Source of the DNA: an uncultured Steroidobacter sp. | Lineage (GTDB): Bacteria; Pseudomonadota; Gammaproteobacteria; Steroidobacterales; Steroidobacteraceae | Assembly: GCA_964457865.1 (NCBI GenBank) | Contig: CAYWHG010000001.1 | Location: forward strand, 54,193 to 118,192 | Length of the DNA: 64,000 nucleotides | Direction: 5' to 3' | In this document: piece after piece, positions 1 to 64,000 of the stretch | Position numbering within the stretch: position 1 is the stretch's first letter | Layout: every line of letters begins with the position of its first letter | Notes under the pieces: model-generated | Databases searched by the model: none | Told to the model about the DNA's origin: nothing | What the model saw: only the letters and a program-made list of their open reading frames with translations | Translations under genes and position numbers: made by a program

Positions 1-2097
1 TACGTCGCGGCGGCCATCACTACCTCGATTGCTCTGGGCGGGTGTAAGCATGATTCACCGAGAACCATCGAGACGCCGGATCGTCTCGTGACGGCGGACA
101 GCGATACCGCCAACTGGGTGACACACGGCCGCACGTACTCGGAGCAGCGTTTCTCGCCGCTAGACCGCATCAACGTCGACACGGTGAAGGATCTCGGACT
201 GGCGTGGTACGTCGACTTCGATATCGGGCGCGGACAGGAGACGACGCCGCTAGTCGTCGATGGCGTCATCTATGCGACGAGTTCGTGGAGCAAGGTGTAC
301 GCGCTGGATGCGGCGTCGGGTCGGATGCTTTGGAAGTTTGATCCGGAGGTTCCCGGTGAGACCGCCATCAAGGCTTGCTGCGATGTCGTCAACCGGGGCG
401 TGGCATTCTGGAACGGTCGAGTGTTCGTCGGGACGCTTGACGGACGCCTGATCGCGCTCGATGCGAAAACAGGCCAGGAGGTGTGGTCCGTCGTCACGGT
501 CGATCAATCGCAGCCGTACACGATCACCGGCGCACCGCGCGTCGTGCGAGGCAACGTCATTATCGGCAACGGCGGCGCGGAATATGGCGTGCGCGGTTAC
601 GTGTCGGCCTACGACGCGTCGATGGGGGCGCTGTCGTGGCGTTTCTACACCGTGCCAGGCGATCCATCGAAACCCGTCGAGCATCCTGATCTGCGCGCAG
701 CCGCCGCCACGTGGACAGGTGAATGGTGGAAGCTCGGTGGCGGCGGCACCGTGTGGGATTCGATGGCATACGACGCGGAGCTCGATCTTCTCTATATCGG
801 TGTCGGTAACGGTTCGCCGTGGAATCAGAAGCTGCGCAGCCCCGGCGGCGGCGACAATTTGTACCTGTCCTCGATCGTCGCGCTGCGTCCGGGCAGCGGA
901 GAGTATGTCTGGCACTACCAGACCACACCCGGCGAGATGTGGGACTACACAGCGACCCAGCACATGGTGCTCGCGGATCTTGAGATCGAAGGCGTCGCCC
1001 GAAAAGTGCTGATGCAAGCGCCCAAGAACGGCTTCTTCTACGTCCTTGATCGCGCGAACGGCAAGTTGCTTTCCGCGACTCCTTACGCTCCGATCAATTG
1101 GGCGAGCGGTGTCGACATGCAAACGGGTCGCCCGATCGTGAATCCCGATGCGTACTATCCGACGACAGGCAAACCCTGGCTTGCCATGCCGGGTCTGCTC
1201 GGCGCGCACAACTGGCATCCGATGTCGTTCAACCCGACTACAGGGCTGATGTATATCCCGAGTTTCGAGCTGGGGTTTCCGTACGTCGCCGACAACAAGT
1301 TTGAGCCGCGCCAGCTTGCGGTCAATCTGGGCATTGATCTCGAGGCCGCCAGTCTGCCGCAGGATGCGCAGGTGAAGGCCCAGGTGCTGAGCGCTGTGCG
1401 CGGTCATCTGATCGCGTGGGATCCCGTTGCCAAAAGGAAGATGTGGGACGTCGAGCACGCCGCCGCGTGGAATGGAGGCGTGCTGTCGACAGCGGGCAAT
1501 CTGGTGTTTCAAGGTACCGCGGCGGGCGAATTTGTCGCGTACGAGGCAAGCTCCGGCCGGAAACTCTGGACCTACGCGGCCCAGGAAGGGATCGTCGCGC
1601 CACCGATCACATATGCAGTCGGTTCCGATCAGTACGTGCTCGTCGCCGCCGGTTGGGGTGGTGTGTTCGCGCTCCTGACCGGTGAGATCGCCAGGCAAAA
1701 CAGCAAGGCCGGCCAGAATGGGCGGCTCCTGGCATTCAAGCTCGGAGCGCGGCAGGCGCTGCCGCCGGCTGAGATTCAGCGGCGGCCATTGTCGAAGCTT
1801 CCGGAGCGGTTCGGCGATGCGGCATTGATCGAGCAGGGCAAGTCCACGTATCAGCGCTTCTGCGCAGGATGTCATGGCGACTCCGCAGTATCAGGCGGTG
1901 TGCTGCCCGATTTGCGTCGGTCCGGGGCAGCAGGCGACAAGGCTGCCTGGCATGCGATTGTGCGCGAAGGCGTACTGCGGGCGCGTGGCATGGTTTCATT
2001 TGCCGGCGAATTGACCGTGGAAGATGCGGAAGCGATTCGTGCCTATGTTGCACAGCGTGCGAGCGAAGATCCTTCGCTCATGTCTGCTGACAAGTAG
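1..2097 (+). CDS. PQQ-dependent quinohemoprotein alcohol dehydrogenase (type II) with C-terminal cytochrome c; 5' end lies outside the window; probable lipoprotein
   Basis: Frame is open from base 1 (YVAAAITTSIALGGCKH..., lipobox-like LGGC). Contains vicinal CCDVVNRG, PQQ beta-propeller repeats, WDYTATQ and a C-terminal CAGCH heme motif. Confidence 0.93.
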   Translation, partial: YVAAAITTSIALGGCKHDSPRTIETPDRLVTADSDTANWVTHGRTYSEQRFSPLDRINVDTVKDLGLAWYVDFDIGRGQETTPLVVDGVIYATSSWSKVYALDAASGRMLWKFDPEVPGETAIKACCDVVNRGVAFWNGRVFVGTLDGRLIALDAKTGQEVWSVVTVDQSQPYTITGAPRVVRGNVIIGNGGAEYGVRGYVSAYDASMGALSWRFYTVPGDPSKPVEHPDLRAAAATWTGEWWKLGGGGTVWDSMAYDAELDLLYIGVGNGSPWNQKLRSPGGGDNLYLSSIVALRPGSGEYVWHYQTTPGEMWDYTATQHMVLADLEIEGVARKVLMQAPKNGFFYVLDRANGKLLSATPYAPINWASGVDMQTGRPIVNPDAYYPTTGKPWLAMPGLLGAHNWHPMSFNPTTGLMYIPSFELGFPYVADNKFEPRQLAVNLGIDLEAASLPQDAQVKAQVLSAVRGHLIAWDPVAKRKMWDVEHAAAWNGGVLSTAGNLVFQGTAAGEFVAYEASSGRKLWTYAAQEGIVAPPITYAVGSDQYVLVAAGWGGVFALLTGEIARQNSKAGQNGRLLAFKLGARQALPPAEIQRRPLSKLPERFGDAALIEQGKSTYQRFCAGCHGDSAVSGGVLPDLRRSGAAGDKAAWHAIVREGVLRARGMVSFAGELTVEDAEAIRAYVAQRASEDPSLMSADK

Positions 2098-2108
2098 CGC
2101 ATGCGGCT

Positions 2109-3128
2109 GTGAAGCCTTGCATGCAGTTCCAATTGGCCACACTGCGCGGTGATGACGACTCCGTGTTTGCCGCAGTGGTTGTCGGGGACAGGGTGACCCG
2201 TCTTGCGGACGTGAAATCTGCGGCTGCGCAACCCGGTCCGACATTGCGCAGCCGTGGTGACGAACTCCTCGACCTGTTCGTCCACTGGGATCACGACTTT
2301 CCGATCCTGCAGCGGATGGCTGCCCGCTTTGGCAGCGATGCGAATTTCATTGCGAGCCTGCCGCTGCGACAGTTCGAACCCTGCGCGCCGTTTGTGCCCA
2401 GGCAAACGTTCTGTGCCATCAACAACTATCGCAGTCATCTCATCAGAAGCGAGCGCAACTCGTCTGACAATCGGGGGCTTTCGCCCGAGGAACAGCACGC
2501 ACAGGACGAGAGCATGCTGGCGCAGCGTCTCGATGGAGCGCCCTATATGTGCTTCAAGTTGCCCAGTACGATCGCGGGGCCGAACGAGGTGTTGTCGATC
2601 CCGTCGGCAGCGACGCGTGTCGACTGGGAGCTGGAACTCGGTGTGGTCCTTGCGCGTGCCTGTCGCAAGGTGAGTCGGGCGCAGGCAATGGAATTCGTCG
2701 CCGGGTATGTCGTCGTCAACGACATTACGGCGCGCGACGCCGTCTTTCGCAAAGACGTGCCGAAGCTCGGCACCGACTGGTTGCAGTCGAAGAACGCGCC
2801 GGGCTTCCTGCCGTTCGGGCCATTTGTCGTACCCGCGGCGTATGTGAAAGATCCGTACGCACTGCGCATGACTTTGAAACTCAATGGCGATGTGATGCAG
2901 GACGAGTGTGTCGCGGACATGCTGTTCGATATAGCGAGCCAGATCGAGTACGTGTCGCATCACGCCGCGCTCTGGCCTGGCGATGTGATCTGCACCGGGA
3001 CGCCAGCCGGTTGCGGCATTCACGTGGGTCGATTCCTCATGCCCGGCGACTACATCGAGGCGACGATCACCGGGCTTGGAACGCAGCGCACCCGTGTCGT
3101 GCAGGATGTGGCGAGGGAATCGAAGTGA
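2109..3128 (+). CDS. Fumarylacetoacetate hydrolase (FAH) family protein
   Basis: DWELELGVV, GYVVVNDITARD, SKNAPGFLPFGP and GDVICTGTPAG motifs. Confidence 0.88.
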   Translation: MKPCMQFQLATLRGDDDSVFAAVVVGDRVTRLADVKSAAAQPGPTLRSRGDELLDLFVHWDHDFPILQRMAARFGSDANFIASLPLRQFEPCAPFVPRQTFCAINNYRSHLIRSERNSSDNRGLSPEEQHAQDESMLAQRLDGAPYMCFKLPSTIAGPNEVLSIPSAATRVDWELELGVVLARACRKVSRAQAMEFVAGYVVVNDITARDAVFRKDVPKLGTDWLQSKNAPGFLPFGPFVVPAAYVKDPYALRMTLKLNGDVMQDECVADMLFDIASQIEYVSHHAALWPGDVICTGTPAGCGIHVGRFLMPGDYIEATITGLGTQRTRVVQDVARESK

Positions 3129-4453
3129 GAGATCCCGGATCGTGCGCCGCTGTGATGGTCCAACCGGGCTCGCCGCCTGTCAGTCGTGCGGGATACGTGC
3201 TCGCCCTGCTCACTGCGACCTACGCGGTGAACTTCCTCGATCGGCAGGTCGTCAACATCCTTGCCGAATCCATCAAGCGCGATCTGCAGATCTCCGACAC
3301 CCAGCTCGGCTTGCTGACCGGTACGGCGTTCGGTCTCTTCTATTCGATCCTCGGCGTGCCGATCGCGCGTCTGGCAGATCGCTACAACCGGGTCAGGATC
3401 ATCACGTTCGCGCTCGCGATCTGGAGCGTGCTGACGGCCGCATGCGGCGCAGCACAGAGCTATGGACAGCTCTTCCTGATGCGCCTGGGCGTCGGCGTGG
3501 GCGAGGCGGGCGGAACGCCGCCGTCGCACTCGCTGATCGCGGACTACTTTTCGCAGGAGACGCGCACGCTCGCAATGGCGGTGTTCGCGTTGGGAGTTCC
3601 GCTCGGCAGTTTCTGCGGCTTCCTGCTCGGCGGCATTCTCGACGTCGGCTGGGGGTGGAGAACCGCATTCGTGGTTGCCGGCGTCCCGGGGATCATTCTG
3701 GCGTTGCTTGTTGCATTTACCATCCGCGAGCCGCTGCGAGGGATGAGCGATCTCGCGCGCGGCGCGCCTGCCGATGCGACCAGCACGTCGTTGCGAGTGT
3801 CGCTCGCGGAGATCTTTGCGCAGGGCTCGTTCGTTCGCCTCGTGCTCGGCGGCACCTGCGGCATATTCATCGTGTACGTCACGAATGCCTGGCTCCCGTC
3901 GTTCTTCATGCGCCTGCACGCACTGGACGCTGCGCAAGTCGGTGGCTGGATCGCATTCTGCGTGGGCGGCGGCGGCTTGATTGGCTCGCTCGGCGGCGGT
4001 TGGATGGCAACGAAGTTGAAACGGCGCCACCCGCGCGCCGAAGCGTGGGTGATCGCGACGTCGACATTGTTGACGGGCCCGGCGTTGCTCGCGACGCTCT
4101 TCGCCGAATCGACGTCGTGGGCGCTCGCCAGCATGTTCGCGCTGTATACGCTGAGCTATGTGTGGATCGGTCCGACGTCAGCGCTCATCCAGCGAGTCAC
4201 GCCGATTCGATCGCGCACGCTTGCTGCGGGCCTGCAGCTCTCCATTGCGACTGTGATCGCACTGCTGTTCGGTCCGCCGCTGGTCGGCTACATCAGCGAT
4301 CAGCTCGAACCCACGCTCGGCATCGCGTCATTGCGTTACGCGCTGGCAACGACAGCGTTCGTGTCGTTGCTTGGCGCCGCAGTCTACGTATCCGCCGGAA
4401 AGCACTTGCTGCGCGATCTGCATGAGGCTTCCGCCCGAGAGGCTGCGAACTGA
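3125..4453 (+). CDS. MFS transporter (spinster-like)
   Basis: NFLDRQVVNIL, ARLADRYNR and RLGVGVGEAG motifs with about 12 hydrophobic segments. GTG at 3125 overlaps the upstream stop; ATG 3155 is an alternative start. Confidence 0.9.
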   Translation: MRDPGSCAAVMVQPGSPPVSRAGYVLALLTATYAVNFLDRQVVNILAESIKRDLQISDTQLGLLTGTAFGLFYSILGVPIARLADRYNRVRIITFALAIWSVLTAACGAAQSYGQLFLMRLGVGVGEAGGTPPSHSLIADYFSQETRTLAMAVFALGVPLGSFCGFLLGGILDVGWGWRTAFVVAGVPGIILALLVAFTIREPLRGMSDLARGAPADATSTSLRVSLAEIFAQGSFVRLVLGGTCGIFIVYVTNAWLPSFFMRLHALDAAQVGGWIAFCVGGGGLIGSLGGGWMATKLKRRHPRAEAWVIATSTLLTGPALLATLFAESTSWALASMFALYTLSYVWIGPTSALIQRVTPIRSRTLAAGLQLSIATVIALLFGPPLVGYISDQLEPTLGIASLRYALATTAFVSLLGAAVYVSAGKHLLRDLHEASAREAAN

Positions 4454-4494
4454 CGATCCAGCCGCTGCACGATTGACATGACGCGGCCGGCGGA

Positions 4495-4525
4495 TGATTA
4501 TGATGTTAAGTATTTATGTTACTGT
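4495..4525 (+). promoter_or_regulatory. AT-rich promoter region of the hpa operon, possible HpaR (MarR) site
   Basis: AT-rich GATTATGATGTTAAGTATTTATGTTA in a GC-rich background just upstream of the first hpa gene. Resemblance to HpaR sites is loose. Confidence 0.35.
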
Positions 4526-4551
4526 GATCTCATAACGTTCCTCGACCGCTC

Positions 4552-4965
4552 ATGCCACACATCCTCATCGAATACTCGGCGAACCTGGAAGACCAGCTGG
4601 ACTTTCCGGCGGTGCTGAAGGCGCTGGGCGATGCGGCGGTCGCCACCGGAGTATTCCCGCTCGGAGGCATTCGCATCCGTGCGTACCCGACGACTCACTA
4701 CCGCATCGCCGATGGTCATCCGGACAACGCATTCATTCACGTGTTGCTGAAGGTGGGGCATGGACGCGAGGCGGCGACGCGCCAGCGTGCGTGCGAGGCG
4801 ATCTTCAGTGTGTTGAGCGAGCATCTCGATGGCGCCTATCAGCGATTGCCGCTCGGTATCTCGCTCGAAATGCAGGAAATCGATCCAGTGCTCACTTTCA
4901 AACGCAACAACCTGCACGACTACGTGAAGCGTCGCCAGGCCGGCGAAGGGGGCGGACATGGGTAG
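4552..4965 (+). CDS. hpaF: 5-carboxymethyl-2-hydroxymuconate delta-isomerase
   Basis: N-terminal MPHILIEYSANL (catalytic Pro), GVFPLGGIRIRA, FKRNNLH; hpa context. Confidence 0.9.
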   Translation: MPHILIEYSANLEDQLDFPAVLKALGDAAVATGVFPLGGIRIRAYPTTHYRIADGHPDNAFIHVLLKVGHGREAATRQRACEAIFSVLSEHLDGAYQRLPLGISLEMQEIDPVLTFKRNNLHDYVKRRQAGEGGGHG

Positions 4966-6487
4966 CGCAGCTGGCAATTTGCAGGAGAACCTTGCAAAGG
5001 CGCAGGTCTATCTGCAGCGATTCCAGGGCGAGACGCTCGGTCACTTCATCAATGGCGAGCGATCTGCCGCACATGCCAGCGAGACGTTCGTCAATCACTC
5101 GCCCGTCGATGGCAGCGTTCTGAATCAGGTGGCCGCAGGGGACGAGGCGGATGTCCATGCCGCTGCGACTGCGGCTGCTGCGGCGTTTCCGGTGTGGCGC
5201 GACAAGAGCGGCGAGCAGCGTCGTGCGATCCTGCACCGCGTTGCGGATCTGATCGAAGCGCGCCGGGAAGAAATCGCCTTCGTCGAATGCATGGATACAG
5301 GTCAGCCGCTGCGTTTCATGAGTGGCGCGGCAACGCGAGGCGCGGAAAACTTCCGCTTCTTCGCCGACCGCGCGCCGGGCGCGAGCGATGGCCTTGCGCT
5401 GCCTGCGAGCGAGCACATCAATTACACCGTGCGTCAGCCGCTCGGACCTGTTGCGATCATCACGCCGTGGAATACCCCGTTCATGCTGTCGACGTGGAAA
5501 ATCGCGCCGGCGCTGGCGGCAGGATGCACGATCGTGCACAAGCCTGCCGAGTGGAGCCCGCTTTCCGCGATGCTGCTCGCGGAGATCATGACGGAGGCCG
5601 GTGTGCCGCCGGGCGTCGTGAACCTTGTCAATGGCTTCGGCGAAACTGCCGGCAAGCGCCTCACCGAACATCCGGCGATCAAGGCAACGGCATTCATCGG
5701 CGAGTCGCGTACCGGCAGTCTGATCATGTCGCAAGGTGCGCCGACACTGAAGCGAGTTCACCTGGAGCTGGGCGGCAAGAATCCCGTCATCGTCTTCGAC
5801 GACGCCGATCTCGACCGTGCGCTCGATGCCGTCGTGTTCATGATCTACAGCCTCAATGGCGAACGCTGCACGTCGTCGAGCCGGCTGCTGTTGCAGCGTT
5901 CGATCCACGAGCGCTTCGTCGAGCGCCTCGCGGAACGGGTGGCGCGATTGAAGGTCGGTCATCCGCTGGATCCTGTTACCGAGATCGGACCGCTGATCCA
6001 TGAGCGACATGTCGACAAGGTGCTGAGCTATTTTCAGATCGCAAAGGAAGACGGCGCGATGATCAGGGTCGGCGGCACGCGTGCCGAGGCGGCAGCGGGT
6101 GGTTGCTACGTGAAGCCGACGCTATTCACGCAGGCAACGAATCGCATGCGTATCGCGCGCGAGGAGATTTTCGGCCCCGTGCTGACGGCGATTGCGTTCG
6201 ACGATGAGAAGGACGCGCTGGAAATTGCCAACGATACGCCTTACGGGCTCGCCGCGTATGTCTGGACGACCGATGCCGGTCAGGCGCTGCGAATGGCGCA
6301 CAAAGTCGAGGCGGGCATGGTGTGGGTCAACTCGGAGAACAATCGACACCTGCCGACGCCGTTTGGCGGCGTCAAGGCGAGCGGCATCGGTCGCGACGGT
6401 GGCGACTTCAGCTTCGACTTCTACATGGAGACGAAGAACATCTGCCTGGCGCACGGCACGCATCGCGTTCCGAAGCTTGGTGCCTGA
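4958..6487 (+). CDS. hpaE: 5-carboxymethyl-2-hydroxymuconate semialdehyde dehydrogenase
   Basis: ALDH motifs ITPWNTPFMLSTWKIAPALAAG, LELGGKNP, SLNGERCTSSSR and EEIFGPV; hpa context. Confidence 0.92.
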   Translation: MGSAAGNLQENLAKAQVYLQRFQGETLGHFINGERSAAHASETFVNHSPVDGSVLNQVAAGDEADVHAAATAAAAAFPVWRDKSGEQRRAILHRVADLIEARREEIAFVECMDTGQPLRFMSGAATRGAENFRFFADRAPGASDGLALPASEHINYTVRQPLGPVAIITPWNTPFMLSTWKIAPALAAGCTIVHKPAEWSPLSAMLLAEIMTEAGVPPGVVNLVNGFGETAGKRLTEHPAIKATAFIGESRTGSLIMSQGAPTLKRVHLELGGKNPVIVFDDADLDRALDAVVFMIYSLNGERCTSSSRLLLQRSIHERFVERLAERVARLKVGHPLDPVTEIGPLIHERHVDKVLSYFQIAKEDGAMIRVGGTRAEAAAGGCYVKPTLFTQATNRMRIAREEIFGPVLTAIAFDDEKDALEIANDTPYGLAAYVWTTDAGQALRMAHKVEAGMVWVNSENNRHLPTPFGGVKASGIGRDGGDFSFDFYMETKNICLAHGTHRVPKLGA

Positions 6488-6497
6488 GGGTACGGCA

Positions 6498-7409
6498 ATG
6501 ACAACCATCCTTGAGTCACTGAGAGGCTCGATACCGCCGATCGTGACGCCGTTTCGCAACGGCGAGGTCGACTACGACGCGTACGAGAAGCTCGTCGCTT
6601 TCCAGATCGACAACGGCTCGCATGGGATTCTCGTCAATGGTACGACCGCAGAGCCTTCGACGTTGACGACGGACGAGCGCAATCGCCTGGTAGACGTTGC
6701 AGTGAAGGTCGTAGCCAGGCGCGTTCCCGTCGTGGCTGCGACGGGTTCGCAGTCGCTCAGGGAAACCGTGCAACTCACGGAGTACGCGGCAGAGGCGGGC
6801 GCCGATGCCCTCTTGATCGTCACGCCGTACTACATCCGTCCGCCGCAGCGCGGACTGATCGCGTACTACCTCGAACTCGCGCGCATCAGCAACTTGCCCT
6901 GGATGGTCTATCACATCCCGGGCCGCGCTGCGGTGAACGTCACGATCGACACGCTGCAGGAACTCAAATCCCGTTCGGCGACGTTCGTGGGCATGAAGCA
7001 CGCGGTGAACGATCTGGCGCTCGTGTCCGAATGCATCAACGCCTTCGGCACGGATTTCCGGATCTTCGTCGGCCTGGAAGAACTGAGCTTTCCGATGATG
7101 GCCGTCGGCGCGTGTGGGCTCATGAATGCCGTCGGCAATCTGCGTCCGAGGATCCTCGCCGATCTGTGCGATGCCGTGTGGTGCAACGACATGGAGCGTG
7201 CACAGGTGCTGCACCATCAGCTCTTCGAGATAAATCAGGCGGTGTTTTACGACACGAATCCGATTCCGATGAAGTACATGATGAAGCGTCTGGGGATTCT
7301 GCCGGCCAACGAGCATCGCTTGCCGATGGTTCCGGCAACACCAGAACTCGAACGGAAGCTCGACGGCGTACTACGCAGAGCCAGATTGCTCGAGGAGTCC
7401 GCTGCTTGA
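6498..7409 (+). CDS. hpaI: 2,4-dihydroxyhept-2-ene-1,7-dioate aldolase, DapA-like HpaI
   Basis: DapA fold with GSIPPIVTPF, NGTTAEP, YYIRPPQRGL and GMKHAVND; start re-assigned to ATG 6498. Confidence 0.85.
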   Translation: MTTILESLRGSIPPIVTPFRNGEVDYDAYEKLVAFQIDNGSHGILVNGTTAEPSTLTTDERNRLVDVAVKVVARRVPVVAATGSQSLRETVQLTEYAAEAGADALLIVTPYYIRPPQRGLIAYYLELARISNLPWMVYHIPGRAAVNVTIDTLQELKSRSATFVGMKHAVNDLALVSECINAFGTDFRIFVGLEELSFPMMAVGACGLMNAVGNLRPRILADLCDAVWCNDMERAQVLHHQLFEINQAVFYDTNPIPMKYMMKRLGILPANEHRLPMVPATPELERKLDGVLRRARLLEESAA

Positions 7410-8266
7410 AACTTCTGAATTTTTCCGTCGAGGGACGCGAGAGCGTCGGCGTCATTACTCCGGATGGCGGTGTTACGGACCTGGGTCGTCTGTTTCCGCA
7501 GGTCGCCGACGCTGTCTCGCTGCTGCGGACCGGGCTCGCGGAATCCGCCGCCAAGATTGCGTCGACTGCGCGCCATGACTATGCCTTGTCCGATGTGCAG
7601 GTGCTGAAGCCGGTCGGCCGTGGACTTCGCTATTTTTGCATCGGCGTGAACTATCCGGAGCGCAACGAAGAGTATCGCGACGCGAGCGAGCGTCCGAAGT
7701 ATCCGAGTCTGTTCATGCGCACGCACTCGTCATTCGTGGCGCACGTGCAGCCAATCGTGCGGCCCAGGGAGTCCGAGCAACTCGACTACGAAGGCGAGAT
7801 CGTCATCGTCATCGGTCAGGGCGGACGGCGAATCCCGCAGGCGTGCGCATTGGACCACGTCTTTGCGTACTCGTGTGCGAACGAGGGCTCGGTACGCGAT
7901 TGGCTGCGCCACTCGAAGTTCAATGTCACGCAAGGCAAGAATTTCGACCGTTCGGGTTCGATCGGTCCGTGGCTTGTAACTGCAGATGAAGTGGGCGATG
8001 CGCCTCTGCGCGTAACGACGCGCGTGAATGGCGAACTGCGTCAGGACGACACCAGCGATCGCATGCTGTTTCCGATCCCCTACCTGATTCATTACCTGTC
8101 GACGTTCTGCACGCTTGAGCCGGGCGACGTTATCCTTACCGGAACGCCGAGCGGGGCGGGTGCGAGATTCGACCCACCCCGTTATCTGAAAGCCGGAGAC
8201 CATGTCGAGGTGGAGGTGGCGCGCGTCGGGGTGCTGCACAACAGGGTAGTGGACGATGAAACCTAA
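7406..8266 (+). CDS. FAH family protein (HpaG-like isomerase/decarboxylase candidate)
   Basis: CIGVNY, LDYEGEIVIVIG, NEGSVRDW, GKNFDRSGSIGP and GDVILTGTPSG; TTG start overlaps the hpaI stop. Confidence 0.85.
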   Translation: MKLLNFSVEGRESVGVITPDGGVTDLGRLFPQVADAVSLLRTGLAESAAKIASTARHDYALSDVQVLKPVGRGLRYFCIGVNYPERNEEYRDASERPKYPSLFMRTHSSFVAHVQPIVRPRESEQLDYEGEIVIVIGQGGRRIPQACALDHVFAYSCANEGSVRDWLRHSKFNVTQGKNFDRSGSIGPWLVTADEVGDAPLRVTTRVNGELRQDDTSDRMLFPIPYLIHYLSTFCTLEPGDVILTGTPSGAGARFDPPRYLKAGDHVEVEVARVGVLHNRVVDDET

Positions 8267-8816
8267 GGCCAGGAACACTATTCGGAAGAAATCGAAACAG
8301 GCAGATGCGTCGGTCGTTGCGCGCCGCGCGCTGCCGATGCGAGAGTTCTCGCGCTCCCTGCCGATGGCGCTGCTGCGTGCGCGTGAGGCGGTGATGCAGC
8401 GGTTTCGTCCTGCGCTGCGAGATCAGGGTGTCACCGAGCAGCAGTGGCGCATCCTCCGAGCGCTCGCGCACTCCGGTCCCATTGAAGTGACCGCGCTGGC
8501 CGACGCGACGTTCCTGCTGGCGCCGAGTCTGTCGCGCATCCTTCCCGATCTCGAAGCGCGTGGACTGATTGCCCGCAAGCAGCTGGAAAGCGATCGTCGT
8601 CGCGCGCTGGTGAGTCTTCAGCCGCAGGGTTTGAAGCTCATTGCCGCGCACGCACCGGATTCGGAGAGCGTGTACGACCAGATCGCCAGGGCGTTCGGCA
8701 AAGAGCGTCTCGATCACCTGTTTGAGCTGCTCAAGGAACTGGAGAACAGCCTTGAGGTACGCGGCGATACGCAGTCGCAGGTAACGAGGCGCTCACGGGC
8801 CGCTCGCGGGCGCTGA
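8256..8816 (+). CDS. hpaR: MarR-family homoprotocatechuate operon regulator
   Basis: RSLPMALLRAREAVMQRFRPAL, VTEQQWRILRAL and LLAPSLSRIL typical of HpaR. Confidence 0.88.
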   Translation: MKPKARNTIRKKSKQADASVVARRALPMREFSRSLPMALLRAREAVMQRFRPALRDQGVTEQQWRILRALAHSGPIEVTALADATFLLAPSLSRILPDLEARGLIARKQLESDRRRALVSLQPQGLKLIAAHAPDSESVYDQIARAFGKERLDHLFELLKELENSLEVRGDTQSQVTRRSRAARGR

Positions 8817-8834
8817 CAGCAGCAAGGTGGGCGC

Positions 8835-9143
8835 ATGAGTCTCTATCAAGTTCAGAAACTCATCTATCAGTTGAATCGCGATCCGGCTTTGCAGCAGAAG
8901 TTCCGAACCGACCTGTCGGAAGTCCTGACGGGCTATGACCTCAGCGAGGAGGAAAGGCGCGCCATTCGCGAGCCCGACATAGGGCTGCTCTACGTCATGG
9001 GCGTGAACGGTCAGATCCTGATGCACTTTGCGGCGTTCCGTGGTTTCGAATGGAGCGCGTACATCGAGGCCATGCGAGAAGGGGAGCGCAAGCATGGACC
9101 GGTCAGGGTGGGCCTCTACAGCTCCGCGGAGAGCCGGTCATGA
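8835..9143 (+). CDS. Extradiol dioxygenase small (LigA/CarBa-like) subunit
   Basis: MSLYQVQKLIYQLNRD, YDLSEEERRAI and LYVMGVNGQILMHF; overlaps the LigB-type gene. Confidence 0.8.
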   Translation: MSLYQVQKLIYQLNRDPALQQKFRTDLSEVLTGYDLSEEERRAIREPDIGLLYVMGVNGQILMHFAAFRGFEWSAYIEAMREGERKHGPVRVGLYSSAESRS

Positions 9144-9967
9144 GTCTCGTGTTCGCAGGCGTTTGCAGTCATGCGCCCGGGATTACGGGCCGCAAGGATC
9201 GGGCGGATCCCGTACTTCGGGATGGGCTCTATGCCGCCTACGACCGCATGCGGCTTGCGATCGAGGCGCAGCGCCCCGATGCCTTGATCGTGATCGCGGC
9301 CGAGCATTTCGCCAACTTCTTCATGAACAACATGCCTTCGCTCTGCGTGGGGATGGCGGATCACTACGAGGGGCCGATCGAGGACGAAGCCTGGCTCGGC
9401 ATCAGGCGCACACGCGTTCCCGGTGCTCCCGACTTGTCGCGTCAACTCATCACGGAGGTAATGAATAGTGTCGATCTGGCGTATGCGCAGGAATGGAAGT
9501 TCGACCACGGTATCAGCGTGCCGCTGCACTTCCTCACGCCTCGCTACGATCTGCCGGTGATCCCCGTGAACATCAATTGTCAGGGACCGCCCCTGATTCC
9601 GTTGCACCGAGCCTACGAATTCGGTCGCGCGCTGCGCCGTGCTTGCGATCATGTGCCGGAGCGTATTGCGCTCGTCGGCACGGGTGGGATCTCGCACTGG
9701 CCAGCAACGCCGGATTCCGGGCGGATCAACGAGGCATGGGATCGAGAGTTTCTCGACCATTGGCTCAACAATCGCAAGGACGCACTGCTTGCGTACGACG
9801 ACGACGAAACCTGGCGGATCGCCGGTCAGGGTGGCTTCGAGATCAGAACGTACATCTCCGTCTGCGGCGCCACGGAAGGTTCGACCGGTGAACTGTGGTA
9901 CTACGCTCCCATCCCGATCTTTGCGGTGGGCTGCACCGTGGCGGTCATGGACGTGCCCAGCCGCTGA
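9140..9967 (+). CDS. Class III extradiol ring-cleavage dioxygenase large (LigB/CarBb-like) subunit
   Basis: SHAPG, EHFANF, DHGISVPL, GGISHWP and GGFEIR motifs retain the His/His/Glu iron ligands; ATG at 9140. Confidence 0.88.
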   Translation: MSLVFAGVCSHAPGITGRKDRADPVLRDGLYAAYDRMRLAIEAQRPDALIVIAAEHFANFFMNNMPSLCVGMADHYEGPIEDEAWLGIRRTRVPGAPDLSRQLITEVMNSVDLAYAQEWKFDHGISVPLHFLTPRYDLPVIPVNINCQGPPLIPLHRAYEFGRALRRACDHVPERIALVGTGGISHWPATPDSGRINEAWDREFLDHWLNNRKDALLAYDDDETWRIAGQGGFEIRTYISVCGATEGSTGELWYYAPIPIFAVGCTVAVMDVPSR

Positions 9968-10212
9968 AGGCCTCGCGCTTGCCGAACTCGGTGGCGACTC
10001 CTTGGAACGCGGCAACCATTCGACGTTGGGAGCAACCGCTGCCCGCAGCTCTTGTTCGCTCGCGCGACAAAACGGAAATGAATAGTTGCTTTCATCAAGG
10101 AGTCGCCGGCGGTTGTTAGCGCAAACGGTGCGGATCGAAGCGGAGGCGATGGCTCCCTTGGAACAAAACTCAGTTTTGGCCGAATTGGCCAAGTTTTAGT
10201 TTCATACACAGA

Positions 10213-10391
10213 TTCCGCCGTTCCTGGTGGCACGACACTTCGATTTCCTGCGGCATCTCACCGGCTGCCAGTTGTGCCAGGCCGAAGGCATCCAGTTTGC
10301 CGGCGTGATCACGCGCGGCGAAGGCATTTGCGTCACGGGCAAGTTGGATTTATCAGCCGATCACCCAACGCTGGAGCTCTTCGGGACCCTT
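10213..10391 (+). pseudogene. Internal fragment of a cobalamin-independent methionine synthase-like (Meth_synt_2) gene, frameshifted
   Basis: Reads FRRSWW, then after a 5-nt insertion HFDFLRHLTG..EGIQFAGVITRGEGICVTGKLDLSADHPTLE. This matches the family signature EFRRxWWHFDF..GIQFxGVxT..VTGKL..DHP. No N- or C-terminus. Confidence 0.7.
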
Positions 10392-10506
10392 GGTAGTTGT
10401 CATCGTTATATTCATGTCTATATGACGATTGCAGCAGCCGGATTCCTGCCGGCATAGAGGGCGCAGAGCATCTTGCCTACGCGGTAACGACGTACTACTC
10501 TCAGAT

Positions 10507-10525
10507 ATCGGAACGATATACGCAT
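10507..10525. promoter_or_regulatory. Candidate operator (ATGnGAAY-N3-RTTCnCAT family) upstream of SBP-1
   Basis: ATCGGAACGATATACGCAT; reverse complement matches the 19356 site at 14/19. Confidence 0.5.
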
Positions 10526-10688
10526 TTGAGAAGATGCGGTTCTGCGCTGGCACCGGCTATATGTTGTTGGCGCCCTTTGCAGGCCCGATTCGAGTGCCGG
10601 ATCTTCCGTGTGAATTGCTACTGGTTACGTGCGGTAGTCATGTCATCGAAAGAGGTACTGAATGAACAAGTGCGATGTGGCAGGTGGA

Positions 10689-11756
10689 ATGAAAAGCGTC
10701 GTCGTTGCGCTGTGTGCGCTGACGCTCGCAGGGCCGGTAGCAGCGGCGGAGAAGAAGTTGCGTGTCGCAACGCCGACCCCGACTGGACCCGGTACAGCGA
10801 GAATGACGGCCGGCATCGAGCTGGGCTACTTCGCGGAGGAGGGGCTCGAACTCGAACTGCACTCGTATCCAACCACCGTCCCGATCATGAAGGCCGTGGG
10901 CGCGAAAGAGATGGATATTGGCGGCGGTGGCGTGTTTCCCCTGGTTATTGCCAGTCAGCCTGGCAAGGATCGCCTGCCCATCAAGTTTTTCTACAATCAC
11001 CTGCGCTCGTTCAGTTTCGAAGTCGTCGTACCGCCCGAGAGTCCGATCAATAGCATCGCAGACCTGAAGGGCAAGCGGCTCGGACTGCTCTCCCTGACGG
11101 CTCCCTATGCTCAGGTCACCCGGGTCGTGCTGAAGGAGAACGGACTGTCCCCCAGCGACGTCGAACTCATGCCAGTAGGGGAGAACAGAGCCGCTTTCGA
11201 TCTGTTGACGAGTGGCCAGTTCGATGCGTACGAAACATTTATCGGCAACAGCGCCAAGTACGAGGGCGAGGGCAAGAAGCTGAAGCGGTTGCCATACAGT
11301 GACCGGATCAGAAACCTCATGACGTACAGCTACTACGCCCACAACGATACCTTCAAGAACGAGCCGCAGGTTCTCGTCGGCTTCGGGCGGGGAATCGCAA
11401 AGGGCCTGATCACCTGCAAGATTGCTCCTGAGTGGTGCATCAAGACCCTGTGGAAATACTATCCGCATCTCAAGCCTGCGCCCGATGAGATGGAGGAGGG
11501 ATTGAGGCGTCAGGTGTTCACACTGATGTCGACCATGCCGCAGTCCTTTGCGTTTCCTCCTGGTCCGAGGTACTTCGGCCAGTATCCGGAGAATGGATTC
11601 TCGAACCTGATTGACGTCCTCTACGAAGGTGGCGAGATCACGACCCGCGATATCGACCAGACGGCCCTGTACACCAACGAGTTTGTCGATGAGATCAACA
11701 AGTTCGATGTCAGTGCGGTCGAAGCGAAGGCGTGGGAACTCCGGGCGCTCAAGTAG
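10689..11756 (+). CDS. ABC-type substrate-binding protein, NMT1/THI5/SsuA family (SBP-1)
   Basis: Signal peptide, ELGYFAEEGLELEL, SIADLKGKRLG; no permease or ATPase adjacent. Confidence 0.85.
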   Translation: MKSVVVALCALTLAGPVAAAEKKLRVATPTPTGPGTARMTAGIELGYFAEEGLELELHSYPTTVPIMKAVGAKEMDIGGGGVFPLVIASQPGKDRLPIKFFYNHLRSFSFEVVVPPESPINSIADLKGKRLGLLSLTAPYAQVTRVVLKENGLSPSDVELMPVGENRAAFDLLTSGQFDAYETFIGNSAKYEGEGKKLKRLPYSDRIRNLMTYSYYAHNDTFKNEPQVLVGFGRGIAKGLITCKIAPEWCIKTLWKYYPHLKPAPDEMEEGLRRQVFTLMSTMPQSFAFPPGPRYFGQYPENGFSNLIDVLYEGGEITTRDIDQTALYTNEFVDEINKFDVSAVEAKAWELRALK

Positions 11757-11856
11757 ATCGGCTGCCCTGCCCGTCGACAGTCTCGATCATCCGGGTCATC
11801 CCGATTATGCGCCGCTGAGCGATCTGCTCAGCGGCGCGGATTTTCGTCAGCCGTGA

Positions 11857-12393
11857 TCAGTAAGCGGGCTCGTCCTTGCTGAACCGGGTTCCCGTGACCT
11901 TGAGCATCATGGTCAACATCCGGGTAGTTGCACACAGGTCCGCGAGTTCGATGCAGATCGCGTGATCGAAGCGATCTGTCGTTGCATCGAAGGTTGCGTC
12001 CTTGACGTGCCCTGTCTCCAGCAACTCCGAACAGAACTGATGGACTAGCTCTTCGTCAGGCGTCATTCCGGCAGGGCGCTGGCCTGCCGAGAGCGCTTTG
12101 ATCTTGTCGTCAGCGAGTCCCGTGCTCGCGGCATCATCTGTCCGCAGAAACAGATCGGTGGCGCTGTATCGGGCCGATGTCATGAGCATGGCCATGAGTC
12201 GCAGCGGTTCCGGCACATGCAGATTCAATCGCAGATACTGCCAGAGCGGCTGCACGAGACTGGCAACGTCCGGCGAATAGAGCAATGCGGCATAGGCATC
12301 GCCCAGATCAGCGCCGCGGCGCGCGGCGATCTCTGCTGCGATCCGATGCTGACGCGGAGTCATCTGCACGGGTGTGAGAGGTGGATAGCGCAT
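11857..12393 (-). CDS. Carboxymuconolactone decarboxylase (CMD/AhpD)-like protein, degenerate
   Basis: AALLYSPDVA, LRLMAMLMTSARY, MTPDEELVHQFCSELL and IELADL; paralog-like to the adjacent gene. Confidence 0.7.
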   Translation of the reverse strand: MRYPPLTPVQMTPRQHRIAAEIAARRGADLGDAYAALLYSPDVASLVQPLWQYLRLNLHVPEPLRLMAMLMTSARYSATDLFLRTDDAASTGLADDKIKALSAGQRPAGMTPDEELVHQFCSELLETGHVKDATFDATTDRFDHAICIELADLCATTRMLTMMLKVTGTRFSKDEPAY

Positions 12394-12408
12394 GGATGGT
12401 TTTCCTGG

Positions 12409-13122
12409 TCAGGCTTGATCGGGGAACGGACGGCTTGAGACCGGTTCGGTACTCAGGTTGTACACCAGGCCGAGCGTTGCATAGTGTCCATAGATGGCGA
12501 TCAGATCGAGAATGACGGCCTTTCCAAAGTACTTTTCTGCTCTTTCGAACAGCGCATCGGAAACGCCGCCCGTAGCGTTCATCTCGGTGAGGAACTCATA
12601 GACGATCGCTTCATCCTCATTGAGCTTTGCGGGCTTGCGTTGCTCGGCCACCGCATCAATCGCCTCCTTGTTCACACCGCCGCTGCCTTTGCCCCATCGC
12701 TGCTCGTCCCGGCCTGCGCTGCCGGCGTGTGCCAAGCGGGCATGTGCAGTGAACACGCCGGGAGAGTTCACGTGGCGTGCGGCAATCATGATGGTCCATT
12801 CACGAAGTTTCGGCGGCAGGCCCGTATGAAAGCGGCAGTATTCAGCGAGCATCTGCTGTCGATCGAGAATGCCGGGTGCATAGCTCAGGGGCACAAAGGG
12901 TCCGACCAGGCCGCCGTCGCGTCGCGCTTCGACCGCCTCCGCAACCACGCGTTGCTCGTAGTACATCTCCTCCGGCTTCAGTTTGGGATAGCGGCGGCCT
13001 TTCATGTTCATCGGTTTCGTCTCTGTCTGCTGCTGTTGGCTCGTGGCTGCTGAAGCCGACAGGCCGAGCCCGGCGAGCGCCGTGCCTGAGGCAATGAGTG
13101 CATCGCGTCGCGAGAGGGGCAT
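12409..13122 (-). CDS. CMD/AhpD-like protein with Tat signal peptide
   Basis: MPLSRRDALIASGTALAGLGLSASAA (twin-arginine), GPFVPLSYAP, LREWTIMIAARH and LDLIAIYGHY. Confidence 0.78.
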   Translation of the reverse strand: MPLSRRDALIASGTALAGLGLSASAATSQQQQTETKPMNMKGRRYPKLKPEEMYYEQRVVAEAVEARRDGGLVGPFVPLSYAPGILDRQQMLAEYCRFHTGLPPKLREWTIMIAARHVNSPGVFTAHARLAHAGSAGRDEQRWGKGSGGVNKEAIDAVAEQRKPAKLNEDEAIVYEFLTEMNATGGVSDALFERAEKYFGKAVILDLIAIYGHYATLGLVYNLSTEPVSSRPFPDQA

Positions 13123-13186
13123 GTATGGCTCCTTGATGTTTCCTGCTAAATCAGGGTGTGGACAAAGTCTGATAGATGGCGATGGT

Positions 13187-14206
13187 CTAGAAAGTGATGA
13201 CCACCTTGCCGAAGTGCTTGCCGGTTTCCAGATAGCCGAGCGCCTTCTTCAGGTCGGCGAAAGGGAAGGTGCGGTCGATCACCGGCATCCGACGATGCAG
13301 TTCGATTGCCCGCATCAAATCCTGGTTCATCTCGCGCGAGCCGACGGCGATGGAGACAACCTCGATGCCGCGCTCGGCGTGTCTGATCTGGGTGAACTTA
13401 CCGCTGAGGTTGCCGACCGAGGCGATCCGTCCGCCGTCCCTGGTGGCGCGGATCGATTGCTGGATCGTCCCATCGCCGCCGACTTCGAGTACGTGATCGA
13501 CGCCACGGCCGCCGGTAAGGCGGAGGACCGCTTCGCCCCAGTCAGGCACCTGCTTGTAGTTGATGCCGTCCGAGGCGCCGAGCCTGAGCAGGCGCTTCAG
13601 CCTGGCGTCGTCGCTGGAAGTTGCGATGACCCGCGCGCCAGCCATCCTGGCGATCTGCAGGCCGAAGAGGGAGACGCCGCCGCTGCCCATGGTCAGTACG
13701 GAGTCGCCGGTCTTCAGGCGGCCCACCGATATCAGTGCATGCCAGGCGGTAACGCCGGCGCAAGGGGTGCAGGCTGCTTCCGCGTAAGACATGGAGTCGG
13801 GAATCGGCAGCAGGTCCGCCTCGTCATAGACCGCATATTCCAGCGCGACGCCGTCGACCTCACTCGACTTGGCCTTCCATCCCTTCCGCTCCGGGTCCAT
13901 TGGGCCGGTGTACCAACCCTCCATGTAGATTGTTAATACCCGGTCGCCGGGCTTGTAGGCAGTGACGTCGGCGCCGACCTCGACAACCTCGCCGGCTCCG
14001 TCAGAGAGCAGCACCTTCGGCAGAACGGGGTTGCGGAAGTAGACGCCCTTCAGGATTTTCAGATCACGGAAGTTGAGCGAGGCTGCTTTCATCCTGATCA
14101 ATACCTGGCGGCGTCCGGTTGGAGGAACCTCACGAGTCCGCTCCATGAGGCCGTCGTAGCCGATCTTCTCCAGTACGAAGGCCCTGGTAGTCCGGGTGCC
14201 AGTCAT
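13187..14206 (-). CDS. NAD(P)-dependent MDR-family (zinc-type ADH-like) oxidoreductase
   Basis: ASLNFRD, LSDGAGEV, GSGGVSLFGLQ and GKHFGKVVI. Confidence 0.88.
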   Translation of the reverse strand: MTGTRTTRAFVLEKIGYDGLMERTREVPPTGRRQVLIRMKAASLNFRDLKILKGVYFRNPVLPKVLLSDGAGEVVEVGADVTAYKPGDRVLTIYMEGWYTGPMDPERKGWKAKSSEVDGVALEYAVYDEADLLPIPDSMSYAEAACTPCAGVTAWHALISVGRLKTGDSVLTMGSGGVSLFGLQIARMAGARVIATSSDDARLKRLLRLGASDGINYKQVPDWGEAVLRLTGGRGVDHVLEVGGDGTIQQSIRATRDGGRIASVGNLSGKFTQIRHAERGIEVVSIAVGSREMNQDLMRAIELHRRMPVIDRTFPFADLKKALGYLETGKHFGKVVITF

Positions 14207-14235
14207 GTCTTCTTCTTCGAGGCGGGCTGACGTGA

Positions 14236-15126
14236 TCAGAAACGTGCCTGACGATCCTCCGAGACACCGAACTGCTTTTCGAGCGCCTGGACCTCTTCCA
14301 GGCCGAGCAGGGTGAAGAACTCGCGGAAGCTCATCACCTCTTTTGCCAGATTCTTCGCCGTACCTTCGGCTTTTAGCGTGTCCAGTACATTGCTCGCCGC
14401 CTTCACGGCTGCCAGCAACGTGAAGATCGGGTAGATCGCAATCCTGAAGCCCAGGCGTGCAATTTCATCCTTGTGCAGGAAGGGCGTCTTGCCGCTCGAG
14501 GCCATGTTGAAGATGGCGGGGCAGGAGAATGCCTTGGGAATGCGGGCGACCTGCTCCATCTCCGTGGGCGCCTCGACGAAGATTGCATCCGCTCCGGCAT
14601 CCGCATAAATCTTCGCGCGCTTGAGGGCGGCTTCGAATCCTTCCACCGCGAGCGCATCGGTGCGGGCGATGATCATGAAATCCGGGTCCGTGCGTGCCGA
14701 CATGGCCGCGCGGATCTTGGCGACCATTTCATCGGCAGGAACAATGGCCTTGCCGGCGAAATGACCGCAGCGTTTCGGGAGCTGCTGGTCCTCGATGTGG
14801 ATGGCCGCAACGTTTGCCTGTTCGAAGCGGCGCACCGTACGCATGACATTCATGACACCGCCGAATCCATCGTCAGCATCCGAAATCAGCGGCAGACCGG
14901 AGGCAGCGGCAATGCTGTTCGCGTTCTCGGCCATCTCCGTCAGGGTGATCACGCCCGTGTCTGGCTGGCCGAGCCGTACTGCGCATGTGCCTGCGCCCGA
15001 CATGTAGATTGCATCGAAACCCTTCTTCGCAACCAGTCGGGCGGTGACCGCATCCGAAACACCGGGGGCCATCAGAAGATCGCCAGTGGCGAGCAGTTTG
15101 CGCAGTCGGGTGGTGGGTCTTGTCAC
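14236..15126 (-). CDS. Isocitrate lyase/PEP mutase family lyase (methylisocitrate/dimethylmalate lyase-like)
   Basis: DADDGFGG, HIEDQ, PKRCGH and IIARTDA; GTG start overlaps the leuD-like stop. Confidence 0.88.
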   Translation of the reverse strand: MTRPTTRLRKLLATGDLLMAPGVSDAVTARLVAKKGFDAIYMSGAGTCAVRLGQPDTGVITLTEMAENANSIAAASGLPLISDADDGFGGVMNVMRTVRRFEQANVAAIHIEDQQLPKRCGHFAGKAIVPADEMVAKIRAAMSARTDPDFMIIARTDALAVEGFEAALKRAKIYADAGADAIFVEAPTEMEQVARIPKAFSCPAIFNMASSGKTPFLHKDEIARLGFRIAIYPIFTLLAAVKAASNVLDTLKAEGTAKNLAKEVMSFREFFTLLGLEEVQALEKQFGVSEDRQARF

Positions 15127-15635
15127 GGTTTTGCCTTTGCCTTGCTGGGTTCGATCAGTTCGAGCTTTTCCAGCAGCGTGAACACGCCGCCTTCCATCAT
15201 CAGGGAGCGCAGCTCGACGGGGATCGGGGTGATGGGAAGGGTTGCCCCTGTGTCTGTATTGGCTATGGTCCAGTTTTCCAGATCGATGCTGGCGTGCTGA
15301 CCTTCCTTGAACAGATCGTGCACGCCCGGACATTCCATCGCCACGAAACCGAAGTTCACGGCATTGCGGAAGAACAGCCCGTTGAGTGATTCGGCCAGCA
15401 TGCAGGCCAGTCCGACATTCTTGAGCGAGCGCGCCGCCGGGCGGCTCGATCCCATGCCGAAATTTCGCCCGCCGATGAGGATGTCGCCCTGCTGAACTTC
15501 TTTCACCCAGCCGGGCCGGTTCGCCTGAAATACGGCGCGCGCCTGATCTTCCTGGCTGGCGTAAGTCACTTCGCTCGGCACCATCAGATCGGTATTGATG
15601 TTGTCGCCGAACTTCCAGATCTTGCCGCGGATCAT
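15123..15635 (-). CDS. LeuD/DmdB-like hydratase small subunit
   Basis: GKIWKFGDNINTD, GGRNFGMGSSR and FFRNAVNFG; short type. Confidence 0.87.
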   Translation of the reverse strand: MIRGKIWKFGDNINTDLMVPSEVTYASQEDQARAVFQANRPGWVKEVQQGDILIGGRNFGMGSSRPAARSLKNVGLACMLAESLNGLFFRNAVNFGFVAMECPGVHDLFKEGQHASIDLENWTIANTDTGATLPITPIPVELRSLMMEGGVFTLLEKLELIEPSKAKAKP

Positions 15636-16882
15636 TGCAGCGCCCCCGGGTGGGTTATCTTGCCGGCGATCGCTGATGCGGCGACCGTGGCTGGAGATGC
15701 CATGTAGATACGTGCGGAGTTGTCTCCCATTCGTCCCTTGAAGTTGCGTGTGCTCGCCGTGATGCACGTTTCGTTGGGGCCGAGCACACCCATGTGTCCG
15801 CCGTAACAGGCGCCACAGGTGGCGGGAGTGACCACCGCACCGGCCTGAATGAGGGTTTGCAGATAACCGGCATTCGCGGCAGCCTGCATCACGGCTTGTG
15901 AGCTGGGTGTGATGAGGAAGCGCACACCCGTTGCGACATGCCTGCCCGCAACGATGCGCGCCGCCTCGGCGAGATCATCCAGCGTGCCGTTTGCGCAGGA
16001 CCCGATGAATGCCTGGTCGATGCGTACGCCTTCCACTTCCGAGATGGGGCGCGAGTTGTTGATCACCGTGTCGGGCAGTGCAACCAGCGGCTCCAGCGTA
16101 TCGAGTTCGATCGTGCGCCGGGCCCGATACTTTGCATTGGCGTCAGGGGTGACTGGGTTGAACTGCCGGTCCGTGCGCTCCTTCATGTAGTTGAGCAGCC
16201 GGTCGTCGGGCTCGAAGGTCACAAACTCGGCGCTCAGCTCGGCGCCCATCGCGGCGATCGTGCGCCGGGCATTCATGCTCAGTGACTGCATGCCTGGGCC
16301 GCCGTATTCGATGTTCTGGCCCGCGTGTTCGCCAAATTCATTGGCGATGTGCAGGAACAGGTCTTTCGCAGAGACGCCCGGCTGCAACTCGCCGACGAGG
16401 TCATAGCGGACGGTCTCGCCCACCTGGAACCAGGTCTTCCCGGTGGTCAGCGCGTAAATCATGTCGGGGTAGCCGATGCCGCGTGCGGCGGCATTGAAGG
16501 CGCCGCTCGCACAGGTGTGCGAATCGGAGCAGACAAGGACAGATCCGGGCAGGGCATAGCCCCTGTCGGCGACGACCGCATGACTGATGCCCTGATCGGG
16601 ACCAACATCGTGGAAGCGCCTGATCCCGAACTTTCTGACGAACTCGCGGCCGTAGCGATGTGCCTCCGCTGCGGCCTGGTCGGGCGCCGGAACGACGTGG
16701 TCGTAGATCACGGCGACTTTGTCGGGGTCGTGTACCTTGATGACTTCCTTGCGCAGGGTCTTGAAGAAGCTGGTGTCCAGCATCACCACGGTATCGACGT
16801 TGACCACGACGAAGTCGCCGGGACCAACACGGGTTCTGCCGCTGGCGCGCGCGAGGATCGCTTCTGCCATCGTCATGCTCAT
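15632..16882 (-). CDS. LeuC/DmdA-like [4Fe-4S] hydratase large subunit
   Basis: DHVVP, SDSHTC, IGSCANG, CGACYGG and STRNFKGRMG (three Fe-S Cys present). Confidence 0.9.
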   Translation of the reverse strand: MSMTMAEAILARASGRTRVGPGDFVVVNVDTVVMLDTSFFKTLRKEVIKVHDPDKVAVIYDHVVPAPDQAAAEAHRYGREFVRKFGIRRFHDVGPDQGISHAVVADRGYALPGSVLVCSDSHTCASGAFNAAARGIGYPDMIYALTTGKTWFQVGETVRYDLVGELQPGVSAKDLFLHIANEFGEHAGQNIEYGGPGMQSLSMNARRTIAAMGAELSAEFVTFEPDDRLLNYMKERTDRQFNPVTPDANAKYRARRTIELDTLEPLVALPDTVINNSRPISEVEGVRIDQAFIGSCANGTLDDLAEAARIVAGRHVATGVRFLITPSSQAVMQAAANAGYLQTLIQAGAVVTPATCGACYGGHMGVLGPNETCITASTRNFKGRMGDNSARIYMASPATVAASAIAGKITHPGALQ

Positions 16883-18045
16883 CAGGTGCCCTCCTTGCGT
16901 GCGCCGCTGAAGGCCAGCGATGCCAGCACCTCATCATGGTGCTCGCCCAGCCCGGGTGGTTGGCGGCGATAGGTCGGCTTCGAGCGGCTCATCTTGATCG
17001 GAGACGCCACGCCGCGGTACTCCTGAACTCCGACGATCATCTCGCGATGGACTGTGTGCGGATGTTGCACCGCCTCCCGAACGTTCTGTACTGCGCCGCA
17101 GGGGACGCCTGCCTTCATCAGTGTCTCGCTGATCTCTCGCGCATCGAACGCGGCGAGCCTGGTTTCAATGGCAACCTTCAGGGCATCTCGGTGTTCGTTG
17201 CGCAGCCCATTCGAAATGAAACGAGGATCGGCCGCCAGCTCCGGTGCGGCCAGTGTCTGACAGAGAATTTCGAACTGACCGTTGTTGCCGACCGCCAGAA
17301 AGATGGAACCGTTCTTTGCAGCGAAGCGATCGTAAGGCGTGATGTTCGGGTGCGCGCTGCCGGTGGGCCTGGGGACCTTGCCGGAGCGCAGGAAATTGGC
17401 CACAGACGGATGGAGCAGGGCCAGGCCGTTGTCGAACAGCGAGGACTCGATGACCTGTCCTTTGCCGGTGATGTCGCGGTCGCGCAAGGCCATCATGATG
17501 CCGAGGGCCGCATTGATGCCCGTCACGAGATCGATGATCGGGATGCCCAGCCGCAACGGATTGCCGTCGAGTTCACCGTTCACGCTCATCAGTCCGGTCA
17601 AGCCCTGCGCCACGGCGTCATAGCCCGGAAAGCCCCCGAGCGGGCCGTCTTCGCCGAAACCCGTGATCCAGCAATGCACGAGGCGCGGGTACAGCGCCTG
17701 CAATTTCGTCGGATGCAGTCCCCAGCGGCGCAGTGACCGCATCTTGAAGTTCTGCACCAGCACATCCGACTGCTCAAGCAGCTCGAACATGATGCGCTGA
17801 TCGGCAGAGGCATTCAGGTCCAGCACGATGCTGCGCTTGTTGCGATTCGCCCCTTCGAAGTAGGCGGCCGTGCCGTCGGTGAACGGCGGTCCCCAGGTCC
17901 GGGTTTCGTCGCCGTTCGGGGGCTCAACCTTGATGACATCCGCACCATGATCCCCGAGGATCTGTGCGCAGTACGGGCCCCCGAGCACGCGACTGAGATC
18001 GAGCACCTTGATGCCGTTCAAAGCCCCCGTGTTCTGTTCGCTCAT
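16882..18045 (-). CDS. Family III CoA transferase (CaiB/BaiF)
   Basis: KVLDLSRVLGGPYC, GADVIKVEPP, NRNKRSI and GYDAVAQG. Confidence 0.92.
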   Translation of the reverse strand: MSEQNTGALNGIKVLDLSRVLGGPYCAQILGDHGADVIKVEPPNGDETRTWGPPFTDGTAAYFEGANRNKRSIVLDLNASADQRIMFELLEQSDVLVQNFKMRSLRRWGLHPTKLQALYPRLVHCWITGFGEDGPLGGFPGYDAVAQGLTGLMSVNGELDGNPLRLGIPIIDLVTGINAALGIMMALRDRDITGKGQVIESSLFDNGLALLHPSVANFLRSGKVPRPTGSAHPNITPYDRFAAKNGSIFLAVGNNGQFEILCQTLAAPELAADPRFISNGLRNEHRDALKVAIETRLAAFDAREISETLMKAGVPCGAVQNVREAVQHPHTVHREMIVGVQEYRGVASPIKMSRSKPTYRRQPPGLGEHHDEVLASLAFSGARKEGT

Positions 18046-18070
18046 GCGAATTTATTCCTCTGTATCGATG

Positions 18071-19243
18071 TCAGTACGAGCGCGGCAGGTCGAGTGCCTT
18101 CTCTGAGATGAAGTTCATGATCATCTGCGGGCTCACGGGCGCGATGCGGGCGATGAAGCATTCGCGCAAATAGCGTTCGACGTGATACTCCTTCGAGTAC
18201 CCCATGCCGCCATGGGTCATCACGGCCGTCTGGCAGGCTTCGTAGGCCGCTTCCGCAGCAAGAAATTTTGCGCTGTTGGCCTCGACGGCGCAGGACTGGT
18301 CGGCGTCGTACTGCGAAGCGGCGTGTTCCATCATCAGTTCAGCTGCTGCGAGGTTCATCCAGCAGCGAGCCAACGGGTGCTGGATACCCTGGTTCTGACC
18401 GATCGGGCGGCCGAACACGTGGCGCTCCGTAGCGTATTGCGAGGCTTTCCGCAAAGCGGCATAGCCGAGCCCGATGGCCTCAGCCGCGATGAGAATGCGC
18501 TCGGGATTGAAGCCATGAAGTATCTGGCGAAAGCCGTTGCCTTCCTGACCGATCAGGTCATCGGCAGGCACACGCCAGTTCTCGAAGAACAGCATGTTCG
18601 AATCGACCGCGTGGCGACCGAGCTTGTCGATCTCGCGTATCTCCACGGCCTGTCGATCCAGCGGCGTGTAGAAAAGGCTCAGGCCGTCAGTGGGCTGTCT
18701 GACCTGATCGATGGGCGTGGTACGCACCAGGATCAAGGCCTTGTGCGCGACCTGCGCCGTCGAAATCCAGATCTTGGATCCTGTCAGCCGATAGCAGTCG
18801 CCGTCGCGCACGGCACGGCTTTGCAGTCGCGCAGTGTCGAGGCCCGAGTTCGCTTCCGTCACGGCAAAACAGGCTTTTTCCCGGCCTGCGATGAGCGGCG
18901 GCAGCATGCGCTGCTTCTGCGCGTCGGTGCCGAACTTCACCACAGGCTGCAGGCCGAAGATGTTCATGTGGACTGCTGAGGCGCCACTCATCCCGGCGCC
19001 GGACTGCGCAATCGTGCGCATCATCACGGCAGCTTCCCGGATGCCGAGACCGGAGCCGCCATACGCCTCCGGCATGGCGATACCCAGCCAGCCGCCGTCG
19101 GCGACGGCGCGGTAGAACTCTTCGGGAAATTCTCCGGAGATGTCGTGGGCTCTCCAGTAGTCGTCGCCAAACTGGCTGCAGAGCTGCTCTATCGGGCCGA
19201 CGATCTCCTGTCGGCGCGAGTTCGTGTGTATTGAATCCAGCAT
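18071..19243 (-). CDS. Acyl-CoA dehydrogenase
   Basis: FAVTEANSGLD, GSKIWIS, RHVFGRPIGQNQGIQ and HGGMGY; start re-assigned to ATG 19243. Confidence 0.92.
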   Translation of the reverse strand: MLDSIHTNSRRQEIVGPIEQLCSQFGDDYWRAHDISGEFPEEFYRAVADGGWLGIAMPEAYGGSGLGIREAAVMMRTIAQSGAGMSGASAVHMNIFGLQPVVKFGTDAQKQRMLPPLIAGREKACFAVTEANSGLDTARLQSRAVRDGDCYRLTGSKIWISTAQVAHKALILVRTTPIDQVRQPTDGLSLFYTPLDRQAVEIREIDKLGRHAVDSNMLFFENWRVPADDLIGQEGNGFRQILHGFNPERILIAAEAIGLGYAALRKASQYATERHVFGRPIGQNQGIQHPLARCWMNLAAAELMMEHAASQYDADQSCAVEANSAKFLAAEAAYEACQTAVMTHGGMGYSKEYHVERYLRECFIARIAPVSPQMIMNFISEKALDLPRSY

Positions 19244-19290
19244 TGGAGGCAAGCCATCGAATAGACGTGTCGTGCGCATTGTAGCACGAC

Positions 19291-19305
19291 GTTCGATAAT
19301 GAGAC
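19291..19305. promoter_or_regulatory. IclR (PcaR/PobR)-like operator next to a minus-strand extended -10
   Basis: GTTCGATAATGAGAC resembles the recalled PcaR-type GTTCGATAATCGCAC. On the minus strand it is followed by GTGCTACAAT, upstream of the acyl-CoA dehydrogenase operon. Confidence 0.5.
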
Positions 19306-19354
19306 ACAAGTGGAGGACGGGCAAAAGTAAGGCGTGGTCCGCGGCCTATACGTG

Positions 19355-19404
19355 TATGAGAATGTCATTCCCATCTTGACAATGCTACGGTTGAGACAGA
19401 TGCT
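19355..19404 (+). promoter_or_regulatory. Operator palindrome plus sigma70-like promoter of the nicD-like gene
   Basis: ATGAGAATGTCATTCCCAT (19356-19374) immediately before TTGACA (19376-19381)-N17-GATGCT. The 32-bp block is duplicated, inverted, at 55023-55054. Confidence 0.8.
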
Positions 19405-19697
19405 TGCGCGAATGTTTCCGGGCGTGCGTAAGTGCGCGATTACTGCCGAATGCCGGGCCACTGACAATCCGGGTGTGGCCTCTTGCTGCAGTTTTGAGTC
19501 GCGCGAGCGCCTTGCTCTTCGCGCAGCTGCTGAAGCAGTGACTGATGTTCGCTGAAGGACTCGGATTTCCTCCACCAAATGCGTCGGCGGTAGTCGCTGG
19601 TCTATCCAGTGGGATCACAGCGAGCGGCGATGGCAACGCACGGACAGCCGGACGATGGTGTTGTCCCAACGGGTTCGCAGCTTGCTGGAGGAAAGTC

Positions 19698-20501
19698 TTG
19701 AAACTCATCAGGTTCATTCACGGCCACACCCTTCGCGCCAACAATATCCGGCAGCACTACCTGCGCTTCGGTGGCGAAGGACATCCGTTGATTCTCATAC
19801 CGGGCATCATGACGCCTGCCCCCATCTGGGATTTCGTCGGCGATCGCCTCGGTGCTGCTTACGATACATACGTCACCGACGTTCGCGGGCGCGGTCTTTC
19901 CGAGACGGGTGATGAACTGGACTACAGCCTGGATGCCTACGCCGACGACGTCGCAGGTCTTGCCGATGCACTCGGATTCAGGAAATACAGCATCGTCGGT
20001 CATTCCATGGGCGCACGCATCGCGCTGCGCACAGCAAGCAAGTACGGCGACCCGATCGATCAGATCGTGATGATCGACCCGCCGGTCAGTGGACCGGGCA
20101 GACGGCGTTATCCTGTCCCGCTGGATCGCGTCGTCGACCGGCTCGCGAAGGCCAGGCGCGGCGAGCTGTGGGAAGCCACCAAGGACGAGCCATTCTGGAG
20201 TGATCACTCCAAACGTGTGCGCGCAGAGTGGACCCATACATGCAATGAAGTCGCGGTGCTCACCACGCATCGCAACTTCCACGAGGAAGACATCTTTCCC
20301 GACTTCAACAAAACGAAAGTCCGCACCTCCCTCATGGTGGCCACGCGAGGCGGCACGATCGAGCAGGCGGACATTGAGGACATCAAGACACGCATGCCGT
20401 CGATCACGGTCGACCACGTCGAGGCAGGACACATGATTCCGTTCGAGAATGAGGACGGTTTCTTCGCCAGCCTGGGTAGATTGCTGGGCACGAAAATCTG
20501 A
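19698..20501 (+). CDS. nicD: N-formylmaleamate deformylase-like alpha/beta hydrolase
   Basis: ANNIRQHYLRFGG, DVRGRGLS, GHSMGAR, DPPVSGPGRRRYP, RAEWTHTC and AGHMIP closely follow recalled P. putida NicD; TTG start after GGAGGA. Confidence 0.85.
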   Translation: MKLIRFIHGHTLRANNIRQHYLRFGGEGHPLILIPGIMTPAPIWDFVGDRLGAAYDTYVTDVRGRGLSETGDELDYSLDAYADDVAGLADALGFRKYSIVGHSMGARIALRTASKYGDPIDQIVMIDPPVSGPGRRRYPVPLDRVVDRLAKARRGELWEATKDEPFWSDHSKRVRAEWTHTCNEVAVLTTHRNFHEEDIFPDFNKTKVRTSLMVATRGGTIEQADIEDIKTRMPSITVDHVEAGHMIPFENEDGFFASLGRLLGTKI

Positions 20502-20521
20502 GCGTTGCGCGTTCTGGCGGA

Positions 20522-21169
20522 ATGAGCGAGACAGTGAGTTCAATGAATCTTCTTGATTTCAGTGATGCAAGCGATCTGGCATTGCTGGTCTGCGACCTGC
20601 AGAACGACTTCCTGCACCCCGACGGGATATACGCAAAATCGGGCATCGCCGCAGCACACGTCAGCGCGGTCACGCCTCGTGTCCGGCGCGTTGCCGATGC
20701 GGTACGACACGCCGGCGGAGTGGTAGTCGGGACCATGTTTACTCTGGTACCAGGTCGCGCGGGCGAGCCGCTCGTTGCGGCGCATCTCAAGCAGATGCGT
20801 CCCTTCTTGGATGAAGGTCATTTCGCGCCGGGCTCATGGGGTCAGGCAATGCTCGACGAACTGGGCCCCTTCGATGCCACGGTGGAGAAGATTGCCTACT
20901 CGGCCTTCTATCAGACTCGGCTCGAATGGCTTCTGCGCCGGCTTGCGGTCACCCGACTGGCAATTGCGGGTATCGTCACCCAGGGCGGGGTTGCATCAAC
21001 GCTTCGTGATGCGGCTGTCCGCGACTACTCAATCATTCTTCTTGAAGACGGCTGTGCCGCTTTCGACAACTCAATGCATCAGGCGGCCGTAACATCGCTG
21101 AGCGGTGCAGCGACAGTAATGTCCTGTGAGGCGCTTGCGCAGGGCCTTGCAGCCGCCGCCAGAGATTAG
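20522..21169 (+). CDS. Isochorismatase-family hydrolase lacking the nucleophilic Cys
   Basis: CDLQNDF (Asp) and EKIAYSAF (Lys) present, but GIVTQGGVAST has Gly at the usual Cys position. Confidence 0.85.
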   Translation: MSETVSSMNLLDFSDASDLALLVCDLQNDFLHPDGIYAKSGIAAAHVSAVTPRVRRVADAVRHAGGVVVGTMFTLVPGRAGEPLVAAHLKQMRPFLDEGHFAPGSWGQAMLDELGPFDATVEKIAYSAFYQTRLEWLLRRLAVTRLAIAGIVTQGGVASTLRDAAVRDYSIILLEDGCAAFDNSMHQAAVTSLSGAATVMSCEALAQGLAAAARD

Positions 21170-21255
21170 GCGGATTTCGCCGTGCAGTGTTGGCGAACGG
21201 CGAGGATCGAGTAGTTCAGCCATGGGAAGTCGGAAAAAAATGTCCACACGGTTTT

Positions 21256-22122
21256 ATGACTAAACGGAATTCATCGATGGGCAGTGCTCAACTGAGTGTG
21301 GTTCCGACGGACGAGCAGCGGCCAGTCAAACAGACGGCCGTGAGCAAGGCACGTCGCAACGGGCCCCGCTCGGTCACGCGGCTGCTCAATGTGCTGCGGG
21401 TTCTCGCGCTCTCTGAAGAAAGTGTGAGCCTTGCTCAGCTCAGTCTTGCTACGCGGACCCCGAAGACGAGCCTGCTCGCGTTGCTGCGTACGCTTGTCGA
21501 TGCCGGGTATATCGTGCAGCGAGAAGCCGGATACATGCTCGGTGCCGAGGCATTTGCGCTCGGTTCTGTGATCATTGGACAGCGCCGGCTCGCGCAACTG
21601 GCTCGACCAGTGTTGCAGAGACTGGCGGAGCAGAGCGGCGAGACCATCCTGCTCGCTGAACTCTCTGCGGACTCGACTCATGCGATCTACATCGACAAGG
21701 TCGAGAGCACTCGCGCGATTCGCTTCATCGCAAGTGTGGGCGAGCGTCGACCTCTCTATGGCTCGGCCTGTGGTCGCGCCCTTCTTGCCTTCCAGGACGA
21801 CGCATTTCGCAAGAACTATCTCTCCGGGACCAGGTTCATTCCGCTGAATCCGAACAAGAAGATGATGAGTCGCGGCGAGTTGGAGGGCATCATCAAGGAC
21901 ATCCGGAAGAACTCGCTCGCGACGACCAACGAGGATGTGAACGAAGGGGTGGTTGGCTTCGGCTCGCCAATCTTCGGGCGTGATGGCGAGACCGTGGCGG
22001 CGATCGCAATCGGGGCGCCTGTTGTTCGTGGATTGCAGCAGGCCAAGGTGATGTCACGCCTGGTGAAGGACGGCGCCCGGGAGATTTCGCGGACTCTGGG
22101 ATACATCGAGAAGGATGCCTAG
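21256..22122 (+). CDS. IclR-family transcriptional regulator
   Basis: N-terminal HTH (RSVTRLLNVLRVL..LSLATRTPKTSLLALLRTL), SACGRALLA and GFGSPIF..AAIAIGAP; start uncertain. Confidence 0.9.
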   Translation: MTKRNSSMGSAQLSVVPTDEQRPVKQTAVSKARRNGPRSVTRLLNVLRVLALSEESVSLAQLSLATRTPKTSLLALLRTLVDAGYIVQREAGYMLGAEAFALGSVIIGQRRLAQLARPVLQRLAEQSGETILLAELSADSTHAIYIDKVESTRAIRFIASVGERRPLYGSACGRALLAFQDDAFRKNYLSGTRFIPLNPNKKMMSRGELEGIIKDIRKNSLATTNEDVNEGVVGFGSPIFGRDGETVAAIAIGAPVVRGLQQAKVMSRLVKDGAREISRTLGYIEKDA

Positions 22123-22391
22123 GCCTGCCGGCGGCAAGAAGGTGGTCTGCAGTGCAGTAGAGATCGTGCCGGCCCAGCGTCGTCGTTCCCGGGTGGGGCT
22201 GGCATACATATATATGAGTGAGTCGCGGGCCCCCATCCTGCCGTCCGCCCCCCTTTCTCCTTCTCTGGCATCCGGGCGACCTTCCGTTGGGGGCGCTGTG
22301 GCGCAAGCCCGATAGTCCCTCGTCACGGCCACGCGGTATGAATCACCGGCCACCACAGACTCCGACCGTGCTGCTTGCCGGGTCAGCTGCA

Positions 22392-22417
22392 TTGACCCTA
22401 AGATCGCATATGTGAAC
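22392..22417 (+). promoter_or_regulatory. -35 (TTGACC) plus everted operator GATCGCATATGTGAAC
   Basis: Near-palindrome matching the sites at 36439, 36474, 50610 and 63366. Confidence 0.55.
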
Positions 22418-22538
22418 ATAGTGCGATTTTTGCATTTGCCTCATATCGACCCTCATACGCACTGCGCCCGGTCGTCAGGCGTAGCGTCCTTTCCGCACGG
22501 CGTTCGGTCACTCAACCGATAAGCATCGAGAACACGCA

Positions 22539-24044
22539 ATGAAGAATCGGCTTGTGACTATGCTTGTGCTTTCCGCAGTTGGTGCGGCGTCGTATCCATG
22601 TCATGCAGAGGGCGTAGCCGATTCATCCGGAGCTTCCGCGGCGGCTCCGCTGGCGCGACTCGATGAGTCGTTCGTTGTGTACCCGCTGCCCAAGGGGGCT
22701 GAAGCCTATGCGTCGATCGATGGCCGGAAGATGCACAAGTACGTCGTCGAACTGAGCGAGATCTCGCGACGTTTTCGCAACGACATCGACCCACACTATT
22801 GGGGACGCATTACCGGTACAGCCAGTGATGCGGCCACCGCAGAGTGGCTGGCTGCGAAATACCGATCGCTCGGATTGTCCGATGTACGCATCCAGTCTCT
22901 GGCGCTTCCCCCGCAATGGTTTCCAACTGACTGGGAGGCGACAATCAGCCCCGCCGGAGGCGAGACAATGAGTCTCAGTTCTGCGCAGCCGTTTCATGGA
23001 GCCAATCCGCTGCCCGCGAGTGGCGTGAAGACGGAGGCGGTGTATGGCGGGCTGGGTGCCGAGGCGGACTTCATGGGGAAGGACGTTCGCGGAAAGGCCG
23101 TGTTCGTCTACGGCATGCTTGGCGTCAAGAATGAAGGCGGCGTGCGACGCGCAGCTGAAAAAGGTGCCGCTGTAGTCTTCGACGTTTCCATGCTGCCGGG
23201 GAATATGCGTTTCCAGCAGTACCCATCGGGTACCGATGTTCCGGCGTTCTCCCTGGGCAATGACGATGGCCTCGCCGTACGAGCGATGATTGAGACCGCA
23301 GGCAATCAGCCTCCTGAGGTCAGGGTCACGCTCGGTACGCGGATGGTTCCTGATCTCAAGACCCATCTCATCTGGGGCTCCTTGCCGGGCGCTACCGACG
23401 AGACGATCTATGTCATCGCGCATACGGATGGCTGGTTCGATGCGGCGGGCGACAATGCATCCGGAGTTGCTTCGATGATCGGACTGGCCGAGCACTACGC
23501 CAGGATGCCGCGTGAAGCTCGACGTCGAACACTCGTCTTCGTCGGGCTCGATGGGCATCACAATGGTTCCGATGGGGGTGTCGGCCGGCGATGGATGGTG
23601 CAGAACAGGAGTCAGCTCTTTTCCAGGACTGCACTCATGATCAATGTCGAACATCCGTCCACCATCGCTACGCAGTCACGGCCTCGCTACCATCCTGAGG
23701 GCAAGATCGTCACCGCAAACACCTACATGCCGATGGTCTGGTATGGGGGCGGCAAGCAGCGCCCGCAGCTGGAAGAGAGCGTGCGAAGCGCATTCAGGGA
23801 ATTTGGTGTCCCGTTGGCACTCGATCCGAATATCAGGCCGCCAGCCGGTGATCTGGGTGTGTTCTACAAGTTTCTGCCCGGCGTCACCGTGAGTGAGTTC
23901 CACACTTACTTCCACACTGATCTGGAAACACCCGAGACGGTGCCATGGACCGGGCTGGAGGCATCCACGCGGGCCTTCGCGCGGATCATCGATCAAGTCA
24001 ACAAGTGGCCCTTGAGTGCACTGCAGAGACCGGAAGAGCAATAG
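22539..24044 (+). CDS. Secreted M28-family metallopeptidase-like protein with PA domain
   Basis: Sec-type signal, DVRGKAVFV (PA), AHTDGWF, AGDNASG and DGHH. Confidence 0.78.
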   Translation: MKNRLVTMLVLSAVGAASYPCHAEGVADSSGASAAAPLARLDESFVVYPLPKGAEAYASIDGRKMHKYVVELSEISRRFRNDIDPHYWGRITGTASDAATAEWLAAKYRSLGLSDVRIQSLALPPQWFPTDWEATISPAGGETMSLSSAQPFHGANPLPASGVKTEAVYGGLGAEADFMGKDVRGKAVFVYGMLGVKNEGGVRRAAEKGAAVVFDVSMLPGNMRFQQYPSGTDVPAFSLGNDDGLAVRAMIETAGNQPPEVRVTLGTRMVPDLKTHLIWGSLPGATDETIYVIAHTDGWFDAAGDNASGVASMIGLAEHYARMPREARRRTLVFVGLDGHHNGSDGGVGRRWMVQNRSQLFSRTALMINVEHPSTIATQSRPRYHPEGKIVTANTYMPMVWYGGGKQRPQLEESVRSAFREFGVPLALDPNIRPPAGDLGVFYKFLPGVTVSEFHTYFHTDLETPETVPWTGLEASTRAFARIIDQVNKWPLSALQRPEEQ

Positions 24045-24076
24045 GTGCAACGAGTCTGCGACTCTGAGGATGCCGC

Positions 24077-25069
24077 ATGTCGATCAGACGTCGGACGCTT
24101 CTGAAGAGTGTGGTTGCGGCTGGCGCGAGCGCCGCCGTCGGCGCTCCGCTGCGGGCGTCCACGGCGCCGCCCATCCTGCGCGTCCGCACTCGCGTGCTCG
24201 AGATTGCCTATACCGACAGTGGAGATCGCAACGGATTCCCGGTGATTCTTCTGCACGGGTTTCCCGATGACGCGCATGCCTATGATGATGTCGTGCCCAC
24301 GCTTGCGCGCGAGGGGCTGCGGCCGATTGCGGTCTGGCTCAGAGGATTCGCGCCGACCCGGTTTCTCGATCCGGACGCGCCTCGTACTGCGCAACAATCG
24401 GCCATCGCCCAGGACGTGATCGATCTTGCCGACGTCCTCGGTCTGCGCCGATTCATGCTTTGCGGCTATGACTGGGGCTGTCGGGCCGCCTGCATTGTCT
24501 CAGCCCTGCATCCCGAGCGCGTCCGCGCGGCTGTGTTGATCGGGGGCTATACGATCCAGAACACGATCACCATGAGTCCGCCGGGCAACCCCGCGCTGAT
24601 GAAGCAGGCCTGGTTTCAGTGGTACTTCAACACGCCGGTCGGCGCGCAGGCGCTCCAGTACAATCGGCGTGACCTGTGCAGGTTCCTCTGGCGCGAGTGG
24701 TCGCCATCCTGGTCGTTCTCCGAACGTACCTATGAAGAGACTGCGCGCTCCTTCGATAACCCGGATTTCACCGGCTGCGTCACGCACTCCTACCGGCATC
24801 GCAGCTTCAACGCGGCAGGCGAGGCGCGTTTCGAAAGCATGGAGCGGCAGCTGGCGATGCGACCCAGGATCGAAGTGCCCTCGATCCTTCTGCATGGAGG
24901 TGACTCGGGATTCGGTCCTCCTGCCTCGGAAATAACGTCGCAGCAGCGGTCGGATTTTCCGAGGCTGCTCACGCGTCGAATTGTGCGCGGCGCGGGTCAT
25001 TTCCTGCCGCGCGAAAACCCGACTGCCGTAGGCGACGCGATTCTGGAAGCGCACGCCGTATCTGCATGA
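24077..25069 (+). CDS. Tat-exported alpha/beta hydrolase (epoxide hydrolase-like)
   Basis: MSIRRRTLLKSVVAAGA, LLHGFPD, GYDWGCRAA and GAGHFLPRENP. Confidence 0.85.
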   Translation: MSIRRRTLLKSVVAAGASAAVGAPLRASTAPPILRVRTRVLEIAYTDSGDRNGFPVILLHGFPDDAHAYDDVVPTLAREGLRPIAVWLRGFAPTRFLDPDAPRTAQQSAIAQDVIDLADVLGLRRFMLCGYDWGCRAACIVSALHPERVRAAVLIGGYTIQNTITMSPPGNPALMKQAWFQWYFNTPVGAQALQYNRRDLCRFLWREWSPSWSFSERTYEETARSFDNPDFTGCVTHSYRHRSFNAAGEARFESMERQLAMRPRIEVPSILLHGGDSGFGPPASEITSQQRSDFPRLLTRRIVRGAGHFLPRENPTAVGDAILEAHAVSA

Positions 25070-26748
25070 GCCTCACGGACGGCGCCTCGAGCAAAGAATC
25101 CGGGGAGGTGCCTCAGCGCTCGTCCATATGGGCGCCGTTTCGCGTACCGATCTTCCGGTCCATGTGGATCAACAGCCTGTTCGCGAACCTGGGCGCCCTG
25201 ATTCAGACCGTTGCCGCCTCATGGATGATGCTGGCGATGACCAACTCCGCCGACATGGTCGCATTGGTGACCACTGCGGTCTCTCTGCCGCTGGTGTTGT
25301 TCTCCCTCGTCGCGGGCGCCATGGCGGACAGTCTCGATCGTCGCCAGGTGATGCTCGGGTCCCAGGTCTTCCTGTTTGTGATGTCGCTCGTGCTGTCAGC
25401 GTGCGCGTGGACCGGGGGACTTACGCCGTGGATGCTGCTGCTGCTGACATTCCTGCTCGGCAGCGGCGGTGCCTTCTACTACCCGGCGTCGCAGGCTGCT
25501 GTCGGTGACATGGTTCCGCGTGCGCAGCTGCCCAATGCCGTGGCGATCAACAGTACGGGATACAACCTTGCTCGCACCGGTGGTCCGGCGCTTGGGGGGA
25601 TCCTCGTTGCGATTGCTGGTGTGGCGGTGGCATTCATGGTGAACGCAGTGAGCAGAGTGGGGCTCGTGATTGTCCTGCTTCGCTGGCGCCCGTCGCTGGT
25701 TCCGCGCCTGTTGCCGCGCGAGCCGCTGGGGTCGGCCGTGGCCGCGGGAATAAGGTATGTGTGGATGTCTCCCGTGCTGCGTGCCGTCCTGGCGCGTGGC
25801 GCGGTGTTTGGCATCGGCGCCAGCGCCGTGACTGCGCTGATGCCGGTCGTCGCCAGGGATTCGATCGGCGGCGGTGCGCTTACGTACGGTCTGCTGTCGT
25901 GCGCTTTCGGTGTGGGCGCAGTGGGTGGTGGCATGTGCAATGAGATCATGAGGCGCATGCTGTCTACGGAAGGCGGTGTCCGCGTGGCAAGTATCGCCTG
26001 CGCGCTGGCGGCGACGGTCATCGGTCTGAGTTCAAGCCTGCTGCTTTCCATGTTCGCGATGATCATTGCCGGCATGGCATGGGTTCTTGCGTTGTCGACG
26101 TACAACGTCAGCGTGCAGCTGTCGGCGCCGCGCTGGGTCGTCGCCCGGGCGCTGTCGATCTATCAGATGGCAACGTACGGGGGCATGGCGCTCGGCAGCT
26201 GGGCGCTGGGCGTACTTGCCGATAGTCGGGGCGTCGCCGTCGGACTGATGGCTGCGGCGGGCGTGCTCGTGTTGAACGCGCTTCTGGGCCGCTGGCTGCC
26301 GCTCACGCAGACGGAGCATCTCAATCTCGATCCGCTGTGGCCCTCGCATGAGCCACAGACCACCGTGCCGGTCGACTACCGCACCGGGCCCGTCGTCGTC
26401 TCGGTCGAGTACAGGATTCGCAGGGAGGACGTTCTCGAGTTCCTCACGCTGATGGCGGAGCGCAGGAGAATCCGGCGCCGTGACGGTGCGCGCAACTGCG
26501 TCCTGTTGCGCGATGTCTCAGATCAGGAGATCTGGATCGAGCGCTACGAGACAGCGACGTGGCTTGAGTACATTCGCCACACCAGCCGCATGACCCACGA
26601 TGACGCAGGGGTATTTCAGCGCCTGCGCGCATTGCATCAAGGGGCGGGCGCTCCGGTCATCCGGCGGCTGCTGGAGCAGCAGTCCGGATCGCCCTCGTAT
26701 GCGGAAGCGTCCGTGCCGATCGCGCCGGTTGGTGAACATTCGGCGTAG
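25066..26748 (+). CDS. MFS transporter (MFS_3/DUF894 type with soluble C-terminal domain)
   Basis: AGAMADSLDRR, NLARTGGPALGG, about 12 TM segments and C-terminal RRIRRRDGAR domain. Confidence 0.88.
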   Translation: MSLTDGASSKESGEVPQRSSIWAPFRVPIFRSMWINSLFANLGALIQTVAASWMMLAMTNSADMVALVTTAVSLPLVLFSLVAGAMADSLDRRQVMLGSQVFLFVMSLVLSACAWTGGLTPWMLLLLTFLLGSGGAFYYPASQAAVGDMVPRAQLPNAVAINSTGYNLARTGGPALGGILVAIAGVAVAFMVNAVSRVGLVIVLLRWRPSLVPRLLPREPLGSAVAAGIRYVWMSPVLRAVLARGAVFGIGASAVTALMPVVARDSIGGGALTYGLLSCAFGVGAVGGGMCNEIMRRMLSTEGGVRVASIACALAATVIGLSSSLLLSMFAMIIAGMAWVLALSTYNVSVQLSAPRWVVARALSIYQMATYGGMALGSWALGVLADSRGVAVGLMAAAGVLVLNALLGRWLPLTQTEHLNLDPLWPSHEPQTTVPVDYRTGPVVVSVEYRIRREDVLEFLTLMAERRRIRRRDGARNCVLLRDVSDQEIWIERYETATWLEYIRHTSRMTHDDAGVFQRLRALHQGAGAPVIRRLLEQQSGSPSYAEASVPIAPVGEHSA

Positions 26749-26839
26749 CGGTGATGCGGACCCGGGTGGGTGATCAGTCGCAAATGGGAACGGCAGGATG
26801 CTCTGCGCAGCTCCGGCTCGCGCATCACTTGCTGCAATC

Positions 26840-26904
26840 TTGACGCGACCAGTTATCAAGAACAGAATGATGTTCTCCTATTGGCACGATTCGCATATGA
26901 GGCC
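26840..26904 (+). promoter_or_regulatory. Promoter of the DUF1592 operon with weak operator-like matches
   Basis: TTGACG-N17-CAGAAT. AACAGAATGATGTTCTCCT (26861-26879, 13/19 to the 19356 site) and ATTCGCATATGAGG (from 26889) share half-sites with the regulon motif. Confidence 0.45.
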
Positions 26905-26908
26905 AGTG

Positions 26909-28621
26909 ATGCTCAAAAGCGTCAGTCGACGTACTGCATGGATCCTGGGTGCGGCGGCAATCTGCGCCACTGCAATCATCGTGTTCTTCCTCGTTCCGTC
27001 TCCCGGTTACAAGGGCGAGATCCGCGGCACCGAGCCGAGGATGCGTCTGATCACGCAGGATCAGTACATCAATACGCTGACCTACATCTTCGGACCGAAT
27101 CTGCGTATCGACGCGCGTTTTGCGCCAATGACTCGTCGCGAAGGCCTGCTGGCCAACGGCGCTGCCGTTGCAACGCTGGATGCGGGGAAACTCGATCAGT
27201 TTCGGCGCACGGCAACGCAGATCGCGGCAGCAGTCACCGAGGAAGGAGCGCGCGACTTCCTGATTCCATGCAGACCCCAGAATGAGCGATCGGCCGACGA
27301 CGCCTGTGCGGCGCAGTTCCTGTCATCTGTGGGGCGGCTGCTCTACCGGCGACCGATGAGTGAGCAGCAGCTGGCTTCACTGGTGGAGAAGGCGGGTACC
27401 GCAGCCGATCAACTTGGAGGGTTCTATCCGGGACTCGCCATCGCACTGGAAGGCATGTTGATCAGTCCGGAGTTCCTGTTCATTGCCGACACCTATGAAG
27501 CGGACCCGGACAACAAAGGAAAATTCCGCTTCGACGCTTACTCCGTCGCGCAGCGGTTGAGTTTCCTGCTGTGGGATGCCGGCCCGGACGAGGCGCTGCT
27601 TCGTGCTGCCGAAACGGGTGAGATCCAGACGCGGCGAGGGCGCGAGCAGATTGTGGACATGATGCTCGCCAGTCCGCGCCTTGAGGTCGGTGTACGCGCA
27701 TTCTTCGATGATCTGATGGACTTCGAGGTGTTCGACACCTTGTTCAAGGATCCCCAGATCTACCCGTCGATCACTGGCGCCACGATTGTCGATGCACGTG
27801 AGCAGACGCTGCGAACCATCGTTGACCATCTGGTCACGAAGGACCGGAGCTATCTCGATCTATTCACGACGCGCGAGACGTTCATCTCTCCGGCACTTGC
27901 GGTGGTTTATGGTACGCCGGCGGTGCAGGGCTGGACTGAGTACGAGTTTCCGGAGAACTCAGGGCGGTCAGGCATTCTGACGCACGTGAGCTTTCTGACC
28001 AGCCACTCGCACCCTGGGCGCAGTTCTCCGACGCGACGCGGCAAGGCCGTGCGGGAACTCTTCCTCTGCCAGACCGTGCCGAATGCGCCGCCGGATGTGG
28101 ACTTCTCCGCTCTGAACAATCCGAATCCGGCGCATCGAACCCAGCGTGATCGGGTGCAGGCTCATCTGGAGAATCCAGTCTGCGCGGGTTGCCACAAGAT
28201 CACGGATCCGATCGGTCTGACGATGGAGCTGTTCGATGGAGGCGGTGTGTATCGCATTGCCGAGCGTGGTGCACCCATTGATGCCTCCGGCGATCTCGAC
28301 GGCAAGCCGTTCAGCGATACGGTGGGTCTCGCGCATGCGCTGCACGACAATCCGGCCTTGCCGAGTTGCCTCGTGCGGCGTGTCTACGCCTATGCAACGG
28401 GCGGGCCCACCACGCATGACGACGGCCCCTATCTCGACTATCTGGCGCAGCGCTTCGGGGAGGAGGGTTACCGGGTTCCGGAATTGCTTCGCGCCATTGC
28501 GTTGAGTCCCGCCTACTCGCAGGCCCGTGCGACGCAACTGGTGGATGGCGACGAGCAGCAGTCCAGTGAGACGGGTCATCTGACGGCAAGTACCTCGAGC
28601 ATTGGGAGTCGCAATGAGTAA
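26909..28621 (+). CDS. DUF1587/1595/1592/1588/1585-type membrane-anchored protein with one c-type heme motif
   Basis: N-terminal TM; RLITQDQYINTL, LLYRRP, LISPEFLF, AQRLSFLLWDAGPD, RSGILT..SSPTRRGKAVRELFLC, CAGCH and IDASG. Confidence 0.85.
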   Translation: MLKSVSRRTAWILGAAAICATAIIVFFLVPSPGYKGEIRGTEPRMRLITQDQYINTLTYIFGPNLRIDARFAPMTRREGLLANGAAVATLDAGKLDQFRRTATQIAAAVTEEGARDFLIPCRPQNERSADDACAAQFLSSVGRLLYRRPMSEQQLASLVEKAGTAADQLGGFYPGLAIALEGMLISPEFLFIADTYEADPDNKGKFRFDAYSVAQRLSFLLWDAGPDEALLRAAETGEIQTRRGREQIVDMMLASPRLEVGVRAFFDDLMDFEVFDTLFKDPQIYPSITGATIVDAREQTLRTIVDHLVTKDRSYLDLFTTRETFISPALAVVYGTPAVQGWTEYEFPENSGRSGILTHVSFLTSHSHPGRSSPTRRGKAVRELFLCQTVPNAPPDVDFSALNNPNPAHRTQRDRVQAHLENPVCAGCHKITDPIGLTMELFDGGGVYRIAERGAPIDASGDLDGKPFSDTVGLAHALHDNPALPSCLVRRVYAYATGGPTTHDDGPYLDYLAQRFGEEGYRVPELLRAIALSPAYSQARATQLVDGDEQQSSETGHLTASTSSIGSRNE

Positions 28622-29951
28622 GTGGAACAGGCGGCGCGTTCTGCGCGGCATGGTGAACGGCGGGTTGGTAACCGTAGGCCTGCCGCTCCTGAATTGTTTC
28701 CTGAACGACAGCGGCACTGCTCTTGCCGACGGGCGACCGTTGCCAGTGCGGTTCGGAACCTGGTTCTGGGGATGCGGCATGAGCGCCAAGGTATTCGTGC
28801 CGAAGAAGCACGGCGCAGGGTACGACCTGCCTGAGGAGATCAAGGCGTTCGCGCCTGTTCAGCAGCACATGAACCTGTTGACGAACTTCTCGGCGTTCCT
28901 CGATGGCAACGAGAACCTCTGTCACTTCTCCGGCTGGGTAGCGACGCGCGCGGGCTCAGCACCGAAGTCGCGCGAAGATCGTCCCGGCGAAACGCTGGAC
29001 ATCACGATCGCAAACCAGATCAGTCGCACGACGCGGTTCAAGACGCTGACCGCCACGGCGACGGGCGAACCGCGCACGACCGTGAGCTACGAAGGGGTCA
29101 ATTCGCCGACGATGCCGGAGTACACGCCGTTGCATCTGTACCAGCGCATCTTCGGGTCGGAATTTCAGGATCCGAACGCCGCTACATTCACGCCCAGTCC
29201 GACGATTCTGGCTCGCAGAAGCGTGCTGTCGGGCGTGATGGATGACGTCAAGAAGGTCAACCGGCGCGTTGGCGCCGAAGACAGGGCGAGACTCGATCAG
29301 TACTTCACCAGCCTGCGTCATCTGGAGCAGCAGCTCGATACACAGTTGCAGCGTCCCGAACCGATCGCCGCATGCCGTGCTCCGAAGCCAATGCAACAGG
29401 ATGTCCAGCCGGGTCGCGACGCGGACATTGTGGCCACGCGGCACAGGATGATGGCCGAGTTCATCGCGATGGCACTGGCCTGTGATCAGACGCGGGTCTT
29501 CAATCTGACCTACTCCGCGCCGTTCTCGGACACGGTGAGAGCCGGGTACGAGCGGCCGCATCATTCATCGACGCATGAAGAAGGAATCGACGACCACCTC
29601 GGATACCAGCCGGAGGTGTCGTGGTTCACCCGCCAGGCAATGGGTTCGTGGGTGGAGCTTGTGCAGACCCTGGCAAGCGTGAAGGAGGGGAGCGGTACGC
29701 TGTTGGACAACTGCTTCATCATGGCCAACTCCGACCATGGACTCGCACGCATCCATTCGCTGGATGGGATGGCAATGTTTACTGCGGGCAAGGCCGGCGG
29801 ACAGTTGAAGACAGGATTGCATATTGACGGTGCGGGCAGTCCCACGACACGGCTCAGCTATACGGCGTTGCGCGTCCTGGGTGTCAATGCGAACTCCTTT
29901 GGCGTCAAGAGCAATGCCACGTCGAAGGAGATTTCGGAGATTCTCGTTTAG
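28614..29951 (+). CDS. DUF1552 domain protein with Tat-like signal
   Basis: NRRRVLRG..VGLPLL, RLDQYFTSLRHLEQQL, ALACDQTRV, HHSSTH and EGSGTLLDN; overlaps the DUF1592 gene. Confidence 0.85.
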   Translation: MSKWNRRRVLRGMVNGGLVTVGLPLLNCFLNDSGTALADGRPLPVRFGTWFWGCGMSAKVFVPKKHGAGYDLPEEIKAFAPVQQHMNLLTNFSAFLDGNENLCHFSGWVATRAGSAPKSREDRPGETLDITIANQISRTTRFKTLTATATGEPRTTVSYEGVNSPTMPEYTPLHLYQRIFGSEFQDPNAATFTPSPTILARRSVLSGVMDDVKKVNRRVGAEDRARLDQYFTSLRHLEQQLDTQLQRPEPIAACRAPKPMQQDVQPGRDADIVATRHRMMAEFIAMALACDQTRVFNLTYSAPFSDTVRAGYERPHHSSTHEEGIDDHLGYQPEVSWFTRQAMGSWVELVQTLASVKEGSGTLLDNCFIMANSDHGLARIHSLDGMAMFTAGKAGGQLKTGLHIDGAGSPTTRLSYTALRVLGVNANSFGVKSNATSKEISEILV

Positions 29952-29972
29952 TGCCTCACGAGTGGAACTGAA

Positions 29973-31364
29973 ATGCGTCGATCTGTCCGAACCACCATTC
30001 TGCTCGCCGTCAATGTTCTCGTCTGTGCCGCAAGCGCGCACGCGGATGTCGCTGGCAGCTATCGGCCGCCAGTGAAGGAAGTGGAGGACTACAAGCGCGA
30101 ACCTCTGCCGCCTGGATTCAGCGTGCAGCTGACGGATGTGGATGGTCCGGTGTTCGCCGCGCCAGGCGGTCTGACGCTGTACACGTGGCCAACTGAAACG
30201 TTGCGCAATGGAGAGGCGGGCGAGCATCCAGACCAGCCGACGTGTGACAACACCCGTTACTCGGCGAATGCGGGATACATGACTCCCTATCCCGCCGGGC
30301 TGATACTTCCGGATCTGGAACAGCGTCCCACGTGTGCGGATCTGTGGCGACCGGTGGTTGCGAATGCGGACGCCAAAGCCGTGGGCAAATTCACGATCGT
30401 TGCGCGCGCTGACGGCAGCAGGCAATGGGCCTACGGCCGCTACGCGGTTTATACCTCTATTCTGGACAAGCAGCCGGGTCAGGTGAACGGCGCATCGAGG
30501 CGCGAGCGTCGTTACGATGCTGCGGTGGGTCGCCGCCCGATCGGGCCATCTCCGAATGTGCCGCCCGCGTTCGATGTGAAGCCGCATGCGACCGGTCGGT
30601 TGGTGGTGACCCGCGACAGCAAGTCCGTGTACACGTGGGATGGCGATGAGCCGGATAAATCGAACTGTCACGGCGCCTGCGTCGAACAATGGGCGCCTGT
30701 TGTCGCTGGTGCGCTCGCGGTTCCCCAGGGCGAGTGGAAGATCATTGAACGCTCACCAGGCGTGAAGCAGTGGTCGTTCCGCGGCAAGCCGCTCTATACC
30801 CATGTGGCCGATCGGCGGCTGCGCAGCCTGGAAGGCAGCGACACACCGGGCTGGCACAACGTCTACACGCAGAAGACTCCTGAGCCACCCGCGGGATTCA
30901 CGGCCCAGGATTCGCGTATCGGGCAGTTGCTTGCCGATCAGAACGGAAAGACGCTTTACCTCTACAACTGCGGCGAGGACACGGTCGATCAGCTGGCCTG
31001 CGATCATCCGACAACCACGCAGGCCTATCGCCTTGCCGTCTGCGGCAATGGCGATGTTGCTCTCTGCAACAAGACCTGGCGCTACGTGCCGGCTGCCGAC
31101 AACGCGGCAAGCAACAATCTGATCTGGGGTGTCGCGTGGATCGATCCCGCGACAGGCAGGTTTGCACAGGCGGGTGCCACAGGTGCGCTGCATGTCTGGA
31201 CCTTCCGCGATCGACCCATCTACACCTTCGTTGACGATGCAAAACCTGGAGACGCCAACGGCGATGCCTGGGGTGAGTTCTGGGGCAACAGGAATGGCTT
31301 CAAAGCGTTCTGGCTGCGAGATGACTTCACGAGTGCCGGCCGGGCGGGTGGCAACGCGGACTAG
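29973..31364 (+). CDS. Secreted protein with three COG4315/Lipoprotein_15-like repeat units, Cys-rich
   Basis: Signal peptide; recurring GxTLY..C..C..W.P....QW.[YF].G.P[LI]YT pattern three times. Confidence 0.72.
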   Translation: MRRSVRTTILLAVNVLVCAASAHADVAGSYRPPVKEVEDYKREPLPPGFSVQLTDVDGPVFAAPGGLTLYTWPTETLRNGEAGEHPDQPTCDNTRYSANAGYMTPYPAGLILPDLEQRPTCADLWRPVVANADAKAVGKFTIVARADGSRQWAYGRYAVYTSILDKQPGQVNGASRRERRYDAAVGRRPIGPSPNVPPAFDVKPHATGRLVVTRDSKSVYTWDGDEPDKSNCHGACVEQWAPVVAGALAVPQGEWKIIERSPGVKQWSFRGKPLYTHVADRRLRSLEGSDTPGWHNVYTQKTPEPPAGFTAQDSRIGQLLADQNGKTLYLYNCGEDTVDQLACDHPTTTQAYRLAVCGNGDVALCNKTWRYVPAADNAASNNLIWGVAWIDPATGRFAQAGATGALHVWTFRDRPIYTFVDDAKPGDANGDAWGEFWGNRNGFKAFWLRDDFTSAGRAGGNAD

Positions 31365-31379
31365 TGTGCGACCTCTTCA

Positions 31380-32540
31380 ATGAGGGACGGGGTGTTTGCA
31401 ATGAGAATGAGCAAGACGGCGCTTCTGTGTGCCGCTACCAGTTGTGTGCTTGCATATGGCGTCGCCGATAGTGCGCGGGCGGCCGACGCATCGAGCGCGG
31501 ATCCGCTGAATCCCTTGCAACTCACCAGCGATGGTCGACTCGCCTATGTGATCACCTCACGGCATTGGGCCGTCTATGCCGATGGTGATGTAAGGAAGAA
31601 TTGCCCCAATGGACTGAATGGTGGTCCGCGAGAGCAGTTCGAGCAGCGCTTCCCCAGCAACGGAACCAGGCGGACGCTGCTTGAAACGCAGCTGATGCGC
31701 GAAGGCGACCAATGGTTTCCTTCCGCGGAGCCGGACCGGTTCACTTTCAGGGAAGTGTCGAGCAGGATTTCATACGGAATGAATCTGGATGGGCAGGTGA
31801 CGCCCGACGATTTCGTCGGTCCGGAAGGCGAGACGGGCGTCGACAACCAGCTCTATCGCGCCATCGGGTGTATTGCCGGATATCGACCCCCCAACGGGCC
31901 GCACAGGGAAAGCGAGTCTCAGAATGTTCCTCGCTACAACTACAACCGTTTCGTGATCGAGCTCACCGGTGTGGATAGCCTTGCGAATGACGACGCAGTC
32001 GTCGTCAAGAGCTATCGCGGTCTGGATCCGCTGATGACCGATGCCAGCGGCACTTCATACATTCCCGGAACGACGCAGCAGATCGATGAGCGCTGGGGCG
32101 CGTTCGCCGAGTCGACATGGAATGGGCGCATTGTCGATGGCGTGTTGATCACCGAACCGGCCGACCTGACGATGCCCGCGGCGTTGAGCTTCGGTACGAC
32201 GGCCAACCATACGCTGAAGGATTATCGTTTCCGTCTGACGCTGACGCCGGAGCATGCGAAGGGGATCATGGCGGGCTATGTCGATGTCGACGCATTCATC
32301 CGTCATCTGAATGTTTCGACTGCCACCGCTATCGCAAGCTACGGACAACTGTCATCGCCATCGCTTTATCGGGCGATGCGCCGGCTGGCCGACGGACATC
32401 CCGATCCAGAAAGCGGCCAGAACACGTCGATCTCTTCCGCGCTGGAAGTCGAGTTCGTACGCGTGTTCCTGGCGCCGCGATCGACTGACCAGGTTGCCCA
32501 TGCTCAGTCGAAGTCGAAACAGGCGGCCAACAATCGTTGA
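31380..32540 (+). CDS. Secreted hypothetical protein
   Basis: 386-aa ORF in operon spacing with a signal peptide (KTALLCAATSCVLAYGVADSARA). No family recognised. Confidence 0.7.
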   Translation: MRDGVFAMRMSKTALLCAATSCVLAYGVADSARAADASSADPLNPLQLTSDGRLAYVITSRHWAVYADGDVRKNCPNGLNGGPREQFEQRFPSNGTRRTLLETQLMREGDQWFPSAEPDRFTFREVSSRISYGMNLDGQVTPDDFVGPEGETGVDNQLYRAIGCIAGYRPPNGPHRESESQNVPRYNYNRFVIELTGVDSLANDDAVVVKSYRGLDPLMTDASGTSYIPGTTQQIDERWGAFAESTWNGRIVDGVLITEPADLTMPAALSFGTTANHTLKDYRFRLTLTPEHAKGIMAGYVDVDAFIRHLNVSTATAIASYGQLSSPSLYRAMRRLADGHPDPESGQNTSISSALEVEFVRVFLAPRSTDQVAHAQSKSKQAANNR

Positions 32541-32567
32541 ACCGGATCGCAGCGCGGACATCGTGCG

Positions 32568-32593
32568 TCCCTCCCCCGCAGGTGGAGGAGGGA
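32568..32593. terminator. GC-rich hairpin (REP-like or bidirectional terminator) between convergent operons
   Basis: TCCCTCCCCC-GCAGGT-GGAGGAGGGA, 10-bp stem with one mismatch. Confidence 0.4.
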
Positions 32594-32637
32594 GCGGAAA
32601 GGAAAGTACACGCTTATCTGGTTGCGGCCGTGTACTG

Positions 32638-33948
32638 CTAGCGTTGTTGCTTGACCTGGGCTGGTTCGACTGCACCCGCATTGTTGCCCCAGCTGTTTCG
32701 TATGAAGCTCAACAGCGCCGCAACCTCTTCGTCCGAGAGCTTGTCGCGGTATGGTTCCATTGCCTTCCATCGCCGCTGCAGCCACAGATCCGAGGGTGCG
32801 TCGTGCGGCAGATCAGGGCCGTCAAGTGTCACATTGATCAGTGATGCAGGATCAGGTGCGAGTGCGATGGGGCTGCCGACAAGGGGCGGCGCGGTGGTTG
32901 GCGATCCCATGCCCGTGGGCAGGTGGCACGTGCCGCAGTGGATCGAATAGAGCAAGTCGCCCTTCGACAAGGTCTGCGCGTCCGGCTTCTTCGTGCCGGT
33001 CTGCTCAACCGGGGGTAGTGACTTCAGATACACGGCCATTGCGCGTACATCGCTCTGTGTCATGTGCCGCGTGCTGTTCATCACGACTTCGTTCATCGGG
33101 CCCAGAACACCAGCGTGGTCGCTGACGCCCAATTTCAGATAGGAGGTCACATCGTCGACAGACCATGCTGCAAGCCCGCTGGGCGCAGAGGTCAGGTTCG
33201 TGGAAGACCAGGTTCGCAATTTTCCATCCGTGAGATGGCTCTGGACTCCTCCCGTCAGTGCCTGCTCCGAACTCTCCGCGCCGAGAAAGTTGCGGGGCGA
33301 ATGGCAGGCGCTGCAATGCGCAAGTCCCTGGACGAGATAGGCACCGCGATTCCACTCCTGCGACTCACCCGCGTCTGGTGTGAACCGCTCCGCATCAAGG
33401 AAGAGGGCCTTCCAGGCGCCAAGCAGCCAGCGCTGGTTGTAGGGAAAGCGTAGTGTGTTGTCCGGTGGCGTGTAGCGAACCGCAGCGACGCTGCGGAAGA
33501 AACTCCAGAGCGCCTTCGCATCCGTATCCGTGATGTTCGTGAATGCGGTGTAAGGGAAGGCCGGATACAGATGGACGCCATCGGGTCGAATGCCTTTACG
33601 CAAGGCGCGTATGAACTGCTCTTCGCTCCAGCTGCCGATGCCGGTGTCCTTGTCCGCGGTGATATTGGTCGAATAGATCGTGCCGAATTGCGTTGGGAAT
33701 GCCACGCCGCCGGCGAACGGTTCACCATCGCTGCGGGTGTGACAGCTCGTGCAATTGGCTGCCACGGCGAGATAGCGCCCGCGTTCTACGGCCTCATGAT
33801 CGATGTCCTCTGCGTTTGCGGGCGTCTGCAGAGAACACAATGCGCATGCGAAGACGGCGAGCAGCCCGAGCGCATGCCTGATGGATCGATTGGGGTGGGC
33901 GTGTGACCTCGCGTGGACGCAAGGGCTTCGCTTCGTGATCCGTCTCAT
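32638..33948 (-). CDS. Triheme cytochrome c (dehydrogenase cytochrome-subunit family)
   Basis: CTSCH, CSACH and CGTCH; RGRYL..FAGG..FGTIYSTNIT..GIGSW and LYPAFPY. Confidence 0.9.
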   Translation of the reverse strand: MRRITKRSPCVHARSHAHPNRSIRHALGLLAVFACALCSLQTPANAEDIDHEAVERGRYLAVAANCTSCHTRSDGEPFAGGVAFPTQFGTIYSTNITADKDTGIGSWSEEQFIRALRKGIRPDGVHLYPAFPYTAFTNITDTDAKALWSFFRSVAAVRYTPPDNTLRFPYNQRWLLGAWKALFLDAERFTPDAGESQEWNRGAYLVQGLAHCSACHSPRNFLGAESSEQALTGGVQSHLTDGKLRTWSSTNLTSAPSGLAAWSVDDVTSYLKLGVSDHAGVLGPMNEVVMNSTRHMTQSDVRAMAVYLKSLPPVEQTGTKKPDAQTLSKGDLLYSIHCGTCHLPTGMGSPTTAPPLVGSPIALAPDPASLINVTLDGPDLPHDAPSDLWLQRRWKAMEPYRDKLSDEEVAALLSFIRNSWGNNAGAVEPAQVKQQR

Positions 33949-34322
33949 GCTGCGTTGTCCGCGCCGGCAGGTCGGGCAGTCCAGGATCTGCAGTGGCCAC
34001 CTGGGTTCACCGGACCGCCGTTGAACATGTCACATCGGCCGCACGATTCACCGGCTGCCGGCGCGTGGAAGAATGCGCATCCTGCACAGACGCTTTGCGG
34101 GTCTGGCGATGCTTCGACATACCCCACTGCATTGCGCGTGTTGCTCTCGGTCGTGCTCAGGTTGCTCGGATCGGCGCAAACAGGCGCGGCTTTTGCGGTT
34201 TCCTGTTTACCGCCACAGGCGGTCAGCACCGATCCGGCGGCTACGCCAGCCGACAGCTGCAGGCCTCGCAGCAGCAACTGACGGCGGCTGATGTGTGCGC
34301 CCGCAAAGTCACGATCTCTCAT
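33945..34322 (-). CDS. High-potential iron-sulfur protein (HiPIP) with Tat signal
   Basis: SRRQLL signal; CAGCAFF...CGRCDMF.GGPVNPGGHCRSW four-Cys pattern. Confidence 0.85.
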   Translation of the reverse strand: MRDRDFAGAHISRRQLLLRGLQLSAGVAAGSVLTACGGKQETAKAAPVCADPSNLSTTESNTRNAVGYVEASPDPQSVCAGCAFFHAPAAGESCGRCDMFNGGPVNPGGHCRSWTARPAGADNAA

Positions 34323-34662
34323 CGTCAGTACCTCAGGTAGTTGTATCGTCGAGACGCCGCGCCTGTCCCGGAGCGTCCGGCTGTTTTCCGGTTCGGGATG
34401 GACGCGGACGCATGTCTTGAAGTTCTCGGCTGCGGGTGATGAAGGCGGGCACGTCGGGCGTATCCCTTGCGGGCAGTTGTTCGCTCACGCGCTCACGCCA
34501 CATCACGGTCGTCTTGCCGGGAACGGGCGCTGAGGCGTCTGCTGCCGCAGACTCCAGGGAATTGATCATGTATGCCGATGGGGTCCACATGTCGTTTCAG
34601 GGAGACTGTGCCCATTGGGCACTCGTGCGGGCGAAGGATCGTATCTCTGGCCCGCAGCGAAC

Positions 34663-34689
34663 ATGAGAATATCATTCCGAAAAGAGAAC
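34663..34689. promoter_or_regulatory. Operator between HiPIP/cytochrome (-) and SBP-2 (+)
   Basis: ATGAGAATATCATTCCGAA matches the 19356 site at 16/19 and is followed by a third half-site AAGAGAAC. Confidence 0.6.
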
Positions 34690-34814
34690 GCAATACAGTT
34701 TGCATCAGGACCGTCGGCGCCGGTGCACCACTGGGAGTGCGCCGGCGATGCTTGACCCTTTGCGCGTACTTCCGACAATGTTCGATAGACAGTCGGCAGC
34801 AATCGAGGCAGGCG

Positions 34815-35909
34815 ATGCAGATCTTCACGGGAATAATGATGATGATCGGGGGTGTGGCGAGCCTCGTGGTTTCGCTCCCGTGCCGTGCGAGCGACAAGGC
34901 GCTGACAGAGATTGTGATCGGCTTGCCGAGCGCTTCGAGTCTCAACTACTGCATGTTCACTGCGGCCATGGATCTAGGCTACTTCGCGCAGGAAGGCATC
35001 AAGCTTCGCCTGCAGGAGTTGCAGGGAGGTGCCGTCGTCATGTCGCAGGTCGCGACGCAGGCAATACCTATCGGTGCTGGTACCCCGGATCCTCTGGTCA
35101 TCGCGAACCAACCCGGCAGGAAGCGGTTGCCGCTCAAGTTCTTCTACAACCAGACGCGCGAGTACAACTGGGAATTCGTTGTGCCGGTGGGTAGCGGCAT
35201 CAAGTCGATCTCGGGGTTGCGAGGCAAGAAGATCGGCGTGGGAGCATTGACGAACTCTCACATGCCGGTATCGCGAATGATCCTGAAGGGCAGCGGTCTT
35301 CAGCAGAACAGGGACTACCAGTTGATTGGCATCGGTGCCGAAGGGCCTGCGTTCAAGGCACTGCTCGATGGCCGGGTCGATGCCTACATTACGTATTCGA
35401 CGAACAGGGCGCGTTTTGAAACGCTGGCGGGTGCTGCGCAACTACGAGCACTTCCGATTGCCGACAAATTCCAGACGCTGTTTCAGAACGGCTTCTTTGC
35501 ACATGAAGATGCTGTACGAGACCGTCCGCAGATGCTGATCGGGTTCGGGCGTGCCACCGCCAAGGCCACGATCTTCTGCCGGCGCGCACTGGACTTCTGC
35601 ATCCGCAGCTACTGGCGGCATTTCCCCAACCTGAAGCCTCGGACCGGCACGGAGGAAGAGAATGCCCGCAAGCTTGCGCAGGCACTTCAGGAGCCATGGA
35701 ATGCGTACTTCGCATTTCCTGCAGGCCAGGCACCCCGTTTCGGCGAGTATCCGGCGGAGGCATGGAAAACCCTGGTGGGGATTCTCCAGGAAGGTGGAGA
35801 AGTAGCGACCATGTACGATCCCGGGCTGCTGTACACCAATGACCTGATCACCCGAATCAACGATTTCGATCACGCCGCAATCGAGAAGCAGGCCGTGAGG
35901 CCTCGATAG
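34815..35909 (+). CDS. ABC-type substrate-binding protein, NMT1/THI5/SsuA family (SBP-2)
   Basis: DLGYFAQEGIKL, LPLKFFYNQ and LRGKKIGV; start re-assigned to ATG 34815. Confidence 0.85.
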   Translation: MQIFTGIMMMIGGVASLVVSLPCRASDKALTEIVIGLPSASSLNYCMFTAAMDLGYFAQEGIKLRLQELQGGAVVMSQVATQAIPIGAGTPDPLVIANQPGRKRLPLKFFYNQTREYNWEFVVPVGSGIKSISGLRGKKIGVGALTNSHMPVSRMILKGSGLQQNRDYQLIGIGAEGPAFKALLDGRVDAYITYSTNRARFETLAGAAQLRALPIADKFQTLFQNGFFAHEDAVRDRPQMLIGFGRATAKATIFCRRALDFCIRSYWRHFPNLKPRTGTEEENARKLAQALQEPWNAYFAFPAGQAPRFGEYPAEAWKTLVGILQEGGEVATMYDPGLLYTNDLITRINDFDHAAIEKQAVRPR

Positions 35910-36438
35910 GCGCGGCAGACGCGTGACCAGCGCGATCCATTGCAGATCGTGGCTGTCCTGCTCAGGGGCGTGTCGCATGCCTCACCGTGCGATTTGAGCA
36001 GCATGCCCAGTACCTGCAGCCGTCACAGGCGCAAACGAAAATCAGGCGACGCCCGGTCGCCGGCGTGACACTCCGCAATCATAGTCATCACCGGTGCGCA
36101 CCAATCTGCTGCGTTGCGGGAGCTTGTCGGGTTGTTCAGTGGCGGCGCGTCGAAGAGACGATCAGTGCGTTGACAAGGCATCAGACGGAGATTCGTTGCG
36201 CTGCAAGCATCGTCGGCCGGCGCGTGAATCCCTGGCGGGAGATGGATCGGCGGATTCGCGCCGAAATCGACGCGACACAGCATCATGTTGCGGGACACCT
36301 GGAACTCTGAAATCTGCGCCTTCATGCAGCAGGCAAGCTTCACGACGCACATTCTGGGGGCGCCTCATCTTCCCGGCGATAGCACATCTTTGTGACGGGC
36401 GAAGACCGGTCTTGCCTGTGAATACATTTCCGGTCTAG

Positions 36439-36489
36439 GATCGAATATGTGAACGAGGTACGCAATTGTGATTGTTCGCATATCGGAAC
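36439..36489 (+). promoter_or_regulatory. Tandem operators upstream of the TonB-dependent receptor
   Basis: GATCGAATATGTGAAC (36439-36454) and GTTCGCATATCGGAAC (36474-36489), the latter followed by GTGCTACAAAAT (-10-like). Confidence 0.6.
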
Positions 36490-36519
36490 GGCAGTGCTAC
36501 AAAATTTTGGGGAGGCGTT

Positions 36520-39417
36520 ATGCGTAGGCAGAAGCAAGTTGTGAAGGCCGCCAGAAAGGGACAGCGCAATGCCGCGCTGGCCACAACGGCGATTTCGGGC
36601 GGTGTGTTTCTGTGCGCCGCAACAGGCATGGCAGGTGCGGCGGACTCGCCCGAAACTTTAGACATCTCGAAAGTCGACACGGTGGTGGTAACGGGCACCC
36701 GCATCGTGCGTGACGGGTTCGAGGCTCCGACCCCGGTCACCGTTCTGGGCCTTGAGGAAATTCAGCGCGACGCGCCGCAAAACATTGCGGACTTCCTGAA
36801 CAAGCAGCCGGTATTTGCCAACAGCGTTTCGAATACGTTGAGCAACCGCGGCGGCGTCAGCGGCGCGGGTTCGGGTGGCAGCAATGTGAATCTTCGCGGT
36901 ATCGGTGCGAACCGGACGCTGGTGCTGCTTGATGGCGTGCGCATTGTCGCGGGCTCGATCGGCGGCTTCTACAGCAATGGCGGGTCGGTGAACACGAACG
37001 TCATCCCTGACTCCCTGGTCGAGCGCGTTGACGTAGTGACCGGGGGCGCATCGGCGCCCTACGGGTCGGATGCCGTTGCCGGCATCGTCAACTTCATCCT
37101 CGACAAGGATTTCACGGGTTTCAAGGGAACGATGCAGGGCGGTGCTACCTCGGAGGGCGACGACGATCAGTACTCCGTCTCGTTCGCGGGGGGCACGCCG
37201 TTTGCGGATGGGCGTGGTCACATTCTGCTGAGCGCATCGCTCAATGAGATCGATGGCATTCCCGACGGAACAGCGCGTGACTGGTCCGCTGCGGGTTGGG
37301 GGCGAATGGTCAATCCATCCTACACAGCGACCAACGGACAGCCGTACTACCTGCTCCGGCCGGAGATGGGCAGTTCCAGAGTCGCGGCTGGTGGATTGAT
37401 CTCGGGCGGTCCGCTCAGGGGGATCACGTTCGGCGAAGGCGGTGTGCCGCGTGCCTTCAACTACGGTCCTCTCGATGATGGCTCGCTGATGTCGGGCGGC
37501 GATTGGGATGTCGGAACCCAGGGATTCTCCAATGCGAGCCTGGATACGAAGATCAAGCGCACGAATCTGTTCGCGCGCCTGAGTTACAACGTGACCGACA
37601 ACGCCGAAATCTACCTGCAGGTCATGGATTCGGACGCCGATTCGTGGGGCAAGTGCTGCACGATGTCGCGAACAGGCCATACCATTTCCGCAGACAATCC
37701 CTTCATACCGGCCAGCGTTCGTACCCAGATGCAAACGGCGGGTGTGACCTCCTTCCCTCTGGGCATATACATGAGTGAACAGGGGCCGACCGGCGTCAAC
37801 ATCGGTCGTGCGTTCAGTCAGTACATCCTTGGCACGCGCGGCAGCTTCGACATGCTGGGGTCGCCCTGGAAGTGGGATGTATATGCGACAGAAAGCAAGA
37901 ACAGAACGACCGCGATACCCGAGAACGATATCGTCGTTCCCAATCTGTTACTGGCCCTGGATGCCGTGAGCGATCCGGTCAGTGGCCAGCCTGTCTGTCG
38001 TTCGACACTAACCAATCCGGGCAATGGGTGTGTGGCCTGGAACCCGATGGGCGTTGGTATGAACTCGCAGGCAGCCATCGACTACGTCTACCAGGACACG
38101 AGCTGGATGCGCCAGGATCTGACTGAGCGTGTTGCGTCGGCCTCGATCAACGGTGAGCCATTCTCATCATGGGCAGGGCCGGTGTCTCTCGCGCTAGGTG
38201 TCGAGTACCGCCGGGAAGAAGTCGAAACGTGGAGTACAGAACTCGATCAAGCGTCGGCCTTCTACGTCGGCAACTACAAGGAGACCAACGGACACTACGA
38301 CATCAAGGAGGTATTCCTGGAAACCGTCATTCCATTGGCGAAAGACAAGTCCTGGGCGCAGTCGCTGGATTTCAACGCCGCCGTTCGGGCCACGGACTAC
38401 AGCACGTCTGGTTCGGTTGCGACCTGGAAGGTAGGCGCGACCTGGGCGCCCATCGAGGACATCCGCTTCCGTATTACCCGCTCGCTGGACATTCGTTCGC
38501 CGAACATGGGCGAACTGTTCAATGCTGGGTTGACTGCGGTGACCACTGGCCAGCGCGATCCATTCCAGGGAAACCAGACCGTCACCGTCCGCTCGACGCA
38601 GATCGGAAATCCGAATCTCGAACCGGAAGAAGGGGACACGTTCGGTGTAGGCGTCGTGCTCCGGCCGAGGTTCCTGCCGAATCTGTCTGCCTCCATCGAC
38701 TACTACTCCATCGATCTGGACAAGGCGATTACTGCGGTTACGTCGCAGGATCTGCTGGATCTGTGCTACGCCGGGAACCAGGCGCTGTGCGGATTCATCT
38801 CGCGTGACCCGGACGGTACTGTCAGAACGACCCTCATGCCGATCAATGCCGCTGCCCTGGAGACGGAGGGAGTCGACACTGAAGTCACCTACGTTCAGCC
38901 ACTCGGTGACATTGTTGACAGCTGGAGCGGTTCTCTCAGTGCCCGCCTGCTGGTGACGCGCATCATGGATCTGACCACCATCCAGCCAAACGGTACTGAA
39001 TTGCAGGGTGCCGGCGTCACTGGTGGTGCGATGTATCCGATCATGATCGCGCCGGATTGGCGCTATGCGTTGACGCTCACATACAACACCGATGCGCTGA
39101 CTCTGTCGGCAACGGGTCGCGGTTTCAGCGATGGCCTGAAGAACAGTCAGTGGATCGGATGTACCTCCGGCTGCCCGACGTCGACGATACCCAACTACAC
39201 GATTGACAACAACGATATCCCCGGCGCGATCTTTCTGGACATGTCGGCGAGCTATCGTCCGCAGTCTTTCGCTACGGCATTCTCTCCTGAGATCTTCGTT
39301 GCGGTTGACAACGTGACCGACAAGAACCCGATCGGATATGAGGTACTGGACTATGCCCAGACTCCCTGGGACGTGCTGGGCCGGGTATGGCGCGCGGGTA
39401 TCCGGTTCAAGATGTAG
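36520..39417 (+). CDS. TonB-dependent outer membrane receptor
   Basis: TonB box DTVVVTGTRI, VNLRGIGANRTLVLLDG, VERVDVVTGGASAPYGSDAVAGIVNFIL and C-terminal GRVWRAGIRFKM. Confidence 0.93.
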   Translation: MRRQKQVVKAARKGQRNAALATTAISGGVFLCAATGMAGAADSPETLDISKVDTVVVTGTRIVRDGFEAPTPVTVLGLEEIQRDAPQNIADFLNKQPVFANSVSNTLSNRGGVSGAGSGGSNVNLRGIGANRTLVLLDGVRIVAGSIGGFYSNGGSVNTNVIPDSLVERVDVVTGGASAPYGSDAVAGIVNFILDKDFTGFKGTMQGGATSEGDDDQYSVSFAGGTPFADGRGHILLSASLNEIDGIPDGTARDWSAAGWGRMVNPSYTATNGQPYYLLRPEMGSSRVAAGGLISGGPLRGITFGEGGVPRAFNYGPLDDGSLMSGGDWDVGTQGFSNASLDTKIKRTNLFARLSYNVTDNAEIYLQVMDSDADSWGKCCTMSRTGHTISADNPFIPASVRTQMQTAGVTSFPLGIYMSEQGPTGVNIGRAFSQYILGTRGSFDMLGSPWKWDVYATESKNRTTAIPENDIVVPNLLLALDAVSDPVSGQPVCRSTLTNPGNGCVAWNPMGVGMNSQAAIDYVYQDTSWMRQDLTERVASASINGEPFSSWAGPVSLALGVEYRREEVETWSTELDQASAFYVGNYKETNGHYDIKEVFLETVIPLAKDKSWAQSLDFNAAVRATDYSTSGSVATWKVGATWAPIEDIRFRITRSLDIRSPNMGELFNAGLTAVTTGQRDPFQGNQTVTVRSTQIGNPNLEPEEGDTFGVGVVLRPRFLPNLSASIDYYSIDLDKAITAVTSQDLLDLCYAGNQALCGFISRDPDGTVRTTLMPINAAALETEGVDTEVTYVQPLGDIVDSWSGSLSARLLVTRIMDLTTIQPNGTELQGAGVTGGAMYPIMIAPDWRYALTLTYNTDALTLSATGRGFSDGLKNSQWIGCTSGCPTSTIPNYTIDNNDIPGAIFLDMSASYRPQSFATAFSPEIFVAVDNVTDKNPIGYEVLDYAQTPWDVLGRVWRAGIRFKM

Positions 39418-39446
39418 TTTGAGCGATGCTGTCATAGCATGAACCG

Positions 39447-39486
39447 AGGGCGCGACATGGAAGTCCATGTCGCGCCCTTCTTGTTT
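39447..39486 (+). terminator. Rho-independent terminator after the TonB receptor
   Basis: AGGGCGCGACATGGA / TCCATGTCGCGCCCT perfect inverted repeat followed by TCTTGTTT. Confidence 0.75.
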
Positions 39487-39531
39487 CTCGGGCACGTGCG
39501 TGTCCTGTGTGCACCAGAGGGAAGAGGCCAG

Positions 39532-41058
39532 ATGACCCCGACGAAGAAAGAGCTCTCCAGCACGAAAACGAAAGTGCTCTATGGCCTTGGCTCGGTTGCT
39601 TTCGGGATCAAGGACAACGGCTTCAATATCCTGCTGCTGTTGTTCTACAACCAGGTGATCGGTCTGCCTGCGCATCTCGTCAGCGGCGCGATCGCCATCG
39701 TGCTGGTCGTCGAAGGGTTGCTTGATCCGATCATCGGGCAGATATCGGACAACTTCCGCTCCAGGTGGGGGCGGCGCCATCCATTCATGTATGCAGCCGC
39801 CATTCCGGTTGCGGCTTCCTATCTGCTCCTCTGGAATCCGCCGGAGATGTCGCAGTACGCGACGCTGGTCTACCTGGTGTCTGTCGCACTGGTTGTGCGC
39901 CTCTTCATCAGCCTCTACGAAATTCCGAGTGCCGCGCTCGTGCCGGAGCTGAGCAAGGACTATGACAATCGAACTTCCTTCCTGGCCTTTCGCAGCTGCT
40001 TTACCTGGTATGGCGGTCTGTCGATGTCGTTTCTGGTCTTCCGTGTATTCCTCGCACCGGATGCCGAGCATCCGGTCGGGCAGCTCAATAGAGACGGATA
40101 CGCGCTCTATGGAATCGTTGCGGCGATAATCATGTTCTCGGTCATCATGATCTCGGCGCTCAGCACCCATCGGTTCATTCCGCTGTTCCTGAAACCTGAA
40201 GCGCGTCAGTTGAACCTCCGGCAGTTCTTTCATGAACTTTTCACCACCGTGAAGAACCGGAGCTTTCTGATCGTGATGTCGAGCTCGATGCTTGCCTACA
40301 TTTCCACGGGGCTGCAGCAGGGATTGTGGATCTATTTTCTCAGCTATTTCTGGGAACTCGACAACGTCGACATGTCGAAGCTGACGCTTTCCTGGATCGT
40401 CGCGGTGTTTCTGGCATTCTTCCTGGCGCCGCGGGTTTCTGCGGCCTTCGGCAAGCGCAACGGCGTGATGCTGCTTTATTCGGTGGGATTCGTGATCAGC
40501 GTGGCGCCCCTGGCGCTGCGGCTGCTGGGATGGTTCCCTGAGAACGGTACGCAGACCATGCTGTGGTGGCTGCTGGTGTGTACGGCCCTCGGTGGGGCGC
40601 TTACGAGTGCAAGCTGGATCCTGACACCATCGATGCTTTCCGACGTCGTGGAAGACAGCGAGCTGAAAACCGGCCGTCGTTCCGAAGGCGTCTTCTTCGC
40701 CGGCGCCGCCTTTCTGCAGAAGACGATGACGGGTCTGGGGACGTTCTGTTCAGGACTGCTGCTCACGATGGTTGCGTTTCCGCAAGCGGCCCAGCCTGGA
40801 CAGGTCAATCCCGGGACCCTGAACAGCCTGGTGCTCTGGTTTGTGGTAGCGGCGACATTGCTGCACCTCGGTGCGCTCCTCATCATCCGTTCTTACAAGA
40901 TCACTCGAGAGAGCCACGCCGAGAATCTGCGCCAACTGGAGGCAAGGGCTGCGGCGCTCGAAGCAGGCGTAGCCGTCGCTGTCGAGCACCCTCATTCGTC
41001 CGAGTCCGGACACGCGCGTCCCAGTGCGACGCAGAAGCCGGGCTACTCGACCGAATAG
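39532..41058 (+). CDS. GPH-family (MelB-like) MFS transporter
   Basis: LYGLGSVAFG, DPIIGQISDNFRSRWGRRHPF and SDVVEDSELKTGRRSEG. Confidence 0.9.
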   Translation: MTPTKKELSSTKTKVLYGLGSVAFGIKDNGFNILLLLFYNQVIGLPAHLVSGAIAIVLVVEGLLDPIIGQISDNFRSRWGRRHPFMYAAAIPVAASYLLLWNPPEMSQYATLVYLVSVALVVRLFISLYEIPSAALVPELSKDYDNRTSFLAFRSCFTWYGGLSMSFLVFRVFLAPDAEHPVGQLNRDGYALYGIVAAIIMFSVIMISALSTHRFIPLFLKPEARQLNLRQFFHELFTTVKNRSFLIVMSSSMLAYISTGLQQGLWIYFLSYFWELDNVDMSKLTLSWIVAVFLAFFLAPRVSAAFGKRNGVMLLYSVGFVISVAPLALRLLGWFPENGTQTMLWWLLVCTALGGALTSASWILTPSMLSDVVEDSELKTGRRSEGVFFAGAAFLQKTMTGLGTFCSGLLLTMVAFPQAAQPGQVNPGTLNSLVLWFVVAATLLHLGALLIIRSYKITRESHAENLRQLEARAAALEAGVAVAVEHPHSSESGHARPSATQKPGYSTE

Positions 41059-41351
41059 ACCTTCCGAAATCTCGTCGACTGCCCGGCCGTCGGTCGGGCT
41101 GTCGGCATATTTCCGATCGCCGACTCCGTCGTGAAGCTCTTCAACGAAGGGAAGTCGCTCCGCTGTCTTGCATTCGCTGTTCCGCGGTCGTCGCGTGCAA
41201 TCGTCTGCTTCTTTGTGCGATGCGACGGTATATGGGCGGTGCCGGAAGCGTCAGTTACGATCTTCCACTATGGGAACGACGGTGCTAAATTCCGACCACG
41301 CACTCATCCGAGTGGTTCACTTCAACCAGCTGAAATCCGCAGGAGCGTCTT

Positions 41352-42371
41352 ATGGCAGTCACTCAAACTCGTGATCCGCGCGGCCAGATTCTCGACGACG
41401 CAGCGAGCATCGCTCTCATCGACAATCCGGATTCGACGGAGGAAATTCCGACACTCGACTTCGCACCCTATCTGTCGGGCGCGCCGGGCGGGCGCGAAGC
41501 GGTCGCGGCGCATCTGCGCGAAATCACCATGACGGTAGGTTTCTTCTATCTGAAGAACCATGGCATCCCGCAGGACGTCATCGACAATGTCTTTGATGCA
41601 TCGCGGCGTTTCCACGCCATGCCCGTGGAAGAAAAGCAGAAGCTCGCATTCAACGATAGCGAGGGTTGGAAGCTGGGCTATATCGGATTTCCCACCGAGG
41701 CGCGAAAGGTGAACAACGTCGGCATCGTCAGCGACGTCAAGCCGAACGTCATGGAGCAGTTCACGGTCTATCCGGAGGGACCTGGCAGCGAGAACCGCTG
41801 GCCGGAGAATCTGCCAGGCTTCAAGGAAGCCGTGGATACGTATCACCGGGCAATCGACAAGCTGTCGCGCAGTTTCCTGCCGTTGTGGGCGACTGGACTG
41901 AAGTTGCCGCTCGACTACTTCGACGAGGCATTCAGGAAGCCGCATCTGCAGCTCTCGCTGCTGCACTATCCGCCGCAGAAGCAGACGGGCAATCGGCAGT
42001 ATGGGATTCAGCCGCACACCGACAATTCGACGATGACCTTCCTGGCGCAGGACAGCGTCTCTGGTCTCGCGGTGCGTATGCCTTCCGGGCGCTGGCGCGC
42101 CGTGAGCGCCGTGCCGGGCGCGCTCCTGGTGAACACGGGCAATTCACTCGTGCGGTGGACGAACGAGGAATATCTCTCGACCAAGCACCGTGTGATCAAC
42201 ACCAACACGGTGGATCGCTATTCGATCCCGGTGTTCTACGGACCCAGCGACGACACCGTGATCGATGTTCTGCCGTCCTGCAAAGGCCCGGATCGGCCGG
42301 CGCTGTATGAGCCCGTTACATACGGGGAGATGCGTCGCTGGTACTACAACAAGCCGAAGACGGGCGCGTAG
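41352..42371 (+). CDS. 2-oxoglutarate/Fe(II) oxygenase, isopenicillin N synthase family
   Basis: IPTLDF..GFFYLKNHGI, HTD...H triad and RYSIPVF. Confidence 0.9.
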   Translation: MAVTQTRDPRGQILDDAASIALIDNPDSTEEIPTLDFAPYLSGAPGGREAVAAHLREITMTVGFFYLKNHGIPQDVIDNVFDASRRFHAMPVEEKQKLAFNDSEGWKLGYIGFPTEARKVNNVGIVSDVKPNVMEQFTVYPEGPGSENRWPENLPGFKEAVDTYHRAIDKLSRSFLPLWATGLKLPLDYFDEAFRKPHLQLSLLHYPPQKQTGNRQYGIQPHTDNSTMTFLAQDSVSGLAVRMPSGRWRAVSAVPGALLVNTGNSLVRWTNEEYLSTKHRVINTNTVDRYSIPVFYGPSDDTVIDVLPSCKGPDRPALYEPVTYGEMRRWYYNKPKTGA

Positions 42372-42418
42372 TTCGATCCTGCAGTTGCAGACCGATAGAC
42401 ACGCAGACGTCCGCATGG

Positions 42419-42449
42419 CCGGTCCGCAGCTGCCGAGGCTGCGGACCGG
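42419..42449. terminator. Intergenic 12-bp hairpin
   Basis: CCGGTCCGCAGC-N7-GCTGCGGACCGG; no U-tract. Confidence 0.45.
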
Positions 42450-42512
42450 GCAGGCGGAATCTGCCGATGCCGCATGGCAATCATTTCTCAAAAAGGAAAA
42501 AGGGGAGAGTAC

Positions 42513-44207
42513 ATGTCCGGTTCATGCACGTTGTTGTCTGCGTCCGCGAAAGATCGAGGGCGCCAGCGTTCGTTCTCGCGCCGCCGCGTTACGCTGAGCG
42601 CCTGGCTTGCGATTGCCTGTTCGCCGTTCGCCATGAGTGCGATGGCCGGACACAACGCTCCTGACCATGCACGTGGGCATTCACGAGGGCATGATTACCA
42701 CCCGGATTCCAGGCATCAGCCGATCGTCGGAACGCAGTCCGGATTGATCCGGGGCGTTGCCGAGCGCGACTCCCTGAAATTTCTCGGCGTTCCCTATGCC
42801 AAGCCTCCCGTCGGCGAACTGCGCTGGGCCAATCCAGTGGCGCCGGATCGATGGCGTGGAGTGCGGAGTGCAACCGAGTACGCAAGCGCATGTCCACAAG
42901 TGAAGGAGCTGGGCGATTTCGCGTCCCCCAGTACGACCGAGGACTGTCTCTATCTCAACGTATTCGCTCCCAGGGAGGGACGAAGGCGCCCCGTGATGGT
43001 GTGGCTGCATGGCGGTGGCTCCACGGGACATGCCGGCGGCCACGATGGCAGTGCGCTCGCGAGAGAGCAGGGTGTCGTTGTCGTCACTGTCAATTTCCGG
43101 ATCGGCGCGCTTGGCGATCTGGTTCATCCCGCGCTGGACAATGGTGGTGCCACGACTCTTTATGAGTTGCGCGATCAGCAATTCGCGCTCAAGTGGGTCC
43201 GGGAGAACATTGCGAATTTCGGCGGCGATCCCGGCAACGTGACGCTCTTCGGGGAATCGCTCGGAGGTGCGGCGATCCAGCTGCACATGGTCTCGCCCAC
43301 CGCAAGGAATCTGTTTCACAAGGCTATCTTCCAGAGCGGTCCGTCTCGCTATTACAACCGGCTGGTCCCACTGGCCGAAGCCGAAGCGCGCGGCCAGGCG
43401 TTTGCAACGGCGGTCGGATGCCCCGATCAGACAGCGCAGTGTCTGCGCAACGTGCCTGTGAGCACGATTCTGGAGGCCCAGGGATATTTCGCCGGCACGT
43501 GCTGCTCGGCGTTTCCTGTAAACGATGGCCATGTCCTGACGTCGTCGGTCTATGACGCGATCAGATCGGGTCAGTTCAATCGCGTGCCGTTCCTCGACGT
43601 AACGAATCGCGACGAGTACCGATGGTTCGTAGCCTTTACCGAAGTGGGTACCGGCCACGCCATTACGGCCGCGGAGTATCCGGCGCGACTGCAGGCATCA
43701 TTCGGCGCCAATGCAGCAGCCGTCGAGGCTGCGTATCCGCTGAGCGAGTTCGATTCGCCCAGTGGCGCACTCGGCGCCGCGCAGGGTGATCGCGCCTATC
43801 CGTGTCAGGTACGAAATTTCGATGTGGACGCCTCGAAGTATGTTCGGGTCTATGCGGCCGAGTTCAATGACCCGACCTCGCCCGAAGACGTGCTGCCACC
43901 CGTTTCCTTTCCGTATCTTTCATCGCACACCCACGAGATTCCGTACATCTTTCCCGGATGGAATGGCGATTCCCCGAATCGACCCACGCGCCTGAATCGC
44001 GACCAGGAGAAGCTGGCGAAGAACATGCGCGAGCTGTGGGCAACATTTGCGAAGAAGGGCGCATTGCCCGGTTACCCGACGCTGACCAGGCATCGGGAGG
44101 CGGTGATCTCACTGGAGATTCCAAAGCTTCGCGTCATCTCGGACTTCAGCGAAGTTCACCGGTGTGATCTGTGGAATTCGATCCGGAACTGGACGCCGGT
44201 TCAGTAG
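42513..44207 (+). CDS. Secreted type-B carboxylesterase
   Basis: FLGVPYAKPPVGELRW, EDCLYLNV, WLHGGG and FGGDPGNVTLFGESLGG. Confidence 0.92.
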   Translation: MSGSCTLLSASAKDRGRQRSFSRRRVTLSAWLAIACSPFAMSAMAGHNAPDHARGHSRGHDYHPDSRHQPIVGTQSGLIRGVAERDSLKFLGVPYAKPPVGELRWANPVAPDRWRGVRSATEYASACPQVKELGDFASPSTTEDCLYLNVFAPREGRRRPVMVWLHGGGSTGHAGGHDGSALAREQGVVVVTVNFRIGALGDLVHPALDNGGATTLYELRDQQFALKWVRENIANFGGDPGNVTLFGESLGGAAIQLHMVSPTARNLFHKAIFQSGPSRYYNRLVPLAEAEARGQAFATAVGCPDQTAQCLRNVPVSTILEAQGYFAGTCCSAFPVNDGHVLTSSVYDAIRSGQFNRVPFLDVTNRDEYRWFVAFTEVGTGHAITAAEYPARLQASFGANAAAVEAAYPLSEFDSPSGALGAAQGDRAYPCQVRNFDVDASKYVRVYAAEFNDPTSPEDVLPPVSFPYLSSHTHEIPYIFPGWNGDSPNRPTRLNRDQEKLAKNMRELWATFAKKGALPGYPTLTRHREAVISLEIPKLRVISDFSEVHRCDLWNSIRNWTPVQ

Positions 44208-44220
44208 AGCTCTCTCCATC

Positions 44221-44257
44221 CCGGGTGCTCGTCCGCAACGACAGGACGAGCACCCGG
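44221..44257. terminator. Intergenic 14-bp perfect hairpin
   Basis: CCGGGTGCTCGTCC-N9-GGACGAGCACCCGG just after the esterase stop. Confidence 0.55.
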
Positions 44258-44346
44258 ACGCGCTCGTCGTTCGCGTTCACGCGACTGCGCCGCGGCCACC
44301 TCGTGCCTGCGGTGTAGCGTCTTCTCTGTCGCTTGTTGAGTGAGTC

Positions 44347-45825
44347 ATGGTTGCACTTCCGAAAACGCAGCTGCCCAGCCTGCGTGACATGTCACTGTTC
44401 CGTCAGCAGGCGTTCATCGGAGGGTGCTGGGAGGATGCGTCCGACGGACGGATCAGGCACGTATTCAATCCCGCCAATGGCAACCTGGTCGGGACCGTTC
44501 CCAATCTGGGCGCCGATGCCGCACGGCGTGCCATCGATGCAGCCAGCCACGCCCTTCCGGAATGGCGCTCGCGCACCGCGAAGGCCCGCGCGATGCTGCT
44601 GCGCAAGTGGTGCGACCTGGTGCTGGAGAACCTGGAGGATCTCGCCGTCCTGATGACGGTCGAACAGGGCAAGCCGCTCGTCGAGAGTCGCGGCGAAATT
44701 GCTTCTTCCGCCTCGTTCATCGAATGGTTTGCCGAGGAGAGCAAGCGGGTCTACGGAGATGTCATTCCGTCGCATGGGGCGGATAAACGAATTGTCGTTC
44801 TGAAGCAGCCGATCGGTGTGACGGCGGCCATCACGCCCTGGAACTTTCCCAGCGCGATGATTGCGCGCAAGGCGGCGCCGGCGCTGGCCGCGGGCTGCAC
44901 CATGGTGATCAAGCCCGCCGAACTCACGCCCTATTCTGCGCTCGCGCTGGCCGTACTTGCAGAGCGAGCTGGCATTCCCGCGGGTGTCATCTCCGTCGTC
45001 ACAGGCGACCCGCAACCGATCGGTGCGGAGTTCACGCGCAATCGGCTCGTGCGCAAGCTGAGTTTTACCGGCTCCACCGCGGTCGGCAAGTTGCTGATGC
45101 AGCAGTGCGCGACGAACGTCACCAAGGTGTCGCTGGAACTCGGCGGCAACGCGCCCTTCATCGTGTTCGATGACGCGGATCTCGATGCTGCAGTCGCTGG
45201 CGCGCTCGCCTCGAAGTATCGCAATGCCGGTCAGACATGCGTCTGTGCCAATCGAATGTTCGTGCAGAGCAGCATCTACGATCGCTTCGCCGGGAAACTC
45301 GCGGAGGCAGTGCGGGCGATGAACGTGGGCGACGGACTGCACAAGGACACCCGCATCGGCCCGCTGATCAGCGACAGCGCCGTCGCCAAAGTGGAGAGCC
45401 ATGTGCAGGATGCGGTGGCCAAGGGGGCGGCAGTGATGTGCGGCGGCGAGCGCATCAGCGGCCCCGGCCATTTCTATGCGCCGACGGTGCTCACGGGTGT
45501 GACGGCGGACATGCGTGCCATGAGAGAGGAGACATTCGGTCCGCTCGCACCGCTCATGAAGTTCGACACCGAGCAGGAAGTCATTGCACTGGCGAACGCC
45601 TCGGAGTTGGGCCTGGCGAGTTACTTCTTCAGTCGCGACATCGGGCGCATCTGGCGGGTCGCAGAGGCGATCGAGAGCGGGATGGTCGGAATCAACGAAG
45701 GGATCATTTCGACCGAGGCCGCGCCTTTCGGTGGCATCAAGCAAAGCGGGCTCGGCCGCGAAGGATCGAAGTACGGCATCGAGGACTATCTGGAGATCAA
45801 GTATCTCTGCTTCGGCGGCCTCTAG
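44347..45825 (+). CDS. gabD: NAD(P)-dependent succinate-semialdehyde dehydrogenase
   Basis: EQGKPL, ITPWNFPSAMIARK, LELGGNAP, KYRNAGQTCVCANR and EGSKYGIEDYLEIKY. Confidence 0.9.
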   Translation: MVALPKTQLPSLRDMSLFRQQAFIGGCWEDASDGRIRHVFNPANGNLVGTVPNLGADAARRAIDAASHALPEWRSRTAKARAMLLRKWCDLVLENLEDLAVLMTVEQGKPLVESRGEIASSASFIEWFAEESKRVYGDVIPSHGADKRIVVLKQPIGVTAAITPWNFPSAMIARKAAPALAAGCTMVIKPAELTPYSALALAVLAERAGIPAGVISVVTGDPQPIGAEFTRNRLVRKLSFTGSTAVGKLLMQQCATNVTKVSLELGGNAPFIVFDDADLDAAVAGALASKYRNAGQTCVCANRMFVQSSIYDRFAGKLAEAVRAMNVGDGLHKDTRIGPLISDSAVAKVESHVQDAVAKGAAVMCGGERISGPGHFYAPTVLTGVTADMRAMREETFGPLAPLMKFDTEQEVIALANASELGLASYFFSRDIGRIWRVAEAIESGMVGINEGIISTEAAPFGGIKQSGLGREGSKYGIEDYLEIKYLCFGGL

Positions 45826-45864
45826 CGGGTTGGTACGACGCGCGGAACTTGTTGGGCAATCGCA

Positions 45865-48800
45865 ATGACACTTCTGCCGGTTTCGCTCGAAGACAAGTAT
45901 CGTCCGGATGCGCAACGCATCTACCTGTCGGGGACCCAGGCCCTGGTACGCCTGCCGCTCCTGCAGCGGGACCGCGATCGTCGATCGGGACTGAACACGG
46001 CGGGATTCATCTCCGGCTATCGCGGTTCGCCGCTCGGCATGTACGACCACGCGCTGTGGCGGGCACAAAGTCATCTGAAGGCGCACGACATCACCTTCGT
46101 GCCGGGACTCAATGAAGACCTCGCCGCAACTGCTGTGTGGGGTACTCAACAGGTAGGGCAGTCCGCAAGTTCAAAGGTGCGCGGCGTCTTCGGGATCTGG
46201 TACGGCAAGGGTCCGGGTGTGGACCGCTCGCTGGATGCGCTCAAGCATGCCAATGCCGCGGGCACTTCGCCCTACGGCGGTGTGCTTGCCATCGCGGGCG
46301 ATGATCATGGGGCGCAGTCGTCCACGCTGCCGCATCAGAGCGAACAGGCTTTCGCTGCGGCCATGATGCCGGTGCTCAATCCGTCGAGCATGCAGGAGTA
46401 TCTGGATCTCGGTCTCTACGGCTTCGCACTGTCGAGGTACTCAGGCTGCTGGGTGGGGTTCAAGGCCACGTCCGAGATCGTGGAGTGTTCCGCCTCCATT
46501 GTCAGTGATCCGGAACGAGCGAGCGTTGTCGTACCGACCGACTTCGAGATGCCGTCGGGAGGACTCGGTGTGCGATGGCCGGATTCGCCGCTCGAGAAGG
46601 AGCGGCGGCTGTTCGGGCCGAAGATGGATGCGGTTGCCGCCTTCGCCCGGGCCAATGCGCTCGATCGCATCGTGCTCGATGCGCCAACCGCGCGGCTTGG
46701 CATCATGACCACCGGCAAGGCCTATCTGGAGGTGCGCCAGGCGCTGACCGACCTTGGGATCGATGACTCGATGGCTGTGCGGATCGGTCTGCGCCTTTAC
46801 AAGGTCGCCATGGTCTGGCCGCTGGAGCAGAGCGGTGTGCATCGGTTTGCCGATGGTCTCGATGAGATCCTGGTGGTGGAAGAGAAGCGCGGTTTCCTCG
46901 AGGAGCAACTCACGCGCATTCTCTACAACATGGAGGCCCGGCGCCGGCCGTCGATCGTCGGCAAGCGTGACGAGAATGGTCGAATGCTGCTGTCGAGCGA
47001 AGGTGAGTTGACGCGAACCATGGTTGCCCGTGCGCTGCTGACGCGGCTGCGCCGATTGGGTTGTCACGACGCTCATCTTGAGCAAAGGCTGGCACGTCTG
47101 GAGGCGTTCGACAGGAACGCCGCTTCGCCATCAGCTGGCGTGCAGCGCACGCCGTTCTTCTGCCCGGGATGTCCGCACAATTCATCGACGAAAGTGCCCG
47201 AAGGCAGTCGTGCGCTGGCGGGGATCGGCTGTCACGGCATGGCGATCTATGTGCCGAGCCGGCGCACCACCACCATGTCTCACATGGGCGGGGAAGGTGC
47301 GAGTTGGATCGGTGAGTCGCCCTTCACGAACGAAGCGCATGTGTTCCAGAACCTGGGGGACGGGACTTATGCACACTCCGGCGTGCTGGCGCTGAGAGCG
47401 GCGGCCGCCGCTGGTGTGAACATCACCTACAAGATCCTCTACAACGATGCGGTTGCGATGACGGGTGGTCAGCCTGTCGAGGGTCAGCTGAGTCTGGCGC
47501 AGATCGCTCAGCAGGTTGCTGCCGAAGGAGCGAAGCGCATCGTGGTGGTGACGGATGCGCCTGCAAAGTATCCGGCGAACATCTTTCCGCGCGGTGTGAC
47601 CATCCACCATCGGCGCGAACTCGATCTCGTGCAGCGCGAGTTGCGCGAGATCAAGGGATTGACGGTCCTTCTCTATGACCAGACGTGCGCCGCGGAATTG
47701 CGCCGTCGCCGCAAGCGCGGACGCGAGGCCGACCCGACCCGTCGCGTGTTCATCAATGCGTCGGTGTGCGAGGGATGCGGAGACTGTTCAACTGCATCGA
47801 ACTGTATTGCCGTCCAGCCGCTGGAAACCGAACTCGGTCGCAAGCGGCAGATCGACCAGTCACAATGCAACAAGGATTTCTCGTGCGTGGAGGGATTCTG
47901 CCCGAGTTTCGTGAGCATCCAGGGCGGAAAGCTCAGGAGTGCTGCCGAACCGGTGCCGCTGCCAGCCGGTCTCGCCGAATCACTGCCGTCGCCTGCTGTA
48001 CTCAACGCTGATAGCTACAACATTCTCGTCACCGGCATTGGGGGCACCGGCGTAGTCACCGTGGGCGCGTTGGTTGCGATGGCGGCCCATCTGGAAGGCA
48101 AGGGGTGCAGCGTTCTCGATGTCACCGGGCTCGCCCAGAAGAACGGTGCCGTGACGAGTCACATCCGCATCACGCAGACGCCCGGGGACGTGATGGCGGG
48201 ACGAATTCCCAGCGGCGCCGCTGACCTCATTCTCGGCTGCGACATGGTGGTCGCTGCCAGCGCGGCATCGCTGTCGCGTGTCGATGGCGGGCGAACCCGG
48301 GCCATCGTCAATTCGGACGTCCAGCCGACCGCCAGCTTCGTCATGAATCCGGACATCGATCTCGGTGCGGACGGAAAGAGGGATGCATTGCGTGCTGCGC
48401 TGGGGGAGGAGAGGATCGATTTCATCGATGCCACCCGTATCGCAACGGCACTGCTGGGTGATGCGATCGCCGCGAACACGTTCCTGCTCGGCTTTGCGTA
48501 TCAGAAAGGTGCCATTCCACTGACGCTGGCGTCCATCCAGCGTGCAATGGAGCTGAACAATGTCAGTGTCGAACTCAACAAGCGGGCGTTTCTGTGGGGT
48601 CGGCTTGCGGCCCACGATGACGCGGCCGTCATGGATGCGGCCAGTCCGCGTCTGCGCAGCAAGGCACGCACGGCACAGACACTCGATGAACTGATCGCGC
48701 GTCGCGCCGCGTTTCTCGCGGCGTATCAGAATGTCGCCTGGGCCGAGCGCTATCGCAGGGTGGTTATCGCGGTCAGGCAGCATGAACAGCGAATTGTGCC

Positions 48801-49320
48801 GGGTCAGGAAAAAATCGCAGAGGCGGTGGCGAACAATCTGTTCAAGCTGATGGCGTACAAGGATGAGTACGAAGTGGGCAGGCTCTACGCGCAAACTGAT
48901 TTCCGCGAGACACTTGCGCGACAGTTCGATGGGGCGCCCCGGCTCACCTTCCATCTCGCGCCGCCGATATTCGCATCGGTCGACCCTGCAACGGGTCATC
49001 CGCGCAAGCGCGAATTCGGCGGGTGGATGATGCCGGTATTCAGTGGCCTTGCGAGACTGCGATTTCTGCGCGGCACGCTGTTCGATCCGTTTGGCTGGAC
49101 GGCTGAGCGACGTGCCGAGCGGCGCCTGATCGATGACTACGAGCGCAGCATGCTGGAGATCACATCCAGAATGACAGCCGAACAGTGTCCGCTGGTGCTG
49201 AAGTTCGCGAGCGTTCCGGATGCCATCCGGGGCTTCGGGCATGTCAAGGCAAGATCAATGGCGCTGGCCGAGAAGGAAGCGGCAAGGCTGCACGCTGAAA
49301 TGGCCGCACTGATCCCGTAG
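45865..49320 (+). CDS. Indolepyruvate:ferredoxin oxidoreductase family protein (fused alpha/beta)
   Basis: SGYRGSPLG, NEDLAATAVWG, FCPGCPHN, CEGCGDC..C..C Fe-S motif, GLAQKNGAV and YKDEYEV. Confidence 0.92.
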   Translation: MTLLPVSLEDKYRPDAQRIYLSGTQALVRLPLLQRDRDRRSGLNTAGFISGYRGSPLGMYDHALWRAQSHLKAHDITFVPGLNEDLAATAVWGTQQVGQSASSKVRGVFGIWYGKGPGVDRSLDALKHANAAGTSPYGGVLAIAGDDHGAQSSTLPHQSEQAFAAAMMPVLNPSSMQEYLDLGLYGFALSRYSGCWVGFKATSEIVECSASIVSDPERASVVVPTDFEMPSGGLGVRWPDSPLEKERRLFGPKMDAVAAFARANALDRIVLDAPTARLGIMTTGKAYLEVRQALTDLGIDDSMAVRIGLRLYKVAMVWPLEQSGVHRFADGLDEILVVEEKRGFLEEQLTRILYNMEARRRPSIVGKRDENGRMLLSSEGELTRTMVARALLTRLRRLGCHDAHLEQRLARLEAFDRNAASPSAGVQRTPFFCPGCPHNSSTKVPEGSRALAGIGCHGMAIYVPSRRTTTMSHMGGEGASWIGESPFTNEAHVFQNLGDGTYAHSGVLALRAAAAAGVNITYKILYNDAVAMTGGQPVEGQLSLAQIAQQVAAEGAKRIVVVTDAPAKYPANIFPRGVTIHHRRELDLVQRELREIKGLTVLLYDQTCAAELRRRRKRGREADPTRRVFINASVCEGCGDCSTASNCIAVQPLETELGRKRQIDQSQCNKDFSCVEGFCPSFVSIQGGKLRSAAEPVPLPAGLAESLPSPAVLNADSYNILVTGIGGTGVVTVGALVAMAAHLEGKGCSVLDVTGLAQKNGAVTSHIRITQTPGDVMAGRIPSGAADLILGCDMVVAASAASLSRVDGGRTRAIVNSDVQPTASFVMNPDIDLGADGKRDALRAALGEERIDFIDATRIATALLGDAIAANTFLLGFAYQKGAIPLTLASIQRAMELNNVSVELNKRAFLWGRLAAHDDAAVMDAASPRLRSKARTAQTLDELIARRAAFLAAYQNVAWAERYRRVVIAVRQHEQRIVPGQEKIAEAVANNLFKLMAYKDEYEVGRLYAQTDFRETLARQFDGAPRLTFHLAPPIFASVDPATGHPRKREFGGWMMPVFSGLARLRFLRGTLFDPFGWTAERRAERRLIDDYERSMLEITSRMTAEQCPLVLKFASVPDAIRGFGHVKARSMALAEKEAARLHAEMAALIP

Positions 49321-49333
49321 TGCTGATGCGCAG

Positions 49334-50449
49334 TCAGGTGAGCAGGCGGTCCAGTTCCGTGAGCACAGCCTGACCCATCTCCTGCGTTGATCGATGCGGG
49401 CCACCCAGCGCGATATCGGCAGTGCGGATGCCGGCGGTGAGCGCGTTCGAGATGGCAAGTTCCAGCAGGTCAGCTTCCGTGGGAAGTCCGAGCGAAAAAC
49501 GAAGCATCAGGGCGACGCTATAGATCGAGCCCAGCGGATTGGCGATGCCCTGGCCTGCGATGTCGGGCGCGCTGCCGTGCACCGGCTCGTACAGCCCCGG
49601 GTACAGGCCGTCGTCTTTCTGTGCGCCGAGTGACGCAGAAGGGAGTATCCCCAGTGAACCCGTCACCATGGCCGCACAATCGGAAAGAATGTCGCCGAAG
49701 AGGTTGTCCGTCAGAATGACGTCGAATTGCGCTGGTGCACGCACCAGCTGCATGGCGCAGTTATCGACCAGCATGTGGCGCAGTTCGATATCGCTGTACT
49801 CCACATCGTGAAGTCGCTGTACCTCCTCACGCCAGAGTTTCCCGGCCTCCATGACGTTCTCCTTCGCAACGGAGCACACCTGTCGATTCCGGGTGCGGGC
49901 GATCTCGAAAGCGGCACGCGCCACGCGACGAATCTGCGAGCTGGTGTATTCATGGGTATTCACGCCGCGTCGCTCCCCATTGGGCAGTGTTTCGATGCCC
50001 CGGGGTTCTCCGTAGTAAATCCCGCCGACGAGTTCCCGCACGATCGTCATGTCCACACCCTGCAGAACCCGCGGCTTCAGCGACGAAGCTTCGTAGAGTG
50101 CCGCGATCGCCTTGACCGGACGCAGATTCGCGTACAGATCGAGCGTGCGACGTACCGCAAGCAGGTTGCCGGCTTTTCGGACGTGCGCCGGGATGGTCTC
50201 GAAATCGGGTCCACCCGTGGCGCCGAACAGCACGGCGTCCGCATGCTGCATCGTGGCGAGCGTGACCTCAGGCAGGACGGTGCCGTTGCGCAGATAGCTC
50301 GATGCGCCGTATTCGACGTCCACGAGCTGAATGGGCAGCGACCGCTTCTCGATGATTCGCGCAAGTACGCGCCGACCTTCCGCGGTGACTTCGGGCCCGA
50401 TGCCATCGCCGCCGGCGATTGCGACTGTGCGGACACGCCGGGTCGTCAT
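49334..50449 (-). CDS. leuB: 3-isopropylmalate dehydrogenase-like beta-decarboxylating dehydrogenase (divergent, stand-alone)
   Basis: GDGIGPEV, LYANLRP, DNLFGDILSD and EPVHGSAPDIAG; substrate loop reads VRKAGNLL rather than RPExGLL. Confidence 0.75.
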   Translation of the reverse strand: MTTRRVRTVAIAGGDGIGPEVTAEGRRVLARIIEKRSLPIQLVDVEYGASSYLRNGTVLPEVTLATMQHADAVLFGATGGPDFETIPAHVRKAGNLLAVRRTLDLYANLRPVKAIAALYEASSLKPRVLQGVDMTIVRELVGGIYYGEPRGIETLPNGERRGVNTHEYTSSQIRRVARAAFEIARTRNRQVCSVAKENVMEAGKLWREEVQRLHDVEYSDIELRHMLVDNCAMQLVRAPAQFDVILTDNLFGDILSDCAAMVTGSLGILPSASLGAQKDDGLYPGLYEPVHGSAPDIAGQGIANPLGSIYSVALMLRFSLGLPTEADLLELAISNALTAGIRTADIALGGPHRSTQEMGQAVLTELDRLLT

Positions 50450-50609
50450 GGGGACACCGCATGTACAGGGCTGTGCCCATCGACGCGAGGCCAGTTGGTC
50501 CGGCGGTTGTCGAATATGCGCATGGGCGAATCCATGGGGTTTCTCGCGGGGCTTCTTGCGGGAGTTGCCGAAGGCGGGCGTGCTTGCTGCTGCCTCAGGT
50601 TCAGACTAT

Positions 50610-50636
50610 GATCGCATAGGTGAATGATATTCGCAT
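50610..50636. promoter_or_regulatory. Three-half-site operator between leuB-like (-) and SBP-3 (+)
   Basis: GATCGCAT-AGGTGAAT-GAT-ATTCGCAT; 50618-50636 matches the 19356 site at 15/19 (reverse complement). Confidence 0.6.
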
Positions 50637-50708
50637 TTGTAATTCGAGTGCCCGGCCGTTACGACACATGTCGCAAGTCGCTGCGACATCCTTTTGGGAG
50701 GAAGACGA

Positions 50709-51776
50709 ATGAGCCGAATCGGGTCCTTGTCAGCCGCGTTGTTGATGGTGGTAACGAGTAGCGCCATGGCGGATGCCAACGTGCTTCGGGTCGGAACGCC
50801 AACGCCGGCCAGCGTCTATTCGGCCACCCTCACTGCTGCTCTTGAACTGGGCTATTTCGCCGACGAAGGCATCGACCTGCAGTTGCAGCAATTTCCCACC
50901 ACCGTGCCGGTGATGCAGGCGGTCGCCAATGGTTCGATCGATGTCGGCGGCGGCGGCGTCTTTCCCCTGGTAGTCGCCAATCAACCTGGCAAGAATCACT
51001 TGCCGTTGAAGTTCTTCTACAACGCGATACGCAAGTTCGCGTTCGAGATTGTCGTACCTGCCGATAGCCATGCCCAACGTATCGGGGATCTCAAAGGCAG
51101 GAAGCTGGGCGTCCTGTCGTTGACCGCGCCGTATGCTCCGATCACCCGTGTCGTGTTGCGGGAGAATGGGTTGTCGCCCGACGACGTGCAGATCGTCGCT
51201 GTGGGCGAGAATCAGGGCGGTTTCGATCAGCTGATGCAGGGCAAGATCGACGCGTATGAGACGTTCATCGGCAACAGCGCACTGTTCGAAGCGGATGGCG
51301 GTCAACTGAAGCGACTGCCGTACAGCAAGCGGATCAACAACCTGCTGACCTACAGCTACTATGCCAGTGAGGAAACTCTGGCGAAGCGGCCGGCGCTGCT
51401 CGCAGGCTTCGGCCGTGGAGTAGCGAAGGGGGCGCTGACCTGCAATATTGCGCCTGAGTGGTGCGTGAGATCCGTGTGGAAGCTGTATCCCCATCTGCAG
51501 CCCGGCAAAGATGCTGAAGCTGGCGAGATGGCTCGCCAGGTGCGATTGCTGAAGACCAACCTGGCTGCGTATCTGGCGTTCCCCGAGGGCCAGCCCCGAC
51601 GGTTCGGCGAGTATCCGCAAGACGCGTTCAGGCAGTTGATCGACATCCTTCACGAAGGCGGCGAACTGCCCACGGCCGATATCGACGCCGATATGTTTTT
51701 CACCAATGCGCTCGTCAATCAGGTGAACGATTTCGACGTGGCTGAGGTCGAGGCAAGAGCTCGCCAGCTGCGATGA
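50709..51776 (+). CDS. ABC-type substrate-binding protein, NMT1/THI5/SsuA family (SBP-3, close paralog of SBP-1)
   Basis: Shares GGGGVFPLV, LSLTAPYA, DAYETFIGNSA, LKRLPYS and IAPEWC with SBP-1. Confidence 0.87.
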   Translation: MSRIGSLSAALLMVVTSSAMADANVLRVGTPTPASVYSATLTAALELGYFADEGIDLQLQQFPTTVPVMQAVANGSIDVGGGGVFPLVVANQPGKNHLPLKFFYNAIRKFAFEIVVPADSHAQRIGDLKGRKLGVLSLTAPYAPITRVVLRENGLSPDDVQIVAVGENQGGFDQLMQGKIDAYETFIGNSALFEADGGQLKRLPYSKRINNLLTYSYYASEETLAKRPALLAGFGRGVAKGALTCNIAPEWCVRSVWKLYPHLQPGKDAEAGEMARQVRLLKTNLAAYLAFPEGQPRRFGEYPQDAFRQLIDILHEGGELPTADIDADMFFTNALVNQVNDFDVAEVEARARQLR

Positions 51777-51907
51777 TGTGTTGCGTTGCGCTGATCCGAT
51801 GTCCGCATCCGGAGCATCGGCAGTCGCCTGAGTGACGAGATATCAGACGGCATCGCGGCCGCCGAACTGTTGTTCCAAACACGTAGCGATACAGCTGAGA
51901 CAAGACC

Positions 51908-52387
51908 ATGGCAATGCAAATGAACGGTGAGGTGGATCTTCCGGCCACGCGCGAGATCGTGTGGGCCAGGCTCAACGATCCGGCTGTCCTGAAGGCCTGC
52001 ATTCCTGGATGCGAAGAGTTCGATGTCGTGTCGGAGACAGAGTTCGTTGCCGTGGCGACCAACAAGATCGGACCGATCAAGGCTCGCTTCAAAGGGCGTG
52101 TCCACCTGAGCGAGATGGATCCACCCGCCGGCTATCGTCTGGCTGGCGAAGGCGAGGGCGGTATTGCGGGCTTTGCAAAGATGAGCGCAGGCGTCACCCT
52201 GCGCGAAGGTGAGGCCGGCACGCTGCTGTGCTACGACGTGGATGCGCAGTTTGGCGGACGAATGGCACAGCTAGGCTCACGACTGGTGCAGAGTGCTGCG
52301 AAGAAGCTCGCCGATGACTTCTTCAATCGCTTCGCCACTGTCATCAGGGAGGGAAGTGTTGAGGCGCTTGTCAACGAGCAGGCCTGA
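51908..52387 (+). CDS. coxG: CoxG/SRPBCC family protein
   Basis: VWARLNDPAVLKACIPGCE, IGPIKARFKG and GGRMAQLGSRLV. Confidence 0.85.
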   Translation: MAMQMNGEVDLPATREIVWARLNDPAVLKACIPGCEEFDVVSETEFVAVATNKIGPIKARFKGRVHLSEMDPPAGYRLAGEGEGGIAGFAKMSAGVTLREGEAGTLLCYDVDAQFGGRMAQLGSRLVQSAAKKLADDFFNRFATVIREGSVEALVNEQA

Positions 52388-52426
52388 ACGATTCCGGGCT
52401 GAAGTCGTTCTTCAGCTCGAGGCCAC

Positions 52427-53359
52427 ATGAACCCCATCGCGCTTTCTCGCGGCGACTTCCTGCGTGCGCTGGCGGTCGTGATCATCTGGGGTCTGAACTT
52501 CGTGGTGATGAAGGTCGGCCTGCAGGGCATTGGCCCCATGCTGCTGGGTGCATTGCGCTTTGCGGCGGCCGCGCTGCCTTTCCTGCTTTTTGTCCGGCGT
52601 CCGAACCTGCCCTGGCGCTACGTGGTGGCCTACGGTTTGACGCAGGGCCTCGGGCAGTTCGGATTTCTGTTTCTTGGTCTGCAGATGGGCATGACCGCCG
52701 GCATGGCCTCGGTAGTGATGCAGACTCAAGCCTTCTTCACGTTGCTGCTGGCAGCGCCGGTGCTGGGCGAGCGCGCACGCCTGTCGCAGGGCCTCGGCGT
52801 ACTCGTGGCGCTGGGCGGACTGTTGCTGATTGCCATTGCCCATGGCGATGGGCCAGGACAGATGACGCTGATCGGGTTCATCCTGACGCTCTCAGCCGCG
52901 TTCATGTGGGCGATGTCCAATCTCGTGGCGCGACTGGCGAGTCGTGTTGGTGACTACGAGCCATTTTCCTTCATCGTCTGGAGCGGCGTTGTCCCCATTC
53001 TGCCGTTCACGCTGCTGGCGCTGTGGATGGATGGACCACAGGCGGTGATGCATCAGGTGCGCGGCATGCAGCTTGCGACGGTGCTGTCGATCCTGTTCCT
53101 GGCGTGGTGTTCCACGCTGCTGGCCTATACGCTGTGGACGCAACTGCTGCAGCGTCATCCCACAGGACGGGTTACGCCGTTCTCGTTGCTGGTGCCTGTG
53201 GTGGGGTTATGGTCGGCCTGGATGTTCTTCGGCGAATGGCCGTTGCCGCAGCAATGGTGGGGCGCCGCAGCGGTCTTGCTGGGGCTGGTTGTGAACCAGC
53301 TGGGAGATCGTCTCTTCTCGCTTCTCGGTTTTTCAAAGAAGGAGCCGGTTGGCGGTTAG
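52427..53359 (+). CDS. EamA/DMT family transporter
   Basis: IWGLNFVVMKVGL, VMQTQAFFT and FSLLVPVVG; about 10 TM segments. Confidence 0.9.
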   Translation: MNPIALSRGDFLRALAVVIIWGLNFVVMKVGLQGIGPMLLGALRFAAAALPFLLFVRRPNLPWRYVVAYGLTQGLGQFGFLFLGLQMGMTAGMASVVMQTQAFFTLLLAAPVLGERARLSQGLGVLVALGGLLLIAIAHGDGPGQMTLIGFILTLSAAFMWAMSNLVARLASRVGDYEPFSFIVWSGVVPILPFTLLALWMDGPQAVMHQVRGMQLATVLSILFLAWCSTLLAYTLWTQLLQRHPTGRVTPFSLLVPVVGLWSAWMFFGEWPLPQQWWGAAAVLLGLVVNQLGDRLFSLLGFSKKEPVGG

Positions 53360-53670
53360 CGTCGGGCCGCCAGCCGCCAACTTTCACCAGGAAGTCCTTG
53401 ATCTATTTTCCGTTCGCCCTGAGCCAGTCGAAGGGTGAATTCCACGACGTTAACCCTGGATGGCTCGCGCCTTCTGAGAGAAATTCCGTGCATACCCGCC
53501 TTGTTCCTGATGGCAGACGGTGTCCTGCGAAAATTGGCAGCGATGATTTCTACAGGCATGCCGGCTTTCGCAAGGTCGCGCAGCTGACACAGTGCTTCGG
53601 AAGTCCACGCTTTCGCCGGCGAAGAGTCCAGGCTGCGAGCCATGTGTGCGAAGGAATCAAATGACCTCAT
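53356..53670 (-). CDS. Small hypothetical protein with a GcrA/Myb-like HTH pattern
   Basis: WTSEALCQLRDLAKAGMPVEIIAANFRRTPSAIRNKAGMHGISL; AGGA RBS upstream of ATG 53670. Confidence 0.55.
   Translation of the reverse strand: MRSFDSFAHMARSLDSSPAKAWTSEALCQLRDLAKAGMPVEIIAANFRRTPSAIRNKAGMHGISLRRREPSRVNVVEFTLRLAQGERKIDQGLPGESWRLAARR
53411..53439. repeat. REP-like palindromic element (single copy here)
   Basis: CGTTCGCCCTGAGCCAGTCGAAGGGTGAA forms a hairpin resembling the recalled CCGTTCGCCCTGAGCyTGTCGAAGGG repeat type. Confidence 0.4.
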
Positions 53671-53774
53671 CGATGTTCTTTCCTGGAATGTCCAATGCAA
53701 TTCTCAATCTGACTCGTTAAGGCTATTGCTCGCGACACCATGTTTCCCGCCGCAGGTTTGCCGCCAGATTGGAT

Positions 53775-54971
53775 CTAGAGGTCGACCGACGTGGCGTCGT
53801 AGTTGTAGAGCCAGTCGCGCAGGTCCAGCTGTTTTTCCGATTCCCGGTCGATGTACTGGCTGGCCTTCTGCGGATCTGCGAGATCCGGATGATGCAGCCG
53901 GTGTTGATTCGCCCCGGAGGCCTCCACGATGGAGGTCGTGCGCGGGATTCGCAGTTGCTCGTAACGCTGCAATGCGTGGGGCAGGTCGCTCGCGTACTTC
54001 TGCATGCAGCGAGCCAGCACATAGCCATCTTCGATGGCCATGTTGGCGCCGAAACCGAGATAGGGCAGGGTGGGATGGCATGCATCGCCCAGCAGGGTGA
54101 CCCGTCCACTTGACCAGTGCGGCATCGGCGGCCGCAGAAACAGTGCCCACTTGTAGGGGACATCGATGTTCCGGATCAGGGTCTGGATCTGCTCGTGCCA
54201 GCCGGAGAAATCAGCGCTGATCTCTTCGAGCGTTCCCTTCTCGATCCATGACTCCACCTGCCAGTCGCTGCGTTCGATGTGTCCGACGATATTCACCAGT
54301 TCGCCGCGCCGGATCGGATAGCAGACGAAGTGGCCGTTCGGCGCCATCCAGTTCTGTGTTCCGACCAGACGGTTCTTCTCGGGCAGGCTATCCATCGACA
54401 CGATGCCGCGCCAGGAGATGCAGCCGGTAAATGTCGCCGGTGTCTCGCCGAACAACTGACGGCGGATCCGCGAATGCAGGCCATCGGCGCCGATCAGTGC
54501 GTCGCCAGAGAACGTTCTGCCATCCTCGAGGACGACGGTCGCCGAGCTTTCCGACTGTTCGAAGCCCTTGACCCGCGCACTCAGATGAATCGCGTCGGGC
54601 TTCCTGCTGCGGACGGCCTTCACGAGGATGTCGTGCAGGTCCGCGCGATGAATATAGATGTTCGCGAATCCGTAATGCTCGATGAGGTAGGAGGTCAGGG
54701 TCGGCGTGGAGGCGCGATACCCCGTATTCCACACCAGCATTTCTCTGCCCTGCGGCAGTACCCACACGGACTCGATCTGTTCCTTCAGACCCAGCGCGAA
54801 CAGGACCCGCAGTCCGGTCGGGCTGATCTGAACGCCCGCGCCGACCTCGCGCAGGTTCGCGGTCTGTTCGAACACATCGACATCCATTCCCTTGTCGAGG
54901 CAGGCCAGCGCCGCGGTCAGGCCGCCGATGCCCGCGCCTGCGATCAAGACGTGCTTTTTCCTGGTGCTCAT
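53775..54971 (-). CDS. Group A FAD-dependent monooxygenase (NicC/salicylate hydroxylase family)
   Basis: IAGAGIGGL, GAGVQISP, IGADGLHSRIR and LLGDACHP; start re-assigned to ATG 54971. Confidence 0.9.
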   Translation of the reverse strand: MSTRKKHVLIAGAGIGGLTAALACLDKGMDVDVFEQTANLREVGAGVQISPTGLRVLFALGLKEQIESVWVLPQGREMLVWNTGYRASTPTLTSYLIEHYGFANIYIHRADLHDILVKAVRSRKPDAIHLSARVKGFEQSESSATVVLEDGRTFSGDALIGADGLHSRIRRQLFGETPATFTGCISWRGIVSMDSLPEKNRLVGTQNWMAPNGHFVCYPIRRGELVNIVGHIERSDWQVESWIEKGTLEEISADFSGWHEQIQTLIRNIDVPYKWALFLRPPMPHWSSGRVTLLGDACHPTLPYLGFGANMAIEDGYVLARCMQKYASDLPHALQRYEQLRIPRTTSIVEASGANQHRLHHPDLADPQKASQYIDRESEKQLDLRDWLYNYDATSVDL

Positions 54972-55003
54972 GCCACTTGTCGGATGCCAATGTGAGGGAG
55001 GCA

Positions 55004-55054
55004 AGCATCCGGTGCCCGTGCGAGCATTGTCAAGATGGGAATGTCATTCTCATA
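55004..55054 (-). promoter_or_regulatory. Operator plus promoter of the monooxygenase; near-identical to the nicD promoter
   Basis: ATGGGAATGTCATTCTCAT (55035-55053). On the minus strand TTGACA-N18-GATGCT. 31/32 identity with the reverse complement of 19355-19386. Confidence 0.8.
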
Positions 55055-55121
55055 ACCGTACGCGCTATACTACGGGTCAGTTGGATCTGTCCTCGCAGCC
55101 TGAGCGCGACAGGAGCATTTC

Positions 55122-57521
55122 GTGGCCCACCTCGCATCCTTCGATTCCACAGCGCCGGTCCTCGGCCAGCCCGTTCCGCGCCGCGAGGATGAGCGCCTGC
55201 TGACCGGGCGCGGTCGCTTCGTCGATGACCTGAAGCTGCCGGGGATGGTGCACATGGCGGTGGTGCGCAGTCCCGTGGCGCACGCGCGGATACGCGCAAT
55301 CAATGTTGATGCAGCGCGATCGCTGCCTGGTGTGCTCGCGGTGATCAGTGCGCAGGACCTGGAGGGTCATGCACACCACATGCCCGTCTCGGATACGTGG
55401 GTGATGCCGGGGTACAACCGCTATCTGCAATGGCCGATCGCGCGGGATGTCGTGCGTTTTGTCGGTGAGCCCATCGTGGCGGTGGCGGCGGAAAACCGCA
55501 GCATTGCAGAGGATGCATGCGGCCTGGTCGATATCGACTTCGAAATCCTGGATCCCGTGACCAACATCGATGAGGCATTGACCGACAGGGTGGTGCTGCA
55601 TGAGTCGGCGGGAACGAACCTGGCCTGCCACTATGTCGTCGGACGCGGCGATGCGGACAAGGCATTCGAGAATCCGCACTACACGCGCAAGGAAATATTC
55701 CGCGTTCATCGGCATACCGGGATGGCGCTCGAGACTCGCGGCTACGTCGCGCAGTGGGATCCGCTGGCCAGGAAGATGACCTGCTGGGGGGCGAACAAAC
55801 GGCCGTGGAACACGCGCGATACGCTGGCGTCCATGCTGAAGCTTGAGCGTGAGGACATCACCCTCATCGAGAACGACACGGGGGGCAACTTCGGCACCCG
55901 CGGACATTTCTATCCAGAGAACCTCATGGTGGCGTTCCTCGCGATGCGTCTGGAACGGCCCGTGAAGTATGTTGAAGATCGTCGCGAGAACATGATGGCG
56001 ACGAATCATTCGCGCGAGGTGAGTTGCGAACTGGAGATCGCTGTCGCGAAGAACGGAAGAATCGAAGGTCTGCGCGCGCGCGTCTTCTGCGATCTCGGCG
56101 CCTATTGCACCGGTGGCGGTTCCGCCGTCGTACCGGCAAAGACGGTGCAGTTCATACCTGGCCCGTATCACATCGACAACTACAAGTGCGAACTGAGCGT
56201 GCTCATCACGAACAAGACGCCTGTCGGCGCGTATCGTGGACCGGGGCGCTATGAGGCGGGATTCTGCATCGAGCGGTTGCTCGACATGGTGGCGAAGGAT
56301 CTGGACCTGGATCCGGTCGAGTTGCGCAGGAACAATCTCATTCGCACCGAGCAGATGCCTTACAACGGCGGCGTGCTCGTGCCGTATCTCGGCGAGAGTC
56401 CTTACGACACGGGCGACTATCTGCAGACGTTCAATCGCGCGCTCGAACTGATCGATTACGAAGCCATCAAGGCGAAGTCCGGAAAGCTGATCGACGGCAA
56501 GTTCCACGGGGTCGCCGCGAGTTGCTACGTCGACTCGACCGGCATGGGGCCTTCCGAGGAAGCGCGCATCGTCGTCAATGCGCCCGACGACATCGAGCTG
56601 TATGTCGGAACCTCCGCAAACGGCCAGGGTGTGGAGACCACGATGGCGCAGGTGGCGGCCGACCTGCTCGGCGTTCCCTATGAACTGATCAAGGTGTTTG
56701 CAGGCAGCACCCACTACGTCGAGAACGGCAACGGTCACGGTCATAGCCGTGCGGCGGTGCAGGGCGGCAGTGCGGTGTTCATCGCGACGAACAATCTGAT
56801 TAAGCAGATGCTGGAGGCGGCAGCGCTGCGCTACAACGAACCGGTCGAGCATCTGGAGTACCGTCGCGGCGCCATACATCGCACGACGGATGATGTGCCG
56901 TTGGCCGCATTCGACGATTGCGTGAACGCCATCGTCGGGGAACTGGAGCGTCCTGAGCTGCTGCGCGCGGCAGGCCGCTACGTCAACAGCAAGCTGACCT
57001 ACAGCTACGGAGCGCAGGCAGCCCATGTCACGGTGGATCCGGAGACCTCGATCGTCGAGGTAGTGCGCTTCCTGACGGTCGAAGATGTCGGTCGCGCACT
57101 CAATCCCCTCATCGTTCACGGTCAGTCGATCGGTGCTTCCGTGCAGGGACTGAGCGGCACCTTCCTGGACGAATTTGTCTACGACAGTGCAGGGCAACTG
57201 CTTACAGGCAGCTTTGCCGACTATCTGGTGGCGACGGCCACGGATTTTCCACGGGTCGAAGCCGAGACCTTGCAGAACGCCCCGTCGAAATCGAACCCGC
57301 TGGGCGCCAAGGGTGCAGGCGAAGGCGCCATGTCGACGACCGGGGCCGTGCTCGCAAATGCGGTATCCAATGCATTGGCGTCCCTGAACGTGCAGATCCA
57401 CGATCTGCCGATGTCGCCGAGCAATCTGTCGCGGCTGATCCGCGCGGCCAGGGCAGGGCGTCCGGCGCGGCCGGCGACCGGCGACGATGCGCGATTTGGC
57501 ATACGCCACGAGTCCGTCTGA
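55122..57521 (+). CDS. Xanthine dehydrogenase-family molybdopterin hydroxylase large subunit
   Basis: RREDERLLTGRGRFVDD, GGNFGTRG, AYRGPGR, GQGVET and GAKGAGEG; GTG start after AGGAG. Confidence 0.92.
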   Translation: MAHLASFDSTAPVLGQPVPRREDERLLTGRGRFVDDLKLPGMVHMAVVRSPVAHARIRAINVDAARSLPGVLAVISAQDLEGHAHHMPVSDTWVMPGYNRYLQWPIARDVVRFVGEPIVAVAAENRSIAEDACGLVDIDFEILDPVTNIDEALTDRVVLHESAGTNLACHYVVGRGDADKAFENPHYTRKEIFRVHRHTGMALETRGYVAQWDPLARKMTCWGANKRPWNTRDTLASMLKLEREDITLIENDTGGNFGTRGHFYPENLMVAFLAMRLERPVKYVEDRRENMMATNHSREVSCELEIAVAKNGRIEGLRARVFCDLGAYCTGGGSAVVPAKTVQFIPGPYHIDNYKCELSVLITNKTPVGAYRGPGRYEAGFCIERLLDMVAKDLDLDPVELRRNNLIRTEQMPYNGGVLVPYLGESPYDTGDYLQTFNRALELIDYEAIKAKSGKLIDGKFHGVAASCYVDSTGMGPSEEARIVVNAPDDIELYVGTSANGQGVETTMAQVAADLLGVPYELIKVFAGSTHYVENGNGHGHSRAAVQGGSAVFIATNNLIKQMLEAAALRYNEPVEHLEYRRGAIHRTTDDVPLAAFDDCVNAIVGELERPELLRAAGRYVNSKLTYSYGAQAAHVTVDPETSIVEVVRFLTVEDVGRALNPLIVHGQSIGASVQGLSGTFLDEFVYDSAGQLLTGSFADYLVATATDFPRVEAETLQNAPSKSNPLGAKGAGEGAMSTTGAVLANAVSNALASLNVQIHDLPMSPSNLSRLIRAARAGRPARPATGDDARFGIRHESV

Positions 57522-57571
57522 GGTTCGTGATGCGGCGCACTGCGGATTTCGGCACGTCAGTCCGTATTTGC

Positions 57572-57603
57572 TTGACTCACCAATAACAGAATGTCATTTT
57601 CAT
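57572..57603 (+). promoter_or_regulatory. -35 (TTGACT) and operator upstream of the nicX-like gene
   Basis: AACAGAATGTCATTTTCAT (57585-57603), 15/19 to the 19356 site. Confidence 0.6.
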
Positions 57604-57702
57604 ACGCGCACGCACTGGAACTGTGTCGTCTGCCCTGAATTGCAGGTGCGCCGCACCGGAAGGGTGCCGCCTCGCCCAGGCGACGGGCTAATCGATGGGG
57701 TA

Positions 57703-58761
57703 ATGATCTTGGCCAACATGATCGATGTGGAAATGCTTCGCGTATTCACCGCAGAGCTTGAACTCTGCAAGGTGAAGCCGGACGAAACGGTTGCCGTGCT
57801 GAGTGCGAGCGGGACGCCGAACGGCTATGCGCAGGCCTTCATGGTTGCGGCGGGCAGTCTTGGTGCCACGACCTTTCACATCGAGGTCCCGGATCATGCG
57901 ACAGCGAATCGGGCGGGTGTGTACGGCAAGACGCCGCTCGCGGGAAATCGCGCAGCCATCGATTCATTGAAGTCGGCAGATCTGGTGATCGATCTGATGG
58001 GGCTGTTGTTCTCGCCGGAGCAGGCGGAAATTCAGAGTGCCGGTACGCGCATTCTGCGAGTCGGCGAACCGATGCATGTCCTCAAGCAGATGTTTCCGAC
58101 TGCGGAGCAGCGGCGTCGCGTCGAGGCGGGCGCCGAGATGATGCGCGCCGCACGGGAACTGCGCGTGACTTCCGAGGCCGGCACCGACGTGCGATACAGG
58201 CTGGGGCAGTATCCGGTCGTTACGCAGTACGGGTACACCGATACGCCGGGCCGCTGGGATCACTTCCCTTCCGCGTTTCTGTTTACGCAGGGCAACGATG
58301 ACGGGGTCGAGGGGACCGTAGTGGTTCAGCCGGGCGACATCCTCTGCGCCTTCAAAAAGTACGTACAGGACCCGGTCCGCCTGACCATCAAGGCGGGACG
58401 CGTCGCCGAGATCGATGGTCCCGGAATGGATGCTGCGTTGCTTCGCGACTACATCACGAGCTTCAACGATCCACGCGCATATGCGATCTCGCATATCGGC
58501 TGGGGGATGCATGAGCGCGCAACGTGGTACCACATGCTCGCGACGACCAGACTGCGTGAGGAGAGAATCATGAATGCGCTCTCCTTCTATGGAAACGTGC
58601 TGTTCTCCACCGGTCCCAACACAGAGGTGGGCGGAACCAACGATACGGCGTGTCACATCGATATTCCGATGCGCAAGTGCAGCCTGTTTCTCGATGGGCG
58701 GCAGATCGTGGCGGCGGGCAAGGTTGTCGTGCCGGAGCTGAAGGCGGCACTCGATTCGTAG
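57703..58761 (+). CDS. nicX: 2,5-dihydroxypyridine 5,6-dioxygenase-like non-heme Fe dioxygenase
   Basis: LGQYP..YGY.D.PGRWDH, SHIGWG, FYGNVLFSTGPNTEVGG and CHIDIP match recalled P. putida NicX; start 57703 or 57718. Confidence 0.87.
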   Translation: MILANMIDVEMLRVFTAELELCKVKPDETVAVLSASGTPNGYAQAFMVAAGSLGATTFHIEVPDHATANRAGVYGKTPLAGNRAAIDSLKSADLVIDLMGLLFSPEQAEIQSAGTRILRVGEPMHVLKQMFPTAEQRRRVEAGAEMMRAARELRVTSEAGTDVRYRLGQYPVVTQYGYTDTPGRWDHFPSAFLFTQGNDDGVEGTVVVQPGDILCAFKKYVQDPVRLTIKAGRVAEIDGPGMDAALLRDYITSFNDPRAYAISHIGWGMHERATWYHMLATTRLREERIMNALSFYGNVLFSTGPNTEVGGTNDTACHIDIPMRKCSLFLDGRQIVAAGKVVVPELKAALDS

Positions 58762-58770
58762 GATTCACCA

Positions 58771-59670
58771 GTGCGCATGACGGGTCTTGAAGAGCTCGTG
58801 TCGATACTGGACATCGAGGTCGTCGGTCAGAACCAGTTTCGTGGCGCCCAGCCAGGTGAAGAACGCCGTCGCGTTTTTGGCGGGCAGGTAGTTGCGCAGG
58901 CACTGATGGCGGCCTATCGAACGGTCGAGTCGCGTTCGGTTCATTCCCTGCAGTGCTATTTCGTGCGCGGAGGCAATCCGTCGATACCCATCGACTATGA
59001 GGTCGAGATCCTGCGCGACGGTCGGAGTTTCTCGATTCGTCGGGTGCTCGCGAAGCAAGAGGCTAAGGCGATCTTTTGCATGAGTTGCTCGTTCCACGCC
59101 AGCGAAGCTGGCATGGCGCATCAGCCATGTATGCCGGACGTGCCGGGGCCAGAGCAATTGCCCGACTTGCGGGAGCTGCCGGGTTCGATACACGGTGAGA
59201 TACCGCCGGTGCTGGCCCGTCTGCTGCGGGAGGATCGGCCGATTGAATTCAAGCCGGTTGACCTTGATGGGATGATGACCCGGACCATGAAAGACGAAGT
59301 GCGACACTTCTGGATCCGTGCGAAGGGGAAGCTGCCGGATGTACCGTCGGTGCATCATGCCGTGCTGGCGTACGCCTCCGACATGTCTCTGCTCGATGTT
59401 GCCTTGCACAAGCACGGTCACGGGTTGTTCGATGGATCGCACGAGACCGCCAGCCTCGATCATGTGATGTGGTTTCACCGCGCTTTCCGCGCGGATGAAT
59501 GGGTTCTGTATTCGCAGGAGAGCCCCAGCCGGGCCTTCTCGCGCGGCTTCACGCGCGGTGCGATTTTCTCGCGCAGCGGCGACTTGCTGGTGTCGGTGAG
59601 CCAGGAAGGATTGTTGCGGGAGAACGCCGCAGCCTTGCGCATGCAAACGCCCCCGATGGGAGTGAACTGA
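58771..59670 (+). CDS. tesB: Acyl-CoA thioesterase II
   Basis: RVFGGQVVAQAL, LRDGRSFS, LAYASDMSLL and ASLDHVMWFHR. Confidence 0.92.
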   Translation: MRMTGLEELVSILDIEVVGQNQFRGAQPGEERRRVFGGQVVAQALMAAYRTVESRSVHSLQCYFVRGGNPSIPIDYEVEILRDGRSFSIRRVLAKQEAKAIFCMSCSFHASEAGMAHQPCMPDVPGPEQLPDLRELPGSIHGEIPPVLARLLREDRPIEFKPVDLDGMMTRTMKDEVRHFWIRAKGKLPDVPSVHHAVLAYASDMSLLDVALHKHGHGLFDGSHETASLDHVMWFHRAFRADEWVLYSQESPSRAFSRGFTRGAIFSRSGDLLVSVSQEGLLRENAAALRMQTPPMGVN

Positions 59671-61364
59671 TGCGTAATGCGGCCCCCCGACCCTGGGTAG
59701 ACGCCTTTCCCCGTGCTGCTCGCTGGGATGCGCCCATCGAAGCGCTGTCACTGCCTGAACTGCTCGATCGTGCCGTCAGCCGCTCCAGCGACCGGCCGGC
59801 ATTGACCTATGGCTCGACGACGCTGACGTACCGGCAGCTTGCCGGGCTCGTCGATGCCCTGGCTACGGGCTTTCGACAGATCGGCATTCGGCAAGGCGAG
59901 CACGTCGCTCTGCTGCTTCCAAACACGCTTTACCATCCCATCAGTTTCTTCGCGCTGATGAAGCTGGGTGCGCGCGTCGTGCATTTGAGCCCGATGGATG
60001 CGCCACGGGAGCTTGCCTACAAGGTCAAGGACTCGGAAGTAAGGACGCTGATCGCCACCAACACGCCCAGTGTGCTGGCGGCGGCAGACGCACTTCTGGC
60101 CCAGGGTGCCATCGAGCGCATGGTGGTCGGTGACGAGGAGCATTGGGGCGCCGGTCAATCCACCGCGCCGATTCGCATTGCCACGGGCGTCGTACCACTG
60201 CTCGATCTGCTGGTGGATACCGCAGACAGGCAGTGGCCGGTGTTGTCGCCGGACGATCTCGCAGTGATCCAGTACACCGGCGGTACGACAGGTCTGCCGA
60301 AGGGCGCGATGCTCACGCATGCCAATCTCAGCGCTGCGGTGTCGATGTATCACGCCGTAACGGCCGATGCGGATTTCCGACCCGGTGAAGAGCGTGTCAT
60401 CTGCGTGGCGCCGCTGTTTCACATCTTCGGATTGTCCGGAATCATGCTGGCGCACCTCGTGCACGGCAATGAGATCGTGCTGTTTCCTCGCTTCGATGCA
60501 GAGACCATCGTGCACGAGATTGAAGTGAACAGGGCGAGCATCATGCCGGGCGTCCCGACCATGTGGATTGCCATCGCCAATCTTCCTGACATCCACAAGC
60601 GCGACCTGAGTTCGCTGAAGGATGCCCGTTCGGGCGGCGCGCCGATGCCGAGCGATGTTCAGAAGCGACTCGAGCAGAAGATCGGTCGGCGGATTCTCGG
60701 CGGTTGGGGCATGACGGAGCTGTCACCCGCCGGCACGCGGCTGGTGCCTGATCAGCCGACCCCGCCCGGACTGATCGGTATTCCCTACGCGGGAATCGAC
60801 ATGCGAATCGTCTCGCTCGAGGATCCGCTGCGTATATTGCCCGCCGGAGAAGTTGGCGAGATTGCCGTCAGTGGGCCGAACGTGTTCAAGGGATACTGGA
60901 ACAAGCCCGAGGCGACAGCCGAAGCGTTCGCGGGAGGCTACTTCCTGACGGGCGACATTGGCTGCATGGACGAGACGGGTCAGTTCACGATCGTTGATCG
61001 AAAGAAGAACATGATCATTTCGTCCGGGTTCAATGTGTATCCCGCGTCCATCGAAAACGCGCTCTACGAGCATCCCGATGTGCGCGAGGTGATCGTCATC
61101 GGCGTGCCGGATCCGTATCGGGGTCAGGCAGCGAAGGCGTTCATTACGCTCAAGGCCGGTGCGCGTGAGATGTCGCTCGATGAGCTGCGGGAGTTTCTGA
61201 AGGAACGGATCGGGCGTCATGAGATGCCTGCGGCCGTCGAGTATCGGGACAGCCTGCCGCGCAGTCCGGCGGGCAAGCTGCTGGCGAAGGTGCTGCTCGA
61301 TGAGGAGAAGGCGAACGTGCAGGCGAAAGCGCTGTTGAACCCCGCCGCAACCAGGAGCGCCTAG
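59670..61364 (+). CDS. pimA: Dicarboxylate/long-chain acyl-CoA ligase (PimA-like)
   Basis: RWDAPI, HPISFF..GARVVHLSPMD, QYTGGTTGLPKGAMLTH, GWGMTE and DRKKNMIISSGFNVYP. Confidence 0.78.
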   Translation: MRNAAPRPWVDAFPRAARWDAPIEALSLPELLDRAVSRSSDRPALTYGSTTLTYRQLAGLVDALATGFRQIGIRQGEHVALLLPNTLYHPISFFALMKLGARVVHLSPMDAPRELAYKVKDSEVRTLIATNTPSVLAAADALLAQGAIERMVVGDEEHWGAGQSTAPIRIATGVVPLLDLLVDTADRQWPVLSPDDLAVIQYTGGTTGLPKGAMLTHANLSAAVSMYHAVTADADFRPGEERVICVAPLFHIFGLSGIMLAHLVHGNEIVLFPRFDAETIVHEIEVNRASIMPGVPTMWIAIANLPDIHKRDLSSLKDARSGGAPMPSDVQKRLEQKIGRRILGGWGMTELSPAGTRLVPDQPTPPGLIGIPYAGIDMRIVSLEDPLRILPAGEVGEIAVSGPNVFKGYWNKPEATAEAFAGGYFLTGDIGCMDETGQFTIVDRKKNMIISSGFNVYPASIENALYEHPDVREVIVIGVPDPYRGQAAKAFITLKAGAREMSLDELREFLKERIGRHEMPAAVEYRDSLPRSPAGKLLAKVLLDEEKANVQAKALLNPAATRSA

Positions 61365-61380
61365 GCGCACTGTCGTAACG

Positions 61381-61409
61381 GTGCGTCGCGCGGACCCTGC
61401 GCGATGCAC
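61381..61409. terminator. Intergenic hairpin after pimA
   Basis: GTGCGTCGCGC-N7-GCGCGATGCAC, 11-bp stem with one G-U pair. Confidence 0.35.
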
Positions 61410-61440
61410 GATTCATCATTCAATCAGGTAGAGACAGCGT

Positions 61441-62337
61441 ATGAGACTTTGCGAAGGGCGTGTAGCAATCGTCACTGGCGCCGGCCGTGGTGTGGGGCGC
61501 GAGCATGCGCTTCTTCTTGCACGGCATGGCGCCAGGGTCGTGGTCAACGATCTCGGTGCGGACGTGAATGGCATCGGCGCCGACTCGTCACCCGCCAACG
61601 AAGTCGTCGCCCGGATCAGGAGCGAGGGCGGAGAGGCGATAGCCAATGGCGATGACGTTTCAAGCTGGGCGGGCGCGAAGAGTCTTATCGATCAGGCCGT
61701 CGACACATTCGGCACGCTGGATGTGCTGGTCAACAACGCCGGCATTCTGCGCGATCGCATGTTCGTGAACATGACGGAGCAGGAGTGGGACGCCGTGATC
61801 AGCGTACATCTGAAGGGTACATTCGCGCCGACCAAGCACGCCGTCGACTATTGGCGCGCCAGGAGCAAAAAGACGGGAGAGCCTGTCAACGCCCGCATCA
61901 TCAACACCAGTTCGACCTCGGGCGTGTTCGGTAACGTCGGTCAATCCAACTACGGGGCCGCCAAAGCGGGCGTTGCGGCGCTCACCGTCATTCTGGCGCG
62001 GGAACTGTTGCGGCTCGGAATTACGGTCAATGCCATTGCGCCCAGCGCCGTGACACGCATGACCGAAGCGCTGCGCGAGCGAACCGAGGAACAGAAGGAG
62101 GCCGGAGATCCCAAGTGGATAGCGCCGCTGGTCACGTACCTCGCGAGCGCGGATTCGCGCGACATCACCGGACGCGTGATTCAGATCGGCATGGGGATTT
62201 TCTCGGTCATGGAGGGTTGGCATCGCGGACCAGAGCATGCGCCAATCCTCGATCCGGTGGAGCTCGGTCCGGTCCTCAGGGACATGGCGGGCCGCGCCCG
62301 CCGCAATGCGGGGATGGATGGACTAGACCTGGATTGA
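61441..62337 (+). CDS. SDR oxidoreductase (hydroxyacyl-CoA dehydrogenase-like)
   Basis: TGAGRGVG, VVVNDLG, NNAGILRD and YGAAKAG. Confidence 0.9.
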   Translation: MRLCEGRVAIVTGAGRGVGREHALLLARHGARVVVNDLGADVNGIGADSSPANEVVARIRSEGGEAIANGDDVSSWAGAKSLIDQAVDTFGTLDVLVNNAGILRDRMFVNMTEQEWDAVISVHLKGTFAPTKHAVDYWRARSKKTGEPVNARIINTSSTSGVFGNVGQSNYGAAKAGVAALTVILARELLRLGITVNAIAPSAVTRMTEALRERTEEQKEAGDPKWIAPLVTYLASADSRDITGRVIQIGMGIFSVMEGWHRGPEHAPILDPVELGPVLRDMAGRARRNAGMDGLDLD

Positions 62338-62357
62338 GGACCGGGAGCGCAGCACTG

Positions 62358-62846
62358 ATGAGCACCATCCGATTCCCGGTCGAGGCGACGCACGTACTGA
62401 TGTTTGCGCGGGCGATCGGCGATCCCAATCCCGTCTACTCGAACGAGGAAGCCGCGAAGGAAACCGAGGCCGCCGGACTCATTGCGCCACCGACCTTCGT
62501 GGAAGCGGTGGCGCAGTTTGATCCCGACTACCGGCTCAGGCCGAAACCGGGCGAAGCGTGGTTCGGGTCGGGCAGGACGCCGAGCGGCATTGAAGGAAAG
62601 CCGTCCACTGGCAGAGCCCTGCATGCCGAGCAGGAGTACACCTACTTTCGTCCGATTCGACCGGGCGAGGCGCTCAACTGCGAACGCAAGGAAGGCGCCG
62701 TGTGGGAGAAGCACAGCAAGCGCGGCGGCAAGCTGAGTTTTCGCGAGCGGATTGCCGAGTTCCGCGATGAGGCGGGCGAACTGGTCGTGCTGGCGCGCGC
62801 GGTGCTCGTCACTCCCGAACGTGTCCCCGACGCCGATTCAAAATAG
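62358..62846 (+). CDS. MaoC-like hot-dog protein (MaoC_dehydrat_N type)
   Basis: FARAIGDPNPVY, APPTF and LHAEQEYTYFRP; ATG at 62358. Confidence 0.8.
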   Translation: MSTIRFPVEATHVLMFARAIGDPNPVYSNEEAAKETEAAGLIAPPTFVEAVAQFDPDYRLRPKPGEAWFGSGRTPSGIEGKPSTGRALHAEQEYTYFRPIRPGEALNCERKEGAVWEKHSKRGGKLSFRERIAEFRDEAGELVVLARAVLVTPERVPDADSK

Positions 62847-62866
62847 GGATTGGTGCGAGAACACCC

Positions 62867-63286
62867 ATGTCACTGAAAGCTTCGCAGCTGCGGATTGCCG
62901 ACACTCATGCCGAATGTGTTGTCGAGAACCTGAGCCGGACCCAGATCGTCCAGTACGCCGGCGCCGCCGGCGACTACAATCCGATTCACACGGATGAGAT
63001 CTACGCGCTCCATGCGGGCCACAAAGGCGTGTTTGCCCACGGCATGCTGACCATGGGGCTGACGGGAAAGATGCTGACGAACTACGTCGGCGATGCACGA
63101 CTGGTGAAGTTCGGCGTGCGCTTCACTCATCAGGTGTGGCCAGGCGACACACTCACCGCCACCGCAACGGTCACCGCGCTCAGGAACGTGGACAGCCAGG
63201 ATCTCGTCGACCTCGCCATCGAAACGGTCAATCAGGATGGCAAGCAAGTGCTGACCGGGTACGCGACCGCGCGAATCGATCCGTGA
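62867..63286 (+). CDS. MaoC-family (R)-enoyl-CoA hydratase
   Basis: YAGAAGDYNPIH and FAHGMLTMG. Confidence 0.88.
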   Translation: MSLKASQLRIADTHAECVVENLSRTQIVQYAGAAGDYNPIHTDEIYALHAGHKGVFAHGMLTMGLTGKMLTNYVGDARLVKFGVRFTHQVWPGDTLTATATVTALRNVDSQDLVDLAIETVNQDGKQVLTGYATARIDP

Positions 63287-63365
63287 GTTCCCGCGGGAGT
63301 CGTCGGCTTTCCGGGAAGCAATCCACGGCAGTGGCGTCAGCGCCCTTTGTAACACTGATCGATGA

Positions 63366-63381
63366 GGTCGCATATGGGAAC
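63366..63381. promoter_or_regulatory. Everted operator GGTCGCATATGGGAAC upstream of the second ICL-family gene
   Basis: Matches the 22402, 36439 and 36474 sites and is followed by GTGCTAC as at 36494. Confidence 0.55.
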
Positions 63382-63472
63382 ATTGTGCTACTAACGGACT
63401 ATGAGGTAGGATGTTTGCACTCCTGTGACAGGCCCGACGCGCACGCCTGACAGCCGAGATGAGAGAGCAGCC

Positions 63473-64000
63473 ATGACCAATGCCGCGAAGTTCCGTTCTC
63501 TACTATCCGCCGGACGGATGATTGTTGCACCCGGCGCCTTCGACGCGATATCTGCCCGCGCCATCACGCAGGCCGGTTTTCCAGCCGTGTACATGACGGG
63601 TGCCGGCACGTCGCTGACACTGGGCTATCCCGACTATGGCCTGATCACGATGACCGAAATGGTGGCCAATGCCACTCGCATCGTGAACTCGATCGATGTC
63701 CCCCTGATCAGCGACAGCGACACGGGCTACGGCAACGAATTGAATGTCTTTCGCACGGTGCAGGAATTCGAGCGCGCCGGTGTCGCGGCGATTCACATCG
63801 AGGATCAGGTGTTCCCGAAGAAGTGCGGTCATCTCGACAACAAGGAGATGGTCAGCCGCGAGGACTACGTCGCGAAGATTCGCGCTGCTGCGGCGGCGCG
63901 CAAATCGAAGGATTTCTGCATCATCGCGCGCACCGACTCTCGCGCCTCGCTGGGGCTGGACGAGGCGGTGACGCGTATGAATCTCGCGCTTGCGAATGGC
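63473..64000 (+). CDS. Isocitrate lyase/PEP mutase family lyase, 3'-truncated by the window end (absent from the ORF track)
   Basis: MTNAAKFRSLL..APGAFDAISAR..DSDTGYGN..HIEDQVFPKKCGH..IIARTD, open to the window end. Confidence 0.88.
   Translation, partial: MTNAAKFRSLLSAGRMIVAPGAFDAISARAITQAGFPAVYMTGAGTSLTLGYPDYGLITMTEMVANATRIVNSIDVPLISDSDTGYGNELNVFRTVQEFERAGVAAIHIEDQVFPKKCGHLDNKEMVSREDYVAKIRAAAAARKSKDFCIIARTDSRASLGLDEAVTRMNLALANG

What the first reader, a model, noticed from the sequence alone, without database searches (positions are those of the whole stretch)
26909..32540. Uncharacterised exported four-gene system: DUF1592-type heme protein, Tat DUF1552, triple-repeat Cys-rich protein and orphan secreted protein
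Seen: a tight operon (8-nt overlap, then 21- and 15-nt gaps). It encodes a membrane-anchored protein with CAGCH, a twin-arginine His-rich DUF1552 protein, and two secreted Cys-containing proteins. It converges on HiPIP and triheme cytochrome c, and its promoter has weak regulon-type operators. Known: DUF1592-type and DUF1552 genes commonly co-occur and, to my knowledge, have no established function. Inference: a periplasmic or surface redox or metalloenzyme complex, here with accessory subunits and a catabolic context that could reveal its function.
Basis: partly seen in the sequence, partly recalled or inferred. Interest (0 to 1): 0.8.

Follow-up and report, generated by a model that had tools for sequence, protein, structure and literature searches.

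The report
Conserved periplasmic heme–DUF1552 cassette with electron carriers
The four genes are a real and widely conserved exported cassette built on a known but unexplained gene pair; its "orphan" gene belongs to a large unnamed family, and the neighbouring iron-sulfur protein and three-heme cytochrome are dedicated partners, which points to an uncharacterised periplasmic redox enzyme.

Summary
Observation confirmed. Four same-strand genes lie at 26909-32540 with the stated 8-nt overlap and 21- and 15-nt gaps.
- g1 is a PSD/PSCyt3 (DUF1587/1595/1592/1588/1585) protein with one invariant CxxCH.
- g2 is a twin-arginine DUF1552 protein.
- g3 carries Lipoprotein_15 repeats with 8 conserved Cys.
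- g4 has no Pfam or NCBIfam hit.

Corrections and additions:
- g4 is not an orphan. It represents about 720 clusters at 50% identity. Its confident model has no significant PDB fold match.
- A g4-like gene lies beside all five DUF1592/DUF1552 pairs of this genome. It lies within 6 kb of 51 of 62 DUF1552 genes in relatives.
- The order g1-g2-g3-g4 recurs in 31-33 of 53 informative loci, in both Gamma- and Alphaproteobacteria.
- Fusions g4+Lipoprotein_15 and g4+g1 exist.
- The DUF1552 model has a distant alkaline-phosphatase/sulfatase-type fold.
- The convergent HiPIP and triheme cytochrome c are not chance neighbours. In 31 related genomes, 25 of 26 close cytochrome homologs and 12 of 13 divergent HiPIPs lie within 10 kb of a cassette. 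Canonical HiPIPs and distant cytochrome homologs never do.

The "regulon operator" and the link to pyridine catabolism are not supported. The most likely function is a periplasmic oxidoreductase wired to the respiratory chain; its substrate is unknown. Co-transcription, heme attachment and complex formation are untested.

The parts
26909..28621 (+). g1: membrane-tethered mono-heme c protein with PSD3-PSD5-PSD4-PSCyt3-PSD2 architecture (DUF1587/1595/1592/1588/1585). It is the proposed electron-transfer subunit.
   Evidence: Pfam hits. C425-x-x-C428-H429, H368, H419 and 4 further Cys are invariant in 43 homologs. The N-terminus is hydrophobic; most orthologs carry a lipobox there instead. No PDB relative by sequence or profile.
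28614..29951 (+). g2: Tat-exported DUF1552 protein with a distant alkaline-phosphatase/sulfatase-superfamily fold and a His-rich conserved site. It is the proposed catalytic metal subunit.
   Evidence: Pfam PF07586 2e-45. R6, R7, H104, H317, T320, H321, E323, D374, H381 and H403 are invariant. AF2 model pLDDT 86, pTM 0.83. All Foldseek top hits are AP-superfamily enzymes, best E 4e-5 and prob 1.0, but TM is only 0.33-0.41. No PDB sequence relative.
29973..31364 (+). g3: secreted protein with three double modules of Lipoprotein_15 repeats and 8 conserved Cys. It is an accessory subunit found in one clade of cassettes.
   Evidence: Pfam PF03640, 4 stretches, 5e-32. C91, C121, C232, C236, C333, C343, C357 and C365 are at least 90% conserved in 54 homologs. 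It lies directly upstream of g4 in 47 of 77 loci. Fusions to g4 occur in both orders.
31380..32540 (+). g4: secreted protein of a large family without a Pfam model and with no significant match to a solved fold. It is the constant third partner of this DUF1552 subfamily.
   Evidence: No Pfam or NCBIfam hit. More than 683 homologs, and 722 clusters at 50% identity. AF2 pLDDT 83, pTM 0.79. No Foldseek PDB match at E<=1e-3. Adjacent to all 5 pairs in the own genome and within 6 kb of 51 of 62 DUF1552 genes in relatives. Fusions to g1-type domains, Lipoprotein_15 and tannase.
32638..33948 (-). Triheme cytochrome c of a subfamily that co-localises strictly with the cassette. It is the proposed link to the respiratory chain.
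   Evidence: Three CxxCH and Pfam Cytochrom_C. Of 26 homologs with at least 48% identity in 31 related genomes, 25 lie 0.1-9.9 kb from a DUF1552 or g4 gene; none of the 10 more distant homologs does. It is also present in 21 of the 77 g4 loci in varied arrangements.
33945..34322 (-). Divergent HiPIP with a Tat signal and a lipobox-like LTAC. It overlaps the cytochrome gene by 4 nt and belongs to a cassette-specific subfamily.
   Evidence: Pfam HIPIP 30.9 bits against a cut-off of 22. The cluster Cys are present. In relatives, 12 of 13 divergent HiPIP matches (24-33 bits) lie 1.2-7 kb from a cassette, whereas none of 26 canonical HiPIPs (55-101 bits) does (coordinates compared). The only other HiPIP of this genome sits directly upstream of the C31 cassette.
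36472..39417 (+). TonB-dependent receptor homologous to the receptors that flank the cassette in 21 other loci. It is a possible substrate importer; the link is weak.
   Evidence: NCBIfam TonB families. 35-36% identity over about 700 aa, E 1e-121, to the cassette-linked receptor cluster.

Best explanation
The region encodes one copy (of five in this genome) of a conserved, fully exported multi-subunit system.

Shown by comparative genomics:
- The core is g1 + g2 + g4. g1 is a mono-heme c PSD/PSCyt3 protein tethered to the membrane. g2 is a Tat-exported DUF1552 protein. g4 is a secreted protein of an unnamed family with no solved-fold match.
- In this clade a Cys-rich Lipoprotein_15 protein (g3) is added.
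- A dedicated triheme cytochrome c, and often a dedicated HiPIP-type iron-sulfur protein, travel with the cassette.

Inferred mechanism:
- DUF1552 is the catalytic subunit. It has an alkaline-phosphatase-type fold whose conserved residues form a His/Asp/Glu cluster (H104, H317, H321, E323, D374, H381, H403). It would be loaded with metal in the cytoplasm and exported folded by Tat.
- It oxidises or reduces a periplasmic substrate, possibly one imported by the TonB-dependent receptors that often flank the cassette.
- Electrons pass through the g1 heme to the HiPIP and the triheme cytochrome c, and on to the quinone pool or a terminal oxidase.
- g3 and g4 act as structural or substrate-binding subunits.

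The substrate and the direction of electron flow are unknown.
For: Conserved unit:
- The order g1-g2-g3-g4 occurs in 31 (plus 2 with duplications) of 53 loci with enough flank. These include Steroidobacter, Peristeroidobacter, Povalibacter, Woeseiaceae, Rhodospirillaceae MAGs and Bradyrhizobium iriomotense.
- A g4 homolog lies beside all 5 pairs in the own genome, even at 25-29% identity and in different gene orders.
- Across 31 relatives, genomes with DUF1552 are those with g4, apart from two that carry the canonical DUF1552 type. 51 of 62 DUF1552 genes have g4 within 6 kb, and most of the rest lie at contig ends.

Physical association: fusion proteins g4+Lipoprotein_15 (6 cases, both orders) and g4+PSD5/PSD4/PSCyt3/PSD2.

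Redox wiring:
- 25 of 26 close triheme cytochrome c homologs and 12 of 13 divergent HiPIPs lie within 10 kb of a cassette. No distant cytochrome homolog and no canonical HiPIP does.
- Their position relative to the cassette varies: convergent, co-directional downstream, upstream, or 7 kb away behind the bkd genes.
- In the own genome both HiPIPs and all 3 triheme cytochromes are on or next to cassette contigs.
- Cytochrome c' and Tat-VOC genes also recur.

Cofactor sites: invariant CxxCH in g1 and invariant RR plus a His cluster in g2.

Fold: all top Foldseek hits of g2 belong to the alkaline phosphatase superfamily. hhalign places g2 S-D-H-G 373-376 on the sulfatase SDHG motif, although that alignment is not significant.
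Against:
- No characterised alkaline-phosphatase-superfamily enzyme is known to me to do redox chemistry.
- The fold match is distant (TM 0.33-0.41). I could not inspect model coordinates, so I did not verify that the invariant His residues cluster.
- Only about 40% of cassettes have their own cytochrome within 10 kb.
- Many sampled genomes are close relatives, so the counts are not independent events. The cassette may also have moved with its neighbours by horizontal transfer.
- Hydrolase-type neighbours (a secreted MBL-fold protein, carboxylesterases, a tannase fusion) fit a hydrolytic role as well.
- At C22 the cytochrome also lies next to a Mo-hydroxylase fragment, which could be its real partner there.
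Confidence: 0.5

Rival explanations
1. The cassette is a periplasmic hydrolase system. DUF1552 would be a phospho-, sulfo- or other esterase of the alkaline phosphatase superfamily, acting on a substrate imported by a TonB receptor. The heme protein would serve as a scaffold, sensor or maturation factor. The cytochrome and HiPIP would serve another process or only the maturation or regulation of the enzyme.
For: AP-superfamily fold. An SDHG-like motif with invariant D374. Frequent neighbours with hydrolytic folds: a secreted MBL-fold protein in 15 loci, carboxylesterases at C31 and a g4-tannase fusion. TonB receptors in 21 loci. Tat export is also used by metal-dependent phosphatases such as PhoD and PhoX (my own knowledge).
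Against: No Ser/Thr/Cys nucleophile motif of the CxPxR kind was found. The invariant residue before the helix that follows strand 2 is His104, which I place at the nucleophile position by inference only. An invariant covalent-heme motif in the obligate partner, and strict co-localisation of dedicated cytochrome c and HiPIP subfamilies, are hard to explain for a pure hydrolase.
Confidence: 0.22
2. The cassette is an electron conduit or metal/metalloid-handling system rather than an enzyme for an organic substrate. Examples would be oxidation or reduction of Fe, Mn, Cu, As or a sulfur species in the periplasm. The Cys-rich g3 and g4 would bind the metal, and the HiPIP would be the high-potential acceptor.
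For: HiPIPs are known acceptors in iron and thiosulfate oxidation (my own knowledge). There are 8 conserved Cys in g3 and a His-rich site in g2. TonB receptors also import metal chelates. CHRD and cytochrome c' neighbours recur.
Against: No metal-resistance or Sox genes were seen among the recurrent neighbours. The g3 Cys pattern looks like structural disulfides within repeats. g4 has no conserved His, Met or free Cys.
Confidence: 0.13
3. The operon is an accessory part of the local pyridine/nicotinate-like catabolic regulon, under the shared operator, and acts on a pathway intermediate.
For: The cassette lies within a catabolic island (first-stage notes). Partial synteny with Peristeroidobacter soli: isochorismatase, hydrolase and MFS_3 genes nearby.
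Against: The operator-like site in the promoter is at chance level. In other genomes the cassette is flanked by unrelated genes such as TonB receptor, MBL and bkd genes. Four further copies in the same genome sit in other contexts.
Confidence: 0.05

Closest known systems
PSCyt3/PSD ('group III planctomycete-specific cytochrome', DUF1587-1595-1592-1588-1585) plus DUF1552 (HXXSHH) gene pair of Planctomycetes and Verrucomicrobia
   Same: Same Pfam domain architecture in g1, the same DUF1552 partner immediately downstream, a CxxCH in the PSCyt3 domain, and export signals. The literature states that PSCyt3 genes sit next to a conserved unknown family and that nothing is known about their function (PMC5615132).
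   Different: - This proteobacterial subfamily scores lower against the Pfam model (about 100-185 bits, ending near position 287-293) than the 'canonical' copies of two related genomes (250-356 bits), which lack g4.
- It is mono-heme.
- It carries a constant extra partner (g4), often g3, and dedicated HiPIP and triheme cytochrome genes.
- The motif reads H-H-S-S-T-H-E-E rather than HXXSHH.
Alkaline phosphatase superfamily (type I sulfatases such as choline sulfatase 6fny/7ptj and carrageenan sulfatases, cofactor-independent phosphoglycerate mutase, phosphoethanolamine transferases, phosphonoacetate hydrolase)
   Same: The predicted core fold of DUF1552, and an S-D-H-G stretch at the position of the superfamily's metal-binding D-H motif.
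   Different: No sequence-level similarity. Low TM-scores. No CxPxR or Ser/Thr nucleophile motif. A His-rich conserved set. An obligate heme c partner and electron carriers.
Membrane-bound periplasmic dehydrogenases with a triheme cytochrome c subunit (gluconate 2-dehydrogenase, alcohol/aldehyde dehydrogenase subunit II type)
   Same: A cytochrome of about 430 aa with three CxxCH, encoded near a periplasmic enzyme and plausibly passing electrons to quinone.
   Different: No flavoprotein, PQQ or molybdenum dehydrogenase subunit lies beside it in the window. The co-localising partner is the DUF1592/DUF1552/g4 cassette plus a HiPIP.
Cytochrome-DUF1552-ankyrin triads and HiPIP-led DUF1552 cassettes noted earlier in this scan (AI notes, not published)
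   Same: The same core pair, the same AP-type fold call for DUF1552, a lineage-specific exported third partner, and electron carriers nearby.
   Different: Here the third partner is the g4 family, not an ankyrin protein. g1 has one heme, not two. A Lipoprotein_15 protein is added. I did not re-examine those other genomes.

Membership tests
PSCyt3/PSD + DUF1552 gene pair | Pfam domains PSD5, PSD4, PSCyt3 and PSD2 (with or without PSD3) in one protein | tested here: met
   four domains score above their cut-offs. PSD3 scores 19 bits against a cut-off of 23.
PSCyt3/PSD + DUF1552 gene pair | CxxCH heme-binding motif in the PSCyt3 domain | tested here: met
   C425-A-G-C-H429 is invariant in 43 homologs and in all 4 paralogs. 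Heme attachment itself was not tested.
PSCyt3/PSD + DUF1552 gene pair | DUF1552 gene directly adjacent | tested here: met
   8-nt overlap in the window. The two genes are adjacent in all 5 copies in the own genome.
DUF1552 (PF07586, HXXSHH) | Profile match above the gathering score, and the His motif | tested here: met
   156 bits against a cut-off of 30. The motif is the variant H316-H317-S-S-T320-H321-E-E, with H317, T320, H321 and E323 invariant.
DUF1552 (PF07586, HXXSHH) | Twin-arginine signal | tested here: met
   N-R-R-R-V-L-R-G, with R6 and R7 invariant in 44 sequences. Export by Tat was not tested.
Alkaline phosphatase superfamily | Core alpha/beta fold | tested here: met
   Foldseek: all top hits belong to this superfamily, best E 4e-5 and prob 1.0. 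TM is only 0.33-0.41.
Alkaline phosphatase superfamily | Ser/Thr/formylglycine nucleophile at the N-terminus of the helix after strand 2 | tested here: inconclusive
   There is no CxPxR motif. The invariant residue at the expected place is His104. I had no access to model coordinates, so its position is inferred.
Alkaline phosphatase superfamily | Metal-binding Asp after strand 1 and the D-H pair | tested here: inconclusive
   D374 is invariant and H375 variable. No Asp follows strand 1 (RFGTWFWG). hhalign to sulfatases is not significant (E 0.1).
HiPIP (PF01355) | Profile match above the cut-off and four cluster Cys | tested here: met
   30.9 bits against a cut-off of 22, matching only the C-terminal two thirds of the profile. 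C79, C82, C97 (or C94) and C111 are present.
Dehydrogenase-type triheme cytochrome c | Three CxxCH in about 430 aa | tested here: met
   CTSCH 66, CSACH 212 and CGTCH 338.
Dehydrogenase-type triheme cytochrome c | Encoded with a flavoprotein, PQQ or molybdenum dehydrogenase | tested here: not met
   No such gene is adjacent in the window. Close homologs co-localise with the cassette instead.
Lipoprotein_15 (PF03640) | Repeats matching the profile | tested here: met
   4 stretches, 110 bits. It falls below the cut-off of the SCO0930 equivalog, 86 against 275 bits, so it is not that family.

The most novel reading that the evidence does not exclude
The cassette and its dedicated HiPIP and triheme cytochrome c form a previously unrecognised class of respiratory-chain-linked periplasmic oxidoreductase. 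In it, an alkaline-phosphatase-fold protein (DUF1552) has been converted from a hydrolase into a His-ligated redox metal centre. It would be coupled through a mono-heme PSD/PSCyt3 subunit, and assembled with a subunit of a fold not seen in solved structures (g4). This would give a first function to protein families that have been unexplained since they were defined in Rhodopirellula baltica.
Probability: 0.3. Interest if true: 0.85.

Novelty: new variant of a known kind. Interest (0 to 1): 0.62.

Why it matters
DUF1592-type and DUF1552 genes are abundant in Planctomycetes, Verrucomicrobia, Acidobacteria and many soil and marine Proteobacteria, often in many copies per genome. The searched literature says nothing is known of their function.

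This locus and its relatives supply concrete handles:
- a defined subunit set (g1, g2, g4, with or without g3);
- a partner family that has no Pfam model and no solved fold match;
- dedicated electron carriers that argue for redox chemistry and offer a simple read-out (cytochrome reduction).

Cultured carriers exist for genetics: Peristeroidobacter soli, Steroidobacter species and Bradyrhizobium iriomotense. The result also offers an answer for the neighbouring finding of a 'HiPIP + triheme cytochrome without a dehydrogenase': the cassette is its likely partner.

Tried and rejected
- Sequence and profile searches of g1-g4 against PDB found nothing usable. The SoxZ and VNAR hits at E about 0.2 were dismissed as chance.
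- Foldseek of the g4 model against PDB gave no hit at E<=1e-3. The best hits (PknI sensor, YceI-like, lipocalin and barrel proteins) have TM<0.3 and were not used.
- hhalign of the DUF1552 alignment against own-genome sulfatases and DUF1501 proteins was not significant.
- Operator search: the core GAATGNCATTC occurs with 0-1 mismatch at seven places, including the four operator sites cited in the first-stage notes (19360, 34667, 55039, 57589), but not before g1. The 2-mismatch site there is at chance level.
- No consensus terminator was found in 26400-33000. The hairpin between g4 and the cytochrome gene is not better than shuffles, z -1.2.
- Literature searches for DUF1552, DUF1592, PSCyt, PF03640 and COG4315 found no functional study.
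- The idea that DUF1552 needs a formylglycine was rejected. C103 is not conserved in the distant paralogs and there is no CxPxR motif.
- The idea that the bkd genes are functional partners is left open. They adjoin the cassette in 19 loci, but they are cytoplasmic and may simply be linked by descent or by block transfer.

Full report
**1. What is in the window**

- g1 (26909-28621) matches PSD5, PSD4/DUF1592, PSCyt3/DUF1588 and PSD2 above their cut-offs, and PSD3 just below.
- g2 (28614-29951) matches DUF1552/HXXSHH at 2e-45.
- g3 (29973-31364) has four Lipoprotein_15 stretches.
- g4 (31380-32540) matches nothing in Pfam or NCBIfam.
- A triheme cytochrome c (32638-33948) and a HiPIP (33945-34322), which overlap each other by 4 nt, converge on g4.
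- An MFS_3 transporter gene lies upstream.

g1 has one CxxCH (CAGCH at 425) and a hydrophobic N-terminus. Most orthologs carry a lipobox there instead, so the protein is tethered to the membrane either way. g2 starts MSKWNRRRVLRG. g3 and g4 have ordinary signal peptides.

**2. The 'orphan' is a large family and the constant partner**

A tblastn search of the window's own genome (5.3 Mb, 376 contigs) found five paralogous g1-g2 pairs, on contigs C1, C147, C124, C22 and C31. A g4 homolog lies next to every one of them, in three different gene orders and at identities down to 25-29%. g3 accompanies only C1 and C147.

In the large protein collections g4 has more than 683 homologs, all 'hypothetical' and none with a Pfam domain. 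It has 722 representatives at the 50% clustering level. The nearest named relatives are from Peristeroidobacter soli, which suggests the genome belongs to the Steroidobacteraceae.

A scan of one genome per species returned 77 loci. Of the 53 with enough upstream sequence:
- 31 have g1-g2-g3-g4 in this order, plus 2 with a duplicated gene;
- 13 have only g3-g4;
- about 6 have g4 alone or in tandem arrays.

Carriers include Steroidobacter, Peristeroidobacter, Povalibacter, Woeseiaceae, Rhodospirillaceae MAGs and Bradyrhizobium iriomotense.

In 31 related genomes, genomes with DUF1552 are those with g4. The exceptions are two genomes whose DUF1552 copies are of the higher-scoring 'canonical' type; one has 19 copies and no g4. 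Among the other DUF1552 genes, 51 of 62 have g4 within 6 kb, and most of the remainder sit at contig ends. DUF1552 itself is rare in the phylum at large, in 2 of 150 sampled genomes.

Fusion proteins join g4 to Lipoprotein_15 (six cases, both orders), to PSD5-PSD4-PSCyt3-PSD2, and once to a tannase/feruloyl esterase. The last stands in a g1-g2-g3-g4::tannase operon. These fusions come from metagenome gene calls and could include errors, but their number argues for physical association.

**3. Structures**

- The g4 model is confident (pLDDT 83, pTM 0.79). It has no Foldseek match in PDB at E<=1e-3.
- The conserved residues of g4 are a Cys pair (C75, C164) and many Asp, Arg and Glu. They include an L-D-G…D…P-G…G-x-D-N-Q…R stretch. 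No conserved His or Met points to a redox cofactor.
- The g2 model (pLDDT 86, pTM 0.83) hits only alkaline-phosphatase-superfamily enzymes: choline and carrageenan sulfatases, iPGM, phosphoethanolamine transferase, phosphonoacetate hydrolase, alkaline phosphatase and autotaxin. The best E is 4e-5 and the probability 1.0, but TM is only 0.33-0.41. It is therefore a distant member at fold level only.
- Sequence and profile searches see no solved relative, and hhalign to sulfatases is not significant.
- The invariant residues of g2 are H104, H317, T320, H321, E323, D374, H381 and H403.
- There is no CxPxR motif. The Cys before H104 is lost in the distant paralogs.
- I infer, but could not verify on coordinates, that H104 sits where the superfamily's nucleophile normally is, and that the site has become a multi-His metal centre.
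In g1, CxxCH, H368, H419 and four more Cys are invariant. In g3, eight Cys are conserved in three double modules.

**4. The electron carriers are dedicated partners**

This is the main addition. Homologs of the window's triheme cytochrome occur in 21 of the 77 g4 loci and homologs of its HiPIP in 12. Their arrangements vary:
- convergent (the window, L008);
- co-directional just downstream (L027, L049, L065);
- upstream (L067, L071);
- about 7 kb downstream, behind a bkd operon and two Lrp genes (Steroidobacter species);
- after a g4-tannase fusion (L086).

In the window's own genome there are only three triheme cytochromes of this kind and two HiPIPs.
- One of each is in the window.
- One cytochrome lies 1 kb from the C22 cassette.
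- One HiPIP, followed by a cytochrome c', lies directly upstream of the C31 cassette.
- The third cytochrome is on C118, behind bkdB-lpdV-lrp-lrp. In Steroidobacter that is the continuation of a C147-type cassette, and C147 ends right after g4.

Across 31 related genomes:
- 25 of 26 cytochrome homologs with at least 48% identity lie 0.1-9.9 kb from a DUF1552 or g4 gene. The exception is C118.
- None of the 10 more distant homologs does.
- The Pfam HiPIP search separates 26 canonical HiPIPs (55-101 bits), none near a cassette, from 13 divergent ones (24-33 bits). Twelve of these lie 1.2-7 kb from a cassette (compared).

With a few cassettes per 4-9 Mb genome, chance proximity would be on the order of 1-2% per gene. 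The genomes are related, so these are not independent events. However, the variety of arrangements and the clean split between subfamilies argue for selection on linkage. About 40% of cassettes have a cytochrome of their own within 10 kb.

**5. Other recurrent neighbours**

- TonB-dependent receptors: 21 loci, often directly upstream and co-directional. The window's receptor at 36472-39417 is a 35% identical homolog.
- bkd E1alpha: 19 loci.
- Lrp regulators: 16 loci.
- A secreted metallo-beta-lactamase-fold protein: 15 loci.
- CHRD proteins: 9 loci.
- Cytochrome c' and a Tat-signal VOC/glyoxalase protein.
- Carboxylesterases at C31.

None of these except the receptor is in the window next to the cassette.

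**6. What is not supported**

- The promoter 'operator' is a 2-mismatch match to GAATGNCATTC, and such matches are as common as chance predicts.
- The cassette's context differs between genomes and between the five copies in this genome, so the pyridine-type catabolic island around it says little about its function.
- No consensus terminator or significant hairpin marks the operon end.
- Transcription could not be examined.

**7. Mechanism**

Shown: a conserved gene set for exported proteins, with an invariant heme c motif, an invariant Tat signal and His cluster, gene fusions, and dedicated HiPIP and triheme cytochrome subfamilies.

Inferred: DUF1552 is a metal-dependent catalytic subunit. 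g1 relays electrons to the HiPIP and triheme cytochrome, and from there to the quinone pool or an oxidase. g3 and g4 bind substrate or stabilise the complex. TonB receptors may supply the substrate.

I put about 0.5 on this redox-enzyme reading and about 0.2 on a hydrolase with a heme accessory. I put about 0.13 on a metal or inorganic-substrate system and about 0.05 on a role in the local catabolic regulon.

**8. Comparison with what is known**

The pair PSCyt3/PSD + DUF1552 is described as a conserved pair of unknown function in Verrucomicrobia and Planctomycetes (PMC5615132). No functional paper was found. This locus is a member of that pair by every feature I could test.

It is a distinct subfamily: mono-heme, a variant His motif, lower profile scores, an obligate g4 partner, an optional Lipoprotein_15 partner, and dedicated carriers.

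Earlier AI notes from this scan report the same pair with an exported ankyrin partner in Acidobacteria. They also report HiPIP-led four-gene cassettes in other Proteobacteria. They agree with my results but are unchecked leads, not evidence.

I therefore rate the locus as a new variant of a known, uncharacterised kind, of moderately high interest.

Noticed in passing
window 32638-34322: This is the neighbouring first-stage finding 'HiPIP + triheme cytochrome c but no dehydrogenase'. The cassette at 26909-32540 is the likely missing partner, because both genes belong to subfamilies found almost only beside such cassettes.
   Followed up: yes
own genome C147 (ends after g4) and C118 (bkdB-lpdV-lrp-lrp-cytochrome c-cstA): In Steroidobacter loci the cassette is followed by bkdA1-A2-B-lpdV, two Lrp genes, a CHRD gene and the cytochrome. 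C147 and C118 are therefore probably adjacent pieces of one locus split by an assembly break.
   Followed up: partly
L007, L032, L038, L043 and 15 other loci: A branched-chain keto-acid dehydrogenase operon (E1alpha, E1beta, E2, E3) adjoins the cassette in 19 loci from both Gamma- and Alphaproteobacteria. This may reflect a functional link or block transfer; it is unexplained.
   Followed up: partly
L019, L035, L038, L043, L048, L053, L054 and others, about 2000-3100: A secreted metallo-beta-lactamase-fold protein of about 323 aa lies between a TonB-dependent receptor and g1 in 15 loci. It is absent from the window.
   Followed up: no
related genome G176 (same order): It carries 19 copies of the 'canonical', high-scoring DUF1552 type and no g4 homolog, so the partner type differs between DUF1552 subfamilies.
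   Followed up: partly
L008 (CAZOGW010000181.1): This 4.7-kb contig is labelled as an uncultured Acidimicrobiaceae MAG, yet its g3, g4, cytochrome and HiPIP proteins are 89-96% identical to the window's. It is probably mis-binned. Several 'Marinimicrobia' MAG contigs also carry proteobacterial-type cassettes.
   Followed up: no
L007 10001-16641; L010, L014-L018, L066: Rhodospirillaceae and Rhodobacterales MAGs carry tandem arrays of three or four g4 paralogs, interleaved with an extra g3, after a single g1-g2.
   Followed up: no
own genome C31 14144-22729: A compact variant locus: HiPIP, cytochrome c', g1, g2, g4, a secreted VOC/glyoxalase-like protein, then two carboxylesterases, one with a Tat-like signal.
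   Followed up: partly
own genome C22 57-3561: The cassette-type triheme cytochrome here also lies beside the C-terminal part of a molybdenum-hydroxylase large subunit. A PQQ-type dehydrogenase follows the cassette. The cytochrome's partner at this locus is therefore ambiguous.
   Followed up: no

What the first reader, a model, noticed from the sequence alone, without database searches (positions are those of the whole stretch)
53775..58761. Upper pathway: flavin monooxygenase, Mo hydroxylase and NicX-like dioxygenase for an unknown pyridine
Seen: a monooxygenase divergent from a Mo large subunit, followed by nicX-like, with operators at 55035 and 57585. Known: nicotinate, picolinate and nicotine routes use Mo hydroxylation, flavin hydroxylation to a 2,5-dihydroxypyridine, then NicX ring opening. 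Inference: the same logic for a different substrate, completed by the 14-21 kb module.
Basis: partly seen in the sequence, partly recalled or inferred. Interest (0 to 1): 0.7.

Follow-up and report, generated by a model that had tools for sequence, protein, structure and literature searches.

The report
Pyridine-ring breakdown genes missing electron subunits
This soil bacterium carries a second, stripped-down copy of a gene set for breaking open pyridine rings. The copy keeps only the substrate-recognising enzymes and probably borrows its electron-transfer and transport parts from a complete sister gene set 21 kb away.

Summary
Window 53775-58761 encodes three proteins:
- a group-A flavin monooxygenase on the minus strand (MO1);
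- a divergently transcribed molybdenum-hydroxylase large subunit (MoL1);
- a NicX-type 2,5-dihydroxypyridine dioxygenase (NicX1).

Palindromic operators lie at 55035 and 57585. Both are conserved in Peristeroidobacter soli.

- MoL1 is the only one of about 10 large-subunit genes in this genome with no iron-sulfur or FAD partner gene of its own.
- A complete paralogous cluster lies 21 kb downstream on the same contig. It holds a large subunit, ABC ATPase and permease, NicX, a binding protein, FAD and FeS subunits, an isochorismatase-family hydrolase and a monooxygenase.
- The regulon also carries orphan solute-binding proteins. The genome has only one matching ABC permease, and it sits in that second cluster.

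Trees show the window set is a separate lineage of a widespread cluster type, not a recent duplication. It is under strong purifying selection (dN/dS 0.07-0.10). None of the three enzymes groups with the canonical Pseudomonas putida nicotinate enzymes.

Most likely this is a specificity module for a nicotinate-like pyridine that plugs into shared electron-transfer and transport parts. The substrate remains unknown. This is a new variant of a known kind, of moderate interest.

The parts
53775..54971 (-). MO1: group-A FAD monooxygenase of the decarboxylative/ipso-hydroxylase subfamily, 398 aa
   Evidence: Pfam FAD_binding_3. PDB relatives: tropone 2-monooxygenase 4e-67, vanillate 1-hydroxylase, NicC 2e-56. 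34% identical to P. putida NicC. At the NicC active-site positions it reads Q47, T202, H211, V213, Y215, I227, V228, G229, Y302. 87% identical to the P. soli orthologue, dN/dS 0.07.
55035..55053 (.). Operator 1, ATGGGAATGTCATTCTCAT: a perfect match to the regulon palindrome, in the 150-bp MO1|MoL1 divergent intergenic region, directly after a TTGTCA hexamer
   Evidence: One of only two exact genome matches. Conserved in P. soli at L012 9913 and in metagenome contig L017 at 4686.
55122..57521 (+). MoL1: molybdenum hydroxylase large (MCD-binding, catalytic) subunit, 799 aa, with no FeS or FAD subunit gene of its own
   Evidence: Three Pfam domains. PDB relatives 7dqx KdhL 3e-134, CoxL, Qor. The catalytic Glu (GAGEGA) and a non-CODH loop AYRGPGRYE are kept. 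No FeS or FAD subunit gene in the window. It is the only large subunit in the genome without an adjacent FeS subunit. dN/dS 0.08 against P. soli.
57585..57603 (.). Operator 2, AACAGAATGTCATTTTCAT (3 mismatches), in the 196-bp MoL1-NicX1 spacer, after a TTGACT hexamer
   Evidence: The same element (2 mismatches, with the same flanking TTGACT) lies upstream of NicX in P. soli at L012 14008, although an ALDH gene is inserted between MoL and NicX there.
57718..58761 (+). NicX1: 2,5-dihydroxypyridine 5,6-dioxygenase homologue (alternative start 57703)
   Evidence: 7cn3 at 1e-94, 48% identity. Fe ligands H265, S302, H318 and D320 are kept; H189 is kept; E177 is Gln and H105 is Phe; Tyr76 and Val175 are specific to this lineage. 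dN/dS 0.10.
58771..59670 (+). TesB-like acyl-CoA thioesterase II, 10 bp after NicX1: first gene of a co-oriented CoA-chemistry block that follows NicX in both species
   Evidence: NCBIfam TesB 269-282 bits, below both curated cut-offs (292.85 and 481). Same gene order after NicX in P. soli: thioesterase, CoA ligase, SDR, MaoC x2, ICL-family lyase, LeuCD-like hydratase.
59499..61364 (+). PimA-like dicarboxylate/acyl-CoA ligase (true start probably near 59680)
   Evidence: Pfam AMP-binding. NCBIfam PimA 622 bits, below the 705 cut-off. 74% identical to the P. soli neighbour.
50618..50636 (.). Regulon operator (2 mismatches) ahead of the SBP-CoxG-EamA genes
50694..51776 (+). Orphan NMT1-type solute-binding protein, with no permease or ATPase in the window
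   Evidence: Pfam NMT1. 53% identical to the binding protein of cluster 2. The genome has only one matching permease, and it is in cluster 2.
51908..52387 (+). CoxG/SRPBCC protein, a possible fourth component of the hydroxylase
   Evidence: Pfam COXG 3.8e-33. Homologues (37-52% identical) sit in related complete clusters. A separate SRPBCC subunit is essential in 3-hydroxypyridine dehydrogenase HpdA.
19356..19374 (.). Second exact copy of the operator, in inverted orientation
19722..20501 (+). NicD-like alpha/beta hydrolase (N-formylmaleamate deformylase candidate) of the same cluster lineage, displaced 34 kb from MO1
   Evidence: Pfam Abhydrolase. 62-74% identical to the hydrolase adjacent to the monooxygenase in L013-L018.
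21130..22122 (+). IclR-family regulator (open-frame limits), the probable binder of the operator
   Evidence: Pfam HTH_IclR and IclR_C. 67% identical to the IclR in metagenome cluster L017. A 72% paralogue lies beside cluster 2.

Best explanation
The region is the catalytic core of an IclR-controlled regulon for aerobic breakdown of a nicotinate-like (probably 3-substituted) pyridine.

Proposed route:
1. MoL1 hydroxylates the ring carbon next to nitrogen.
2. MO1, a flavin enzyme of the decarboxylative/ipso-hydroxylating subfamily, replaces the substituent para to that hydroxyl with OH. This gives 2,5-dihydroxypyridine or a substituted form of it.
3. NicX1 opens the ring between C5 and C6.
4. 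The NicD-like hydrolase at about 19.7 kb and the other operator-bearing operons take the product onward.

The unusual point is that this gene set holds only specificity-determining parts: the catalytic large subunit, the monooxygenase, the dioxygenase, binding proteins and its own regulator. It lacks the generic parts. I infer that MoL1 assembles with the FAD (M) and 2x[2Fe-2S] (S) subunits of the complete paralogous cluster at contig C1 129999-141443. I infer likewise that the orphan binding proteins dock on that cluster's single ABC permease and ATPase.

Shown here:
- the gene identities;
- intact catalytic and metal-binding residues;
- operator reality and conservation;
- absence of partner genes for MoL1;
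- the paralogous cluster;
- conservation of the layout and purifying selection in two species.

Inferred, not shown:
- the reaction order;
- that the substrate is a pyridine;
- subunit and transporter sharing;
- that the substrate differs from that of cluster 2.
For: Gene identities.

Intact catalytic residues:
- MoL1 keeps the catalytic Glu and a hydroxylase-type loop.
- NicX1 keeps all four Fe ligands and His189.
- MO1 keeps the His211 and Tyr215 equivalents.

Missing partners:
- No FeS or FAD subunit gene in the window.
- The genome has 11 matches to the large-subunit family and 9 FeS subunits. Two of the 11 are probably one gene split across contigs, giving about 10 large-subunit genes. 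There are only 3 FAD subunits. Every FeS gene sits beside its own large-subunit gene, which leaves MoL1 as the sole orphan.

Paralogous complete cluster on the same contig: large subunit 65%, NicX 73% and monooxygenase 58% identical, plus M, S, ABC ATPase, permease, binding protein and an isochorismatase-family hydrolase.

Transport parts: four paralogous NMT1 binding proteins but one matching permease.

Conservation in P. soli:
- Both clusters lie on one contig.
- There are only 2 FAD subunits in 9.4 Mb, one of them in cluster 2.
- There is one close permease and four intact binding proteins on the island contig.

Selection and history:
- dN/dS is 0.07-0.10 for MoL1, MO1 and NicX1, the same as for the cluster-2 genes.
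- The large-subunit, monooxygenase and NicX trees are congruent. They place the window set with P. soli type 1 and a metagenome contig (L017) that also shows MoL-NicX-SBP followed by a transposase rather than M and S.
- The next branch out (L015) is a complete cluster with its own M and S.

Rarity of the layout: among 48 NicX loci of named genomes with a large-subunit homologue within 10 kb, 43 also have M and S, and 3 more are cut by contig ends.

Operators.

Active-site differences between the paralogues:
- Monooxygenase position 47 is Gln versus Arg, and position 202 is Thr versus Gly.
- NicX position 76 is Tyr versus Val/Ile, and position 175 is Val versus Met.
- MoL1 has Pro202Ala two residues before the substrate-site Glu, and Val729Ala near the catalytic Glu.
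Against: - No biochemical data exist for any member of this large-subunit, monooxygenase or NicX clade.
- Cluster 2 lacks the operator and has its own IclR paralogue. Sharing M/S and the permease would therefore need both regulons to be on together.
- The genome is a 96%-complete, 376-contig assembly, so an unassembled FeS/FAD pair cannot be fully excluded. P. soli shows the same lack of a nearby pair.
- MoL1 and MoL2 are only 64-65% identical (64% by MAFFT over 799 residues; 65% by tblastn). No region stands out as a conserved docking surface.
- The lineage-specific substitutions are few and conservative. The His/Tyr pair kept in MO1 is common to the whole subfamily, so it says nothing specific about pyridines.
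- No RNA data exist for this organism.
Confidence: 0.5

Rival explanations
1. Redundant second copy for the same substrate. Clusters 1 and 2 would both degrade the same compound, most simply nicotinate via 6-hydroxynicotinate. Cluster 1 would then be a horizontally acquired duplicate that has shed dispensable genes, and the retained paralogues only raise dosage or give a differently regulated route.
For: - All three proteins fall in one well-supported clade with the complete clusters.
- Most active-site positions are identical between the paralogues.
- Gln at the NicC His47 position is compatible with 6-hydroxynicotinate turnover in HxnX.
- The complete cluster type carries every gene of a nicotinate-to-maleate route except the isomerase.
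Against: - The two lineages are old (58-73% identity) and have been kept side by side in two species under equally strong purifying selection.
- They have separate regulators and different operators.
- They differ at monooxygenase position 47 (Gln versus Arg) and at NicX pocket positions 76 and 175.
- Only cluster 1 is embedded in a CoA-ligase / beta-oxidation-like / ICL-family lyase / LeuCD-like hydratase operon, conserved in both species.
Confidence: 0.22
2. MoL1 does not work as a hydroxylase here. It would be a relic kept for another reason, or a non-redox binding protein. The functional unit would then be MO1 plus NicX1, acting on an already hydroxylated pyridine acid taken up from outside, for example 6-hydroxynicotinate or 5-hydroxypicolinate.
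For: - There are no dedicated FeS/FAD partners.
- NicX1 has its own operator and promoter-like element, separate from MoL1.
- Known routes such as HpaM plus HpaX need no Mo enzyme (the 5-hydroxypicolinate paper listed; its abstract only was read).
Against: - The 799-codon frame is intact and has dN/dS 0.08 over dS of about 1.3.
- The catalytic Glu and the cofactor-binding domains are fully conserved.
- It sits directly behind the strongest operator of the regulon.
- Maturation genes (XdhC, and CobS/CobT-like AAA+ and VWA proteins) lie between the two clusters in both species.
Confidence: 0.15
3. The pathway acts on a non-heterocyclic aromatic compound. MO1 would be a phenolic-acid hydroxylase (of the 3-hydroxybenzoate or vanillate type), MoL1 an aldehyde or aromatic oxidoreductase, and the NicX homologue would cleave a hydroquinone-like ring.
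For: - MO1's best NCBIfam model is 3-hydroxybenzoate 6-monooxygenase. It scores 288 bits, below the 459 cut-off.
- Its best PDB hits act on carbocyclic substrates.
- The window also holds homoprotocatechuate/LigAB-type aromatic genes at 2-10 kb.
Against: - NicX is reported to act only on 2,5-dihydroxypyridine. NicX1 keeps its Fe site and His189.
- NicX-family loci are overwhelmingly linked to NicD-like and isochorismatase-family (NicF-like) amide-handling genes. Those genes make sense only for a nitrogen-containing ring.
- MoL1's nearest solved relatives hydroxylate pyridine or quinoline rings.
Confidence: 0.05

Closest known systems
Aerobic nicotinate (nic) pathway of Pseudomonas putida KT2440 and Bordetella: NicAB, NicC, NicX, NicD, NicF, NicE
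   Same: - The chemical logic is the same: Mo hydroxylation next to N, flavin-dependent decarboxylative hydroxylation to 2,5-dihydroxypyridine, and Fe(II) NicX ring cleavage.
- NicD-like and isochorismatase-family genes are present in the regulon.
   Different: - The hydroxylase is of the CoxL/Kdh/Qor three-subunit (LMS) class, not NicA plus cytochrome-c-bearing NicB.
- MO1 is only 34% identical to NicC and lacks His47 and His302.
- NicX1 is 48% identical to NicX, with Glu177 replaced by Gln and His105 by Phe.
- The regulator is IclR-type rather than MarR-type NicR/BpsR.
- No maleate isomerase was found in the Pfam scans of the window ORFs.
- The large subunit has no partner genes of its own.
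Three- and four-component pyridine Mo hydroxylases: KdhLMS and NdhLMS of Paenarthrobacter pAO1, SpmABC of P. putida S16, PicA of Alcaligenes faecalis, HpdA1-4 of Ensifer adhaerens
   Same: - MoL1 belongs to the same large-subunit class. Its best solved match is KdhL.
- A CoxG/SRPBCC gene lies nearby, as in HpdA, SpmC and PicA3.
- Recombinant KdhL alone binds Mo and the CTP-derived cofactor. A stand-alone large subunit is therefore a viable protein.
   Different: - All of those enzymes are encoded with their own FeS and FAD subunits.
- Here the partner genes exist only in the paralogous cluster 21-26 kb away.
- MoL1 also lacks the active-site Gln of CoxL and Qor (WGANKRP), as does KdhL.
The widespread uncharacterised complete cluster type found in Ferrovibrio, in metagenomes, in P. 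soli cluster 2 and in this genome's cluster 2: large subunit, ABC ATPase, permease, (2-hydroxyacid dehydrogenase), NicX, NMT1 binding protein, M, S, isochorismatase, plus monooxygenase, NicD and IclR
   Same: MoL1, MO1, NicX1, the NicD-like hydrolase and the IclR regulator are all members of this cluster family, at 60-76% identity and with congruent trees.
   Different: - The window lineage has lost M, S, the ABC ATPase and the permease.
- It is split into two blocks 34 kb apart that are tied together by one operator.
- It is fused to a CoA-ligase / thioesterase / hydratase / ICL-family lyase operon.
ABC importers with several binding proteins sharing one membrane complex, for example HisJ and LAO with HisQMP (recalled from general knowledge, not tested here)
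   Same: There are four paralogous binding proteins and one cognate permease and ATPase.
   Different: In this genome the same one-to-many pattern appears to extend to a redox enzyme: two catalytic large subunits and one FeS/FAD pair.

Membership tests
Xanthine dehydrogenase / CODH-family Mo hydroxylase, large subunit | Ald_Xan_dh_C, MoCoBD_1 and MoCoBD_2 domain architecture | tested here: met
   Pfam E-values 1e-27, 2e-67 and 2e-59.
Xanthine dehydrogenase / CODH-family Mo hydroxylase, large subunit | Catalytic glutamate in the C-terminal G-x-G-E motif | tested here: met
   GAKGAGEGA aligns with the Qor, Kdh and CoxL KG-x-GE motif.
Xanthine dehydrogenase / CODH-family Mo hydroxylase, large subunit | Encoded together with its own 2x[2Fe-2S] small subunit and FAD medium subunit | tested here: not met
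   None in the 64-kb window. MoL1 is the only large subunit in the genome without an adjacent small subunit. The same holds within 10 kb either side in P. soli.
Aerobic CO dehydrogenase (form I CoxL) | Active-site loop VAYRCSFR with the Cu-binding cysteine | tested here: not met
   The loop reads AYRGPGRYE. NCBIfam CODH models score far below their cut-offs.
NicC (6-hydroxynicotinate 3-monooxygenase) | Group-A flavin monooxygenase fold with the His211 and Tyr215 substrate-binding pair | tested here: met
   FAD_binding_3. His and Tyr align. The same pair also occurs in carbocyclic-substrate relatives, so it is not diagnostic.
NicC (6-hydroxynicotinate 3-monooxygenase) | His47 and the other active-site residues (Cys202, Met213, Val227, Thr228, Gly229, His302), and orthologue-level similarity | tested here: not met
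   Those positions read Gln, Thr, Val, Ile, Val, Gly and Tyr. Identity is 34%. P. putida NicC is a distant long branch in the tree. No NCBIfam equivalog reaches its cut-off.
NicX (2,5-dihydroxypyridine 5,6-dioxygenase) | Fe(II) ligands His265, Ser302, His318 and Asp320 | tested here: met
   Invariant in alignment A1 and in all 88 homologues compared except three with Ala at position 302.
NicX (2,5-dihydroxypyridine 5,6-dioxygenase) | Substrate hydrogen-bond network His105, Glu177 and His189 | tested here: inconclusive
   His189 is kept. Glu177 is Gln throughout the MoL1/MoL2-linked clade. His105 is Phe, as in nearly all homologues, and the H105F variant is reported active.
NicX (2,5-dihydroxypyridine 5,6-dioxygenase) | Cleaves 2,5-dihydroxypyridine to N-formylmaleamate | not testable with these tools
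   Needs an enzyme assay.
IclR-type operator regulon | Palindromic operator repeated at several promoters near an IclR gene and conserved in relatives | tested here: met
   Five sites in the window against about 0.3 expected. Conserved in P. soli and L017. An IclR gene lies at 21130. Binding itself was not tested.

The most novel reading that the evidence does not exclude
A molybdenum hydroxylase organised as one chassis with several specificity modules. A catalytic large subunit would have given up its own FeS and FAD subunits for good, and would exchange with a paralogous large subunit on a single shared electron-transfer pair. In the same island, several orphan binding proteins would share one ABC permease in parallel. 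The stripped set would open a second, possibly alkyl- or otherwise substituted, pyridine to the same downstream machinery. Substituted maleate products would then go to the co-transcribed LeuCD-like hydratase, ICL-family lyase and CoA / beta-oxidation genes rather than to a maleate isomerase.
Probability: 0.3. Interest if true: 0.65.

Novelty: new variant of a known kind. Interest (0 to 1): 0.5.

Why it matters
Mo hydroxylases of the xanthine dehydrogenase family are treated as fixed complexes of large, medium and small subunits, each encoded as a unit. A conserved, selected large subunit with no partners, beside a paralogous complete enzyme, would be genomic evidence for swapping of catalytic subunits on a common electron-transfer module. 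That would be a cheap evolutionary route to new N-heterocycle specificities, and a design idea for biocatalytic regioselective pyridine hydroxylation.

The finding also marks a large and entirely uncharacterised clade of large-subunit / monooxygenase / NicX clusters. The clade is distinct from the textbook nic, pic, hpa, 3hpd and nicotine systems, and its substrates are unknown. A cultured species that carries both clusters, Peristeroidobacter soli, makes the questions testable.

Tried and rejected
- Strict sigma-70 promoter scan of 53500-59000: no hit. No promoter claim is made beyond the -35-like hexamers beside the operators.
- Search for RNA or other sequencing runs: only DNA metagenomes hold the stretch, so there are no expression data.
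- tblastn of MO1 against plasmids: the best hits are 52% identical and generically annotated, with no characterised relative.
- Literature searches for characterised relatives or for shared Mo-hydroxylase subunits: they returned only the known pic, 3hpd, nic and nicotine systems.
- Sliding identity between MoL1 and MoL2, looking for a conserved docking surface: flat at 0.48-0.78, uninformative.
- Search of 80 genomes of the same family for close MoL1 or MoL2 homologues: none (best 38%), so no extra comparators.
- Earlier-findings look-up by sequence: nothing.
- Idea that the Tat-HiPIP and triheme cytochrome c at 32.6-34.3 kb is MoL1's missing electron outlet: considered and set aside. MoL1's N-terminus shows no twin-arginine motif by eye (no predictor was run). 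An earlier agent tied those genes to the DUF1592/DUF1552 cassette. The idea was not tested.
- Idea that MoL1 and MoL2 are a recent in-genome duplication: rejected by the trees.
- My first statement that M and S always accompany a large subunit near NicX was too strong. A recount gave 43 of 48 loci, 3 cut by contig ends, and 2 genuine exceptions in Candidatus Binatia MAGs.

Full report
**1. What is at the coordinates**

ORF listing and family scans confirm three genes.
- MO1, 53775-54971 (-). The gene call in the public collection starts at 54971 and gives 398 aa (P0122). It is a group-A flavin monooxygenase (FAD_binding_3).
- MoL1, 55122-57521 (+), 799 aa. It has the three domains of a molybdenum-hydroxylase large subunit.
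- NicX1, 57718 or 57703 to 58761 (+). It aligns end to end with P. putida NicX (7cn3, E = 1e-94, 48% identity).

MO1's best solved relatives are tropone 2-monooxygenase, vanillate 1-hydroxylase, 4-hydroxybenzoate 1-hydroxylase and NicC. These are the decarboxylative/ipso-hydroxylating branch. MoL1's best are the KdhL subunit of 6-hydroxypseudooxynicotine dehydrogenase, a mycobacterial CoxL and quinoline 2-oxidoreductase.

**2. The operators**

The 19-bp palindrome ATGnGAATGnCATTCnCAT matches exactly at only two places in the 5.3-Mb genome, window 19356 and 55035. At up to 3 mismatches, five of 30 genome hits fall in this 64-kb window: 19356, 34663, 50618, 55035 and 57585. All five are intergenic or upstream of genes.

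In Peristeroidobacter soli the same element lies between the orthologous monooxygenase and large-subunit genes, with 0 mismatches. It lies again just upstream of NicX, with 2 mismatches, even though an aldehyde dehydrogenase gene is inserted between MoL and NicX there. A strict sigma-70 scan gave nothing.

**3.

Pfam scans of the large open reading frames across the window (about 45 frames chosen by third-position GC content) found no [2Fe-2S] small subunit and no FAD medium subunit.

Whole-genome family searches gave these counts:
- 11 matches to the large-subunit family, two of which are probably one gene split between contigs C22 and C312, so about 10 genes;
- 9 small subunits, each next to its own large subunit;
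- only 3 FAD subunits.

MoL1 is the sole large subunit with no partner.

tblastn of the three proteins against the genome revealed a paralogous set on the same contig, starting 21 kb downstream of MoL1. The large subunit is 65%, NicX 73% and the monooxygenase 58% identical. Read out, that cluster 2 (contig C1 129999-141443) runs:
MoL2, ABC ATPase, permease, NicX2, NMT1 binding protein, FAD subunit, FeS subunit, isochorismatase-family hydrolase, MO2, amidase.
XdhC and CobS/CobT-like maturation genes lie just upstream.

**4. Conservation and selection**

P. soli (GCA_004138485, contig RYEV01000011) carries both clusters side by side, in the same order.
- Its type-1 cluster is MO(-) | MoL, ALDH, NicX, thioesterase, CoA ligase, SDR, MaoC x2, ICL-family lyase, LeuCD-like hydratase. 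It has no M or S within 10 kb.
- Its 9.4-Mb genome has only two FAD subunits, one of which is cluster 2's.

Orthologue pairs give dN/dS of 0.08 for MoL1, 0.07 for MO1 and 0.10 for NicX1, at dS of about 1.1-1.3. These values are indistinguishable from the cluster-2 genes. The lone large subunit is therefore a maintained protein, not debris. Its catalytic Glu and hydroxylase-type loop are intact.

**5. Origin**

The trees of the large subunit, the monooxygenase and NicX are congruent.
- The window genes group with P. soli type 1 and with metagenome contigs L017 and L018. On those contigs the order is IclR, isochorismatase, NicD, MO | MoL, NicX, SBP, followed by an IS630-like transposase rather than M and S.
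- The next branch out (L015) is a complete cluster with its own ABC genes, M and S.
- MoL2, MO2 and NicX2 sit in a different sub-branch, with P. soli type 2.

Cluster 1 is therefore a second lineage of a widespread, uncharacterised complete cluster type. It has been reduced, and in this genome split. Its NicD-like hydrolase (62-74% identical to the one beside the monooxygenase elsewhere), a neighbouring isochorismatase-family gene and its IclR now lie at 19.7-22 kb, held in the regulon by the same operator.

Among 48 NicX loci of named genomes with a large-subunit homologue within 10 kb:
- 43 also have M and S;
- 3 are cut by contig ends;
- 2 (Candidatus Binatia MAGs) lack them.

None of 80 sampled genomes of the same family has a close homologue. 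The whole region behaves as an acquired island.

**6. The same pattern in transport**

The genome has four paralogous NMT1-type binding proteins, all on this contig: window 10662, 34566 and 50694, plus the one in cluster 2. They are 39-56% identical to each other and 47-53% to the cluster-2 protein.

Only one permease matches the cluster-2 permease, and it lies in cluster 2 with its adjacent ATPase. Two of the orphan binding-protein genes are preceded by regulon operators.

P. soli repeats the pattern: four intact binding proteins on the island contig and one close permease.

Taken together, the regulon that includes the finding holds a large subunit, a monooxygenase, a dioxygenase, binding proteins and a regulator. 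The FeS/FAD pair and the ABC membrane complex occur once, in cluster 2. This is the main argument for the shared-chassis reading. It is inference from gene content, not a demonstrated interaction.

**7. Does the substrate differ?**

Against canonical enzymes:
- MO1 is 34% identical to P. putida NicC. It keeps His211 and Tyr215, but has Gln for His47 and Tyr for His302. The His/Tyr pair is shared by the carbocyclic-substrate relatives. Fungal HxnX, a true 6-hydroxynicotinate monooxygenase, also has Gln at position 47. These residues therefore neither prove nor exclude 6-hydroxynicotinate.
- NicX1 keeps all Fe ligands and His189. Glu177 is Gln in the whole MoL1/MoL2-linked clade. His105 is Phe in nearly all homologues, and the H105F variant is reported active.

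Between the paralogues there are pocket differences:
- monooxygenase position 47 Gln versus Arg, and position 202 Thr versus Gly;
- NicX position 76 Tyr versus Val/Ile, and position 175 Val versus Met;
- six MoL1-lineage substitutions at otherwise conserved sites, including Pro202Ala two residues before the substrate-site Glu and Val729Ala four residues before the catalytic motif.

Cluster 2 has its own IclR paralogue (72% identical) and lacks the operator. This is consistent with a different substrate or effector, but it is not proof.

**8. Context that may hint at the substrate (speculative)**

In both species NicX1 is followed within 10-12 bp by a thioesterase. Then come a PimA-like CoA ligase, an SDR, MaoC hydratases, an ICL/PEP-mutase-family lyase and a LeuCD-like hydratase.

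The aldehyde dehydrogenase that sits between MoL and NicX in P. soli is here at 44344 (74% identical). It lies in a conserved block with an MFS_2 transporter, a 2OG-Fe(II) oxygenase and a carboxylesterase.

An aconitase-family hydratase with an ICL-family lyase recalls the dimethylmaleate hydratase and dimethylmalate lyase pair of anaerobic nicotinate fermentation. That comparison is from my own knowledge and was not tested here. It would suit substituted maleates, and the CoA genes would suit an acid released by the lyase or a side chain. I rate this at about 15%.

**9. Verdict**

- The feature is a new variant of a known kind of pathway.
- Its unusual aspect is the conserved partner-less large subunit and the one-to-many layout of specificity parts to shared parts.
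- The substrate is unknown, and subunit sharing is untested.

Noticed in passing
window 10662-11756, 34566-35909 and 50694-51776, plus contig C1 135419-136453 (outside the window): There are four paralogous NMT1-type solute-binding proteins on one contig, but only one matching ABC permease and adjacent ATPase in the whole genome, and those are in cluster 2. P. soli shows the same ratio, plus a decayed fifth binding-protein copy with stop codons.
   Followed up: partly
contig C1 147132-147968 (about 29 kb beyond the window end): A second IclR regulator, 72% identical to the one at window 21130, lies near cluster 2. The cluster-2 promoter region lacks the regulon palindrome and instead carries two GAATAT repeats.
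   Followed up: partly
contig C1 124524-128663 (outside the window); P. soli L019 4287-8229: CobS/CobT-like AAA+ and VWA genes and an XdhC gene sit between the two clusters in both species. They are probably Mo-cofactor insertion or maturation factors serving both large subunits.
   Followed up: no
L017 9597-9920 and L018 7213-7536: The closest metagenome relatives of the window cluster end in an IS630-like transposase fragment directly after MoL-NicX-SBP. This suggests that loss of the FeS/FAD genes went with mobile-element activity.
   Followed up: partly
L046 and L047 (Candidatus Binatia MAGs): A large-subunit homologue (36% identical) lies next to NicX with no detectable FeS or FAD subunit within 10 kb. 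This may be an independent case of a partner-less large subunit.
   Followed up: no
window 39418-49320: The block of MFS_2 transporter, 2OG-Fe(II) oxygenase, type-B carboxylesterase, aldehyde dehydrogenase and a fused 2-oxoacid:ferredoxin oxidoreductase-like protein is conserved in P. soli, where it abuts the monooxygenase gene. It could be a peripheral funnel (ester hydrolysis, demethylation or hydroxylation, aldehyde oxidation) feeding the pyridine pathway.
   Followed up: partly
window 55122-57521, residues about 221-227: The active-site Gln conserved in CoxL and Qor is absent from MoL1 and its whole clade (WGANKRP). It is also absent from KdhL.
   Followed up: partly
window 63425-64000 and contig C1 118413-120568: A second LeuCD-like hydratase pair follows the ICL-family lyase just past the window end, in addition to the pair at window 15-17 kb. 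It is only 28% identical to that pair.
   Followed up: no
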